The notes under the pieces were generated by a model that did no database searches, was not told the origin of the DNA, and saw only the letters and a program-made list of their open reading frames with translations. Positions 1 through 64,000 of a stretch of 64,000 bases of DNA are shown one piece after another (the first letter of the stretch is position 1; each line of letters begins with the position of its first letter). The stretch is taken from the NCBI GenBank assembly GCA_964304625.1, contig OZ199838.1, forward strand, positions 1-64,000, given 5' to 3'. Made by a program: the position numbers and the translations under genes. This DNA comes from Kudoa neothunni. Taxonomy: Eukaryota > Animalia > Cnidaria.

Positions 1-590
1 TTCACACGTTGAATCTGGTGGATATTGTCCGTAAATATTAATATTTAAAATTCCACTTTATATGTGAATAGATTCGTAAAACCATCTCTATCGGATAACT
101 ATCTTGGTCTCATTCCTAACGGTCATTATTGTGGAATATCTAAAGTAATACATATAAAAAAAATTACTAACAACATTTTTAGATGTGTTTGAATAATAGA
201 TGCATTAACGCTAACAAAAATAAAAAATTGTGCAGAAATATTAAATGCCCTATAGGAACTGTAATATACATATATATGAACGAATGATATCCCACCTTTT
301 TAATAAAAAACAAAAGGTTTGTTATCAAGGTGATTGTATGAGCGAATATAAAGAAATTGGAAAATGCAAGAATATAAGTTGTCCCACCCACCAAGTATAA
401 CTTAATTACCTAATATAAATTTTGAAAGAATTTATAGTACTGCAACTTTGATGGAATCTGCTCATATTATATTAGGTAATTCGACCTAATGTCGCTCTAT
501 AAATTACGTTTAGGCCTGAATACAACAACCCTGAATACAAAATAAACTTTCAACCTTCTAAATATATATCCTCGTATAACTTTTACTAAA
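1..590 (+). CDS. 3' part of a spliced ADAM/reprolysin (M12B)-like protein gene: end of ADAM cysteine-rich domain plus two follistatin-N-like Cys repeats; 5' end lies outside the window
   Basis: Exons <1-30, 72-144, 183-260, 317-394, 438-475 and 514-~573/590 are joined by GT-AG introns of 41, 38, 56, 43 and 38 nt. They translate without stops to SHVESGGYCPFVKPSLSDNYLGLIPNGHYCGISKMCLNNRCINANKNKKLCRNIKCPIGTVCYQGDCMSEYKEIGKCKNISCPTHQYCNFDGICSYYIRPEYNNPEY. GLIPNGHYCGISKMCLNNRC matches the ADAM Cys-rich signature GxVPxGTxCGxxKxCxxxxC. The last exon is uncertain. Confidence 0.75.
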
Positions 591-2134
591 AAATAATTTT
601 AAATTTATAAATAATATTTTTAAATTTTAATTTTATAGAAACCTAAAAATTATTATATTAAGTTTATTTTAGTTATTTAATCTTCATAATAATGATTAAA
701 TAGCGTAATTTTTGTATTTCGGAATATATTTCCTAAATACTTTAGGGATGTTTTTGTCAAAAATCGACGATTGACTGTAAAAGGCAAATTTAACATATAA
801 TTTCCATAACAATAATATGTATATTTTAGAGATGATTCTAATTATTGCATTCTCAGTGTACACTCTGTTGCTTATTTCCTGGTTATAATTTGTAAATTTA
901 TTTTTATAATAATTTTTATGATTTAGTATCGTTTATACTTTTGGCTTTTGGAGGAAGTAACAATAACTTATTTTTTTCCATTTTATTATTTCTTATTATG
1001 ATCTTTTATTGACATGAAATATAATATTTTCTATTTAGTTTTATTTATTTGAACCTATTTTCTAAAAACAGTTCCATTTAGTAGGATGATATGCATCATA
1101 TTTTTCTGTTTAACTCAAAAATGGTACTTATTGTTCTTAAATTGAAAGCCTATTAGGAAATATCAGTTTTATTGCCATGAAAGGAAAGGAAAGAATAACT
1201 CAATTAGAATGGAAAAGATTAACCCTCCCGAGACCAAATTTCAGATTATTCTGCATTTTTCTCTATAAATGAGAATTAAAAGACGTTTAAGAGGCCAGCT
1301 AACCTTTAAGTGTAAAGTTTATAATTAAATTAAAGTTTATAATTAAATTATAGTATTAGCTAAAATTTTTAATATTCAAAGTTTTTTTAGAATGTTTATT
1401 TTGAGCCAGTTTTAAAGAATATTTGTGAATATGAATAAATAAATTTAATATTAATATTATATATCTCAAAATTTTTTGTGGGTTTTAAATTTCTCCGAGT
1501 GTTCACGGGACCTAAGAGGATTAGAGTTTATATCAAATAGTTTTGCTCAATAGTAATTCAAGAAGTATTTTTATCAGAATAATTTATTATTCTAATTTAA
1601 ACAATGACAACGACAACGACAGCAGTTCACAATAGACCATGAATACATTTTTGGGATTACCGAAACTTTGCAGACATACGGACTCAGAAAGACTAATGAT
1701 TGATATTTGTATAAATTCATTTATAAATAGTTTAAAAAATTTTTTCATCCCATTTTCTAATTTAATGTTTAATGGATACATGATTTTTCAATTTTTCTCG
1801 AAAAATTTACGTTTAACTCGAATTTAAGTGGTTCAATAAGATATTTATAAATTTTTATTTGTCATGATTTTCGTTACATTGCACAATCAATTTATTATAA
1901 TGGATAACTTGCGAGGTCATTTGTGAGTAGGCCTTTAAAAAACGAGGGTGATTATGTGTTGAAGTGGGGATTATTAAGGATTTGGATAGGGAGTTCATGA
2001 TTCCAACGTTTTGTGGTTTATACTTATCTTTGAAAATATTTTCATATATAATACATATCAGTAAAATAATTAAATACGTTTTAACCGTTTGAAACACCTA
2101 ACCACCCACAGATATTGAATTAGATTATAAAATA

Positions 2135-2200
2135 CTAGCGCAAAAGCCCCGCAGACTAAAGCCTTGAGTAGGCCAAGGTCATTTGAAGTTCAAAGTAAAC
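2135..2200 (-). mobile_element. Helitron 3'-end remnant (same family as 18932-19726)
   Basis: actagcgcaaaagccccgc...gccttgagtaggccaaggtcatttgaagttcaaag is the reverse complement of a hairpin+CTAG Helitron terminus and is homologous to the copies at 18932 and 49481. Confidence 0.6.
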
Positions 2201-5200
2201 TCAGAGTACTTTTATAAGTAGTAAAAAGATTACCCAATTAACTGATGATTTATTTAACTCATTGGGTGCATGAACTTTATTTAATATTTTTAAAAACGAA
2301 TAAACACTACTGAGCGTTTGAATTTCCTTTTTAGAGCACCTAAAAATCGATTTTCTCCTTATTGTTCACAATAAGCTCTAAATCGTACCTTATGAATAGT
2401 ACTAATCTTGTTAAACATCAACAAATGAATTTCATATTAATGTTGGGTTAATTAATATAATATAACCTTCCGTATAGAATTAATTCAATTACTAAATTAT
2501 TTTAAAATAATTATAAAGTAAAATAAACACTATAAAACATTTAAAATTCACTTTTGAAAACATTAACGAAATGATCTGTTTGCATAAAACCTAAAATCAT
2601 ATATATCATACCCCGTGAAAATGTTTTTAGTCATTTTGTAGGAAGCAAATCTTCTATAATTTTTTACGTATTTTTCTGTGTTAAAATAAAATTTTATCTT
2701 TCCATATTTGTGCTCAAATAGGGCGATATGTCTCTCTATAAAGAATGAAAAATTTCATGTTATATTAAAAAACTAAGTAATTAATGTTGAGATAAATAAT
2801 AAAAAAATGCTTTTGACTTATAGATATCCATAATTGATTTGAATTAATATAATTAAAAACAATTATTGAGTATTTTGTTACTTAATGTAAATAAATAAAA
2901 ATATAACTTAAAAAAATAAAGTAAAAATTTCACGTTTGAATTTTGAAACAAATATTATTATAAAATTTTTTTAATCATGAATAAACTATGCTGAAAAATT
3001 TATAACTTAAAGCCACACTAAGGAATATTATTGTTAAATTAAAACTTCTTAGTTTTAATTTTGAATAGAATAAATCAGAAAGTTCTGTTTTAAAAATACA
3101 AATTCACAATATTGAACATTTACAAATTTATTACTAGTAGAAACAAATGAAAAAATTAAATGAACAATTAAAGACTTTGAATTTGTTAATACTATAGAGA
3201 AATAATGATTTTTTCGATTAATTTATCAACAACATAGATATTCCTGGTGAATCCGAATGTGCTCTACTTAAATTTATTTTCAATTTATAGGTTAATTCTT
3301 TTTGATTTTATTTTAACTACACAATGTAATTTTTTGTGATAAGAACAAAAATGAAAAAGCTTTTGAAAACGAGCTGAATTAACAGGACGAATTGTAATTG
3401 TAGGAAATGACTTTATTTCCGATTATGTATGCGACACCGCCTCAAATTCGTACACAGATACTGTAGTTTAGCTGATATTTTAAAAGAAATATATTTTTTT
3501 GATTAAAATATAGAATAGTGGCCGTATTCTAAATCAGCGACCACTATAAAAATTGAACCACCTGTTGATTATTTTAATTTTTGTATTTATCACTGTTTCA
3601 TCACCATTAGGTTATTTTAGGCACTGTATTTGTTATCAATAATAGTTGCTATAATATATTCTTGAAATAACTGTTAGCCTCTCGCAGTTATTTCCAGATG
3701 AAATATCATTTAATCGATCGATTAGAGATTGCTTTATTTATCCTAAAATGTGAGTGTGACAACTATAATTTTTATCAAACGTCATATTTCAATAATTCAT
3801 CCTTAGCAATGGCCTACTATTAATTGAATTTCCATCAGAATAAGAATTTCATTTTTATATAAACATTAACTAATTAATTGTATCAAATGCATAACGTTGA
3901 TACCAAAAATAATTTTATATTAATAATTTTTCTCAATTCGAATATATATTATATACAAATCTATTTGGTTGATTTAAAAACATATAAACCTATTATGACA
4001 ATTTTTAAAAATCTTGAACGTGGTGAAAAAAACTAATGCGTAATGTCGTTAGATTTTAAAGACAAAATAACATGATTTCCTACGAAAAGAACATTCAAAT
4101 TCTTCCTACTACATAGTTAATGTTACAGTTTCATAGGAACTTAATTATTATATGTTAATATTTCAAAAATATTTGAATGCTGTCGTTATTATATTAAAAC
4201 CCGCGAAAAATATGGCTAAACGAGAGTTAATTTTAATATTTATATAAATTTAAACTTGCATTGAAATATATTCTGGTCGATGGGTTGGCAATGGCTACCT
4301 GTAGATTTATTTCTAAACGATCTATTCCATTTTATTCAAATAATAAAGCCAGTTTAGGAGGATTTGTTTCAATCTTTGTTAAATATGGATTAAAAGTTGT
4401 ATCATTCCTATGACTTAGTGCGGGATATTTTCCATTAGTAGAGAAACACAATTGAACCCTTTTTTCACATCGTCAATATTTCTGGAGAACATATCAAATG
4501 GGGGTTTAAAAATGCGATTATAGAGACTATTAAATACTCGAAATTTCAACATTAAGAGATTCATTCAAATTTTGAGGGATTAGTTAAAATAATGTGCATC
4601 TACATCTATTATATAAGAAAACAAGCGCCAATAGCTTAGTTTATCTCATTATCGAAAATGCTTAGATTGTTAAATCTCTTACAATATCCAAAACTTGTTA
4701 GTTCTTTCATTTAATCTATTTGAGTTTATATAAGCCCATTTTACATTCGTTACAAAATAGAAAACTTACAATAAAATAGTTAATTTTAATAATATTAAAT
4801 ATAATATAAATTTCACAAATCATATGCATCAGTAAATTACTTAAATTAAGTATTGTTATAAACACAATATTACTAAAATGCAATTTAGATGATTTATTTT
4901 TATTATTTGTAAATAGTTATTTAAAAATAAATTACAAACTAATTTTTTTTGCATATTATTGTACTGAAATAAAAAAGCTGAGCATTTGGTCATTATAAAA
5001 ATTTAAAAACTAAAAAATGTATTAACTGATTGATGTAGTTTTGTAAAAAGTTTATAATAAATGTATAAACATTAATACAGAAGATGGTTTATTATTTATA
5101 ACAAAATATGCGACGTTTACTAAAGTAATTTAATCATATCATTTGGAAAATAAAACATTAATACAAATGTTTTCAACACGTTTATTTAATGTAGAAGTTA

Positions 5201-6210
5201 TAATAATTAACTGAATCCATGCTTTCAGCGTTTTTATATTTGATTATGAACAACCGCTTATGAATAGAAAAACACAGATTCCCCAATGGTTGTTTTTAGA
5301 TCCGTAATCCTACCTTATTACTTGATCTAGAACTAAATTACTCCAATTTTAATAAACTTCTGCTAATCGAAATTCCTTAACAATATAAATTATCATATAT
5401 TTTTGAAAAATTTAATTAAAATATTTTCTATGAACATGGTACGTTTATAGTCAATGAAATTCCAAGCATTAGTTCAACCCCGTGACGCCATACATTAAAT
5501 CCTTAATATGTTAATCAAAAAGTCTTTTTTTGGAGAAAGTATCTTGATTCTCAACCTATTAAACGACTAATTTCAAACTGACAGGTTGGCATGCACGCGA
5601 ATGAAACACAAAGCAATAACAAAATTTCGCGAATGTACAAGAACGAATCAAGAAATAATTCAAAATTTAGAAAAAATGTTGTCATGAACAAAAGTGCATT
5701 GTCTGATCAAAATATACTTAATCCATTCTAAGTCTTCCAATTGGTAACGAAGATGCCTCTCATTACAGCTCATTTTAATATCCAATTAATTCTTTAATTA
5801 AATAAATAATTAATTAATTAATCCGGCGTTATTTTTATTTTTATGACTCAAGCTAACCCCTAAAAGAATTTGACATTTAAACTCTCATTAAACTGTGGGT
5901 GGGTAACCTATTTGCGCGTGCCCAAATTAACATCACTATTTCTGGAAATTAGAACCCATTTTACCTATTAACCTTCCGAACGTCTATGGGTTCAAATTGA
6001 CCCCAAATGATTTTGTGTTGTGTTTTATGTTGTCTCATAAAGCTTTAATTAGTTTAAAAATCAAGCTATTTGCCTATAATGTGCTTTTTGATTTGAAAGT
6101 AAAAAAAAATTAGAAATAATATATTAAATAGTGAAATAAATACTAACACATTCTTTCTTTGGGGGAACGTAAAAATACACGTATCAAGTCTAAATGAAAA
6201 ATGTTTTGTT

Positions 6211-6255
6211 TAAATTAAGTTAAATTAAGTTAAATTAAGTTAAATTAAATTAAAT
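6211..6255 (+). repeat. tandem 10-mer (TAAATTAAGT)n
   Basis: Three perfect copies plus degenerate copies inside the piggyBac 5' region. Confidence 0.8.
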
Positions 6256-6300
6256 TTTAAAGGGATTTTATCATAAAATATAGAGAAAAAAACCAAAAAT

Positions 6301-7904
6301 ATGCTCAGCGAAGATTCACAAACACAGGCAAGAAAATACATTTTGAAAATGAGTGATTTTGAGAACGAGTTCTGATCAGAAAATGATTCCGAAGCAAATG
6401 AAATAGACGACAGTCTTCATTTATTTGATTCTTTATCAGAATCCGACAACGAAATAACGCAAATCGCAAAAACAGAAATCTATTCCTCGACAAAAATGGA
6501 ATTGCTTCGTCCTCGGTTACACCAAAGATCACAAAAACTCAAAAGAAAAATATACATCATCCGATCCCAGGTTTAAGTGCCTACGAGACGTCATGAATTA
6601 GAGAAATATCGGATAAATTCTTGATATTTTTTGACATTTTATTTTTTTCTAGTGTGATTTCGAACACAAACAAATTTGGGGATTTTCATTACAATAATGA
6701 GTGGAAATCTATAACATTGGAAGAATTTGAAGCTTACCTTGAATTTCTAATTTATATGTCCATATTTAAGTCAAAATTAGAGTCCTTAAAATTACTTTGG
6801 AGTGTTGTAATATATTCAGAAAAATAGTGTTACTAAAAAGATTTGTCCAGATATCGAGGTCTCTTCATTTTGATGACTTTGAAACCCGAGAAGCAAGACG
6901 TGAGTTAGACAAATTTTGCCCATTGCGAGAGATTTTTGATACCTGAAAAGACAGAATTTCTAAATTAGTTATTCCCGGTGAAAATTTGACCATCGACGAG
7001 CGACTTGTTGCATTTAGAGGTAAATGTCCCTTTAAGCAATACACGCCGTCGAAACTTGCTGTTTGCGGTATAAAATTTTTTCTGCTTACCGACCCTGATA
7101 CAAAATACATCTATAATATATCTGTATACTTGGGAAGAAACAATAGCGAGAAAGCCAAAAATGTTGGTGAAAGTGTGGTTTTGGAACTTGTCGTTAATTT
7201 AAGACAGTGACAGAAATATTGTATTTGATAATTTTTTCAGCTCTATTTCTGTTGCAGAAAATCTCTTGAATTGGGGTATGGCTATGGTTGGTACGATCCG
7301 CAGTAACAAGAGAGACATTCCAGAGCATCTAAAGAAAGACCGAAATAGAGAAGTAAACAGTTCTAGATTTTTGTTTTACAAAAAAATTTATGTTGCTTTC
7401 GTATGTTCCAAAAAAAACAAATCAGTTTTACTTCTAACAACTTCTTCTTGCAATACAAATGTTGATGATACTGCCACTAAAAAACCTGAGGTGGTCACAC
7501 ATCCTTATAATAAATGCAAGGGAGGAGTCGACACAGTTGACCGTATAATTGCCACAACTAGTGTTAAACGATCACGAAGCGTTGGCTGGCCCACTGCAGT
7601 TTTTTATAATATGGTTGACGCCAGTTTGATTAACTCATTCCATATTTATAAGGAAATATTCATTGACCCTAGTTGCTCTAGACTGAAATATTTAGAAATG
7701 CTAGCGGACAGTCTTGTAACTAATTTTCTGAACATTAATAATGAGAAGTTATAACAAAATATGTCTTTGGAGTGTTCAAGTCGAAGTAGAAAAAGGTGTT
7801 GTCTTTGTGAAAGAAACCGCGACAAAAAAAACAAGATCTGTTTGTAAGGCAAACTGTTGCGATGACCACTCAAACGTTATTCACGTTAAATGTCTTGCTA
7901 AATA
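6301..7904 (+). pseudogene. piggyBac (PGBD4-like) transposase pseudogene
   Basis: Fragments TIDERLVAFRGKCPFKQYTPSK, GTIRSNK and YNKCKGGVDTVD, plus C-terminal Cys-rich RKRCCLC. Multiple stops and frameshifts. Confidence 0.9.
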
Positions 7905-8684
7905 AGGTAAATTACTTGGAAAAATATATTTGCATTTGTCTTGTCCGTTGGTTTAATGTGTTTTTATTCGCAACATGCTCAACGATATATGATTTTATAT
8001 AAATGCAGGAAAATATAAAATGATAAAACACGCAAATTTCTTAATAAACGCATCATTTTCATTAGTTTCTGACTAGTCCACACTATATTTAATGATTCCT
8101 CGTATAGGCAAATTAATCTATTCCACATATTTTAATTTCTTCTTAGTTCTCATTGAAAAAAAGATCGATAATTAAAAAACTATGAAAAAATTAGCGTAAA
8201 TTAATTCGTAACACGCCTGGGGTCAATTTGACCCCAAAGAAAAAATGTGTAAAGTCGTTTTGGGGGCGCTCAGAGGGTTAATAGTGTGAAATTATTTTAA
8301 AGTATGTGTTGATTTAGCTTAATAAAGAATTTAAACGTTTTAGAATGATTTGATCTGGAGTCAAAAATGTCGCCACCGGCTTTTGCGTTATGGTCACGCT
8401 CGTCGTACAAAGAGGGTTAATGCGAAAATCAATTATTTCGGAAAGTTTTAATCATTTTGACTTAAAAATGTACACTTAAATATTAATCCTTGACACACAT
8501 ATATATTATATTCATTATATATAGATGAATTCTTTTAATATTATTTTTAAAAAATTAAAAGTAAATAATTTTTTTACAATTTATTATCGATAATTTTAAT
8601 TTTTTATTGATTGAAGAAATCACAGTTTATAAATTTATCGGAATTAATATAAATAAACGATTAAAATTAATGATATAATTTAAA

Positions 8685-11555
8685 GGCAGTGGCTATTACC
8701 ACGGGAATCAATTTCTCTGCAATTGTTATCTCTATTAAATAACTGATTTAACATTACTATTATTTACATTTTTCTCTACTAAATTATGGAAAATAGACTG
8801 CTAGCAACATAAATGTTAGCGAATCTAATAGACTAAAACAATATTAACGTCAAATTAATTAAAAATATTAATCATTTCGAATTTATTGCTTTGAGCCATG
8901 CAGTGTAAACATAACTCCACGTGTTTCACGAATTTGGTTTGAACTACAATGAGTGATTCGAATTCAGACAATTTTCATGTTGGAATGAAACTTGAAACTT
9001 TTGAATGTTTAAAATTTTATATTTAAGAGTATGAGAAAAGTCATTTTGTGAATCTAAAGATTCAAGAAGAATCGACTCAGTGCAAAACCGGGTTAATCGA
9101 TATATTAAAAACACGTTAGTGTATTACGAAATAACTTACGTATGCTACTTTGGAGCCCATTTAAAGTTACATTATGAGTAAGTGTAGATGGAAATTTTCT
9201 GGAGATTAGATCTTCTAACACTACTCATAACCATCCAAATGATCCATGGATCTATGAAAACTTACCCATGTTTGATGCAACCTATAAACTGCTAGTCTCC
9301 GCGGTTATCTTCTGAGGTTTTCTCTATTTCGTTATTTTATTAGTTTTATTAGTGCGCCATTGTATCTGTCTGTTGCAGAAGACTCGGTTGGTGAAACCCA
9401 CATAACTAGCGGCTGCATCTTGTACGATGAAATGGCGGAGTCAATTAAATGGTATATTTCTAAACTAATAAAAATGATGCCGAACATGACTCAAAATGTC
9501 CGAATGATCATTACTGACAAGCACCACACTCTAAGGAAATGTTTGAAAGAATTATTTCCAAACTCCAATCTAATGATCTGCATATTTCATGTTTCTCAAA
9601 GTTTCCGACGTGAAATAACTATGTCGAAATACGGTATCACTCGAGAGAAAAGGGACCAATTGCTTGAAACTCTTAATAAAATTATCTATTCGAAAAATAA
9701 ACATGAATTCGATAAACTATGCAATAATCTTTTTTCAACAAAGCAACGATAAGTTTATTAACTATTTTAAATCCAATTGGGAACCAATCGCTGATGAATG
9801 GGTCATAGGATTAAGTGTAGCATATCCTTTCTATGAAAACTCGACCAATAATAGATTAGAAGCCATTAATGATCAACTAAAACAAACAATAAAGAAATTT
9901 TTCAAATCTTAATGATTTTTTCCGTTATTTCTTTGACGCTCTCAAATCAATGAGAATAGAAATGAAATACAATATAATCAAAATATTACTGAAGCCAGTT
10001 AATTTTGATACCTCAAATGAAGTTCTAAACGCGTATTTTAATCATTTAAATCCATTTTCCTTCAATATAATCCACAAACAAATTCAAAATTTTAACGAAA
10101 ACACGAATACAGATAGTGTAACTACATTCATAAGATGTAATTGTTATATTTACAGATCGTATCTCCTTCCATGTAGTCATATTTTTAAAAAGAGAGCGTT
10201 TAACCTGCTTCCAATGTTTGATTCAAATTTATGCCACCCTAGATGGTCACAAGATTACATGAGCCGATTCTTGGAAATGGAAACTATAAATGTAACACCA
10301 AAAGAGAGTATTTCAATAAAACCAAAAAGGAATTTTTGATTCTTATGGAAAAACGTTTTAAAAAATTCTGCGATTTACACAAATAAGCTAGCAGCTTTGT
10401 CCGCTGAATATTGTGGGGAGTTTTATGATAGTTGCCTATCACTATTCAACACAATAGAAAAAATAATCAAGAACCACGACATCAAATTAATAAAGAAAAT
10501 AAATCAATTATGTATTTTAAGAAAACTTAATTTTTCTTGATTTATTTTTAGGAAATCGCACCATTGAATATTAAATACTCTGAGGCTATAGCCGAAGATG
10601 AAGATATCTCTGAAGGAAGAGGTATATGACGCTTAACTTGAATATTTTACTCGTATCTAACTTACAAAAAATAGATGTTATTGAGAATATTTTTAATTCT
10701 CAAATAATTGTTGAGGGTGTTGGTAATAATATTATTCCGCAAGGTGAGGAGATTATCGAGAATATTATTATTAATAATATTTCAAATGAAAATGCTCCCG
10801 ACCTCTAAACTGTTTTATCTAAAGATCAACTAGCACCTATTTTAAATATGATCGAGCTTGATGGTACTTTCATTTCCTTTCTTTTTTTAAATTATTTTAG
10901 CCTTAAAAGTTCCCTCTCAATTGAAGTCTGTTGGGAGACCAAAGGGATACGCTTTAACCACTATTGGATACAAAAAGAAAACTAAATATGCTTATACCTC
11001 TCATTATTTATTTGACTAGGATAGCCATTGCTCATCGTGTTACATTTATCTAATTTCAGAAAAATGACCTAATTATGATTAATTTTTTCAAAATTCTTGT
11101 CAATATTGAAATCTAAAGAGGAAAATTCACATCATTTCTGTGAAATATAATGAGTATAATTTATGAATAGAATACACTAAATCATATAATTTAAATATTG
11201 GAAAAAAAATTAAATAACACGAGGTTGAATATATCATGTAAAGGCGCGCACTTCAAGAGTAATGTAAGACTTATACTAAAATCACACAAAATTCTTTAAC
11301 TTTAACCTTATTACTGACAGAAAATGACATACTACAATTTGATCGTGTTTTAAACTAAGATTAATAAATTTTTCATTTAATTATGAAAAACGATCAATAA
11401 AATAAACAATATAAATATGTAAAAAAAGATATTTCAATTGTTACCTAATCCTGTAATTTAGTAGAGACAAATATAAATATTAGTAATGTGAAATTAGTTA
11501 TTTAATAGAGATACTAATTGAAGAGAAATCGATTCCCGTGGTAATAGCATATGCC
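8685..11555 (+). mobile_element. Mutator-like (MULE) DNA transposon with ~110-bp TIRs and 9-bp TSD
   Basis: TSD TAATTTAAA at 8676-8684 and 11556-11564. Left TIR ggcagtggctattaccacgggaatcaatttctct is inverted to right agagaaatcgattcccgtggtaatagcatatgcc. Confidence 0.92.
8950..11020 (+). pseudogene. MULE transposase with SWIM zinc finger, frameshifted and intron-containing
   Basis: MIITDK, ICIFHV, STNNRLEAIN (catalytic E), SWIM finger RCNCYIYRSYLLPCSH and C-terminal VGRPKG. Candidate introns at 10512-10551, 10622-10674 and 10864-10900. Confidence 0.85.
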
Positions 11556-11649
11556 TAATTTAAATATTAAATACAGTTGGTAACCGATATTGCACATTTT
11601 TTATAAAATTTATTTGATTATAATTTTAAGTAATTCTAAGGTTTATGCA

Positions 11650-11652
<3 letters not shown>

Positions 11653-11682
<30 letters not shown>
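11653..11682. repeat. (TA)n microsatellite
   Basis: About 15 AT units; similar tracts near 11821-11839 and 17760-17783. Confidence 0.9.
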
Positions 11683-11686
<4 letters not shown>

Positions 11687-12990
11687 CTCAACGGTAATTT
11701 AGTTAAAATAATTGACTGTATATGATGTAAAATATATATTAGAAATCATGTGATTTTCCAATTTAATACAATTTTTTGGGACCAATCCGTAGTTCTAATA
11801 TACAATTATTCTCAAAAAATTATATATATATATATATATGCCTACAAGCAAAGGTATAAATGTTAAAACATTTCAGCATTAACATATAACTACCCTAAAT
11901 GACAATTTCAAAAAAAAAAAAAGATCCAAATTTCACCACTAGATGAAAAATTTAGAGTTTGTTTTCCATTTTTTTAAGACTTTTTATCTACATGTTATAA
12001 TGAATCCAAATATTAGCCAATCCAAAATAATGGATTTGTTCAAACATTTAAACTACAGTATCATTTGGTTTCTTCCTGTTATAGAACTTTTATTTAACAG
12101 AAAATTTTCGATAAAAATGGACAATAATTTGTTTTAAAAAATTCCAAAAATGATATACATAATTATAATGTGCATGCGCAAAAAGTATGAAAAAAATGGA
12201 ACAAATTTTACACACTTTTTAATGGTTCAGAAGGGATTATTCCGAATAGGTATCCCACTGTAATTATACTGATTAATAATCACAGATTTCCTCATTTAAA
12301 TTTTATTTCCAATATACTCACTATACGTACTTTTGTAATGGGATGACTCAATCCGTGCTTCCACGCCTTAATTGAATGACAAAGGATTATATATTTTGAT
12401 GAAAAATATTTTCGTGATATATAATATTTCAATCGATTGATTAAATTTATCTTTTAAATTGTTTTTAGTAATTACACATTAAAAAACTCTTATTAGAATT
12501 ACTATTAATACTGTTGTCATATGATAAATTTAATTAAAATCAATAGCTAAATTTTTATTATAAAATTTTTTTCATGAACAAATTTATTATAACTGGCCAC
12601 AATGTGGTTCATTATTATTTCTCTCTTTATTTAAACAAATTTTTTTGTTTATTAAAATTGAAATAATTTATAAATTAAACATTAGCAATTTATTACAGTA
12701 AATAATAAATATTTGACTTATTTTAGAATATAATTTTAATCTGTTCTAATGGGAGTTCTGATTTCATTCTACGGGCATCCCCCTGATTTTTTGGATTAAA
12801 ACTTTACGTTCTCTGTTATATCTTATATTTTAAATATTTAAGTTTTACATGAATTCGAAAAATTTATCATACTTTTTAAAGTGATTTTAGAAAATTATAA
12901 TTTTATTATATTACTGACATTAATCAATAATAGGCGTATATTTGGTAATACACTTGATAAAAAGTAAAACAAAAAATTAATCCATAAATA

Positions 12991-13560
12991 ATGAGCAAAG
13001 TTAATATGCCAAAGGTTTTACTTGTATTTCTTGTATTAATTGGTAAATATCAATTATTAGTTCACAACTATAAAACCTTAAAATAGTTATTATAAGATAT
13101 GGAATTTGTGCCACCGAAGTAAAATTTAGTTTCATTAAATGATGATAGTTAAATAGTTGTGGAGAGATCAAAACTATCTTAAGCGCATGGAAAACCCAAA
13201 AAATGAATAAACACTTATCAAAAAGACGAATAGAGTTTCAATCTCAATCGACACATTTGGTAAAAAGAAATATTTACATCTCAGCAATTCCAATGGAGCA
13301 TAATTTCCATTGATGTTATCACAAAAATTTAATTATTTGAAAACTCTACGCACATCCTACATAGTTTTTAGAATTCGTATAGAGACCCAAATTATTCCAA
13401 CATGACAACAACTTATAATCTCTAATTATGTGTTTTATTTAAAATGATCATAATCTATTTTGCTTAACTATACCCATAACGTTTGAAAAGAGAAAAACAC
13501 ATCCCAAATAACTTATTTATGTTTAAAATTTTAAGGGATATGCAATATCTCTTGTAAATG
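12991..13560 (+). pseudogene. 5' end of an ADAM/M12B-like gene (signal peptide plus propeptide), interrupted by stops
   Basis: Exons 12991-13042, 13087-13118 and 13157- (introns 44 and 38 nt) give MSKVNMPKVLLVFLVLIVIIRYGICATELWRDQNYLKRMENPKNE*TLIKKTNRVSISIDTFGKKKYLHLSN. IDTFGKKKYLHL resembles the M12B propeptide motif afGk.y.LhL. In-frame TAA at 13208 and 13301. Confidence 0.5.
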
Positions 13561-13854
13561 TGACGTTAATAGTTTTATTTGTCTTAGAGTAACTCCTAAC
13601 AGACATATGTAAAAATTTTAGAACATCCTACATCATAATCAAGAGACTCTTTTTCTATACAATGAGTAAAATGTTCATTCTAATCGAGTATCACTATGAA
13701 GCAAACAACTATTAAATACTATACAGGTATTTTTTATCTGCTATTTGAGTAGACAACCGGAAAATACCTTACATCTAACTGCAGTATTGATTATATTTAT
13801 ACTTCTAAGTAAATGAAAGATTTTTATTAATGGTATCATCTATTCAAATGTATA

Positions 13855-13970
13855 CTAAAAGCTGTATTTAAGGAAAGTTTGTCCATTGCACATGCGAACT
13901 GCTGCAAACACACACACTGACAGACATAAGAGCTTCATATATATATGTATATATATATATAGAAGATAGA
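13855..13970 (-). mobile_element. non-autonomous Helitron 5'-end fragment
   Basis: Minus strand reads TCTAT..TATATATA..GTCTGTCAGTGTGTGTGTTTG..CGCATGTGC, the same 5' signature as the Helitron at 36823. Confidence 0.5.
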
Positions 13971-13974
13971 TTAT

Positions 13975-14817
13975 TTCTAAGGAAATCCTCTTTGGATGGA
14001 TATAGCTTCCTTTGCAAGAGGAAAAATTGCCACCGAGAATCCCCATTAAGAGCTGAGTCAATTTTTTCGAATTCGCACCTCTTTTTATATTCCCTCATAA
14101 AATTTATATATTTGTGGAGTAGAGGTGTAGAGGTGTAACGACCCAAGAATGACGTATGAGACAATGTGACATTGGGTCTGCCAATACAGTAGTCGATTGG
14201 AAAAATTTTCTAAGAGACGTGTGCCTCTCTTATTTTTTGGAAAACCCGATCAAAATTGGAGGTCCTGGAATTAAAATTCAGATCGATGAAAGCCTCATTT
14301 GTAAAAGGAAATTCGGCGTTGGCAGAATTCTATAAAACCAAAGTGTCTGGATTGTAGATGACATTGATAAAAATGGAAATGTTTTTATGGTAGAGACTAA
14401 AAAAAGGGATTATGCTACATTAGAAAATATCATCACCAATCATGTTAAAAAATGGTCCATAAGTCATTCCGGTGGATGGCGTGGTTACGCATGATTACAC
14501 AAACTTGGGTATCTTCATGAGACCGTTATTCACGACAATGAATTTGTCTCCTCGACAGTTGTACACACTGACCGGATTGAAGGTACATGGAGTGTCTTCA
14601 AACGGAAGTATAGAAGCATCACCAACAATAAAATATTATTTCTACATATATATCTGAATGATGCTTTCGAAGAGTCGGCCAAGACAAACTCGCAACCAAA
14701 TTAATTAGACAAATTAAAAGCATATATAATTTTAATTAATAGTTATTGTCTTCTCATAAATTTGCGTGATGTTTCGAGAATATTTAGCTCTATAAAAGAC
14801 ACAACGTTAAGTGATCT
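13975..14817 (+). mobile_element. Merlin (IS1016/ISXO2-like) transposon, 5'-truncated pseudogene
   Basis: Translates to VVDWKNFLRDVC, IGGPGIKIQIDESLICKRKFGVGR, GWRGY and VHTDRIEGTWSVFKR, which are Merlin/IS1595-family DDE motifs. Confidence 0.85.
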
Positions 14818-15576
14818 TAATGGTATCAATTATCATATTCACTAAATTTTGATATTTTGAAATATTTTTATGATTAAGTTAAAGAAACATTTCAATATTT
14901 AACAAAAAAATATAATATTAAAAGTTAGCATATTCCAATTGTTCAATTTTAGCTTGTTTGAAACTTAAAGCGTTTAATTAAGTTGGGTCAAATAAAAATT
15001 TAACTGAGAAAGGTTTAGATTTGACTAAGTCTGTAAATTAGAATAGACAGAAAATATACGGTTTTTACGTCTTTAAGTAAGCATATTCATCATCAATTAA
15101 TTATTTCACGTTACCTCTAACCTACTAGTATAAGATAAAAAATATATTTTGGAAAAATAATTTTTTGCTTGAAAAAGTTATTATATAAGAAAGGTAATTT
15201 ATGAAATCAATTATTCCAAATTCTAGCTGCAGACATTATTAAGTGTCATCCACTGAATAATGTCGCATGATTTTGTTTACAATTAAATTATTAAAATATA
15301 ATTAATCCATGTTTTTTCAATTTTATTCTAATAATTTTTTTTTATAATTTTTAAGCCAACATTTTACATACATGTATTATAATATTAAAATTTCTTCACG
15401 CCTGTGTAATTCACAATATCCAAAACATGTATATTTCTCTTTAATATAATTAGTAGATGTAACATGCGATTTAATATTAGTTACATTAATAAGTTTATCG
15501 AATATCACTATAAATTGAATTAAATCCTTGCTATTGCATAATATATAAATCTAGCATAATTACATATAAACTTGTA

Positions 15577-17462
15577 GGGTTTCTCAATTGAACTCGGCAC
15601 CATTTTCATTTTGGTTCCAACAATAATTCATATTTAGACGTTTAAATCACTTAGATGTAACTATAAATTTAATTTTTAATAACGAATAATTAAAAGAAAA
15701 AAAAAATATATATATATACATATCTCGTAACTTACAATTATGATGACACTACTCTACATACTCGAATCATTGTGCTGTAAAGTTAATGTTTTGCAATTTA
15801 AATAATTATTTTTCTTTTAAACATATTTTTAAATATTATTAAAGATTAGAGCGTATATCCATATTAAGTTTGGTGTTAAATAGTGTTACTAAATTTCTTA
15901 CATAAATAGAAACAACAAAACTTTAAATCCGATATTTATATATTTTTTATTCTAAGATAATTTCTCCATGAGATGACCTGGTAATGTATCCTAACATTTT
16001 GCGGTAGAATCCATCGCATTGTTGTAGAGTAATTTCTTTAAAGCAATCATTAATGGTCACTCTTTCATTTTCATTTTTGGATTGCCTACAGATGACCAGG
16101 TTTATCCAAACAGAGAAGACATTTTCTATGGGATTAAGAAAATGGTTATAAGGTGGTAAATACCTTATTGGGATATTTTCTCTAACAACCAAATCTTTTA
16201 ATCCCGTGTAATGATGAATTTTGGCATTATCCTTTACGAAAATCGATTGATGCACACCTTTCGTTATACAGGAATTCTTAAAGTCCTCCCCTGTAACCGC
16301 CTTGTCGTGTATTTTGCTGTAAATTATTCTATTTTTATTTACAGCTGCGACAACAGAAATATTCCTACTTCTAGTAGCGAAACAAAGCAATAGGCTGACG
16401 TTCCTTTTAACGATCTATCTCTTTTAGGTCGCGTCACAACAGAGAACCCTACTTCATCGAGGAAAACAATACTCTCATGAGTCACCGTCGTTTTCCCAAC
16501 TCCCTGAACATTTCTGCATATTCCTTTCTTTTTTGAATGGTGGTTTCGCAGTTTCTTCTCTCCGGCATTCTCACTAAGTTTTTTAGAGTATAGTGAAATT
16601 GTCCAATCACCCTGTCGATTGTACTAAGCGACACAACAATTCCAAAATCCTCATGGACTTTATTTTTTCCTTCTGTTCGGGAGAAAGAACAGGTCGTCTA
16701 TTTCCGCCTCTAGGTTTCGGTTCAAGAGTTCTACTCATCCTGAATTTGGATAAAATAGACCAGACAGTAGACCCAGGCAGACGCATCTCCGATGCAATAT
16801 AGGTATCACTCCTCCCCTTTTCAAAAAAGTTGAACATTTGCTTTCTCAGTTCAGACGATATTGTTTTCCGTTGAACTCGTTTCTTAGGCTCCAAAATAAT
16901 TAGAAATTCATTGTCATCGGAAATAGAACCATCAGATTCAATTAAATTGTTATTTCTCTCTTCTGGATTCATTGCACTATGAAATTTCTTTGCGACAACG
17001 CAATTTTAGTAACCAATGAGTTCGGTCAGAAAACGTCACACGTGGTTTGACAGAATTAGAGAATTCTGATGATAAGACCATTATCTGAGATACGAAAGAA
17101 ACATATTCAGTTTACCATATTTTTAATGCGCTGCCTCGATCTTTTGATCGTATTTATTATACGAGGTCTTTTGTTCCTGAGTCTAAGGTTGATATTACAT
17201 TGTTCTTTCTATGATATAATTTTCTTAAAAATAAATTTTAAAGAGGAATTATTATATGGTACCTATTAAAGGTTACACAAAAATTTGTTGGGGAAATCGA
17301 ATTAAGCTTGTTTTTAACATGTAATATATTGTGTGTTTTCCATTGATATTTATTTATTTTTTTTTACGGGAATAACTAATAAACGTTTACTAAAAATATC
17401 ATTAATGTTCAAATATGAACTATTGTTGGAACCAAAATGGCGCCGAGTTCAATGAGAAACCC
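15577..17462 (-). mobile_element. Tc1/IS630-like DD34E transposon, decayed transposase ~16972-15947
   Basis: TA TSDs at 15575-76 and 17463-64. ~50-bp TIRs gggtttctcaattgaactcggcacc / ggcgccgagttcaatgagaaaccc. HTH N-terminus, FLDEVGF, and DNAKIH...YLPPYNHFLNPIE with 34 residues between D and E. Confidence 0.92.
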
Positions 17463-17832
17463 TATATAATAATTAACAGGCATGTTATTCATAATATAGA
17501 TTTTGTGTATTTTTGTATTATTGATATTATTACAGACAAATTAATTTCTTATATGGGAGATAAATAAATATTAATTTGTTCAACACACTGAACAATATAA
17601 AACCTAAAAATTAAAAATAACCTAACTTTACAAAATAAATTGAAACAATTTTAGTGGACAAAAAATTTTCTTTTAAAAAATAAAAAACAAGTACAAAATT
17701 TATAAAATAAAATAAATTATCTCCAGTATTTTTATACTTATTAAATTACATTAAATAAAATATATATATATATATATATATATCTATAATAAGCGTTTTT
17801 TTTTGATAATAAATGTAGAAATTAACTATTAA

Positions 17833-18929
17833 CTAGCGAAACTGCCCAGCGTTGCTTGGGGAAGATTTCGCATAGATACGCGTTTCTTAACAATATTCGA
17901 AAAATATATTAAAACCTAAAATTAACCCATAGATGCAAAATAAATAAAAAAATTTAAGCAAATATACTTTAACGATTTTGATTATGAAGTTTAAATTATG
18001 TTCATTTAAGATTTCGTGGCTCGGCACTAACGCTAAATAAGTTAAGGTCAGCATCGTATTTTTTTCATTCCTGAATTGTTTAAATCCCGTTTAAGGTTAT
18101 GTAAAACGTTATTTTTTGGCCGGAGGATTTTTAAAAGTTGAATTGTGGCCCGTTCGATAACTGCGTGTACCATTAACTTTTTAAGAGATAAAAAAATGGA
18201 GAAAGTAATAGAGATAGAAGAAAACGTATGAAAATTAATTGATATTGCTAAAATTAATATCCTTTGTTCCGCAAAAATTCTAATGCGCTTTTTATAACAA
18301 ATAATTAAAATAATCGGATGAAATAACCATCTGCACTTAATTGAATCACTGAAAGTTCAACATAACGGACGGTTTCAATGAAATCTACGGACACAACACT
18401 TGCGTTATAGTGCTTCAATCTATCTGATTATAACACATATAACCAACTAAATAATAATGCAAATATTGACATTTTTTCATATCTAAATCCATTGATAGAG
18501 CCTTCAGAATGTGCTTATCAAGTCAATTACATTAAAACTCCCGATATAAGGAATTTATTTGTGCAAACAATAAAATAAACGCATAAATCTTATATGTAAA
18601 GACAGATGGCATCATTCAATTAACATATGATAGAGTATATAAGGGAGATAGTTAACTTCAACCGACCATCACCATAACGTAAGCAAACGATAATCCTATA
18701 GTTGAACTCATGTAATACGATAAACAACTTTAAATCGACAAAATCACTATTTCATAAATACCATTTGGAAACTTTAGTAGTCCGAAAACAATTAAACGAT
18801 TTTTTAAATATCACAAATTTATAAAAATTTTATATATGACTATCTCTTTAGGGAAAAAGTTATCCGCACTTGCGTACTTAGGGGCATACACACACAAACA
18901 TACCGACAGTCCTCCTTTATATATATACA
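17833..18929 (-). mobile_element. non-autonomous Helitron
   Basis: On the minus strand it starts TGTATATATATAAAGG..TGTCGGTATGTTTGTGTGTG and ends CCCAAGCAACGCTGGGCAGTTTCGCTAG (hairpin+CTAG) followed by T. Confidence 0.7.
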
Positions 18930-18931
18930 TA

Positions 18932-19726
18932 CTAGCGCAAAAACCCCGCTTCGCTTTGGTTTCCTTGCCCGGCCACCCTGATAAAAGCCGTGAGCGGGCG
19001 AAGGTCATTTTAAGTTCAAAGTCAATTATAATTATCTTATCGACCTTTCTAGAACAGCCATAATCGAAATAAACAGCAATGACCCGATCATCATCACTTT
19101 CTTCGTCATCAGACTTTATTTTCATTTAGAAATCATAAGTTCTTACAAATCATGAGGCGTATTAATCGTTTTACCCAACCCGTCGATGAAACCGATGAAC
19201 TAACTAATCTAAAAGTTTGTTAACAATGTTTTACTTAATCATAACGTTCTAACATAATTTTATGTTTATTTAAAAAAATATAACTTTTTATCTTTAACTA
19301 AACGTGCAAAGTGAATAATATATTCAAGCGTATTGATTTATTAATTTCCCGTTTAAGCAACAAATCTTTGTTTGCACAGAAACCCCGCCCACGCACGAAC
19401 AAATGTTGTAATTCGTCTTAAGTACGTTCAAAAGTAGAAAAGAGTAAACTTTCAAAGTTTCAGTTGTATATAAATACAGAAAATTAGAGTTATCTACGAA
19501 TATCATTGAACATTATAGCGTATCATGTGCAGTGGTAATCTCATTGTCATCAGCGCTAATCTGTTTGAAAAAAGTTTACACTACAAATTAACCACTTTAT
19601 AAGAAAGTAGGCAACCTCTTGGTATTTTTTTAAAGTATACTAAGAAACTCAAATAGTCTAAAAAGTCTCTGTATGAAGAGAAGATTAATGCACACACAGA
19701 CACTACTACTTTAAATATATATATAT
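18932..19726 (-). mobile_element. non-autonomous Helitron (family with copies at 2135, 31735 and 49481)
   Basis: Minus-strand 3' end GCGAAGCGGGGTTTTTGCGCTAG|T; 5' end ATATATAT..GTGTCTGTGTGTG. Colinear homology to 49481-50068. Confidence 0.78.
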
Positions 19727-20022
19727 TAAATTTAATAAAGTACGTTGAAAGTTTAAATAACGTTTGCATCTCATGACTCCATAATTTTTTATCAATCGAT
19801 TAATTGAATTAATTCTTTATTATTTCGCCTAAAATCTTCCACCCCCAATCACTTTAATATTGATGTTCTGCGTCTGACACTCTAATATTATGCAATGGAA
19901 ATTTCTTCTTGTCTCCCTCTAAACATTTGTTTATGAATAAGTTGTTGGCAAGTAAACTATATCATTCGATCGCATCCCTAATTTTTTATAGAGTCAACCA
20001 TATTTTGCCTATACACACCAAG

Positions 20023-20152
20023 TGTGACGGATTTGCATATGTTATTTAACATTGCAATATAATAAACAATGGATAATCCATCTAAGCGGCATTTTATCTG
20101 TTATCATCATGAACAGTGTGTTTTTCTACAGCGTTACATTAAATTAATAACA
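20023..20152 (+). repeat. 5' LTR of BEL/Pao element
   Basis: Direct repeat of 25379-25508; TGT...ACA ends; followed by PBS. Confidence 0.95.
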
Positions 20153-23100
20153 TGGCACCCGATGCGGGACAATACACTCGGAAATTCTGTAATAAACGCT
20201 GCTGTCCTGCGATTGAGACGAAAATTAACTTGTTATCGAAGCAGCTCCAGTCTCACATGGACTGGACGGAAAATATAGACATTGCTGAACTCTGTAAAAC
20301 TAAGAAAAAACTTGCATGTCTTCTGAATCTGTATAAGGAATACGTCATAAACTTCGTTAATGGTGGAAATACAAACGATTTCACCGATTGTAGTAACATT
20401 ATTGTGGACGTCGAACTTCTGTTAAAAGATGCCGAAGAAATCATATCAAATGATCAAGAAATCTATTATAAGTCTGTTTACAACAAAGCCGAACAATATA
20501 GCTTAGAGCAAAATGAGGTTCTAACCTCTACCAGAACCTGCAACTCTAACGTACGTCTTCCGCCAATCAAACTCGAGAACTTTGGTGGTTCGTTGGAAAG
20601 GGTGGCCTTAATATTGGGGAGAATTTCCAATCCTTAATTGGAAATGACAATAATTTGAGAGTTTACACCAAATTATTGTACCTGAAGTCTACCTTATTCG
20701 GCGAACCAAAGAAAATGCTGAATGATATGCCCGCGGAAACACATGGATTACATAACCGCAGTGGAGATCCTTCAGAAGAGATATGATAAAAAGGAGACCT
20801 AGTCAGAATTTGTATGAAAAATTAGGGAATATGAATATTATTTCCAACTCCACTACGGATCTGCGTCGTGTATTTTATTTCATTTTTACGTCTGTAAAAA
20901 GAATTAAATTGCTAGATCTGTCTATGTCGGAAACATACATGATTCCGTTCCCAGCTATCAAATATCAAAACTGTCGAAATTCTTTCGATTGAAATTGGAA
21001 GAATCCAAAGTGAATAACAATTGGTCTCTTGAACTCTTGGAAACAACCAATGTGACTTCATTCAAACCCTTTAATAAAAACGTTAACAAACTCTAATTTC
21101 ATCAGCCGGTTACCAAAAGGCTTGAAATGTGCTTTCTGCAATGGCCATCATTACAGTGGATGATTGCAGAAAGTATATCTCAACAAAGGAGAGATCTAAA
21201 AAACTTGGAGAAAAATGTATCAAATGCCTGAAATTTCACAAGTCAAGAAATTGCTATCATAATAACGCGTGTTATCATTGTCAAATCATTGAATCATCAT
21301 CGTAGCCTTTGCCCGAAAAAATTCCAAACTCATTCAGAGAAGGTTCTTATAGCTCAAAAAAATGACTCTGAGGATATTCAACCTTGCGATATTGGTAATT
21401 CAATGAACGATAATTGTAACGTTCAATTATATTCTTCTGGACCTAACCAAGAAATCAACTCTGCACTCATTCCCACATTTAGAGCGACACTTGTCAGTCC
21501 ATACGATACCCATCATGTTGCTGATGCTAACATTATTTTAGATACTGGTAGTGCTTCTAGTTACGTGAGAGAAGATATTTAAAAAACTGGAACTAAAACC
21601 CATATCAAAAGGAAAAGTCACGGTCTCAACTTTCGGATCCTCCTCACCTAGATCTTTGAATTCTTCAACTGCATGGATTGGCATTAACAAACCTAATGAA
21701 AAGATATTTAAATTAATGGTTAGAACTGTCCCAATGATTTCCTCAAAAATTCAAGTCCCCTTACTTGATAATATTGTCAAAAATATATCGTGCACGGAGA
21801 AATTCGCCGATGAAATCTCACCCTATTCTAATGCTTGAATAGACTTGCTAGTTGGATCTAACTACTTCTGGAGAATCTTCGTTTCTAAGCTTGATCCATC
21901 TACTGGACCTATCAATTCTAATAAAAAACAATTTTTGGCATTATACCAACTGGGAACATGGTTGTGAGTGTACACGATGATCCATCTTGTGTATTCTTCT
22001 GTGATTATCCTCTCGACAAAAACCTTTCTCCTATAACAGATGTAAGCAGCGTGGAACCTTTCCAAACAGAGGTTTCAAAACTTTGGAAATTGGACTCGAT
22101 CGGGTATAACGGATGACCCACTTGACGAAGAACATACGATTTCTATTAAACATTTTAAAAGTACATTAAAATTCCAAAATAATCGATATCATATCAAATG
22201 GCCATTTAATGCTGATATTTCAAATTGCCACATAATTATTTCAACTGCCCGGCTCAATTAGCAAATTTAACGAAGAAACTATTGAATTCTGAAGAATTAT
22301 ATAAAATTTATTGTGATATAATCTGTGATCAACTGGAAAATGAGATAATAGAAATAGTCCACGAAAATCAACCAAGTTTAAAGGGATGTCACTACTTACC
22401 TCATCATATGGTAACTCCAACAAACAAACCAATGACAAAAAGTCGCATTGTATTTAATGCATAGTATAAATCAAATAAGCTTTCGAAAAGTTTTAATGAT
22501 TGTTTACTGGATGGACCTATGCTGTTGAATGATCTTACCGGGATTCTACTACGTATGCGATTCAAAAGATTTATAGTTTTTATGCGATATTGAGAAAGCG
22601 TTTCTGCAAATCGGTGTTTCAAGAAAGTGATAGAGACCTGACGAGATTCTTATGTATCAAAAATTTGAACAATGGCATTTCTAAAAACAATGTTTTGATA
22701 TATCGATTTAAAAGAGTTCCATTTGGAATAAAGGCATCTCCATTTATTCTTTGTTCGACTATAAAACATCACTTGGAAAGTTCAAATTCAAAACTATGCC
22801 GAAAAATTTTATCGAACGTTTACATGGACAATTTCATAATTGGATTAGATACTATTGAGGAAGTGATGACTGCTCGAGAAGAAATGATAAGTATTTTCAA
22901 AAAATGCTCAATGAATCTGTTGGAATAGAGCTCGAATTGCAATGAATTTAACAAATTATTTCCAACCAACGAGAAACTTCAATCAACACAGATAAATGTC
23001 AGGCTTAATCTGGAATACAAAATCTGACAGCCTGAGAATTGGAGGTTTCGGCACCAATTCTGCGATGTCCAAACGAGATGTGACAAAAACAATGATCCAA

Positions 23101-25362
23101 AGTATTCGATCCACTCGGATTTTTTTGTCCAACGATGTTGAAGGGCAAAATACTTCTGAAGAATTTATGGATGGAATCAAAAAATTGGGACGATTATATT
23201 GGTGACGAAGCCAAAAGTGAAATAGATAAAATAATGAATGATATTACTGGCATCGAAAAACTTGAAATTCAACGCTTCATTGATATTCAGGGTTCTGAGG
23301 AACCTCAACGAATCTCCTTTTCTGATGCGTCCATGAATGCTTATGCCTGCTGTGTGTACATTTGCTACAAAAAGTCTGGTTCATGGTATTCCAAGTTAGT
23401 TTTTGCCAAGGCTAGGAATAGCTCCAATGAAAAAGCTATCCATACCAAGACTCGAATCTCGAATTGATGGGAGCTATTATCGCTGGCAGTTCCTTGCATT
23501 TTGTTAAGAGCCAATTGTTAATTGATATATCAAAATGTATGCTCTTTGTGGACTCCAAATGCGTTATGTATTGGTATTATTCAAAAAAGAACTTATCGAT
23601 ATTCGTCAAAAATAGAATAAATGAACTCAAATGCAATTTGGATATAACAATCAAATATGTACTACTGCTGAAAACCCAGCGGATATACCTACAAGAGGAA
23701 TGCTCGTATCTGAACTGTCTGAAAGCTCTTTATGGTGGAATGGCCCGACTTGGCTACAATCGGATGAATCGTTATGGGAAGTCTATGCATGCTGTAGATA
23801 ACCTTAATATTCCTAATGAAGCGCTGGTCGAATTAGCAAAGCATGAATCTACGCAAATAAAAACATTGGTTGTTCAAGATTCAAATAATCACTTAATACA
23901 AAGTCCATTCTCTATTGAAATTGAAAATTTTACTAGTCTACTTAAGCTACTACGGGTTACCGCGCGGTGTAATCGTTTTTGTTATAACACTAGAGAAAAC
24001 ATCAAATAAATGGATGTCTTACGGCTCGAGAATTAGAAAGAGCTAGAATGATGTGGGACTTGTGGATTCAAAAAGCCATCTTCATGATATATACGAATCA
24101 GTTAAAATGGAGAACCTGTGAAAATCAACAACTTACCACGACTTTTTTTCGACAAAAATGATCTAGTCAGATGTGCTGGTCGACTTGATTTTGCCCAACT
24201 TGCATATGATGAAATTAATTCTAAATTGTTACCAAGACCAACAAAATACACGAAACTCATTATCATGGATGCTCATCTTAGAGCGATTCATGGTGGTGTA
24301 TCTTATACGCTTTCAGTGGTTCAATCGCAATACTGGATACCTAAAGGGCGATCTCAAGTTAAAAAATTCATTAGAAAATGTCATCAATGCAAAATACTAA
24401 AGAGTAAACCTTACAATGTTCCACCGTTTCCTGTCTCTAGAGTTAACGTATCTCCTGCATTCACTCATGTTGGCCTGGACTATTTTGGCCCAATTGGGGT
24501 AATGATTGGATCAGATAATGAAAAGGTCTGGATCTGCCTTTACTTTACACATGGTTTAGCTGTAAGGGCAATACACCTCGAAATCATTCACAATTTATCC
24601 GCTGAAGAGTTCTTGATGTGTCATCGTAGGTTTATCGCTCGAAGAGGGAGGACCGCTAGAAATTTTATCGGATAACGCAACACAATTCGGACTGGCTGAA
24701 TCCATAATAAAAGATTTTCTCACTAATAATGATGTAGTATGGAAATTCACACCAGCGTTTGCTCCTTGGAAGGGAGGCGTATATGAGAGATTAATCAAAA
24801 TTGTCAAAAACTGTTTTCAATATACCACCAAAAAGAATACTTAGCTTATCTCATCTGTCGACATTTTTATTCGAAATGGAAATGTGGTGAATAATCGACC
24901 ATTAACCTATGTTGATGCTGATTCCGTTATTCGCCCCATCACACCTAATGATTTCCTGATACTGAATCCACGACGTGATCCTTATATCTTAAAGCCTGAG
25001 GATGATTTGGAAACATTTCAAATGGATCTAAGGAAGGAACAAATTATCAATCATTGGAAAAAGGGTCAAAAATTACTTTCAGTATTCAATAATCATTGGA
25101 GAAGAGAATACCTATTGAGTTTGAAAGAAAGATACAACAACCGGTTGATTACTGAATCGCCTAGTGAACTGACACCTAAAGTTGGCGATATCGTTCTGGT
25201 GCATGACCAGGACTCAAGCTTAACTAGAAAATTGCTAGAGTCATACAGTTGCTAAAGGGTCATGATAATCAAATAAGGTCGGCGATGATTAAGTTTGGTA
25301 ACCGAAAGACATCTAAGAGATCTTTGGCTCAACTCTACCCCTTAGAAATTGATGGATTCTGA
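20152..25362 (+). pseudogene. BEL/Pao gag-pol polyprotein, frameshifted
   Basis: Domain order is Gag (RLPPIKLENFGG, three zinc knuckles), protease (ILDTGS), RT (RVPFG..SPF, YMDN), RNase H (FSDAS), integrase (H2C2, GLDYFGP, APWKGG) and C-terminal WRREYL..L. Confidence 0.93.
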
Positions 25363-25378
25363 ACTTAATTTGGGGGAG

Positions 25379-25508
25379 TGTGACGGATTTGCATATGTTA
25401 TTTAACATTGCAATATAATAAACAATGGATAATCCATCTAAGCGGCATTTTATCCGTTATCATCATAAACAGTGTGTTTTTCTACAGCGCTACATCAAAT
25501 TAATAACA
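25379..25508 (+). repeat. 3' LTR of BEL/Pao element
   Basis: Preceded by PPT and followed by TSD CCAAG. Confidence 0.95.
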
Positions 25509-25513
25509 CCAAG

Positions 25514-28500
25514 ACATCGCACACTCAACCCTGCTTTCGATTAGACTGTTCACATGGACGGACAATATGTATGCACAATTCATCGAATCATTCATCGCTA
25601 CGACGAACTAGGCGAATACAAGAGAGGAGAGTTGTGGAAACAACAATATGGCCTGAGTGTGATTTAGAATCACAGTGAATGCATATTTCAAATCGAAATC
25701 CACTTGCTTCTATTTCTTCTCAGGAGTCACACCAACACTCACAACGTAATTGCCGACAAGCAAAGAGAACGGAGACGAGAAGCAAATAGAGTAAGCAATA
25801 GAAATCGACGTGTACATGAGACGACTCAACAGAGTCCTGCAGTGTCACCTATAAATAAACACAATACAGGATCAGACAGTAAATTTGTACCTGAACCTTA
25901 TTACACTCCTGTTCTATTAGGTCAACAAACGCGAAGTATGCCTGATGATACTTGGAATATGGTCGCTTTGCATTACGACCTCTGCTACAACATGGAAATG
26001 AAACGAATATTACAATTTGGAAAATGTCGAAAATTTGTCCAAAATGCCGCGCTAAGAAGTGGATAAACGAATTTTCGGGTATGTGTTGTTCCGGCGGTAA
26101 TGTTATTTTGGACACACTACCTGATTCATCTCATTTTCTATGAAGACTCCGGAATTTCAAGACACTTTCTACAAAATATCCGAAAATACAACTGCACTTT
26201 CCAGATGACATCTTTTGGAGCGAACGTAATTTGTAGGGACAGATTCATGCCTACTTTACTTTTAAGGTTCACGGTCGAATGTGTCATCGAATTGAATCGC
26301 TATTGCCTTCTGAAAATGAGCAACGAAATTCTTGCGATTATATTTCATACAAAACATGTATTTTCAAGCTCAAAATCGATCCAATATGTATCTCTAGCAT
26401 AGGCATGATATTATTTTAGCGCTTCAAGATATGTATGTTACACAGACACACTAGCTACATCCACAGTTTTAGGCATGACTTAGAAATGCACCCGTCTTCT
26501 GATTTTGATATAATTATAAACTCTGATAAGCTTCCACAGGGAGAAAATGAGAGAAAATACAACTCTCCAACTTGAAATGAGGTGGCCATCGCAATGTCGG
26601 ATGAGCAGCATTGTACGAAGGATATTGTTTTGAGGAATAAGGATAACAGAATATAAAGAATAAGCGAAACACACAGATCGTATGATGCATTACAATATCC
26701 ATTAACTAATGTCTATGGTCAAGATGATTACCATTTTTGTATTTCACAAATTGACGCAAACAAAAGTGTTTCATGTCAGAATTTTTATTCTCTCCATTTT
26801 ATGGAAACGGAAAAGAATTTTAACACGCATCATCACTTTAGGACATTATTCCAACAATATGCTGTAGATATGTTTGTGAAGAGGGAATCAGAGAGACTTT
26901 GTTTTATCAGAGCGAAACAAGATGAACTTCGTATTGAATCTTACATCAATTTAATTGATAGCATTAGTAGCAACGGTGAAATAAATGGGCGGGGACGGTT
27001 GTATACTTTGCCATCGACTTTTGTAGGTTCACCATGCTATATGAACGTGAAAATGCAGCCTGTTGTTGTAACTAAGTTATGAATGCTAGCGCCAGTAAAA
27101 GAAAACAGTTTGAAAGTAAAACAACAAAGGGGATTAGACTAATGATAAATTACTACAATGTTTAAATGCTACATTTTTGTATTGAAGCAACCCGCGTTGT
27201 GGCGTGAACTCGTCGTGGAATACGTGATGTTTGGAGATATTCATTTACCGGCGTCTTGTAGGATAAGGTTATGAAATGGATGTTAAGGAATGAGTATTTC
27301 TATTTGTTGAATATTGGGAAGAATCATTTACGATGATTATGAATCACATTAGTCGGTTGCTAGGAAAAAGTTAAGTGTTGTACTTTGGAGCTGGGAGGAG
27401 GTTATAATACTTAACGTTGTTAAAAGAAGAGATTATGTACATGACACTTGCCATGACCTACGTTCGATGTTTTAGAGGGCCAGACCTATTTATAACATTC
27501 ACATGTAATCCATTTTGGAGTTAACTGAATGAAGAGTTATTTCCTAGCCAAGCATCTAAAGGGAGACTGGACATAGTAGATAGAGTATTCAACTTGAAGT
27601 TAAATGTTTTGATGATTTTAATTCATAAATTGAAGTTTTATGGTGAAATTCAGTGTTATATGTATAGTATTGAGTGACAGAAAAGAGGGCTTCCACACGC
27701 TCATATATTGATCTAGATGAACCAGAAACTGCGTTCCAATGATATCGACAAATTCATATCGAACGAATTACCAGACCCAGGTGTAGATCCAGTATTGCTC
27801 CAGATTGTAAGAACAACCATGGTCTCTGTGGTGCGTTGAATCCAAAAAGCCCATACATGTATGATCAGAGAGAATGCACCAAAAACTATCACAGACGGAC
27901 ACTGAAAGATATCATGTTTACAGAAGACCTGAAGATGGGGTTTTGGTGCGTCAATCCATCTGAACAACGATAGGGAAATCATCATAGAAAATAAGTGGAT
28001 TGTTCCCTATTGTCCTTTGTTGACGAAGATTTTCAATACTCATATTAATGTAGAGTATTACAATTCAGTCAAGACCCCCAAATATATATGCAAGTATGTA
28101 AACAAAGGTTTTGATGCGACCATGTTTGCTGCTAATCAAGAAGATCGTTTGGATGAAGTTTCCAATTACCAGCCTGGTCGCTACATAAGCAGTAGTGAGG
28201 GATTTCGGAGAACGGTCAGCGTATTTATTTCACCGACGAAACTTTGTTGAATCGGTTACAAAATCCAAAGGGACACGAGATTAACCGCTTTTTCAGCCTA
28301 TGCCAGAATGACGAATTCGCTCTGTCTCATCTTATTACATATGGTCGGATAATAGTTTGGCATTGGGAAAAGAGGATGTCCAGTTGAAGGCCATCCAGGC
28401 ATACGATTCGACTCTACAATAGGAAGAGTTTACAGTGTACATCTTTCACATCAAGAATGTTTTTATTTGAGGATGTTGCTCCATTGTGTAAATGGGCCTA

Positions 28501-30340
28501 AAACTTTTGAAAATCATAAAAAGGTTCACGGCCAGGTATATCCAATATTCCTTGAAGCGTGCAATGAAAGTGATTTGTTGAAGGGAGACAACCACTGAGA
28601 ATGTATATTAAGGGAAGCTGCTCATGCAAACAGTCCACGTCAATTACGAAAATTATTCGCACAGTTGATCAGAAATTGCGAAATGCGCCAGCTTCATAAA
28701 CTGTGGTTACTTTTTAGGAAACCTATGTCGGAAGGTTAGCGGTATCAACTGTAACAAACCAGTTTAATGCCAAAGGTGATTTTTAATTCTGACATTTTTA
28801 ACATGACCCTAATTGACACAGACAACACTTGATTCAAATGGATGGAGTAATGTTAAATTCATACGGATTTCCTCATTTGGACAAAACATTTTGCGTCCCT
28901 CTTCCAAACGAAATCCAGAGAGAGTTTCCTACAACACTGAACAATTATCCGAGTTGGTTGAAATAAACATGACGAAACTGACAACTGACCGACAATTTGC
29001 ATTCAAAACAGTGTTGGGGAGCATTTATTACGATATAGGTGTTTGTAACGTTTTTTTTTTGGTGCACCAGGTAATATAGTTCAGAAATTAATGACAAAAC
29101 TTTTATTTGCCTAATTAAGAATAGATTCTAAAATTTTCTCGCTGTTGCTTCTCCGGGTATTGCAGCCACTTTATTACCAGGGAATGGCACGGCCCACAGT
29201 ATATTTATGTTGCTAATCGCGATTAAGGGTGATGGTGCCGAAGTATGTGCAATCAGAAAGGAAGCAGGTTTGTCCCAATTGTTGACCAGATGCACGATCA
29301 TCATATGGGATGAATGTACGTTGGCAAACAGAGTGTTTTTCGTAGCTTTAAATAGAAGAATAAGGGATTTAGCATACAAAAACATTCCATTTGGCGGAAT
29401 CACAATGATTTTGTCCGGCGATTTTAGTTAAACTCTACCCTTAATAACGAGAGGTACAAGATATGACCAAGTAAAATGTTCCATAAAGTTCTCTTCCACA
29501 TGGGCAAACGTTAAACCATCCATCTCACCGCCAATATTTGAGTGCAAATCATCAACGAATAAGGAGCCAGTCAATCTATTTCAGAAATACTACGGATTGG
29601 TGATGATCAACTTACCATTGAGTCCGATGGATGTATCCTCTATGCTCCGTGCCAAACCTGGTTTTGTTCATGGATGAATTGATAGACCGTATTTTACTAG
29701 AAATACAAACAAACTTTTCATACTCAAATTGGCTCTCAGAACGAACTATCTAAACCCCCACAAACCATTCCGTAAACAAAATCGATGATAGATTGATTCG
29801 TCTTATTCCAGGCGACTCTTCAGTGTATAAACCATATGTCACTGTTGTGAACAAATATCAGTGTGTCAATTTCCCTGTTGAATTCCTCAACAGTCTAGAC
29901 TCTAGAGCTTTCGGGGGTTCCTTCGCACAAGATTCTTCTAAAGTTAGCCATTCCAATTATATTGATAAGAAGTTTAGATTCACCAAGGTTGTGTTACGGC
30001 ACTCGTTTAATGGTAAAGTCGCTAATGTCTTATCTTATTTTGGCCACTATCGTAACTGGTTGTGCCTAAGAGAATGTAAATATTCCGATTGCCCCTTCAG
30101 ACGCCACCTTTAATTTTAGAAGACTGCTATTTCCCATCAAACCATGCTTTGCAATGTTCGTAAATAAGACCCAGGGGGAAACCTTCAAAGTTGCCAATTT
30201 AAATTTGGAGGAACCGCGTTTTTCTCATGAGCAGTTGTATGTCGCCAACTCCAGGGTAGGTTCCAAACACAATTTATACAGTTTTTCTCCAAATGAATGG
30301 TCGGACCAAAAATATAGTTTATAGGGAGATATTACGGTAA
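25514..30340 (+). pseudogene. Helitron Rep/PIF1-helicase pseudogene (element probably extends to a 3' hairpin near 31660-31690)
   Basis: CPKCRAKKW..GMCC zinc finger, YNCTFQMTSFG, QQYAVDM, PDLFITFTCNP, HUH motif E*QKRGLPHAH, YICKY, helicase IIWDECT, ILSGDF, NKTQG and QLYVANSRV, ending KNIVYREILR*. Heavily disrupted. Confidence 0.92.
27064..27446. mobile_element. probable solo LTR inserted in the Helitron Rep gene
   Basis: A 383-bp non-Helitron block with TGT...ACA ends splits the conserved motif GSPxYM..MQ / AMTYVR. The flanks CCTGT and CTTGC could be a degenerate 5-bp TSD. Confidence 0.55.
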
Positions 30341-30449
30341 CTGGCTATGCTATCATTTCTTATCTTTATGGATCTTACTCGCCTATTTAAATTCAGTGTT
30401 TATATAAATTTCATTCAAATTTATTTATATGAAACAATGTTTCTTTGAT

Positions 30450-31200
30450 TTTATTTTTCGGAATATATCTACCATGTTATGTGGAACATTATTGTATCAT
30501 CATTAAGCGATATAAGTAGAAACTTTACACGACACACTTTTGTTTGCCAATTTTTGGAGTGCAAAACTGATAACATTCATCATCCCCGACATTTAATTTT
30601 GGGTGTTGCAGTAGGTTATGCGATTATTGTGCTTCGATTATTGTTTGAAGTGTGTTGCGTTAATTTTACAAAAAAAATGTCTAATACTTCACGCTGCTGA
30701 TCTAACTTTATGGGGACCATTAATAGTGACTTGAAGTGTTATATCAACCTCTATTTACTTAAGAATGCCATTAGTATCTTTCATTGAAATAGGATGAGAA
30801 ATTGGGTGGATTTCCAAACAATCTAAAAATGGTAGGTTTGGCTATTTTGCTTGTTAAACATATCTTGGTTGTTAGAAAAATACGTATCTGTATCTATTCT
30901 GGGAACGTGTTGCTGATCAATTCTGAGTTTGCATATGCAAATCTTCCAAGAAGTACATTTTGTAAAATGTCGGTTCGCCATCGTCTTAAAGCTACTACGA
31001 TCCAATTCCAAGACCAATTTGACCCCAAATCTTAAAGTAACAACAAATCCTGATTAAATAAACGCGTTAGATCTAAAAGTGGCTTTGTATTATGTTGTTA
31101 TATCTTTGAATATGCTTGTGGAAGTATTTTGAATTTTGTTTGTCTGCATTTTTCAAAATTTAGTGTTTGACGAAATTTCGCTGGTAAGAGTTTATAAGAT
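30450..31200 (-). pseudogene. possible hAT (ZNF862-like) transposase C-terminal remnant
   Basis: Minus-strand LQVTINGP resembles the LxIxINGP motif of this hAT group; otherwise heavily decayed. Confidence 0.3.
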
Positions 31201-31734
31201 TTAATGTTAAAAATTTAATCTACCACATTGTTATAAGTATGATTCAACTAACAGGCCCCTAAAAGAATTCAAGTGAGAATTCAATTTCTTATTCTATATC
31301 CCTTTATACGTTGACTGTATAGTTGTATTCCGGTGTAATTCCTCACGTATACGTTGATTTCTATTTGCTTTTCATGGTTTCTTAAAACCACGGATGCAGC
31401 AAATAATGATGATGAGATTTAAACGAAATGAGGTTCATTTATTTGTATTAGGTTTTTTTCTTTTTCTTCTTAAATATAAAAACTAATTACATTATTAAGT
31501 AAAATTTTGTTATATTTCGTTTATGGCTGTTTATTTTGCGCAGTAAATTTTCGACAAATATTTGTGCTATTAACATAATGAAACGTTTATTATTTTAAAA
31601 AATATAATTTAAATCATTTTTTTTTTCAATTTTTTTCCTGAATTAGATATTCCCAAAACCTCGAGCGTAGCCGGGTATAACGACTCATGTTTGTATTATT
31701 TATCTAAATATTCTTAATTTACTTTAAACTGACA

Positions 31735-31812
31735 TGACCATGACCTACTCAGGGCTTTAGTCTACTTGGCCGGGCAAGGAAGTTCGCGCGAAGCGGGGCT
31801 TTGTCGCTATAG
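31735..31812 (+). mobile_element. Helitron 3'-end remnant
   Basis: ggccgggcaaggaagttcgcgcgaagcggggctttgtcgctatagt is homologous to the 18932/49481 terminus in the opposite orientation. Confidence 0.6.
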
Positions 31813-31974
31813 TTTTATAATTAGCTGTTAAAAACTTATTCCTAAAAACATTAAAAGAATTCCCCCCAGATTGTTATTGATTTTAATATCCCCACATAAT
31901 ATAATTCCTAAGGAATTATATCATGCATCCCAAACCGATTATGCAAAAATTTATACATCTAATTTTGACGTTAC

Positions 31975-32041
31975 TTAGTTTACCCCCTGTCTTTTATATT
32001 TTACTCCCAAGGGTAAATTTATCCCCGGTTGAGAACGCCTG
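31975..32041. mobile_element. hAT-like MITE end
   Basis: gggtaaatttatccccggttgagaacgcctg; the reverse complement CAGGCGTTCTCAACC resembles Charlie/Buster-type hAT TIRs. Confidence 0.4.
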
Positions 32042-32786
32042 CGTTAAAGGGTTAATGGTATCAATGAAGGTTCTGCAATTTTAATTTTGGGAAAAATTAA
32101 AAAAATAATCATTAATTATCTATTACACTTATATACTTATACATTTATTCATTTTTGTCCATTCATATCTCATATAATGAAAATTCTTGATAAGTATTTG
32201 TGATGAATTAATTGATAATGTCAAAATGCTTCTCATTGAATGTCTCCATCTTTATATAATTCCATCCATCAAATAGAGATGAATTTATTCATTTTGTTTT
32301 TATTTGATCATTTAGTTTAATTTAATATGAATAGAAAGACAATGCATTATCGGTGATGATGATGATGATTTGATTATATTTGATCACGTGGAATTTAATA
32401 ATCTAAAAACCTTCGGGTATTAATTGTGACTGTGACTTTCATATTTAGAATACAAAAGTTATGCTATTAATAATTACTTATTAAATCAAAACTTTTAAAA
32501 CTATTAAATTTAAAGAAAATTATAATTCCACAAAAATAAATAACTAACAATTAAATATCCTAAATGTAATACACTTACAAATTGCACTACAATACATTTT
32601 ATTAAAATTGAATAGCATTCATTCCTTCTATTATTAATTATCTATACAGACTCCTATTATAGATATAATTTGTATAAGCTGATTAAAACATTTCTTGTAT
32701 ATATTTACGATTGTGTAATAACCTAATAAACTAATCTAACAAACTGCCGATAAGGAAAGTCAGAAGCCATAACAAAATTTTCGACT

Positions 32787-35700
32787 ATGTTCAATCAACT
32801 AATATGTAAAAACTATTATTATTTAGATTGACTAATTAGTTGCATAGACTCCGTGTTGTTGATGACATTGTCATCTTATTCCACTACTCCTCTAATAGAC
32901 TATAGTGATAGACACGGTGCGTGTCATTACTATAACGTAACAAGGAATAACTATCTTATACAACGTGAATTATTAACATCATTATCTCAACGTTGCAGTA
33001 AACGGTTGAATTTCCTTCAAAACAGCAAGAAAAATTATGAATCTCACACAGATATAATGAATACGAAGATGTTGCATGATATGTATAATATATACAAATT
33101 TTGGGGGATTCATTGGTTTAAAATCTATGAAGTAGAACTATTTAAACAATATACTAAAGGCGGGTCAATAGTGCAAAAGGATATTGATACTCGAAATCGT
33201 TGCGAAAGAGCCGTCAATTGTCTCAAAAGCATCAAGAATATATTTCCCTTGATAAATAATTTTTTAGAACATTCTAAGAAAGCACAAACATTATTAAACA
33301 CAGATATCGAATTTTTCCAACATGTAACTCGTGAGGATTATAATGATTGTATGTCTCATCAATTAAGTCTGGATATACAAACTTCAATTCCAAAAATGCA
33401 AAATTCCACACATATAATACAAGTTTCCATACAAAATCTAAATAGTTATTATGAAAAAACATATCACTGCAAGAATGATCCCACTGTTGAGCTTATTGCG
33501 TCAATTGAAGAGAGAAAACAAAACATGTTTCCTTTCTATACTAAAATGACAGAGGCAATGGTTCCATACTTTGGAAAAATAAAATCTGATATGCAATCGT
33601 TTATCACAAAGTACAATCAAGAATTGTTTGAAAGTTATTTGAGTAATTCTCAAAATTTCAATTCAATTCTACGTAATTTGAACATTGGAAGCGTGTCGAT
33701 CAACAAAGCAGATGAAATTCAAAGTTTGCTGAAAAAAACACAAAGTGATTTTTCAACAACGACTTATATCTCGCCTGATTTGTCGAATAAAATGACACAA
33801 ATAATTGATAAACTAAAAGCAGCGCTTGAATCGTATAAAAATCAGATTACCAAAACTAACGAACTTCAAACTGAAATTAAGAAAACAATACAAAATATAG
33901 AAAAATTACCTAAAGCCACTTCTGATGCCATTAAACGCATAAAACCTATAAAAGAGAAAATTGATGATTATATATCACAAATTGACCAACTCCCGTCAAT
34001 ATCCGGATTACGAAAGCGAATGTTTGCCGGTAAACGATTAAACAATCTAATTCAAAACTTTTTGAATACAGAACAATTATTTGGCAAAAAATCAAATCTT
34101 GAGTTTGAAGATGTTGAAAAATTGTATACTCAAGTTGCTAAAGATGTTAAACAGTGGGAAAAAACTTTCAACCAATTGAAAACTGAGAATACAGCTACTT
34201 TAAATACCTACCAAACGTTGAAATCTGAAATCAAAACCATAACAACAGTAGAAATTCCACAGTATCAAAGAAAACTTAATCAGGGAAAATTAGATAAAAT
34301 GCTACCCTTTACAAATCCCGCCACCAAATTGAATGATATTGATATTCGAAACGAGAAATTGTTAAGCAATATGGCTTCTCATGAATCCATCATTGATTCT
34401 AATAAATTAACAACAATAGAGGATAGTTTGACCACAGCGTATAAAACCTTACAAGAAGTAAGGACTAATAATGATAATTACAGATTGTCAGTCTCCAAAA
34501 ATAAACCCTCATTCCTCAAAACCAAAGCTAGTGATTTATCCAGCTTGTTTTCTAACATGGTTGGTGTAACCGAACGTAAATTAGACGAAATTAAACTAAA
34601 AATTGGGGATTTAAAATCCAAACTTGTTGATATTAAATCCCAAATAAACGAAAGTAGGCCATCTAAAAATGATATCAACAGACGTTCTCAAAAATTAACC
34701 CAAGATTATGCCAATATAGAACAAGCAAAAAAACGAATATCAGCTGAGATAAATACACCGCCTGATCAATTTGAAGCATTGATCTCAAAAGAAACTTTAA
34801 GTTTAAATTTCAGTCTAGATGAACACACTAAAAAACTATCAGATGATATGAAAAACTATGAAAAATCCTGTGAAAACATTGGGCACAATATTTCGACGAT
34901 AGTTGATGCGATTAACAACGTGAAATTACTGAAAGATAGTTATGAAACAGAAGTTAAGAATATTAAAAGTTTGCATTTCAGTATGGTGGAATCACTTGGC
35001 TCTGAACTGAAAACAGCCGAAATCAAGGAACAAACTCTTTTCGCAACTTACAGAAACGAACTCGACGATTTATTTAAAAAATACAAGGAAGTCATACAAG
35101 AACAAAAAGACAATTATAAAATAGATGAGGATTATTATACAAACTCCATCAGAAAAGCTAACGATAAAGTAAATGAAATTAAAAGAATTAGCGATAGTCA
35201 ACAAATTGCGCAACTTTTAGATGGAAAACTCTCGGTAAATAATAATTTTTTGACTTTCAATAACATGAATATCGCGAATAATAAATATGTGACTCAAAAA
35301 GAGGCTGAACTGAACAATACTGAAGGTGAATATTCGTCAATTTCTACCAGCTATGACGTGAGTAGCGCAGCTTTGGAAACCATCAAGAGTGCAATTTCGT
35401 ATCTACTTAAAAGCTATAATGAACTTTATAGTGAGAATTCTGCGTTAATAAACACCGAGACAGCGAATAAAATTATAAAAGCTAACGCTGAATTGAAAAA
35501 CAATTTTGAATTATTCAAAACCACAACCGACATTATGGGACAAAAATTGACACAATTGTCCACGATCGAAAACCGCATAACTAGTGAGATTGCTGATGGA
35601 AAACGAATGATTGGCGAGCGCTCCAAAAGCGTTACCAATGAAAAAATTAAACACGACTCATTCTTTGAGGAACTGGAGTCACTCAAACAAACAGCCTTAA

Positions 35701-36677
35701 AAATTAATGAAGCTAATAGAATACTCGGTGAAAAGAAGAGAAATCTTGCAGAATTCTTGGAATCTTCCAAAACTCTACATGAAACAAACATTGATACGAT
35801 AGAGAATAAAAAAAACGAAATTTCAACTCTTGGTCAATCGCAGACTGTTATATTAAAAAAAAAACAAGCTGAAACTTTGGAAAAATACAATGAATACGAT
35901 CGAGCCCATAAAGTGCTTGTAGTCAAAGCCGAAAATTCAAAATTCGATTTTAACGAAGATTTTGGAGCAATATATAATAAAATTGGAGTTTTAAAACAAA
36001 GTTTGGATGACATTTTTAAAGAAAATATTGAAAAAATTTCAAATGCTGTTTTGGAAGGGTCGAATCATTATAATGGTGAGAAGACTACTCTTAATGGTGG
36101 ATATAACGACAAGAAATCTAAAGCCGACGGCTTCTTAACACAAATTGATTCATTATCAAAGAAAATTGTTCCAATAACCACATGGAATGAGTTTGATGTT
36201 ACATACCAAGAATACACCACATTAATCTCATCAATCGATAGTTTCCTAGATCAAAATAAAAAATCTGTTGAAATTAACGAATATAATGTCGAAATCCAAG
36301 CGACTATTCACGCCGAAGTAGAAGCGTTTATGAAAGATCTTGAAGTTGCCTTAGATGGTGATAAAAAACGATTTGAGATTTTAGAAAAAAACGCATCGTC
36401 AACTGGAGAAATTGAAGTTGAAAGACAAAAGAAGGATGAATCCGAAATGTCTGTCCAACTTGAAGATTTCAAAATGGAACCTAGTGATTCAGATAGCTAC
36501 GTCGCAACCATAGGAGAGTCTAAAAATATATCATCACAAGATTATTTCAAGACTATTATGGCAATTTCTGCGGTGGTCTTGGTTGCTATGGCAATCGCTG
36601 GTGCTGTAATACGATACAGAAGCGTCAAAAAGAATGAAATTTACGAAAAATGTGAAAATATTTACGTCAAAGCATGA
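32787..36677 (+). CDS. orphan 1282-aa type I single-pass membrane protein: signal peptide, long alpha-helical/coiled-coil ectodomain, TM helix, short Tyr-motif tail
   Basis: Exon 1 is 32787-32805 (ATG), the intron is 32806-32847 (42 nt, GTAAAA..GACTAAT..CATAG) and exon 2 is 32848-36677 (TGA). Splicing gives MFNQLIYSVLLMTLSSYS, which is signal-peptide-like. The 3.8-kb exon is uninterrupted and K/E/N/I/L-rich with heptad-like character. TM IMAISAVVLVAMAIAGAVI; tail RYRSVKKNEIYEKCENIYVKA. Confidence 0.9.
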
Positions 36678-36822
36678 TAGTAATACGAAAATGTTATACA
36701 CGGAACTAAGTTATTTAGGTTATTCGTATTTATTTCAATAGTAGTATTAATTTGTTCCGTTAAATCATGTGTTTAAATGGCTTATTATGACATTTTCATT
36801 ATAAGAAATTTTGGTTACACAA

Positions 36823-37867
36823 TCAACTATATATAAAAAGTTGTGGTGTCCATGTGTGTGCGTATGTTTGTTCGTTCGTTTAGGAAAGTACGCATGCGCG
36901 GAAATTTTGTTCTTGATGGAAGCCTATACATGAACTTTTAATAGTGTTTGTATTTTTAAAGAATTAATATGTTAAAAACTACACATATTATTTATTCATA
37001 GTATTTTTATTCCAGTATATGTAAGTGGTTTGATTTTGTCAGCCTCGTTAAATGTGGATTAAAATCGTCATTTAATGAGTTAACTCGGTCAAAACAAATT
37101 ATAATAACGTTAAATAGTTAATTTTACTGAGTTACACACATTTATGTCGCATTCTTTCCTTATAATACATTTAACATTATAACAAATTAATAATTTAGTT
37201 TACGGGGTTTCAGTATAATGGTTAAATAGACTCATATTTTTAGAAATACGCGATTAAGACAAATGAAATGGCTCGTGGATCACGAATAAACTGACCACTA
37301 AATTGGTCGTATACTTTTGAAATGATATATACTTATCATATTAAACTTAGTTTACTCTCATGAATTATAGAGAAGCTAACAGGTGTATTTTTTAAAGAAT
37401 ATGCTACGAATGTTTCATGTTAATATAAAAAGTGATCGTGCTTTGAAAGAATTTTCTTTAATTAATGGCTTTTAACAAATACAGCTGTTCCGACCAAAAA
37501 ATCTATGGAGAAATATTTTCTGTAACGAGATAAAAATAGATTTTAAAGAATAAGGTTCGTTTTAAATTTTCAATAGGCAATTCTATAAAATATGGTTAAT
37601 TGGGCTAAATTTATTTGATTGAAAAAAATTTATGATGGAAATTAATTAATTTACTTATTATTCTAATTACTTAACCGTTAAAATGCCCACGCTATTATTT
37701 ATAGGCGCCAATTTTTACATTAGAAAAAAAAAACTTGCGTATAGAATGTAGATAGTTGTTAATTTTTTGAGTAATATTTTTTGGTCCACACATATATCGA
37801 TTTAAATTCCTTTTAAAGGTGAAAATGGATTTCAACTAACTGAGAAAAGCCAATGGTTTTGCGCTAG
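36823..37867 (+). mobile_element. non-autonomous Helitron
   Basis: A|TCAACTATATATAAAAAG..GTGTGTGCGTATGTTTG..CGCATGCGC at the 5' end and GGTTTTGCGCTAG|T at the 3' end; inserted between A and T. Confidence 0.7.
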
Positions 37868-37953
37868 TTTTAAATAATATTTCAAAAATTAATCATTATT
37901 GATTCAAAATCTTTATTTATTAATTAGTGGGATAATAACTGGTACAGCTGGTA

Positions 37954-38020
37954 TTAACCTCCGAGCGCCTCAAAATCGACTATACATTTGGTGCTGTTTG
38001 GAGTCAAATTGACCTCAGAT
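37954..38020 (-). mobile_element. orphan piggyBac terminus (related to the right end of 5972-8277)
   Basis: ttaacctccgagcgcctcaaaatcgactatac...ggagtcaaattgacctc matches the reverse complement of 8218-8281. Confidence 0.65.
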
Positions 38021-38187
38021 TTTTATTGCATAATTGAATACAATAAATAATTATTTAATCGTTTGGAAAATCAAATAAAAATTTAACGACAGATTTCTGT
38101 TGTGTTCCTATCAAGAACTCCATCAATTTCGTACGAAATAGTCCGAACTCGTACGAATTCTCAGGCACAATCTACGTTTCTCTTATA

Positions 38188-39651
38188 GGGTTTTCCGAGC
38201 TTTAACAACACGGTTCCAGGGTTTGCTGCATTAACTAATAAAAAAAATAATTTGAACTTTTTTAACAAGTCGAGATTAAAAACAAAATTTTTATACACAA
38301 CGATAAACGTGATTAAGCTTAAATGAAATAAACTTTACTAAATTAACACAGCACTAGATGTAACTCAAGATTAAATACAAATTCCGCAGTTTCGATGCGC
38401 GTATAAAATAATAATGTCAAATTGGGAGGATATAATATATAATCTTCTTAAAGATGATAAAATTTATATTTATTCCATAATAATTTCTCTGTTGAGACAT
38501 CTGGAAACATATCGAAGCATCTTTCGATAGTATCCGGAACAATCATCAGGGGTGATAATTTTAAACCCATCATCTATCAGGTTTAAAAGATCAGGTTCAT
38601 CCCTTGCTGAGCCCCGTATAACATGGTTCTTCCATTTAATGAACACATTTTCGATCGGGTTCAAAAATGACGAATATGGAGGCAGGTACATCAACATCAA
38701 TTGCATAGAGTTCAGCACATCTGTGAGTCCACGATAATGATGAATTCTCGCGTTGTCCAATATAAAGCATGGATTATCTATTTCGATCGAGTGACAAAAA
38801 TCTACTAGCTCAACAAGATATTACTTAAAATCTTCTCAATTCACTGGTCGCCGATTAACTTTATAAAATACCATACCGTATTTACTCATTGAGGCTATAA
38901 TGGATATGTTCCTTGTTCTAACGCCTCCAACAGGAACGTAAGCTGATGTACCAGCAAGGGAACGACCTTTTCTAGTTGGTGTAGATACACTAAACCCAAC
39001 TTAATCAATAAAAATGAAATTTTTATCTTCAATCTCAAGAATTTTTGAGTTAAAGTTTTGAGCATACACAAGGCGCTGTTCTAAAGTATTCTCACAATTC
39101 CTTCGCTTCAGGCAATTGTAACTATTTTTAACGAATAGTGGAATTGTTTCAAGCATCTGTTAATAGTGCTCGCACTTACGCTTACTCCACACTCGTCAAT
39201 TAATTTCAGGCGAAGGGCTTTGAGAGTAATTGTTGCGTCTTCGTCCACCCAATTTCTAATCAACAACTTTTGTTCATTAGTTAGCTTTGTGGAATAATCA
39301 CCACCCCGCTTTAAAGATTTGACCTTTACGTCAATTAGGTAGACTTTTACAATTGAAGCAACGGTGCATCGATGTACACCGATGTTTTCTGCAATTATAG
39401 AGTTGCTATATTTTTTTTTCACATTGGTTAATAATCATTGACCTTGTGACATTTGAGATTGTCCGTCTTGTTTTTTTTGGGGCTATAATTTGAGAATCGT
39501 TACTGGTATCTTTTTATTTCATAAATATTATACAAATCAACTATGTTATACATTATTACCACTCATTTGATATTTTCTGAATTATAAATATGAATTCTCT
39601 ATCTAATTAGATTCCAAATTTAGACACGTGTTGTTAAAGCTCGGAAAACCA
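38188..39651 (-). mobile_element. Tc1/IS630-like DD34E transposon with near-complete transposase pseudogene (~39560-38470)
   Basis: TA flanks. TIR gggttttccgagctttaacaacacg / cgtgttgttaaagctcggaaaacca. FIFID*VGF, and DNARIH...YLPPYSSFLNPIE with 34 residues between D and E. Confidence 0.92.
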
Positions 39652-39668
39652 TATATCTTAGGTTTTGC

Positions 39669-42600
39669 TGTGACGAATTAGCTGAGATTACTTAATTACT
39701 GAAATTTTAAAATTATTAAAACATTTTTTGACTAAAAACATTTAGCTTAAGGCCATCCGTAATCGTAAATAACTAATTATTTTCCTATTTAACATTTTTC
39801 ATAATTTGCATTGGCGCACATTGATTTTATACAATGCTGCCTGCGATTCCACGCACGAAGATTAATTTTGGAATTAGATTAAATCACTTTAAAGAGACGT
39901 ATAGCGGTTAATAAGACTGAGAATTCCAAGCGGATTTAATGATTCCAAGTGAAAAAGAGTATATAACATCTGAGATAAGAAAACAAAATTCTATTATACA
40001 TACAGTTATTTTATCTTTGAGAAATCTGAGGTGCAGCAAATTGCTAGAAAGACACTTTATTAAACTGGTTATCGTCTTCGACGATCACCCGACAGTAGTA
40101 AGGAGGTTACCTCTACATTACTCCCTTCCTAAAATCTATGTTCTCCTTGCCAACTAGTTTCACAAGGCTAGGCTCATCATTCAGTAGTAGAACTGGATTT
40201 TATGACTGCTGGTAGAATATTATTTTCATGCACCGATTGAATCTCACCATCGTCCATCCATTTCGACAAAGTGAACAAATCCTTTTGATTTGTTGATTTT
40301 ATAAGGTTCATCATATTTAGGTGATAGCAACGTGATTTTTCTATTTTTGATGTAAACCCAACCTCCAACTTTATGTCTATTGGTCACGTTTTTATAGTTA
40401 TATTAATGTGTTTTGTTTCATTTGAGCTTGGTCTATATTGTGTTTGGCGTGTTTCAGAATTTTCGTCATAGTTTTACCGAGATTTTCAGAGTAGACGTGA
40501 ATATTGCTTTCCATGTTTTGGATTAAAAGCTGAATGGAAGTTCCTGTTGGTGAAGTTAACTCTTTCCCATACATTAGATAAGCCGGGATGTAGCCAGTGG
40601 TTGATGAAGGCGTTATCCTCACTACCATCAATACTTTGTCCAGCAGTTGATCCCATTCAGTATTATTAGTCAGAATCAGAGACTTTAATTTAGTTTTGAT
40701 ATTTCTGACTTGTCGTTACCCTCTGGGTGATATGAGGTAGATCTGGATTTGGTTACTCCGAGGACTTTTCACACATCTCCAAATAAAAATGACTCAAACT
40801 GCCTTCCTAGATCTGAATTTAGGTATTTTGGGCAACCACGTCGTGATATGATGAGTTCGATGAAAGTGTCAGCGGTTGTTTCGGTATTTATGTTTGACAG
40901 GACTTTAGCTTCTACCTACTTAATGAATTGATCGACAAAAAGGATGATAAGTCTATTCCCATTTTTGGTTGTTTCTAACGGTCCCATAAAATCTACATGC
41001 CACCGTATACCAGGTCCAACAACCGGAATTGGTGCCAGGGGGGCCTTTCCTGCTTTAGAATTTCCTTTTACTTTCAGATATGTTTCACAACCTTTCAACG
41101 TAAAATGCGTGTCTTTTTCCATAGTCGGCCAAAAGGTCTTTCGTAATACGTGAAGTGTTTTCGTGGGTCCGGCATGTCCACATTCCTCATGCACTTGTTT
41201 GATGATAAGGGGTCGTAGCTTGTTGGGTACTATTGGTAGATTTCCAAATCGCGACTTATGGCAAAGTACGCCCTCGACGATTTCCATATTGTTCCTTCTT
41301 TCTAAAAGCCTGTTAATTTCGACATTTTTTGAAACATGGTAATTATCAGTCCCATATGCTATCGAATTTTTGACAGAAGTTATGCATTCATCCATATCCT
41401 GTGTCTTCTTTATTTGCTCCAATATATTAGTGACACCAACGCTAAGGATATTTCTTGACAACGAATCGGCCGATGTATTCTCACTTCCCGGTTTATACAG
41501 TATATCATATGCATAGTCCTCGAGTTCTAGGAGCCAACGGGCACGCCTTCTTGGGGGATCTTTCATATTTCGTAAATAAGTTAATGGATTGTTGTCGGTT
41601 AGAATGAAGAACTTGTTCCCAATCAAATAATGTCGAAACATCCACACTGCAGTTATAATCGCTAGAGCTTCCCGGTCCGTTATAGTATAATTCCTCTCAC
41701 TATTGTTTAGTTTTTTACTTATATACGCGATGATGTCTTTTCTCTCTTGGTTCTGATACAAAACGGCTCCTACTGCAGTATTTGAAGGGTCGAATTCTAG
41801 ATACAGTCGAGATTCGATATTGCGTAATTTTTCCTTGGTCCCAAAAATTACGCAATAAAAAGGTTTTACGCAATATCGAGTCATGCACATGCGCACTTGT
41901 AAAATATTCGATTAAAACCTGTTTTGTGCGTTTATCCTACTTTAAATCATTGCTAGTGAAATAAAATAAATATAAGGAATTTTATTTAACTCAACCAGAC
42001 AAAATTATTCATTTTTATGAAAAAATGAAGTAATTTTAGTTTGGTGCCATCATTGAGATGATATTTTTAAAATTCGATCCATTGTCGGATGAAGATCGAT
42101 GAGTCCAGATGGATCTTCCTGAATAAACACCTTCCTTAATGTACTTACGGCATGCTTTATATCTTTTATTGGAACTTTTGGTTCTTCCTCGACTATAAAA
42201 ATATTGAAATTTTATAGTATTATATTTATACTCTGTTCATCTTCGAAAATTTTATCATTTGTTCCCGTCTCTGTATCTCCTATGATAATGAATTAATTTT
42301 TGAAGTTCGCATTAGCTTTTACTTTCGCTAAATATGCCCGACTTTTTAAAACAGTTCACAATAATTTCGGGTGGAATACTATTTCATGCTTCTTGGAGTG
42401 TCAGGATTGCATTAAGTAATGCAAATTTATTATTTAACGAATCATCACATAATGCCATATGGCTACACAATATTTTTTTATATCTACTTTTAAGAAAATT
42501 AATCACTCCGAGGTTGAATGGCTTTAAAACACTTTTAGTATTTTTCGTTGTTCTGACTCCATTTTAAAATTTAATTTTTTCATTATCTGGAAAAAAATAG

Positions 42601-44010
42601 CAGAGGTCATCCAAGAATTTTTTTGGTCATAACACTCATAAGGTAAATTTTTTACCCCCTTGAGGCACCTGGGATTTTGGTATTTCCCAATTACGACTAA
42701 GGGAAACTTTTCTCCGCTTAAAGGGCACGATACCAAAATCGTTATTTTTTTCGATAGCTTTTTAACTTTAATGTCATTTTCTTCTTTTAATAAATAACTA
42801 CTGTTATGTAATTGCTCATAAAACAAACCAGTTTCATCAATATTGATTGTATTTGTTGGGCTATATATGCTTATCAAATTTTTATTTTCATAGATCCACG
42901 AATCAATAGACGCGACGTTAGCGCTCGCAGCTTCACTATAAAAATGCTTCCAAACCTTTTTTTAAACCCCGCTAGCAAACCCATGCTTGCTTTAAAATTT
43001 TGAACTTCATTCTTTCTGGCAATTATGGTGGCCATTTCAAGTATTACGTCACCAGAAATAATGTGACCATTGGTGCGTTTTTTGATAAACCATTCATAAA
43101 CTCCTTCTCTATGTTGATAAATCTTCCATTTGAATGCCTCTTCCTATTTCCTGCAAAATGTGAATTTTTCAGCTTGGTTTCATGAGAAAGAATTTTGTCA
43201 AGCGTTGAATGTCTTTTAAGAAATAAATTGTTATTCGATTAAAAATAATCATACCACTAAGTTTAAACTTTTCAACCGTCATTTTCTTTGCGCCCTTTAT
43301 TGATTTTATTGAATTGTAATATTGTATTATTCTAATTTTATCAGAAATTTCACGTTGCTCCCTGGACATATTGAAGATGAAATCACACAATATCGTGTCA
43401 CGTTGGTAATTTACGTTACGCAATACTAAATCAGAGGCACATAGAAAAAATATTTTTTTATTTTTATTCTATATTATTAATTTAATAAATAAAGTAACGA
43501 TATAACGGTAAAATTAAGTCCCAATGTAAATAACTTCATATCGAAAATCTTAAATTACGCAATACCGAATCACGCAATATCCAATCTCGACTGTAGAACG
43601 GCATGTTTGGGTCTGGATAAGCTAATATTGATGATTTCTCGACTGCTTCCTTCAAATTATGGAAACGTCTTATTTGGCGATCTCCCCATTTGAAAGGCTG
43701 GTTAGAACATAATATATCAGTTAATACTGTTGATATTTTTTCCCAATCTTTGATGTTTCGATGCATAAAATTCACAGATCCCAGAAAAGACATTAGATCA
43801 TCTTTAGATTTAGATTCTTTCCAATCGGCTATACTACGTACCCTTTTGGGTCATTTCGAATTCCATTCTTCGACATTATAAAACCGAGATAAGGGATTTC
43901 CTCAAGGCAGAACTTTAAGTTTTCCATATTGATCAATAGGTTAGCTTCATGCAATCTCTTTATGACGGTATTAACATGCATGTTATGTTCATCATTAGAT
44001 TTAGAAAATA
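39669..44010 (-). mobile_element. Gypsy LTR retrotransposon, 5'-truncated (RT end, RNase H, integrase, 3' LTR), interrupted by Tigger
   Basis: RT LVFSKS..H..K..F..EIPYLG and SFLGSVN, RNase H AVGAVLYQ..ERNYTITDREAL..TDNNPL, integrase H2C2 and WHVDFMGP. PPT AGGAAGGGAG is followed by an LTR start TGTAGAGG at 40117. The far LTR end (~39669) is approximate. Confidence 0.88.
41804..43593 (-). mobile_element. Tigger/pogo DNA transposon nested in the Gypsy RNase H
   Basis: 22-bp TIR cagtcgagattcgatattgcgt / acgcaatatccaatctcgactg with TA TSD. NIDETGLFY, LVVIGKYQNPRC and NSWMTS. Removing it restores Gypsy PDPNMPFYLEFDPS. Confidence 0.93.
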
Positions 44011-44540
44011 CTAGCGCAAACCCTGGCTTACGCTCAGGGTCCTTGCCCAATGTTTATTACATAACCAATTTTTTTTTGTAATTTACGACCTTTCACTGGA
44101 TAAAAAGGAACCTTTCCTCTCTATTTTTTATTTTCTTTATATTTTGCCAAAATGTTACAATATAAAAAAATGGTTACGTAAAAACATTGTACAAAGACCC
44201 TAGCTCACGCTCAGGCATTTTGCTTTTTCCCAGAGTAGATTAAAGTCTGACGTAGGTTGGGTTTTTTACATTTAAAAAATAATTAAGTGTGTATAGATAG
44301 CGCAATCTAAGGTTTACGCAGGGAAAGGATTCCTTCCCAGATTTGTTTAATTTAAGAAGATAATTTGTTATTTAACGTGTGAAATTTAGCTAAAATACGA
44401 AGATACAATAATACGGGATATAAAATTTATTTTTTCAACAATATTTTCAACATGTTAAATGGATTCAAATGAGTGTAACGCAATAGTTTTGCTTCCCCAG
44501 TTTAGACTAAGATAAAACTAAAATTTTATATTATGTGTAT
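44011..44540 (-). mobile_element. non-autonomous Helitron that truncates the Gypsy RT
   Basis: Minus-strand 3' end CCCTGAGCGTAAGCCAGGGTTTGCGCTAG|T abuts RT LVFSK. Candidate 5' end TCTATACACATAATATAAAA near 44540. Confidence 0.6.
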
Positions 44541-44859
44541 AGACACGAACCATAAGTCATACCGATAAATTGTCACTTAAAATTGTATTTTTTGAACATT
44601 TAAAACTAAAAAGTCTAAAATTATAATGTTTTATATCATAAGATATTAAAAATTAACGTAAAAATTATTAAAGGTTAGATAAATGAAGCATAACTAATTA
44701 TGAATGAAAAAATTAACCAAATCATAAAATTAATATGGGCGAAATATTAGTCATTTCAATTTATATGCACTAAAAATAACGCGAAAAAGTAAAAATAATC
44801 GAAAGACTAATCGAATAAACAATTTTTAATATACGTTTAAGGATCAAGGGTTTGAAAGG

Positions 44860-47800
44860 AGGAAGATGATCAAGCGAATAGAAGAGGGTAAAACAGAATA
44901 AGAAATTCTGATAGAACACAGGAAGAGACCATTGAAGCAAGAAACTCGCGGTGAGGATCGAAAAGATTACGTCAGAAAGTTAAACGATCTCAAGATAGGG
45001 AACAATGTAGAGAGCAAAGGGAACAAAGAAACCGTATAGCAAACCAAAATCGAAGTATTCCCATATTTCAACAAAATGAAATGAGATTCTTGGAAGAAAA
45101 AAACCAAATGAGTCAGCAGAATCAAATTTATTGTCAGCATGAAAATATAACGGAACCATCACAGAATATAGAGATTCAACGTTATCAAAGAAAAAATATT
45201 TTAAGCAGGTGTATTATGGAATATGGCTGCTTTGAGTTATGACTCCATGCCAATTATTCAAGCGATAAAAATGTAAATATTGGAAAAATGAACAATGTCT
45301 GTCCAATATGTTTTGTTAAAAAATGACCAAGCGAATCGATTGGTTTGTGTTGTTTTGGGGGGATGGTTTTGTTAGATGTTTTACCTGAACCTCCGTCGTT
45401 ATTGAGAATTTTGCTAAGTGGAGAAACCGATGACTCCAAACACTTTTTGAAAAATACCAGGAAATATAATAATGCATTTCAAATAACATCTTTTGGGGCA
45501 GAAATTGTTTGTGAACCTGGTTTTATGCCAACATTCAAAGTTGAGGGCCAAATTTGTCATAGAACATGATCCCTATTACCTCCGGATATTGAGGAACCAA
45601 AGTTCTTACAGTTGTGCTCTGTGGAGGATCATAATTTACAGTCTCAGAGCAGAACGAGCATATATCCCGAATTGAGATATGATATTGTTCTGGAACTGCA
45701 ACACAAGTTATATATGCATCACAGATATATTGGTAGCTTCAAATATGCGTTGTAAATGCAATCTATGCATGATTTTAAAATAGTTATTGACGCTGATAAT
45801 CGTCCCGAAGGAGAACACAAAAGACGATTTAATGTTCCACTATGCAATGATGTTGCCGTTGTTATGTCAGATCAACAACATGGGAAAAGAGACATTGTTT
45901 TGAGAACTAAACAGAATGTACTCTAACGAATCAGTGAAATGCGTGGCTCATATGATGCAGTGCATTACCTATTAATTCGCATAATGGTCAAGGTGGTTAT
46001 CACTTTGGTATCCCTCGGGTTGGGACAAATAAAACTGTCCCTTTTAAAGATTTTTTATGCTTTTCACTTTATGATAAGAGAGAATAATTTTAACTCATTA
46101 CACCATTTCTAGGCATTATATCAGCAATATGCTGTGGATATGTTTGCTAAGATGGAGTCTGAGAGATTATGTTACATTAGAACTCATCAGAAGGAATTTC
46201 GTGTTGACTCTTATATACATCTAAGAAAGTAGTGTAGTATATGCAATGGTGGTACTCATATGGAGCGGGGGAAATCGTGTATTCTTCCATCCAGTTACAC
46301 AGGGTCGCCCCGCGATTTGCACGAAAAAAAGCAAGATGAGATGAACTATGTTCGATGTTTCGGTCGTCCAGATCTTTTTATTACGTTCATGTGTAATCCG
46401 TTGTGAAGTGATGTTACGGGCGAATTATTCACTGGTCAGGCTGCTAAAGAAAGACATGATCTAATGGCTAGAGTGTTTAATTTGAAGTTATCGGCACTCA
46501 TAAAATTGTTCACGAAAATCAAGATTTTTGGCCAGGTGCAGTGCTACATGTATACTATTGAATGGCAGGAAAGAGGTCTGCCACATGTTCACATATTATT
46601 ATTGCTCAAAGAAAATTACATCCAAATGACGCGGATAAATTTATATCGGCTGAACTACCGGATCAAACTAAAGATCCATAGTTATCTCAGATTATAAGTA
46701 AACAAATGGTTCATGATCCATGTGGTATAGAAAATCTACAAAGTCCATAAATGAAGGGAGGTAAATGTACAAAGAAGTATCCGAAACGTTTTATTGTAGA
46801 AACCAGAACTGATGAAAATGGCTATCCGCTTTACAGAAGACGACAATCTGGTCATTGCGGATTCTCTACAACTCTCAAGATGAGTGTTATATCTCTAGAG
46901 ATTAAACAATAAACATAATTAATTTACCGCTCACTTTGAAGGATTATATATTATATTCTCCTAGTTGTCGTATTTTGTGTTAACGCGTGCCTCTTTCATA
47001 GCGTAAATTTGCAACTATTTACATCGATATCGAAAATGTAGTTATCGAGTTGGGAGATGAAACATTGGATAAATATGGGTTTCCATCAATCGATAGAACG
47101 TTTGATAACCATACTCCAAATGAAATTCAAAGATAGTTTGGATATAATATTGAAAGTTTGAGAGAGTTTGAGTTAGTTAACAAACCAAAACTAACAAATT
47201 AACGAATGATCAATTTTATTCATGTAACTCCATGATGGATAGTGTTAACAGTGGTAATGCACATGAACCTATCTTTTTATAGATATTTTTGGTGGAATAG
47301 GGAAAACATTTATTATTAAATTGCTATTAGCAGAGCTGAGAAGTCAGTCAAAAATTATTTTGGCTGATGCTTCTTCAGGCATTGTCGCTACTTTATTTCC
47401 AGGTGATAGAATAGCCTACAGCGCATTCAGGTTGCCATTAAATTTGAATGATGATTCCACAGTTACATGTAAAATATCTAAAGGAACTGGACTCTCAGAA
47501 TTGTTAAGATGTTGCAGCGCAATCATTGGGGATGAATGTACTATGGCGAGTAATGTAGCTCTAGGAGCATTGGATCGTACTTTAAGAGACGTAACAGGTA
47601 AAATACTTCATTTGGAGGTATCACTGTTGTATTATCTGGTTATTTCCTTCAAACATTACCAGTTATACCAAAAGGAACCAGATGTAACCAAGTAAATTAT
47701 TGTTTAAAATTTTCATATTTGTGGCCCAGAGTAAAAACATTAAAATATTCTACGAATATGCGAATATGCGAGTTTATTTGAACAACGATCATCATTCAGG

Positions 47801-48486
47801 TGAATTTGCTGCTAATATTTTGAAAGTTGGGAGGGAAAATTTGTGAGCGACACTAATGGAAACGTACCATTACATTTGATAGCCAACTTGGTTAATAAAC
47901 TGGATGAATTGCGGTGTAGAGTATTCCCTGATATACATTTAAACGTTTCAAACATGGGTTGGTTATGTGAGCGAGGAATTTAGGCTCTTAAAAATCGATG
48001 TCTTCAACACTATGAATAATCGGATCGTAAGGCTTATACCAGGAGAGGAGAGAGTTTACAAATCATTTCATATCGTTATAGATCCCTCGGAAAGTGTAAA
48101 TTATCCAGTGGAATTTTTGAACAATATTGAAATGTCAGTTCTACCGTCTCATAACATTACTTTAAAGGTTGGGATATCAAGAATGTTAAGGAGGAATACA
48201 GATTCATCAAAATTATATAACGGTACGCGCGCTGGCTCTGAAAAGAATGATGACATATTTGACTGAAGCCACAATTATGACCGTATGTGGCAAAGATGAC
48301 GATGTGTACATTCCGCGAATCCCAATGATTCCATCTGATGGTACTTTTAACTTCCATCGACTTCAGTTTCCAATTAAACCCCATTTTGCAATGTCTATAA
48401 ATAAATCACAGGGACAAACCTTTAAAATAGCTGCTTTACCTTTAGAGGACTCCTGTTTTCCACATGGCCAATTTTTTTACTTATAA
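44860..48486 (+). pseudogene. second Helitron Rep/PIF1-helicase pseudogene
   Basis: CPIC..GLCC, YNNAFQITSFG, QQYAVDM, PDLFITF, IEWQERGLPHVH, ASSGIVATL, DECTM, LYNGTR and FAMSINKSQGQTF..HGQ. Internal deletion near 46885-47023. Confidence 0.92.
46885..47023. mobile_element. 139-bp TGT...ACA insert, possible solo LTR
   Basis: Non-Helitron block with inverted TGT/ACA ends; no matching TSD. Confidence 0.4.
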
Positions 48487-49480
48487 GATAACTTATCTGT
48501 GGTTCTATTTGTAACAGTGAAACTCTACAGAATTTTACATTTTTTATCAACGTATATTGTAACGCTTTATATTCCTTAACACAATCTATGGAATGCAAAA
48601 AACAGAGAAAGTTTTAAATTTCTTTAGTTCGATATTGTCACTCCGATATATCGAAATATTTACTGCAATCAGTAGAATTAATTCGTACAATCGCTAGTTA
48701 TGTTGGATTGAGAACTTTTAGTAAATAAGTATATTCAATTTCAAATATCATAACAAACTAAATAATTTACTTCTAACTACATCATATAAATTCCCATTGA
48801 TTATAATTTGACGAATATTGATATTTTTTGCTTCCATAAATACATTTTTTTATCTTCGTTATATGCTTTGTTAACAAACATGGACATTACATATGAGTTA
48901 AAACGTATTTATCGATTTAAACAATGATTTTTTAGCAAAAATATGATGAGGTTAATAAAAAGTCGCTAAACCTTTTGTCCAAATTTAGAATTCAATGTAA
49001 ATATAATTTTCTCTAACAAAACTGATTAGATTATTTACATTTGCTCCAATTCGGTAGCTTTTAATTCTCAAAATAAAAATCGCCTAGAATAGCCTTAAAT
49101 CCAATAAAAAATATTCGTAATAAGTTAAAACATGTCCTTCATGATAGCTTCATTTCTAGGTATGGGAAGCTCCAGTATTTTATAGTACAAATTCTGAAAA
49201 TCCACAACGAACATGGTTCCAATTTAATTATAATCCTCTCGTAGTCGAATTTTAATCAGCTCAAAATTTAAACGCGTATTTGTACGCCTTGAAAGTAACA
49301 ACAAGATCGATTCTGTATTTTTTCATAAACTTTACATTTTTCTAAATGCGCCTAGATATTGAAAACAAATTTTAGAGCTGTATATAAGAAAGTAAATTTT
49401 ACCGGACATGCGTACTTGTGGTCACTTACACACACACACACATCTTCGGGCCTCTTCGAATTAACATCTTTATGTGGTAA

Positions 49481-50068
49481 CTAGCGCAAAAACCCCGCTT
49501 CGCTTGGGTTTCCTTGCCGTCCACGCTGACTTAAACCTTGAATAGGCCAAGGTCATTTTAAGTTAAGAGTCAATTATAATTATTTTATCGTTCTTTTGAC
49601 GGCAGAGTTGATCAAAATAGACATTAATAACCCGATCATCTTCATTTTCTTTTTTTGGAGATTATTTTCATTTAGGAATCAAGTCCTTGCAATTCGTGTG
49701 ACAATTAATCTCCCGTTTAAACAACAAATCTTCGTTAACACAGAAAACCCGCTTACGCACGAACGAATGTTGTAGAACTTGTTAACTTAGTTTAAAGTGT
49801 AAAAAAGAGTAAAGTTAAAGTTACAATTGTATTTAAATAATATAAATTAATGTTATCTACGCATTTCATTGAACATTATAGCGAATCACGTGCAATGATA
49901 ATCTTATTATCATCAGCTCTAATCTGTTTACAAAAAGTGACACTACAAATTCACCACTTTATAAGAAAGCATACAACCCCGTTGTATTTTTGTAGTTTAT
50001 TTTGTATTTTTGTAAAGTATACTACGAAAGTCAAATAGTCTAAAAAGTCTCTGTATGAGGAGATTAAT
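49481..50068 (-). mobile_element. non-autonomous Helitron copy, 5'-truncated
   Basis: Colinear with 18932-19690, e.g. ctagcgcaaaaaccccgcttcgc and aaatagtctaaaaagtctctgtatga. Confidence 0.8.
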
Positions 50069-50649
50069 CACTTGATAAGGTGCAAAACTGTTTGTTTATC
50101 TAGGGTAAGAAAACGAAAAAATTATATTGAAAGTTTTATTAATTTTTAAGTTAATTTTAAATTTTTATGATATTTTTAAAGCTGGAGACCATATTAAAAC
50201 TATTAGAGAAGTCTGGTTAATATTATTTAGCAAGATAACATGTGCGAACATAACAATACATGCCTACGTAATGTAAATTGAGATAAAAAATATGACCATG
50301 AGCATATCTTTCCAAAAAATTATGCGAAGTAAACATAGAGTTCATAATATCTTTAAATAAGTTTGTCAAAAATTTATAAAATATTTACATTCAATAGTTA
50401 TTGTCAAAGTAATAATCAAATTAGTTGAACAAGATAGTGTCTATTTGCACTCCGTCGGTGCATGTGCGGGGGATTAAAGCATTATCTCTATATGTGCTTT
50501 TTCTCTTATATTAGTCATTTCAAATAAATAATAATAGCTGATAACGCCAAGTAATATTTTTTAATTGATTTTTAAGCTATACGTCAATTATTATTTATCG
50601 TAAAAATTATAATCATATTTACTCCATGAAACAATTTTATGCCAACTTT

Positions 50650-51316
50650 CATGTATTATAAATTAAAAAATGGTTAGATAATAATTACAAGAAAAACTCA
50701 TATGAATATATCTTGGTGCGGTTTATTAGTTTTGAGCGTAACGAGTTCAGAAAATCACGATTTATTCAACAGATGATTCTATTCACTTAATAATTTAGAA
50801 AATCTTATAAAAAATTAACAAAAAAATTAATATATTCTGAAAGTTCCGAATCATTTTACTTCATTTGAATGAATTATATTAGACAAATCCAATGTATTTT
50901 CAACATTTGGAAAAAACTGGATTAATATTCAAAATATTTGGGCTCATATTCATTGCCTCGATGCTCTGACACTTGGATCAAATACAAATAACAGGATTGA
51001 ACAAGGGCATCACAAGATAAAAGATACATGTCAAAGTCATCGTTAATTCACTAAGTCAATTCAATACCCAATTACTGTAAGACCATCCATGGTGATAATT
51101 TATTAAAAAATGGTCTGTTTCTTATGAATAACAACAACATTGATGATGTTGATGATAATGATATTTTGGCAATAATAAATCGTTTGTTCAGTTTTGCTGC
51201 TGATAAACTCAAATTAGAGACTCAAAATCTGAAATTATAGTCAGTTTGGAATTTAAAAAAAACTTTTCATTGTTTACATTGTACCTTGTTCAACAATGAT
51301 TACGTTTCAAGATAAT
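50650..51316 (+). pseudogene. MULE transposase fragment
   Basis: WINIQNIWAHIHCLDALTLGSNTNNRIEQGHHKIK contains the MULE TNNRxE motif. Cut at the 3' side by a piggyBac. Confidence 0.6.
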
Positions 51317-51320
51317 ATAA

Positions 51321-53124
51321 CACTCGTAATTACGCCCCAAAAAATCACACTACTGCACAAACTGGGTCCAATGGACACAGTCGGTAAAATTGGATTTAAC
51401 GCTCGCCATCTGATTATAAATATGCCATAAATATAAAAGAAAATTTCTTATTGGTTTATTTTTAATATCATGTTAATAATTTATCGCAAAGCTGTAAAAA
51501 ACAAGATATAACACGACGCCAGCCTTAGTTTGGTAATAGTAATGTACTATTTCGGGCTTCCCATCTTCCACAATGTTATTGTCATTGTGTAGAGAACTGA
51601 GAAGCAAAACAGACTTATTTGGATTTTCACAAAACTTAACAAGTGTGATTCTATCATGGTTTTTATTCTGTTGAAAGCATGTAGGTTAAAATTTGCGTGA
51701 CTTTCTCACAGTTCCAACTAGGGCTGTTTTACGGCCTCGTTAATATTTGCCAGGTTTAAACTCGTGAAAAAATTGTCAGTAGTTATAGTTCTACCTTTAT
51801 ATAGATTCTAGATATAGGTTTGCGAATTCTCTGACAACTCGTTCCTCTTGATATACCTCGGGACCATTTGATGCTCTTCCTGTATAAATTTGAGCATTAC
51901 GTAAGTAAGCATTTTCGGCATCTGCCAAGACTCAAGTTTTGATGCCATATTTTCTGGGTTTACTCGGTATATAAGTTTTAAAATTCACACGACCCCTTGT
52001 TGTGCAAAGCTGTTCATTCACTGTTAATTGCTCTGATAGTATGTAGTTATTTCGGCAATTATTGATAAATGAATCCCATAAGAAACTAATTAATTGGTGA
52101 GTCTTTTCTCTGAAGGTCACGCTCTACGCGGTCATCAAAACGAATATTTTCAGAGATAATTCTACGAAAATATTCGTTATGATATTCCTATAAAATATAT
52201 AAACGTTATTCCCACATATTTATATTTAAATTTTATTGAAGATGATTATTTTTATCTAAAAACGGTAAACTTTTTTCATTATTCCATAACTCTTGTAATG
52301 AAGAGTTTTTGTTTTTCATTATTCCAAGATATAAATTAGCACCTATCCATTTTCAAACATCAGAATCGTTAATTTTTATTTTATTGTTTCTCTTTTCCAT
52401 AAATGTGTTTGTCGAAATTGTTAATTTTGAAATAATATCATCTCCAATAAAACTTTTGAATGAAGTCAATGGAGAAAATATTCTTCCCTAATTTTATTTG
52501 GGATTCTAGCTTTATAATTTGGTAAAATATTGTGGTTACGTGTTCTTACCACCTTAGTTGATATTTTTGACTCCCATTTAATTAATTTGTCTCTTGAGAA
52601 CTGAGTTTCCTCTTGAGATTGTTCAATATCAGAAATATTCTCCAAATAATTTGAAACTGGTTCCTCTATTATGTTACCTATTTCTTCGTCAGAAGACAGA
52701 TTCTCATCTATGTTAGAATATTCTGAGTTTTATATAATCATTATTATCGCATCATCAAGGGTTAATATTCTACATGGATTAGCAGCTATACGAGGGCGAT
52801 AAAAGATTAATTTGTTACTATCCTTGGTAATAACTATTCCTAGATATTTCAGCGTAGGAAACTCTAATTTTATTTATAAAAAATTATACTATATTTAAAA
52901 TTATTAGAAGTTACGGTAAAGTATGCAACAACTTATAATTTTTAAACATGGCTCAAAATAAACAAACAAACAAACAAACAAACGAAGATGCAATTATTTA
53001 GAGATATTTTATTTCGTTAAAGTCAAATCTGGATTATTAGATTTTTTTATTAAATATATTTAGTTGTTTAATTTGTTTTTAATTATTTAACAGTGTTATT
53101 AAACCCAGAATGTATGTACAAGTG
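51321..53124 (-). mobile_element. piggyBac transposon, decayed and internally deleted
   Basis: LTVNEQLCTTRGRVNFKTYIPSKPRKYGIK, RTITTDNFFT and LVGTVRK. Ends cactcgta / tacaagtg flanked by ATAA and TTAA. Confidence 0.8.
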
Positions 53125-53724
53125 TTAAACGCTCATTTCAGTTTCAGCTGAAAGTCCCAATTATCTAAGAATTTGATTGCCTATGTTTTTGGAAACTCGC
53201 AGTGTAATGAAAATATTGCATCCTCATGTACATATATTGAGTTTTCTCTTTCTTATATTTTTAGATTGTATCCAAATTCAAATTAATTACTATCACATGT
53301 TTATAGACATTTATATTTTTATCACTATGGGAACAGAAAAAGTTTACTAGCAATAAATAAGATAAGAATTCGTGTCTCAATAAAATTTTTAGGGCAGTTT
53401 TAATTTTTATAGAATCTCGGTTTCGGCAACAAAACTTTTTATTTTTTACACATATCAATGAATTATTTAACTTTTTATAAGTGTGGAAATGAATCTCTGA
53501 ACTTTGGTTCCGATATAGTTTCCTAAAAAATTAGTGTTTCAACAGACTCTCCCTCCAGAATGATTCAACTCGATGCTATCGACGTTACAACTGTACTCAA
53601 TGGATTATTATACTCATTTGCAATGCTATGCAACATCAATTAGCTTTATTAGGGAAATATTTTCTGATTTCTCGAAAACTTAAAGTATTTTTAATCCTAA
53701 TTATTAATTAAAAGATAAGCGAAA

Positions 53725-53975
53725 CTAAATTTGTATTTTGCATATATAGAAGATATTTATCTAAGAAATGATAAGATTGAATTATTATTTTAGTAGAGAA
53801 AGCGCGTCTGCAAAATAGGCACAGTCAAATTTTTAGCCTACTTGTATGCGACTTCTTCCACAGTCTTCGTCATTATGGCGACTGCAAAGAGCACACATCC
53901 CAGTATCCATACTAAACGATGTTAATACAACTATATATGTCTATTAACTTTACCATTGTGAAGTTTTGTTAGCAT
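53725..53975 (-). CDS. 5' exons of a possible secreted-protein gene or pseudogene of unknown family
   Basis: Exons 53975-53954, 53911-53842 and 53807-~53725 (introns 42 and 34 nt) read MLTKLHNVWILGCVLFAVAIMTKTVEEVAYKRAFSTKIIIQSYHFLDKYLLYMQNTNL. Downstream continuation not resolved. Confidence 0.35.
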
Positions 53976-56492
53976 TACCTTCTAGCTCAAGTTAACTCAA
54001 TCAGATTACTTATATTATCAATAATTCTAGGTTTTTAAACCAGATTAATTTAATCTTTTCAATCATTTCTTAACGATTAAGAGGTTGATCAGTATTTGTT
54101 ATTATTGGTGAAACTTTTATTTCGACGATAAAAATTGCGTTAGTTAATAATAAGTAGCAATATGATTATGTATTATATTTTATATACACGAGGTTATTGT
54201 ATTCGTGTATTAAAAGTGAACCTATATTTTTATATTTTAGGTTCATTATTCTTTGGCATAAGGTGTTCATTTATTGATGACATCGGAAAATTAGAGTGAT
54301 TGCGAGTATTACTTAAAATCAATTATTTTTGTATTTATTCTGACTTTAATTGTATTAAAATTAAAATTTACAGTCGTTATTACATGATAACTTCATTAAT
54401 AATTTTGTTTTAGTTATAATTAGCGATAGTAACTGCTATAATTTCAAAGCAGTGACCTAATTACAAATAACAACTTGTAATTTTCGCGATATTAGTAATC
54501 CTTATATCCCAAGTAATTTTTAAAAGGTAATAAATATTTTTTAATCATTATAAACCATCAATATTAAAAAGAATATATTAAATTATTTATTCAAATGTTC
54601 TTTACGATATCAGTTGACAGTTTGGAAACATCCATTGTTTGGAGACTTCCCCGTTTATGAACCCCTCCAAAGTTAGCGCTACACTACTCAAATCAATTCT
54701 GCACAACCTCGCAAATACGATAACGATGTGTAACACCCTCTAGTAAATCCTAAATAAAGCTTTGCACTCAATCCAAATAAAAAATACATGGTATGAGAAG
54801 GAACAGACAGTTGTGAGGCTAAACCAGTTATTATCCCTATTTTTAAATTTAAGGTATTGTTATAGAAAACTTTAATTTATAATAATTCAAAAGATTTTAT
54901 TTATGAGCCGTCTAATCCTTTCTAATCAATTATTGATTTCGAACTCTGTGTATTCTAGGTATATGTGTTGCTTTCGATACACTGAATTTGGCTGTAGAAA
55001 TGAACCGCTCATTCGTAATCCTCTTGAGACCGCACAAAGATACGAAATAATTAGTTAAATTGATTAGTTCGTAATTTTCTTATCATACAAAAACGAATAA
55101 TACGTTCATTATTTAAACTTAAAGGTTTAAGATTTATTAAGTTTCGTCTTCAAGTAATCCCTTGTATTGAACTGTCCTTTAAATAAATATAATAAAGTAT
55201 TTTTAATAACTAACAAAATTTGATGCTAAAAATTGCTCAAATAATATAAAATTATTTTTATCAACATTATTACGGAATTAAGTTTTCATTAATAAACATC
55301 CACTGAAATAAATTTTATTAATAGACTTTTTGGTACAATGATACATGTTGTGTTTTCATTTTTTTGTTAATTATCACTGTTAAGCCCAGTTTAGGAATCA
55401 GTTTATCAAATGATGATCAATAATTGCATTTAATAAAAGAAGTATTTAAACCGAAAAAATTAATAATACTAAAAATAGTTATATTGCTTAATGTAAGAAA
55501 AAATGTAAATGAAAATATTTTATGTGTATGGAGAAATCTAGTGTATATAGAGCTCTTGTCTGTCGGTGTATGTTTATTTCCGCAGGGCGTCCACTGCTTG
55601 GTTTTTTTTGTAATTACTTAATTTAAATAAATTAACGTAATTTTTCATGATGTAAAGTATGCCCTTAATACTTTTTTATCATGTAGCACGCTACAATGGT
55701 AATGATAAAGTATGCAGCACCTAAAAAACGCCGTCTTACACACGTTTTTCCACATTCCTTTTTACACGATTGTTTATAATAAAATTAAAGAATACGGAGA
55801 GCGAAATATCAGCTAAAAATATTAACTTTGAAATTTTAAGAATTTTTTATGGGAACTTTGTCGGATGCAAGTGTAATCTGCATCTTTTTTCAACAAACAT
55901 TGAATTTTTTTGTTTCTTCCTTAGTTATTAACTTAAAAGTTAATTATTATTACTATTTAGATTTTTTGCTATTGATATATAACAATTTAATGTAAAATAA
56001 CTTTAAAAATAAACTTAATGAAAGTTTCACAATAACATCTCATTTTTTTACTATAAAAAAGTACTTTGTGAAGTTTCAAATATAAATAATAGTATAGCAA
56101 GATTAGTTTTAGTTTATAATTTTTTTGATTAAATTTTTTTTTGAAATTAAGAAATTATTCAGTTTTAATTATTAAAATTCGAGAACCTAATTTTTAAAAA
56201 CGATACTATTAATTTTTTTACCCTGGCGTATGTCTAAAACACCGAGAAAAATTTGTTAACTATATTTATATTGTTTAATAAGTTTTATTACTTGTTAAAA
56301 TTTCTTAATAACAAATTCGGCAAAATATACTAATTAAGAATATTTTGAAATGTTAATACAATATGTTAACCAAGGTTATTTTTATTAGTATGTATATAAT
56401 TTACTAAAACTAATAATTTCATATAAAAAACAGTTTTTTGGTTTTTATATTTTTTATAACAATATTTTTACGTTTATTAAATGTTATATTAA

Positions 56493-58360
56493 CCCTTCGT
56501 CACACGCGCAAAAGCTTTACGCGGTTACACGCATGGGGTCCATTGGATCCCATCAAAAAGAAACAGTGATTTAATACTAATAAATAGGGAAATAAATTAT
56601 TTTTCAAACAGCTACTGCAAATGATATTTTAATGCATTTTATAGACAAATTTTGAGCGTGTCTGACAACTTGTTCTTGTTTTTTTATCATGTAGACGGGT
56701 GTATAAATAACAACTTCATTTGTCAACGAGCTAGCTTTTTGGATTTCTACTAATTTTAAGTTTAAAAAAATTATCAATGTATTAACCTTTTTATTCAACT
56801 CAGGCTCTATTAATTGCATACTCAACGACTTTAAAAACTCCTTCCGACGAATAATTTTATCGACCTTCATGCAATATATAACATATGCATTTATTGCTAC
56901 AATATCTATTAGTGTATGAAATATGACAACAGGCCATCTTCTTGTAATTCGATAAGTAGAGTAGTTCCCGCACATTTGTTCAATTGTATCAACTCCACAT
57001 TTTGTTAAATTGTAAAAAGAGACGATCCCTGGTTGCTTTTTAGGATGGTTCAAATCAACGGTTGACTTGTGGTGAAACGAACCTAACAGTGTAACGGCCT
57101 TGTTTCTTTTGGGGACATAAGGCACTAAGGTTAGATCTTTCGTAAATGCAAAAGAAGATGAGTATTGTTCACGTGTTTTTGAAGCCAGGAATTCAGGAGG
57201 TATTTCTTTCTTGTTTTTTCTAATGGTACCATAAGCAGTTATTCCATTCATTAATAATTACTGAAACAATGGAACTGATGTAAACCAGTTGTCAACAATG
57301 ATGTTTCTTCCTGAGTCCAGAATTGGTTGAATCAGGCGCATAACTAAACTATGGGGTGAGTTATCAACTTTGTATGGGGCACTATTCTGGGCTCCCAGGT
57401 AAACTTCAAGATTAAGGGTGTAAAAAGTTTTAGAATCACACAGGTTAAAAATCTTAATCCCATATTTCGCTGGCTTAGAAGGCATATACTGCTCACAAAT
57501 ACAGCGATCCCGGAATGATCCAAGCATTTCATCGATCGTCAAATATTCGGTGGGTATATAATATTTGATGAAATTAGAATTTATTTGATTAAAAATATCT
57601 CTGATTTTTGACATTCTATCTTGATTATTTTCATTTGAATCACTTGAACCGGTTGCAAAACGTAGACATCTTTTTAACAAGGAAAATCTATTCTGGTTGA
57701 ATATTTTTTTGCAAATTGAAAAATCGAAGTCGTCATCTGCCCATAGTTCATTCAAATGAGTAAGATTAGCTTTCTTCACGCCAAAAAAATAGTGCAGACC
57801 AATGTAAGCTTTTAATTCACACATATCAAATGCCATACAATCTCGCGATCGTTTGTAATTTGGTTGGATATTTCGAAGGTAGTAATTGGTACATTGCAAT
57901 ATTCCAGTTAATATATTCTCAGTGATAAACAAACTCCAAACTTGAGACTCTGATTCCACATCATCAGGAATTTTTACTCCATGTTTATCCGTTATAATGT
58001 CGTGTTTTCTCTTTCTTGAAAATAATCCCACAGGTTTTGAGCTCCATTCAAAATTTTTGGAGTATAACCAATGTTCGCTATCATCTAAACCCTTTATTTA
58101 GAAATATTTATTTATTCTATAATATTACTTTTTGATGATACATCAGAGCTTGAATCATTGCTTCTTTCATCATAACAATCATCAAAATCATCTGTTAAAA
58201 ATTTTCGAAAGTTCATTTCCTACTTTCATTTTGAAGAAAACATAAAAAACACGAATATTTTAATTTTAGCGTTACCATAAAAAACACAACGATAGCTATT
58301 TGCAGATTGAAATCACGTGGGGTCCATTGGACCCCATGATTGTGAGATTGTGACAGAGGG
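56493..58360 (-). mobile_element. piggyBac transposon, near-complete
   Basis: TTAA at 56489-92 and 58361-64. TIR cccttcgtcaca / tgtgacagaggg. Palindromic internal repeats ggggtccattgga(t/c)ccc at both ends. Confidence 0.93.
56604..58216 (-). pseudogene. piggyBac transposase with few disruptions
   Basis: LTIDEML, QYMPSKPAKYGIK, VDNWFTS and YNLTKCGVDTIE. One stop near 57258 plus frameshifts in the N-terminal and Cys-rich regions. Confidence 0.92.
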
Positions 58361-59425
58361 TTAAAGTCAAAAGATATTATTATGACCGATCTCATAATAA
58401 ATGCAAAACTATTTATTATAAGGGATATGATAGAAATTCTAATAATTTTAAAACGGGGGATGAATTCAAAACGATCTGCGATGACCATCACAACCAGGAT
58501 GCAAATATTGATGTAGACGACGATGCAAACAGTTGATGACTAAAATCTTATCGCTTTTTCTTAATAAAATGATTTTAACTTTTTCAATAAATTTTATACA
58601 TATTGAATTTTTATATAAATTATCACACATAATTAATTGAACATGAATAAAATCCAAACAAATTATTTAGTAGATTTGTAATATTACAAGAATGTGTTTT
58701 TTTAATTCGAAAATGCATTTGCATTAACATACTTATGCGTTTCTCGTTAAGCACCATTATTTTCTCAATTTCTTGTTTTTTTAAGAATTAATGTTTTTGG
58801 GAATGCCAATAAAATTATAAACTATGGCATGTTTTATTGTAATGTTACTTAATTACATTCTTTTCTACTGCTTCATAAGTTGCGACTCTACCTTAACTAT
58901 CACCACAATCCGATAAAAATAATATCACCAAAATAAAATATAAAAATTTCAACATAAATTTTTATGTGTTAAATCGATACAGAAGTAAATATATCTTAGA
59001 AAATGTCTAACGATTAATGTCATTCAAATATAAATCTACTACTTTATGCCTATAAACCACTAGATAATTATGTCTTTACAATAAAATTAGTCCGAATTTT
59101 CATTCAAAGTATATATTATAAATCAGAATGGATTAAGAATCTGTCTCAAACTCACAATGATAATATTATAATCACTTCATTATTCCCGTTTCATTTATAA
59201 AAAATAAGTTTAGATTAGAAATAGTACGTCTATTCAGGCCAACTTTGATTTATAAATGCCACAAAATTAAAACCAAACAGAAATAGCGTTTTTTTGTGAT
59301 TAGAGTAGCTTTAATAAACTTTTAAGAATATTACTCTGAGTTTAATCTTAATATTTTAGTGTTTTTTTTTATATTTTTGTTGATTTTAGGGGGATGCGAA
59401 ATTTGTTTGAGGAAGGATTGTTTAA

Positions 59426-62400
59426 CCCTTACAGGACCAAGCAAGGTCTGTCGAAACCACAAGATACGTTTTTTGATCATTACTCTAAAAATCGGCTTCC
59501 GTAAATGTTAAAATTTTTAGAATACTCATAAAAACTCGTAAGCCTATATAAGGGGAAGAAAATTTTTTTCTCTATTTTTTTTAACTTTATAATAAAACAC
59601 AATATTTCGATTGCATGTGATTATAAATGTTCGTAACCTCAATTATTTATTTTATAAAGCTTAATTTTAGTGAAAGGTCAAAAAATACATTTCGTTTAAA
59701 CATTACATGTGAATGAAAATAACGATCAAAATCTCAGAAGATTACCGCTATAGATTGACAATAACTTATCCGATTGATCTCCTACGTTTTGTTGCTTTTC
59801 CTAATAAATTGAATTTGTTGTTCCCAACAGATAATTAAAACAGTGTTGAAGAATACATCGATGATTATTCTGAGGTTGAGGAAAGAAAGCGACTTATAGG
59901 TCGTGCGCAATTATGGATCGTACGTAATATTGCAATAAAACATAAATTTATAATCTTTGGAAAATTTAATTTTTACTATCTAAACTTTACTATAAAAGTG
60001 ACATACTGCATAAATTGGACCTTAGCAAACTTAAATTATCCATAGTTATTATGCGTTTAATGTGTCGTACACAATTATAGCTCGTGCGTAATGATTTTTT
60101 TGAATGCGAGGAAGATTTTGGGTCGTGCGACGGTAGCTAACAAAAAGAAATTCCTAACTCTTTCGAAAAAAGTAGAAATTATCAAACACTACGAAAAGAT
60201 ATCGAATAAACCGAACGCCAAATTGGAAACAATGAAGGCCTTCGAAGTAAAAGCAAGATCTACCTTGAATACTATCCTAAACAATAAAGACAAGTTGCTT
60301 AAGCACTATAACGACGGTTCTGTTTCCAAATTAAGAAAAACTCTTAAGAAAGGAGAACATATAGATATCGATCATCGAGTGAATAATATAGAACTTTCTC
60401 AAGAAGTTATCATCAATAAGGCCAATGAATCCTTGATGATTTTTCAAAGGAAACACCTTTGTCTATTGGCTGGTTTTATGGCTTTATAAAAAGATTTAAT
60501 ATCTCTCGTAATACATTTTTCGGTGAATCTAAAAGTGTAAACAATATTTTCATCGAGGAATGGAAAACCAATTTGATCGAAATCCTAAAGAGCTGGGAGC
60601 CTAAGGATATTTTCAATACAGACGAAACAGACTTGTATTATTAGCAACGAAAAAGTTATTAATATTTTTATGTGTTATATATCTTGCGTAGGTAGAGGAT
60701 ATGTATTCACTAAAAAGATAAATAAAAATGGGTGCAAACAATCAAACAATCAAAAAAAAAGAATAACCGCTTTATTTACCTGCTCTATGCTTGGAGAAAA
60801 ATTAGACCCAATAATAATAGGTAACTTTTCAAAGCCCCGTTGTTTTGGATCAATTAAAAAGCTGCCATTGGATAATGAAGCAAACATTAGCGCTTGGATG
60901 ACAGAGAAAATATTATACCAATTCTTCATTAGGGTGGAACAAGAAATTAATTATGTCAACAATAAAAATTTGTCTTTTTATTGACAACTGGCCCTCACAC
61001 CCTAATTTGAACCTTTCCAATATTACATTATATTTCTTCCCACCTAATGCTACTAGCGTTTTGCAACCTCTTGACCAAGGGATAATCAACGATGTAAAAG
61101 TAATTGATTAGAAACATTTAATGGAGTCTCTTATACAGAGCGTGGAAGCTGGATTGACGAAATGCGGATAACCTAACATTTTGGAAGCGATGTTTCTGTT
61201 GAAGAATTCATGAGATCATGTAAAAACCGAGACAATTGTAAATTGTTTTAGGAATTCATTTTTCCCCATGCCAAGAAGAATTAGAAACTCTCCCAGTAAA
61301 TGAAAATCCAACCATCAAATTAAAAGAAATGATGGAAGAAGAAGTCAATATAATCAATAGAAATCCAGAAGTTTGTGCTGCTGATGAAGTTGAGAGGATA
61401 GCGATAATGCTAGTATTCTTTCACATTATGACAGGATAGAAACAGAGTCTGATAATGATTCTATTGAAGCTGTTTCCGTTTCTGATAAGGATATGTTTAA
61501 ATATTTGTCCTGTATAAGGAGATACTTTGAAACAAAAAGCCCACAAATGTTAATGCAAACAACAGAATTAGACGATCTAATTTTAGAAAAAGCTGCATTA
61601 CAAATTACTTTAAAGTAACAATCGTTAAGTACGCTAGTCAGTAAAAATATTACGTATTACGTATTATTTTTAATTTTTGTTTATTTTAGCATGAGAAAAG
61701 TTATGTGTGGTGTGTAATGACTTTGATTACGCACGACCCATAAGTCACTGTATCTGAATATAACATGTCTGCATCAGACATGGAAAGCATGGATGAATGT
61801 GTTATGCCATTGGGAAATGCGGTGATCGATCAGGTGGTACTGATTATTTACATGAGCATGTCAAAAACGTTTCAATGTTTTTTTGATCACCTGGACAGGA
61901 ATGATCTTTTGAAATTTGTAGGTTCACCAAGTGTTATCCTTTAAATATTAATTACGCGTATTTTTAAACTCGAGCGACGTCATATCATTTGATTTGGGTC
62001 ACGATTCTTAATACCCCTTGATATGAAAGAATATTTAATTTTTAACCAAAAATCACACTTAAAAACATAATGAAACTTGTTTAATTTAAAAGATATGTTG
62101 AACTTCTTAATCTTACAATCAGCCCTTCATCGTCATGTGGCAACTGAGTGCTACCAATAAAATGTCCAAGTGTTGTGTGATAGTGTGTCTCGTTTAATTT
62201 CTAATTATTGATTCCATAATGTCTTTAGTTTTAATAGAAAAATAAATTTTTCATGCATTAACAATAAATACGCACATCCAAGTATATAATGTGCTCATTC
62301 CAATGTAACTTTTGTGAACTACCGAATCACAAAAATTTAGATATTTATTGGACAATCAAGAAATTACATAATAATTGTAACATCAGTTAATTCATTATTA

Positions 62401-62524
62401 TGTTTACTTTTAAACATATGAGTTTAATGTAATTTAATTAAGTTTAAATTCTATTTTTACTGGGTTCTCACGAGACCCGGCTTGGGCATACAAGGTTTTT
62501 CAAAGCGGTCCAATCCCGGTATGG
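59426..62524 (+). mobile_element. probable piggyBac-derived shell hosting a Tigger
   Basis: TTAA-CCCT left end and GG-TTAA right end. Inverted sub-terminal motif ccaagcaaggtct / agacccggcttgg. Acidic coding-like remnant flanks the Tigger. Confidence 0.45.
59887..61750 (+). mobile_element. Tigger/pogo DNA transposon with decayed transposase (~60130-61615)
   Basis: TIR aagcgacttataggtcgtgcgcaa / ttacgcacgacccataagtcactg+TA. CENP-B-like HTH (LTLSKKVEII), GWFYGF, FNTDETDLY, AWMT, DNWPSH and FFPPNATSVLQPLDQG. Confidence 0.92.
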
Positions 62525-64000
62525 TTAACCTTCTAAGTAAAAAGTGGTAGATTTCTACTCCAAGTGAATTTTTCCAGCAATATTAGAGCGTATTAATGGA
62601 ACATAACTCCTCTCCAGTTTTTGTAATCTTTTTTTCTTTATAAAAGCTTTCAGAAAAATGGAATGAAAATTTTTCTTCGAAATACCAAAAAAAGATAATG
62701 TAAAAAACACCATCCAAATAGAATTCTTTAAAATATTGATGAATGTCATTTTTAAAAGTTTACGGAAATTGTATTGAGTAAATAGTGAATAAATATCGAA
62801 ACGCCATACATGCGATGACATCCCGCACGCACAAAATCTATATATGCATGTCATCCTCTCCTGAATACAATGACAGCTCCGTATTGTCTCATTATTCTTA
62901 TACTAGCTCATCAAAATATGATGGCTCTTCGCTTGTTTGTAGAGTTCTGCGTCGTAGAAAGCATCCAAAAACATATGATATAATTTTTCAACAGTCAGGC
63001 AATTTTTGTGTCATTGAAAGAGTTTAAAAACATATGTGATAATTTTTTTGTGAAATAAGCACTGTTCGCCATCATTTTGTGTTTTTCTGCGTAGCATTAC
63101 ACTGCGTTATTTAAAATAAGATAAATTAATTGACAGTTGTTATGAAACTTGAATTAAATAGTAAAACTAAAAAAGTACAAATACACCTATAATTAAAATC
63201 ATACTCGAAAGAAATGTAACATCTCTATACGCCCATGCGCATGTAGAATATAATTTCAATAATTGATCATTTATTCAACATTTACTCGATGAATTTTCCT
63301 CATATTTTGGAAGTCGATGCTGACTCTTATTGGGAGGATGTAAATTTTTTAGCTACTTAGAAGGTTGAGAATGTTCCAAAAAAAGATATTAATTTTGGCA
63401 TGAAAAATATATCTTTGCAAGTTATCACGAGTTATATTAATTTTTCTATTATTATATCCCTAAGATAATCTTAATTTAACTGAATTTATAACAATCGTTT
63501 AAAAGCTATTTATGAAAAAGATTTATTTAACTTCTCCTCTGGATTAATTGAAAGGAATCAAAATTTTTATTATTTTCAAAATACATTCTCCGATGTTAAA
63601 ATATTTCCAATTCCATCTGAAGCTGAGGAGATCGCGCTAGTAACCAATAAACCAACCTTTATCCTCGGAGTTTGTGAGACAATATTATTTGATGAATATG
63701 ACAAATATATTATAATATTAAATTATTTCCTTTAATAATAATTTTAATTAAAAGTTGAAAAAAATTTATTATAAACGCCAATTAATCATTATATCGATAC
63801 GTAGGTAACACTATTAAATAAAGGTCGTCGCTGGCCGTACCCGGAGAGTCGCATTGGTACGAATTCATTGTACTATTTTGAAAAAATATAAGAGTAAATG
63901 ACGAAAAACGAGGAAACAAAAAGACAATCTTGAATACTGACATTTAATGAATAATGGTGCTAAAATTATAATATTACAAAATTAGACAACATAGCAATGC

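Follow-up and report, generated by a model that had tools for sequence, protein, structure and literature searches.

The 64,000-nt window analysed here (positions 1 to 64,000 of contig OZ199838.1, assembly GCA_964304625.1, Kudoa neothunni) contains an intact gene which is one of about 23 copies of an undescribed, fast-diversifying family of long, predicted rod-like membrane proteins. Eleven of the 23 loci lie within 270 kb of four of the six chromosome ends of this myxozoan muscle parasite of yellowfin tuna, and the family is organised much like the variable surface-antigen families of protozoan parasites. The best reading is a lineage-specific, host-facing variable type I surface protein, for which expression, localisation and function are untested.

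The gene had been described in the initial annotation as an orphan giant helical surface protein, and as the only intact long gene of the window. The structural observation was confirmed, as all of the listed features are present. The open reading frame at 32853-36677 (+) has 1274 codons and is by far the longest in the window, the next one being a gypsy RNaseH-integrase remnant of 326 aa. In this sequence of roughly 30% GC, simulated neutral change of only 2% already introduced about five stops, indicating that the frame is not open by chance. A start mini-exon and a short intron complete a signal peptide. The ATG, donor and acceptor are conserved in paralogues, and the more distant subfamilies also have a start mini-exon and a phase-1 intron of 42-44 nt at the same place, while one paralogue (locus L011 in the numbering of family loci used here) carries an uninterrupted classical signal peptide instead. 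Signal peptide and transmembrane (TM) helix were assigned by eye and hydropathy only, and the type A signal peptide has no basic n-region. Cysteines are found at positions 24, 48, 117, 123, 166 and 206, and then only at 673 and 1267. The sequence is rich in K, S, L, I, N and E, the hydrophobic peak is at about residues 1231-1253, and AlphaFold predicted an all-alpha structure with helices of up to 160 residues. Exon 1 is too short to be searched and the spliced protein was not assembled; all searches were done with exon 2. Self-BLAST of the sequence found no internal repeats. Rfam and tRNA scans of the window returned nothing, the telomere repeat (TAAACC)n is absent from it, and a bacterial promoter/terminator scan was disregarded as irrelevant to a eukaryote. 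The features are collected in Table 1.

Table 1. Features of the gene and its flanks (window coordinates; residues numbered along the open reading frame; C1, C2 and C3 are contigs of the assembly; AF2, AlphaFold model).
Feature	Coordinates	Strand	Description	Basis
Segmental-duplication block	4259..32903	.	Transposon-rich, upstream of the gene, shared with other chromosome ends; inner boundary inside the gene	4259-32903 is 99.0% identical over 28.7 kb to C1 17.019-17.048 Mb; 3625-33642 is 98.6% identical over 30.1 kb to C2 11.964-11.994 Mb; 21023-35897 is 94.3% identical to C3 19-34 kb; 9139-20022 and 25503-33234 match C3 at 2.33 Mb; transposon domains detected
5' flank	32640..32786	+	Conserved, putative promoter and 5' UTR (function inferred only), shared even with divergent paralogues	Conserved blocks in L005 and L007, near-identity in L002-L004
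Exon 1	32787..32805	+	19 nt; start codon, 5 more codons and first base of a split codon (N-terminal part of the signal peptide)	ATG and GT donor conserved in six paralogues; same mini-exon design in the other subfamilies
Intron	32806..32847	+	42 nt, phase 1, GT..AG; its in-frame TGA is removed by the splice	Length fits the published median intron of 49 bp for this genome (PMC12239612); no RNA evidence
Exon 2	32848..36677	+	Rest of the signal peptide, ectodomain, TM and tail, including the stop codon	Sequence and composition
N-terminal domain	32892..33767	+	Cys-bearing, elongated antiparallel helical bundle (predicted), residues about 14-305; Cys 24, 123, 166 and 206 conserved across the family, Cys 48 and 117 subgroup-specific	Cys conservation; AF2 pLDDT 80.6, pTM 0.64; generic three-helix-bundle matches only
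Rod or stalk	33777..36395	+	Long, all-helical (predicted), residues about 309-1181; helices of 50-160 residues	AF2 on the 20-row family alignment, mean pLDDT 78.5, pTM 0.32, global arrangement uncertain
Linker	36396..36551	+	Acidic, variable, low-confidence, before the membrane	pLDDT 33 at residues 1181-1200; variable, gapped region in the family alignment
TM helix	36552..36611	+	Residues 1234-1253	Hydropathy maximum 2.7 at 1235
Tail	36612..36674	+	21-aa basic cytoplasmic tail with a nearly invariant K-x-x-I-Y-x-K-C-E-N-x-Y/F-x-K-A end	Invariant columns; 22 copies genome-wide, all in this family; pN/pS 0.29-0.45 over TM and tail

A paralogue search, one of the checks suggested beforehand, showed that the gene is not an orphan within the genome. 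The assembly comprises 40.26 Mb in contigs of 17.15, 12.04 and 11.05 Mb plus about 18.2 kb, with a GC content of about 30% (PMC12239612). Of the about 23 related loci, 6-8 are intact (1276-1284 aa or about 2060 aa), about 6 have only frame breaks and about 7 are decayed. Three of the loci (C1 5.36 and 5.38 Mb, C2 1.95 Mb) are known only from genome search hits. Several frame breaks are located in A7-A9 runs and could be sequencing errors. The concentration at chromosome ends has a binomial probability of 4e-10, although the copies are clustered and thus not independent, and twelve of the 23 loci are chromosome-internal.

The gene sits at the edge of a block of 28-30 kb which is 98.6-99% identical at other chromosome ends. 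The 5.85 kb upstream of the gene is 97-98% identical over its full length at five other family loci, and over 4.6 kb at a sixth (C1:17.083 Mb). Identity breaks off inside the gene at a different point in each copy (32903, 33234, 33642 and 35897), so that the copies are mosaics. The same chimeric pattern was seen in the synonymous divergence: for L001-L002, dS is 0.02-0.07 in codons 1-500 against 0.38-0.65 beyond, while L002-L003 shows the reverse. This conclusion rests on a low-coverage assembly whose long-range structure at repeated chromosome ends was not verified with long reads. The DNA record covers the stretch without joints.

Selection was examined by pairwise comparison, as had also been proposed beforehand. 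Intact frames persist at 22-36% nucleotide divergence, where neutral change would give 44-60 stops. In recently diverged tracts, pN/pS is 2.25 (Sd 12, Nd 111, P=0.0024) and 2.67 (P=0.0027), whereas the TM and tail are under purifying selection. Whole-gene pN/pS is about 0.9-1.0, which is also what relaxed constraint gives. The excess above 1 rests on short tracts, on a simple Nei-Gojobori count in an AT-rich gene and on sequences that recombine, and not on a recombination-aware codon model.

No detectable homology to anything named was found, orthology to a conserved housekeeping protein having been stated in advance as a refuting outcome. A Pfam scan gave only sub-threshold noise, and word-index protein searches with the whole protein and with a profile of the C-terminal 150 aa gave nothing, as did an ESM Atlas feature search in terms of usable hits. 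A sequence profile search of the PDB returned only coiled-coil noise (keratin, lamin and coronavirus HR1 at E 0.01-0.3). An exhaustive HMM search of 1.84 billion representative proteins with a 20-row family profile found one true fragment (P0001, 105 aa, E 2.7e-23, 35-40% identical), originating from a 526-bp ENA metagenome contig at 30% GC. The ten other hits look like repeat or coiled-coil noise, and a literature search for the metagenome sample code gave nothing relevant.

The predicted structures were compared with known folds, since a match of the N-terminal region to the RH5/PvRBP fold had been put forward as a test of the likeness to Plasmodium reticulocyte-binding-like proteins (RBL/RH). 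Searches with the whole ectodomain and with the N-terminal domain against the PDB (Foldseek and two VIA-align passes), ESM Atlas and BFVD gave nothing above helical-bundle noise. Foldseek gave no match at E<=0.001. The only PvRBP2b row (6d03_E, Z 8.1, rmsd 9.3 A, 166 aligned) matches residues 465-633 of that chain, which is its C-terminal helical part and not the RH5-like domain, and the score is below the stated noise level of the method for helical bundles. No RH5 entry appeared in the second VIA-align pass. A weak or missing match does not prove that the fold differs. The N-terminal domain also gave weak matches to the trypanosome haptoglobin-haemoglobin receptor HpHbR (4x0j, Z 8.0-8.1, rmsd about 9 A, 213-217 aligned), which are within helical-bundle noise as well.

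The interpretation given in the initial annotation, a convergent host-attachment adhesin or receptor maintained by selection amid dead transposons and resembling RBL ligands in architecture only, is thus partly supported. The two-exon plan, the type I topology, the maintenance by selection amid dead transposons and the lack of detectable homology are supported, while the orphan status and any specific likeness to the RH5/PvRBP fold are not. Host attachment itself was not tested. Diversifying selection and chromosome-end mosaicism fit a host-exposed variable protein, which is broader than, and not the same as, an invasion ligand.

Comparison of the copies showed the concentration of the family at chromosome ends next to large near-identical blocks, the mosaic members produced by exchange between copies, the faster accumulation of amino-acid than silent changes in the ectodomain, the conservation of TM and tail, and the presence of decayed copies alongside intact ones. 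The topology and the function, in contrast, are inferred from sequence. In this view, the protein enters the ER through its signal peptide, inserts as a type I membrane protein and displays about 1,210 residues outside the cell, as a membrane-distal helical bundle of about 300 residues, probably disulfide-stapled, on a very long all-helical stalk. The tail would be kept in the cytoplasm for a common sorting or anchoring partner. The topology is suggested by the signal peptide conserved in three subfamilies with the intron at the same site, by five basic residues just after the TM and an acidic segment before it, and by the even number of conserved Cys (four family-wide plus two in this subgroup). 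The most likely function, held with only slightly better than even confidence, is a host-exposed, variable surface coat or attachment protein whose diversity is generated by ectopic recombination among chromosome-end copies. There is no evidence on expression, splicing or localisation for this reading: three metatranscriptome runs under the same species label gave zero reads on the stretch, which is no test, and very few parasite RNA reads are reported for the genome (PMC12239612). Moreover, the muscle stage of Kudoa lives inside muscle fibres, and it is therefore not evident which host factor would drive the variation. Going further, a protozoan-style antigenic-variation system in a cnidarian parasite is not excluded but is considered unlikely. 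In such a system, a chromosome-end archive of intact and broken genes for a giant helical coat protein would be reshuffled by ectopic recombination, and only one or a few genes, sharing a conserved promoter region, would be expressed at a time on the parasite surface.

Among the alternatives, a parasite-internal structural or adhesion protein, for example one holding together the cells within the plasmodium or taking part in spore or valve formation, is unlikely but the most probable of them. On this reading the family would evolve fast simply because a helical rod tolerates substitutions, and not because the host sees it. The same topology evidence applies, the whole-gene pN/pS is compatible with weak constraint, a long rod would suit a spacer or tether, and about half of the loci are chromosome-internal. 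However, pN/pS is significantly above 1 in the recently diverged tracts, and mosaic exchange, a pseudogene reservoir and chromosome-end clustering are typical of contingency families and not of structural genes. A structural role would also not need about 20 divergent copies. A decaying, functionless family of recent duplicates that happen still to be open is very unlikely: many copies carry stops or frame breaks, pN/pS is near 1 and RNA evidence does not exist, but five full-length copies stay open at 22-50% nucleotide divergence, where simulation predicts 40-60 stops, and the purifying selection on TM and tail speaks against it.

Equally improbable is an intracellular tail-anchored coiled-coil protein of the golgin or KASH/nesprin type, a localisation that had been named at the outset as contradicting the surface reading. 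The giant helical body and the C-terminal TM and tail, the most conserved part as in KASH proteins, would fit. Nevertheless, a signal peptide is conserved in all subfamilies, the charge distribution around the TM places the tail in the cytoplasm, the tail has no proline and hence no proline-rich KASH ending, and neither spectrin, golgin nor GRIP/GRAB domains were detected in Pfam. Paired conserved Cys occur in the N-terminal domain, and diversifying selection and multicopy chromosome-end organisation are not expected for such housekeeping tethers. A transposon- or virus-derived envelope or fusion glycoprotein is given as little weight. It is suggested by the signal peptide, large ectodomain, TM and short tail as in class I envelope proteins, by the position downstream, on the same strand, of gypsy-type integrase remnants, by the long upstream block shared between copies, and by the marginal profile hits to coronavirus HR1 peptides (E 0.2-0.3). 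Similarity between copies, however, stops about 100 nt after the stop codon with no shared 3' LTR. The divergent intact copies L005 and L011 lie outside the shared block: the 1.5 kb 5' flank of L005 is only 31-74% identical, and neither locus appeared in the upstream-DNA search. The shared block itself contains unrelated, older transposon insertions, the BFVD fold search gave only phage tape-measure noise and no envelope match, and there is no fusion-peptide or furin-site organisation and no Pfam env domain.

The closest systems are the chromosome-end contingency surface-antigen families of protozoan parasites (Plasmodium var/SICAvar, Trypanosoma VSG, Babesia ves). The multicopy organisation with enrichment at chromosome ends, intact genes beside pseudogenes, mosaic genes, diversifying selection on the part taken as exposed, and a conserved anchor or tail and 5' flank are shared with them. 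There is no sequence or fold relationship, the organism carrying the family is an animal, the family is small, and nothing shows switching, mutually exclusive expression or even surface location. With the RBL proteins (RH/PvRBP/Py235) the gene shares a short signal-peptide exon plus one very large exon, a large, mostly helical type I protein with a C-terminal TM and short tail, and a small multigene family. It is half their size or less (RBLs are about 2,500-3,000 aa), and shows chromosome-end mosaicism and omega above 1; no expression or localisation data are available on apical-organelle location and host-cell receptor binding. The trypanosome three-helix-bundle receptors (HpHbR, ISG65; VSG-like fold) likewise have an elongated antiparallel helical bundle standing on the membrane with a membrane-distal tip, but they are about 250-450 aa and GPI- or TM-anchored, while the present protein adds about 900 residues of further helices. 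Lineage-specific surface families were reported for the myxozoan Sphaerospora molnari (bioRxiv 10.64898/2026.02.11.705288). Those are Cys-rich (VSP-like) or small two-TM types (RIFIN/STEVOR-like) in another myxozoan lineage, and a helical-rod family is described neither there nor in the Kudoa genome paper.

Myxozoans are economically important fish parasites, and Kudoa spoils the flesh of tuna and other fish. How they deal with the host at the molecular level is almost unknown, because most of their genes have no recognisable relatives. The family described here, for which no sequence or fold relatives were found beyond the metagenome fragment, would be a concrete candidate for the host interface of Kudoa. 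It would also give markers and antigens for diagnosis or strain typing, and would be an example of convergent genome architecture for variation in an animal parasite.

A single open reading frame of 1274 codons dominates the window, while the next longest ORF in the 64 kb encodes 326 aa and is a gypsy-type RNaseH-integrase remnant. The window has a GC content of about 30%, and simulated neutral substitution of the coding sequence at only 2% divergence already introduced about five stops, so a frame of this length is not open by chance. The start proposed in the initial annotation is an ATG. Inspection of the sequence revealed a short first exon followed by a GT..AG intron, the removal of which eliminates an in-frame TGA. 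The ATG, the donor and the acceptor are conserved in six paralogues. The two more distant subfamilies have their own ATG mini-exon and a phase-1 intron of 42–44 nt at the same place in the hydrophobic core, while one paralogue (L011) has no intron and carries a classical uninterrupted signal peptide. This is good comparative support for the signal peptide, although no signal-peptide predictor was applied and the exons were not joined for any analysis: all searches were done with exon 2, exon 1 (19 nt) being too short to search. Short sequence blocks upstream of the start codon are conserved even between paralogues whose coding regions are only about 40% identical at the protein level, making them candidates for a shared promoter or 5' UTR element. 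Cysteines were found at residues 24, 48, 117, 123, 166 and 206, and then only at residues 673 and 1267. Hydropathy peaks at about residues 1231–1253 and is followed by 21 residues. AlphaFold run on a 20-row family alignment predicted an all-alpha ectodomain with helices of up to 160 residues (mean pLDDT 78.5); the pTM of 0.32 leaves the overall arrangement uncertain. The gene and the features listed for it in the initial annotation were therefore confirmed.

Coordinates of the gene, of its surroundings and of related sequences (positions refer to the window unless a locus is named).
Feature	Position	Strand	Remarks
Open reading frame	32853-36677	+	1274 codons
Exon 1	32787-32805		begins with the ATG
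Intron	32806-32847		42 nt, GT..AG, phase 1
Exon 2	from 32848
Conserved upstream blocks	32640-32786		equivalent blocks in paralogues L005 and L007
Shared upstream block	about 4.3-32.9 kb		28-30 kb
Ends of high identity inside the coding region	32903, 33234, 33642 and 35897		a different point in each copy
Older repeat inside the shared block	28204-31685		about 3.5 kb
piggyBac-type transposase (DDE_Tnp_1_7)	56604-58031	-	two adjacent ORFs of 257 and 215 aa
Further piggyBac-type fragment	7266-7754	+
Gypsy/Ty3-type RNaseH-integrase and integrase zinc-finger remnants	40916-41896; 24118-24675	-; +
Remnants of a MULE transposase, a Tc1/mariner-like DDE_3 transposase and a pogo-type CENP-B_N domain	9360-9752, 15947-16390, 60091-60489	+, -, +
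Window start	1-600		no (TAAACC)n telomere repeat
Frame breaks in paralogue L016	L016:3222-3289 and 4429-4442		A7-A9 runs
Frame break in paralogue L017	L017:4115-4137	reverse	A7-A9 run
Frame break in paralogue L012	L012:2790-2808		A7-A9 run
Long form L019	L019:944-7129 (contig C2, 1.829-1.835 Mb)		also C2:1.949 Mb and C1:5.364 Mb
Metagenome fragment	L037:193-510		ENA ERZ28624939, sample SAMEA5316497; 526-bp contig

The assembly comprises 40,260,978 bp in four contigs of 17,154,348, 12,040,071 and 11,048,340 bp and, by subtraction, about 18.2 kb. The published genome of Kudoa neothunni, recovered from yellowfin-tuna HiFi data, has 40.2 Mb, an N50 of 12.0 Mb, three chromosome-scale scaffolds plus a circular mitochondrial genome, 30.4% GC, a median intron of 49 bp and 45.6% repeats (PMC12239612). 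The transposon remnants surrounding the gene (piggyBac, gypsy, Tc1-like, pogo and MULE) fit the repeat-rich genome described there, with five different TE superfamilies occurring within 64 kb. The piggyBac-type transposase is interrupted by a single break, and the stretch of higher GC content at 20–30 kb (36–38%) coincides with retroelement remains. Although the window begins at base 1 of the largest contig, no telomere repeat was found there; the genome paper reports a telomere at only one chromosome end.

The gene had been regarded as an orphan, which did not hold. The search for paralogues proposed along with that view was done in six frames over the whole genome with the protein as query, and revealed full-length relatives at 60, 49, 41 and 27% identity plus many partial or broken ones. 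The 51-residue segment containing the TM and the tail occurs 22 times, always in this family, and a profile of the N-terminal domain identified about 19 of these loci and nothing else. In total, about 23 loci were recognized. Five are strictly intact genes of 1276–1284 codons, and one (L019) is an intact long form of about 2060 codons. The long form shares only the C-terminal 540 residues, TM and tail with the 1280-aa family (26% identity), while it has a different Cys-bearing N-terminal region of 1500 residues and its own signal-peptide mini-exon. Two further open frames of 2061 and 1001 aa were seen only as rows of the genome search. About six copies display one to three frame breaks but no in-frame stops, and about seven are clearly decayed. 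Several frame breaks in otherwise stop-free paralogues sit exactly in A7–A9 runs, and could be real frameshifts, homopolymer errors of a low-coverage HiFi assembly or slippage-prone tracts. Eleven of the 23 loci lie within 270 kb of a chromosome end, at four of the six ends; the binomial probability is 4e-10, but the copies are clustered and hence not independent.

The region upstream of the gene is near-identical to other places in the genome, with 99.0% identity to the right end of chromosome 1, 98.6% to the right end of chromosome 2 and, over a shorter tract, 94% at the left end of chromosome 3, while it is partly present at 2.33 Mb of chromosome 3. An older repeat within this block is present at about 82% identity in more than 15 places in the genome, and was therefore already in the block before the latter was copied between chromosome ends at 97–99% identity. 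In each of the places sharing the upstream block a family member abuts the block in the same orientation, and the high identity ends inside the coding region at a different point in each copy. Similarity ends about 100 nt after the stop codon. Synonymous divergence tells the same story. The family copies L001 and L002 differ by a dS of 0.02–0.07 over codons 1–500 and of 0.38–0.65 beyond, while L002 and the copy L003 differ by 0.38–0.56 in the first 200 codons and by 0.05–0.22 afterwards. L002 is therefore a chimera of an L001-like 5' part and an L003-like 3' part. The junctions were not examined with long reads; however, the 3' half of the window's gene has no near-identical copy anywhere, the best match showing 55–66% amino-acid identity, so that a simple assembly switch between paralogues is unlikely.

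Selection, the estimation of which had also been suggested beforehand, was evaluated by pairwise comparison of the copies. Whole-gene pN/pS between the closer intact copies is 0.9–1.2. In tracts that diverged recently, non-synonymous change clearly exceeds synonymous change: pN/pS is 2.25 for L001–L002 over codons 1–500 (Sd 12, Nd 111, P=0.0024), 2.67 for L001–L003 over codons 301–500 (P=0.0027) and 1.30 for L002–L003 over codons 301–1240 (P=0.027). These are Nei-Gojobori counts in an AT-rich, recombining gene, and no site model was run. In contrast, the TM and tail gave values of 0.29–0.45, with P=7e-6 for constraint in the deepest pair. Five genes remain open at 22–50% nucleotide divergence, where neutral change would produce dozens of stops. 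This means that selection keeps the reading frame and the anchor while favouring or tolerating change in the ectodomain.

Sequence searches revealed no named relative of the protein. No domain was found in Pfam, no hit was obtained in a word-index protein search and no usable hit in a search of ESM Atlas features, while a sequence profile search of the PDB returned only coiled-coil noise. An exhaustive profile search of 1.84 billion representatives gave one convincing hit, a 105-aa fragment (E 2.7e-23) which is 35–40% identical to residues 232–337 of the family. It is encoded on an ENA metagenome contig at 30% GC and is the only relative found outside this genome; its source organism was not identified. 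The family therefore exists in at least one other sample, probably a related myxozoan.

The model of the N-terminal domain (residues 14–310, pLDDT 80.6, pTM 0.64) is an elongated antiparallel helical bundle. A fold comparison with RH5/PvRBP had been put forward as a test of the proposed resemblance to Plasmodium ligands. Foldseek against the PDB found nothing at E<=0.001, either for this domain or for the whole ectodomain. VIA-align gave Z values of 8–10 to generic three-helix bundles, microtubule inner proteins, BAR domains, the trypanosome haptoglobin-haemoglobin receptor (Z 8.0, rmsd 9 A) and residues 465–633 of PvRBP2b (Z 8.1, rmsd 9.3 A), all of them below the level given by the tool as noise for helical proteins. 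Searches of ESM Atlas structures and of BFVD gave nothing. The specific RH5/PvRBP comparison is therefore not supported, the likeness being one of general plan only. Overall, the interpretation offered in the initial annotation was supported in part.

Several features place the long helical part outside the cell and the tail in the cytoplasm, namely the conserved signal peptide, four family-wide conserved Cys in the N-domain plus one extra pair in this subgroup, an acidic linker before the TM and five basic residues directly after it. This argues against a golgin- or KASH-like tail-anchored protein, the alternative that had been named in advance as one that would refute a surface role. Furthermore, no spectrin or golgin domain was found in Pfam, and the tail contains no proline, whereas KASH peptides end in a proline-rich motif. 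A retroelement envelope origin is also unlikely, as the copies share no 3' LTR and no viral fold was matched. In addition, L005 and L011 do not carry the shared upstream block: the 1.5 kb 5' flank of L005 is only 31–74% identical, and neither locus appeared in the search with the upstream DNA. A purely internal structural role cannot be excluded, but it explains the diversification less well.

Contingency surface-protein families at chromosome ends are well established in protozoa, and a 2026 preprint proposes other, unrelated surface families in the myxozoan Sphaerospora molnari. The present helical-rod family is not described in the K. neothunni genome paper or in the other papers searched, and has no recognisable relatives.

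From the sequence it is inferred that the protein enters the ER and inserts as a type I membrane protein, displaying a long helical rod with a disulfide-stapled distal bundle. The comparison of copies, on the other hand, shows that the family diversifies by ectopic exchange between chromosome-end copies and by positive selection on the ectodomain. The nearly invariant tail (K-x-x-I-Y-x-K-C-E-N-x-Y/F-x-K-A at the C-terminus) is retained, presumably for a shared cytoplasmic partner. Neither the life stage carrying the protein nor its binding partner has been identified, and the functional assignment is by inference only: this is the organisation of a host-exposed variable surface protein, serving as a coat, an attachment molecule or both.
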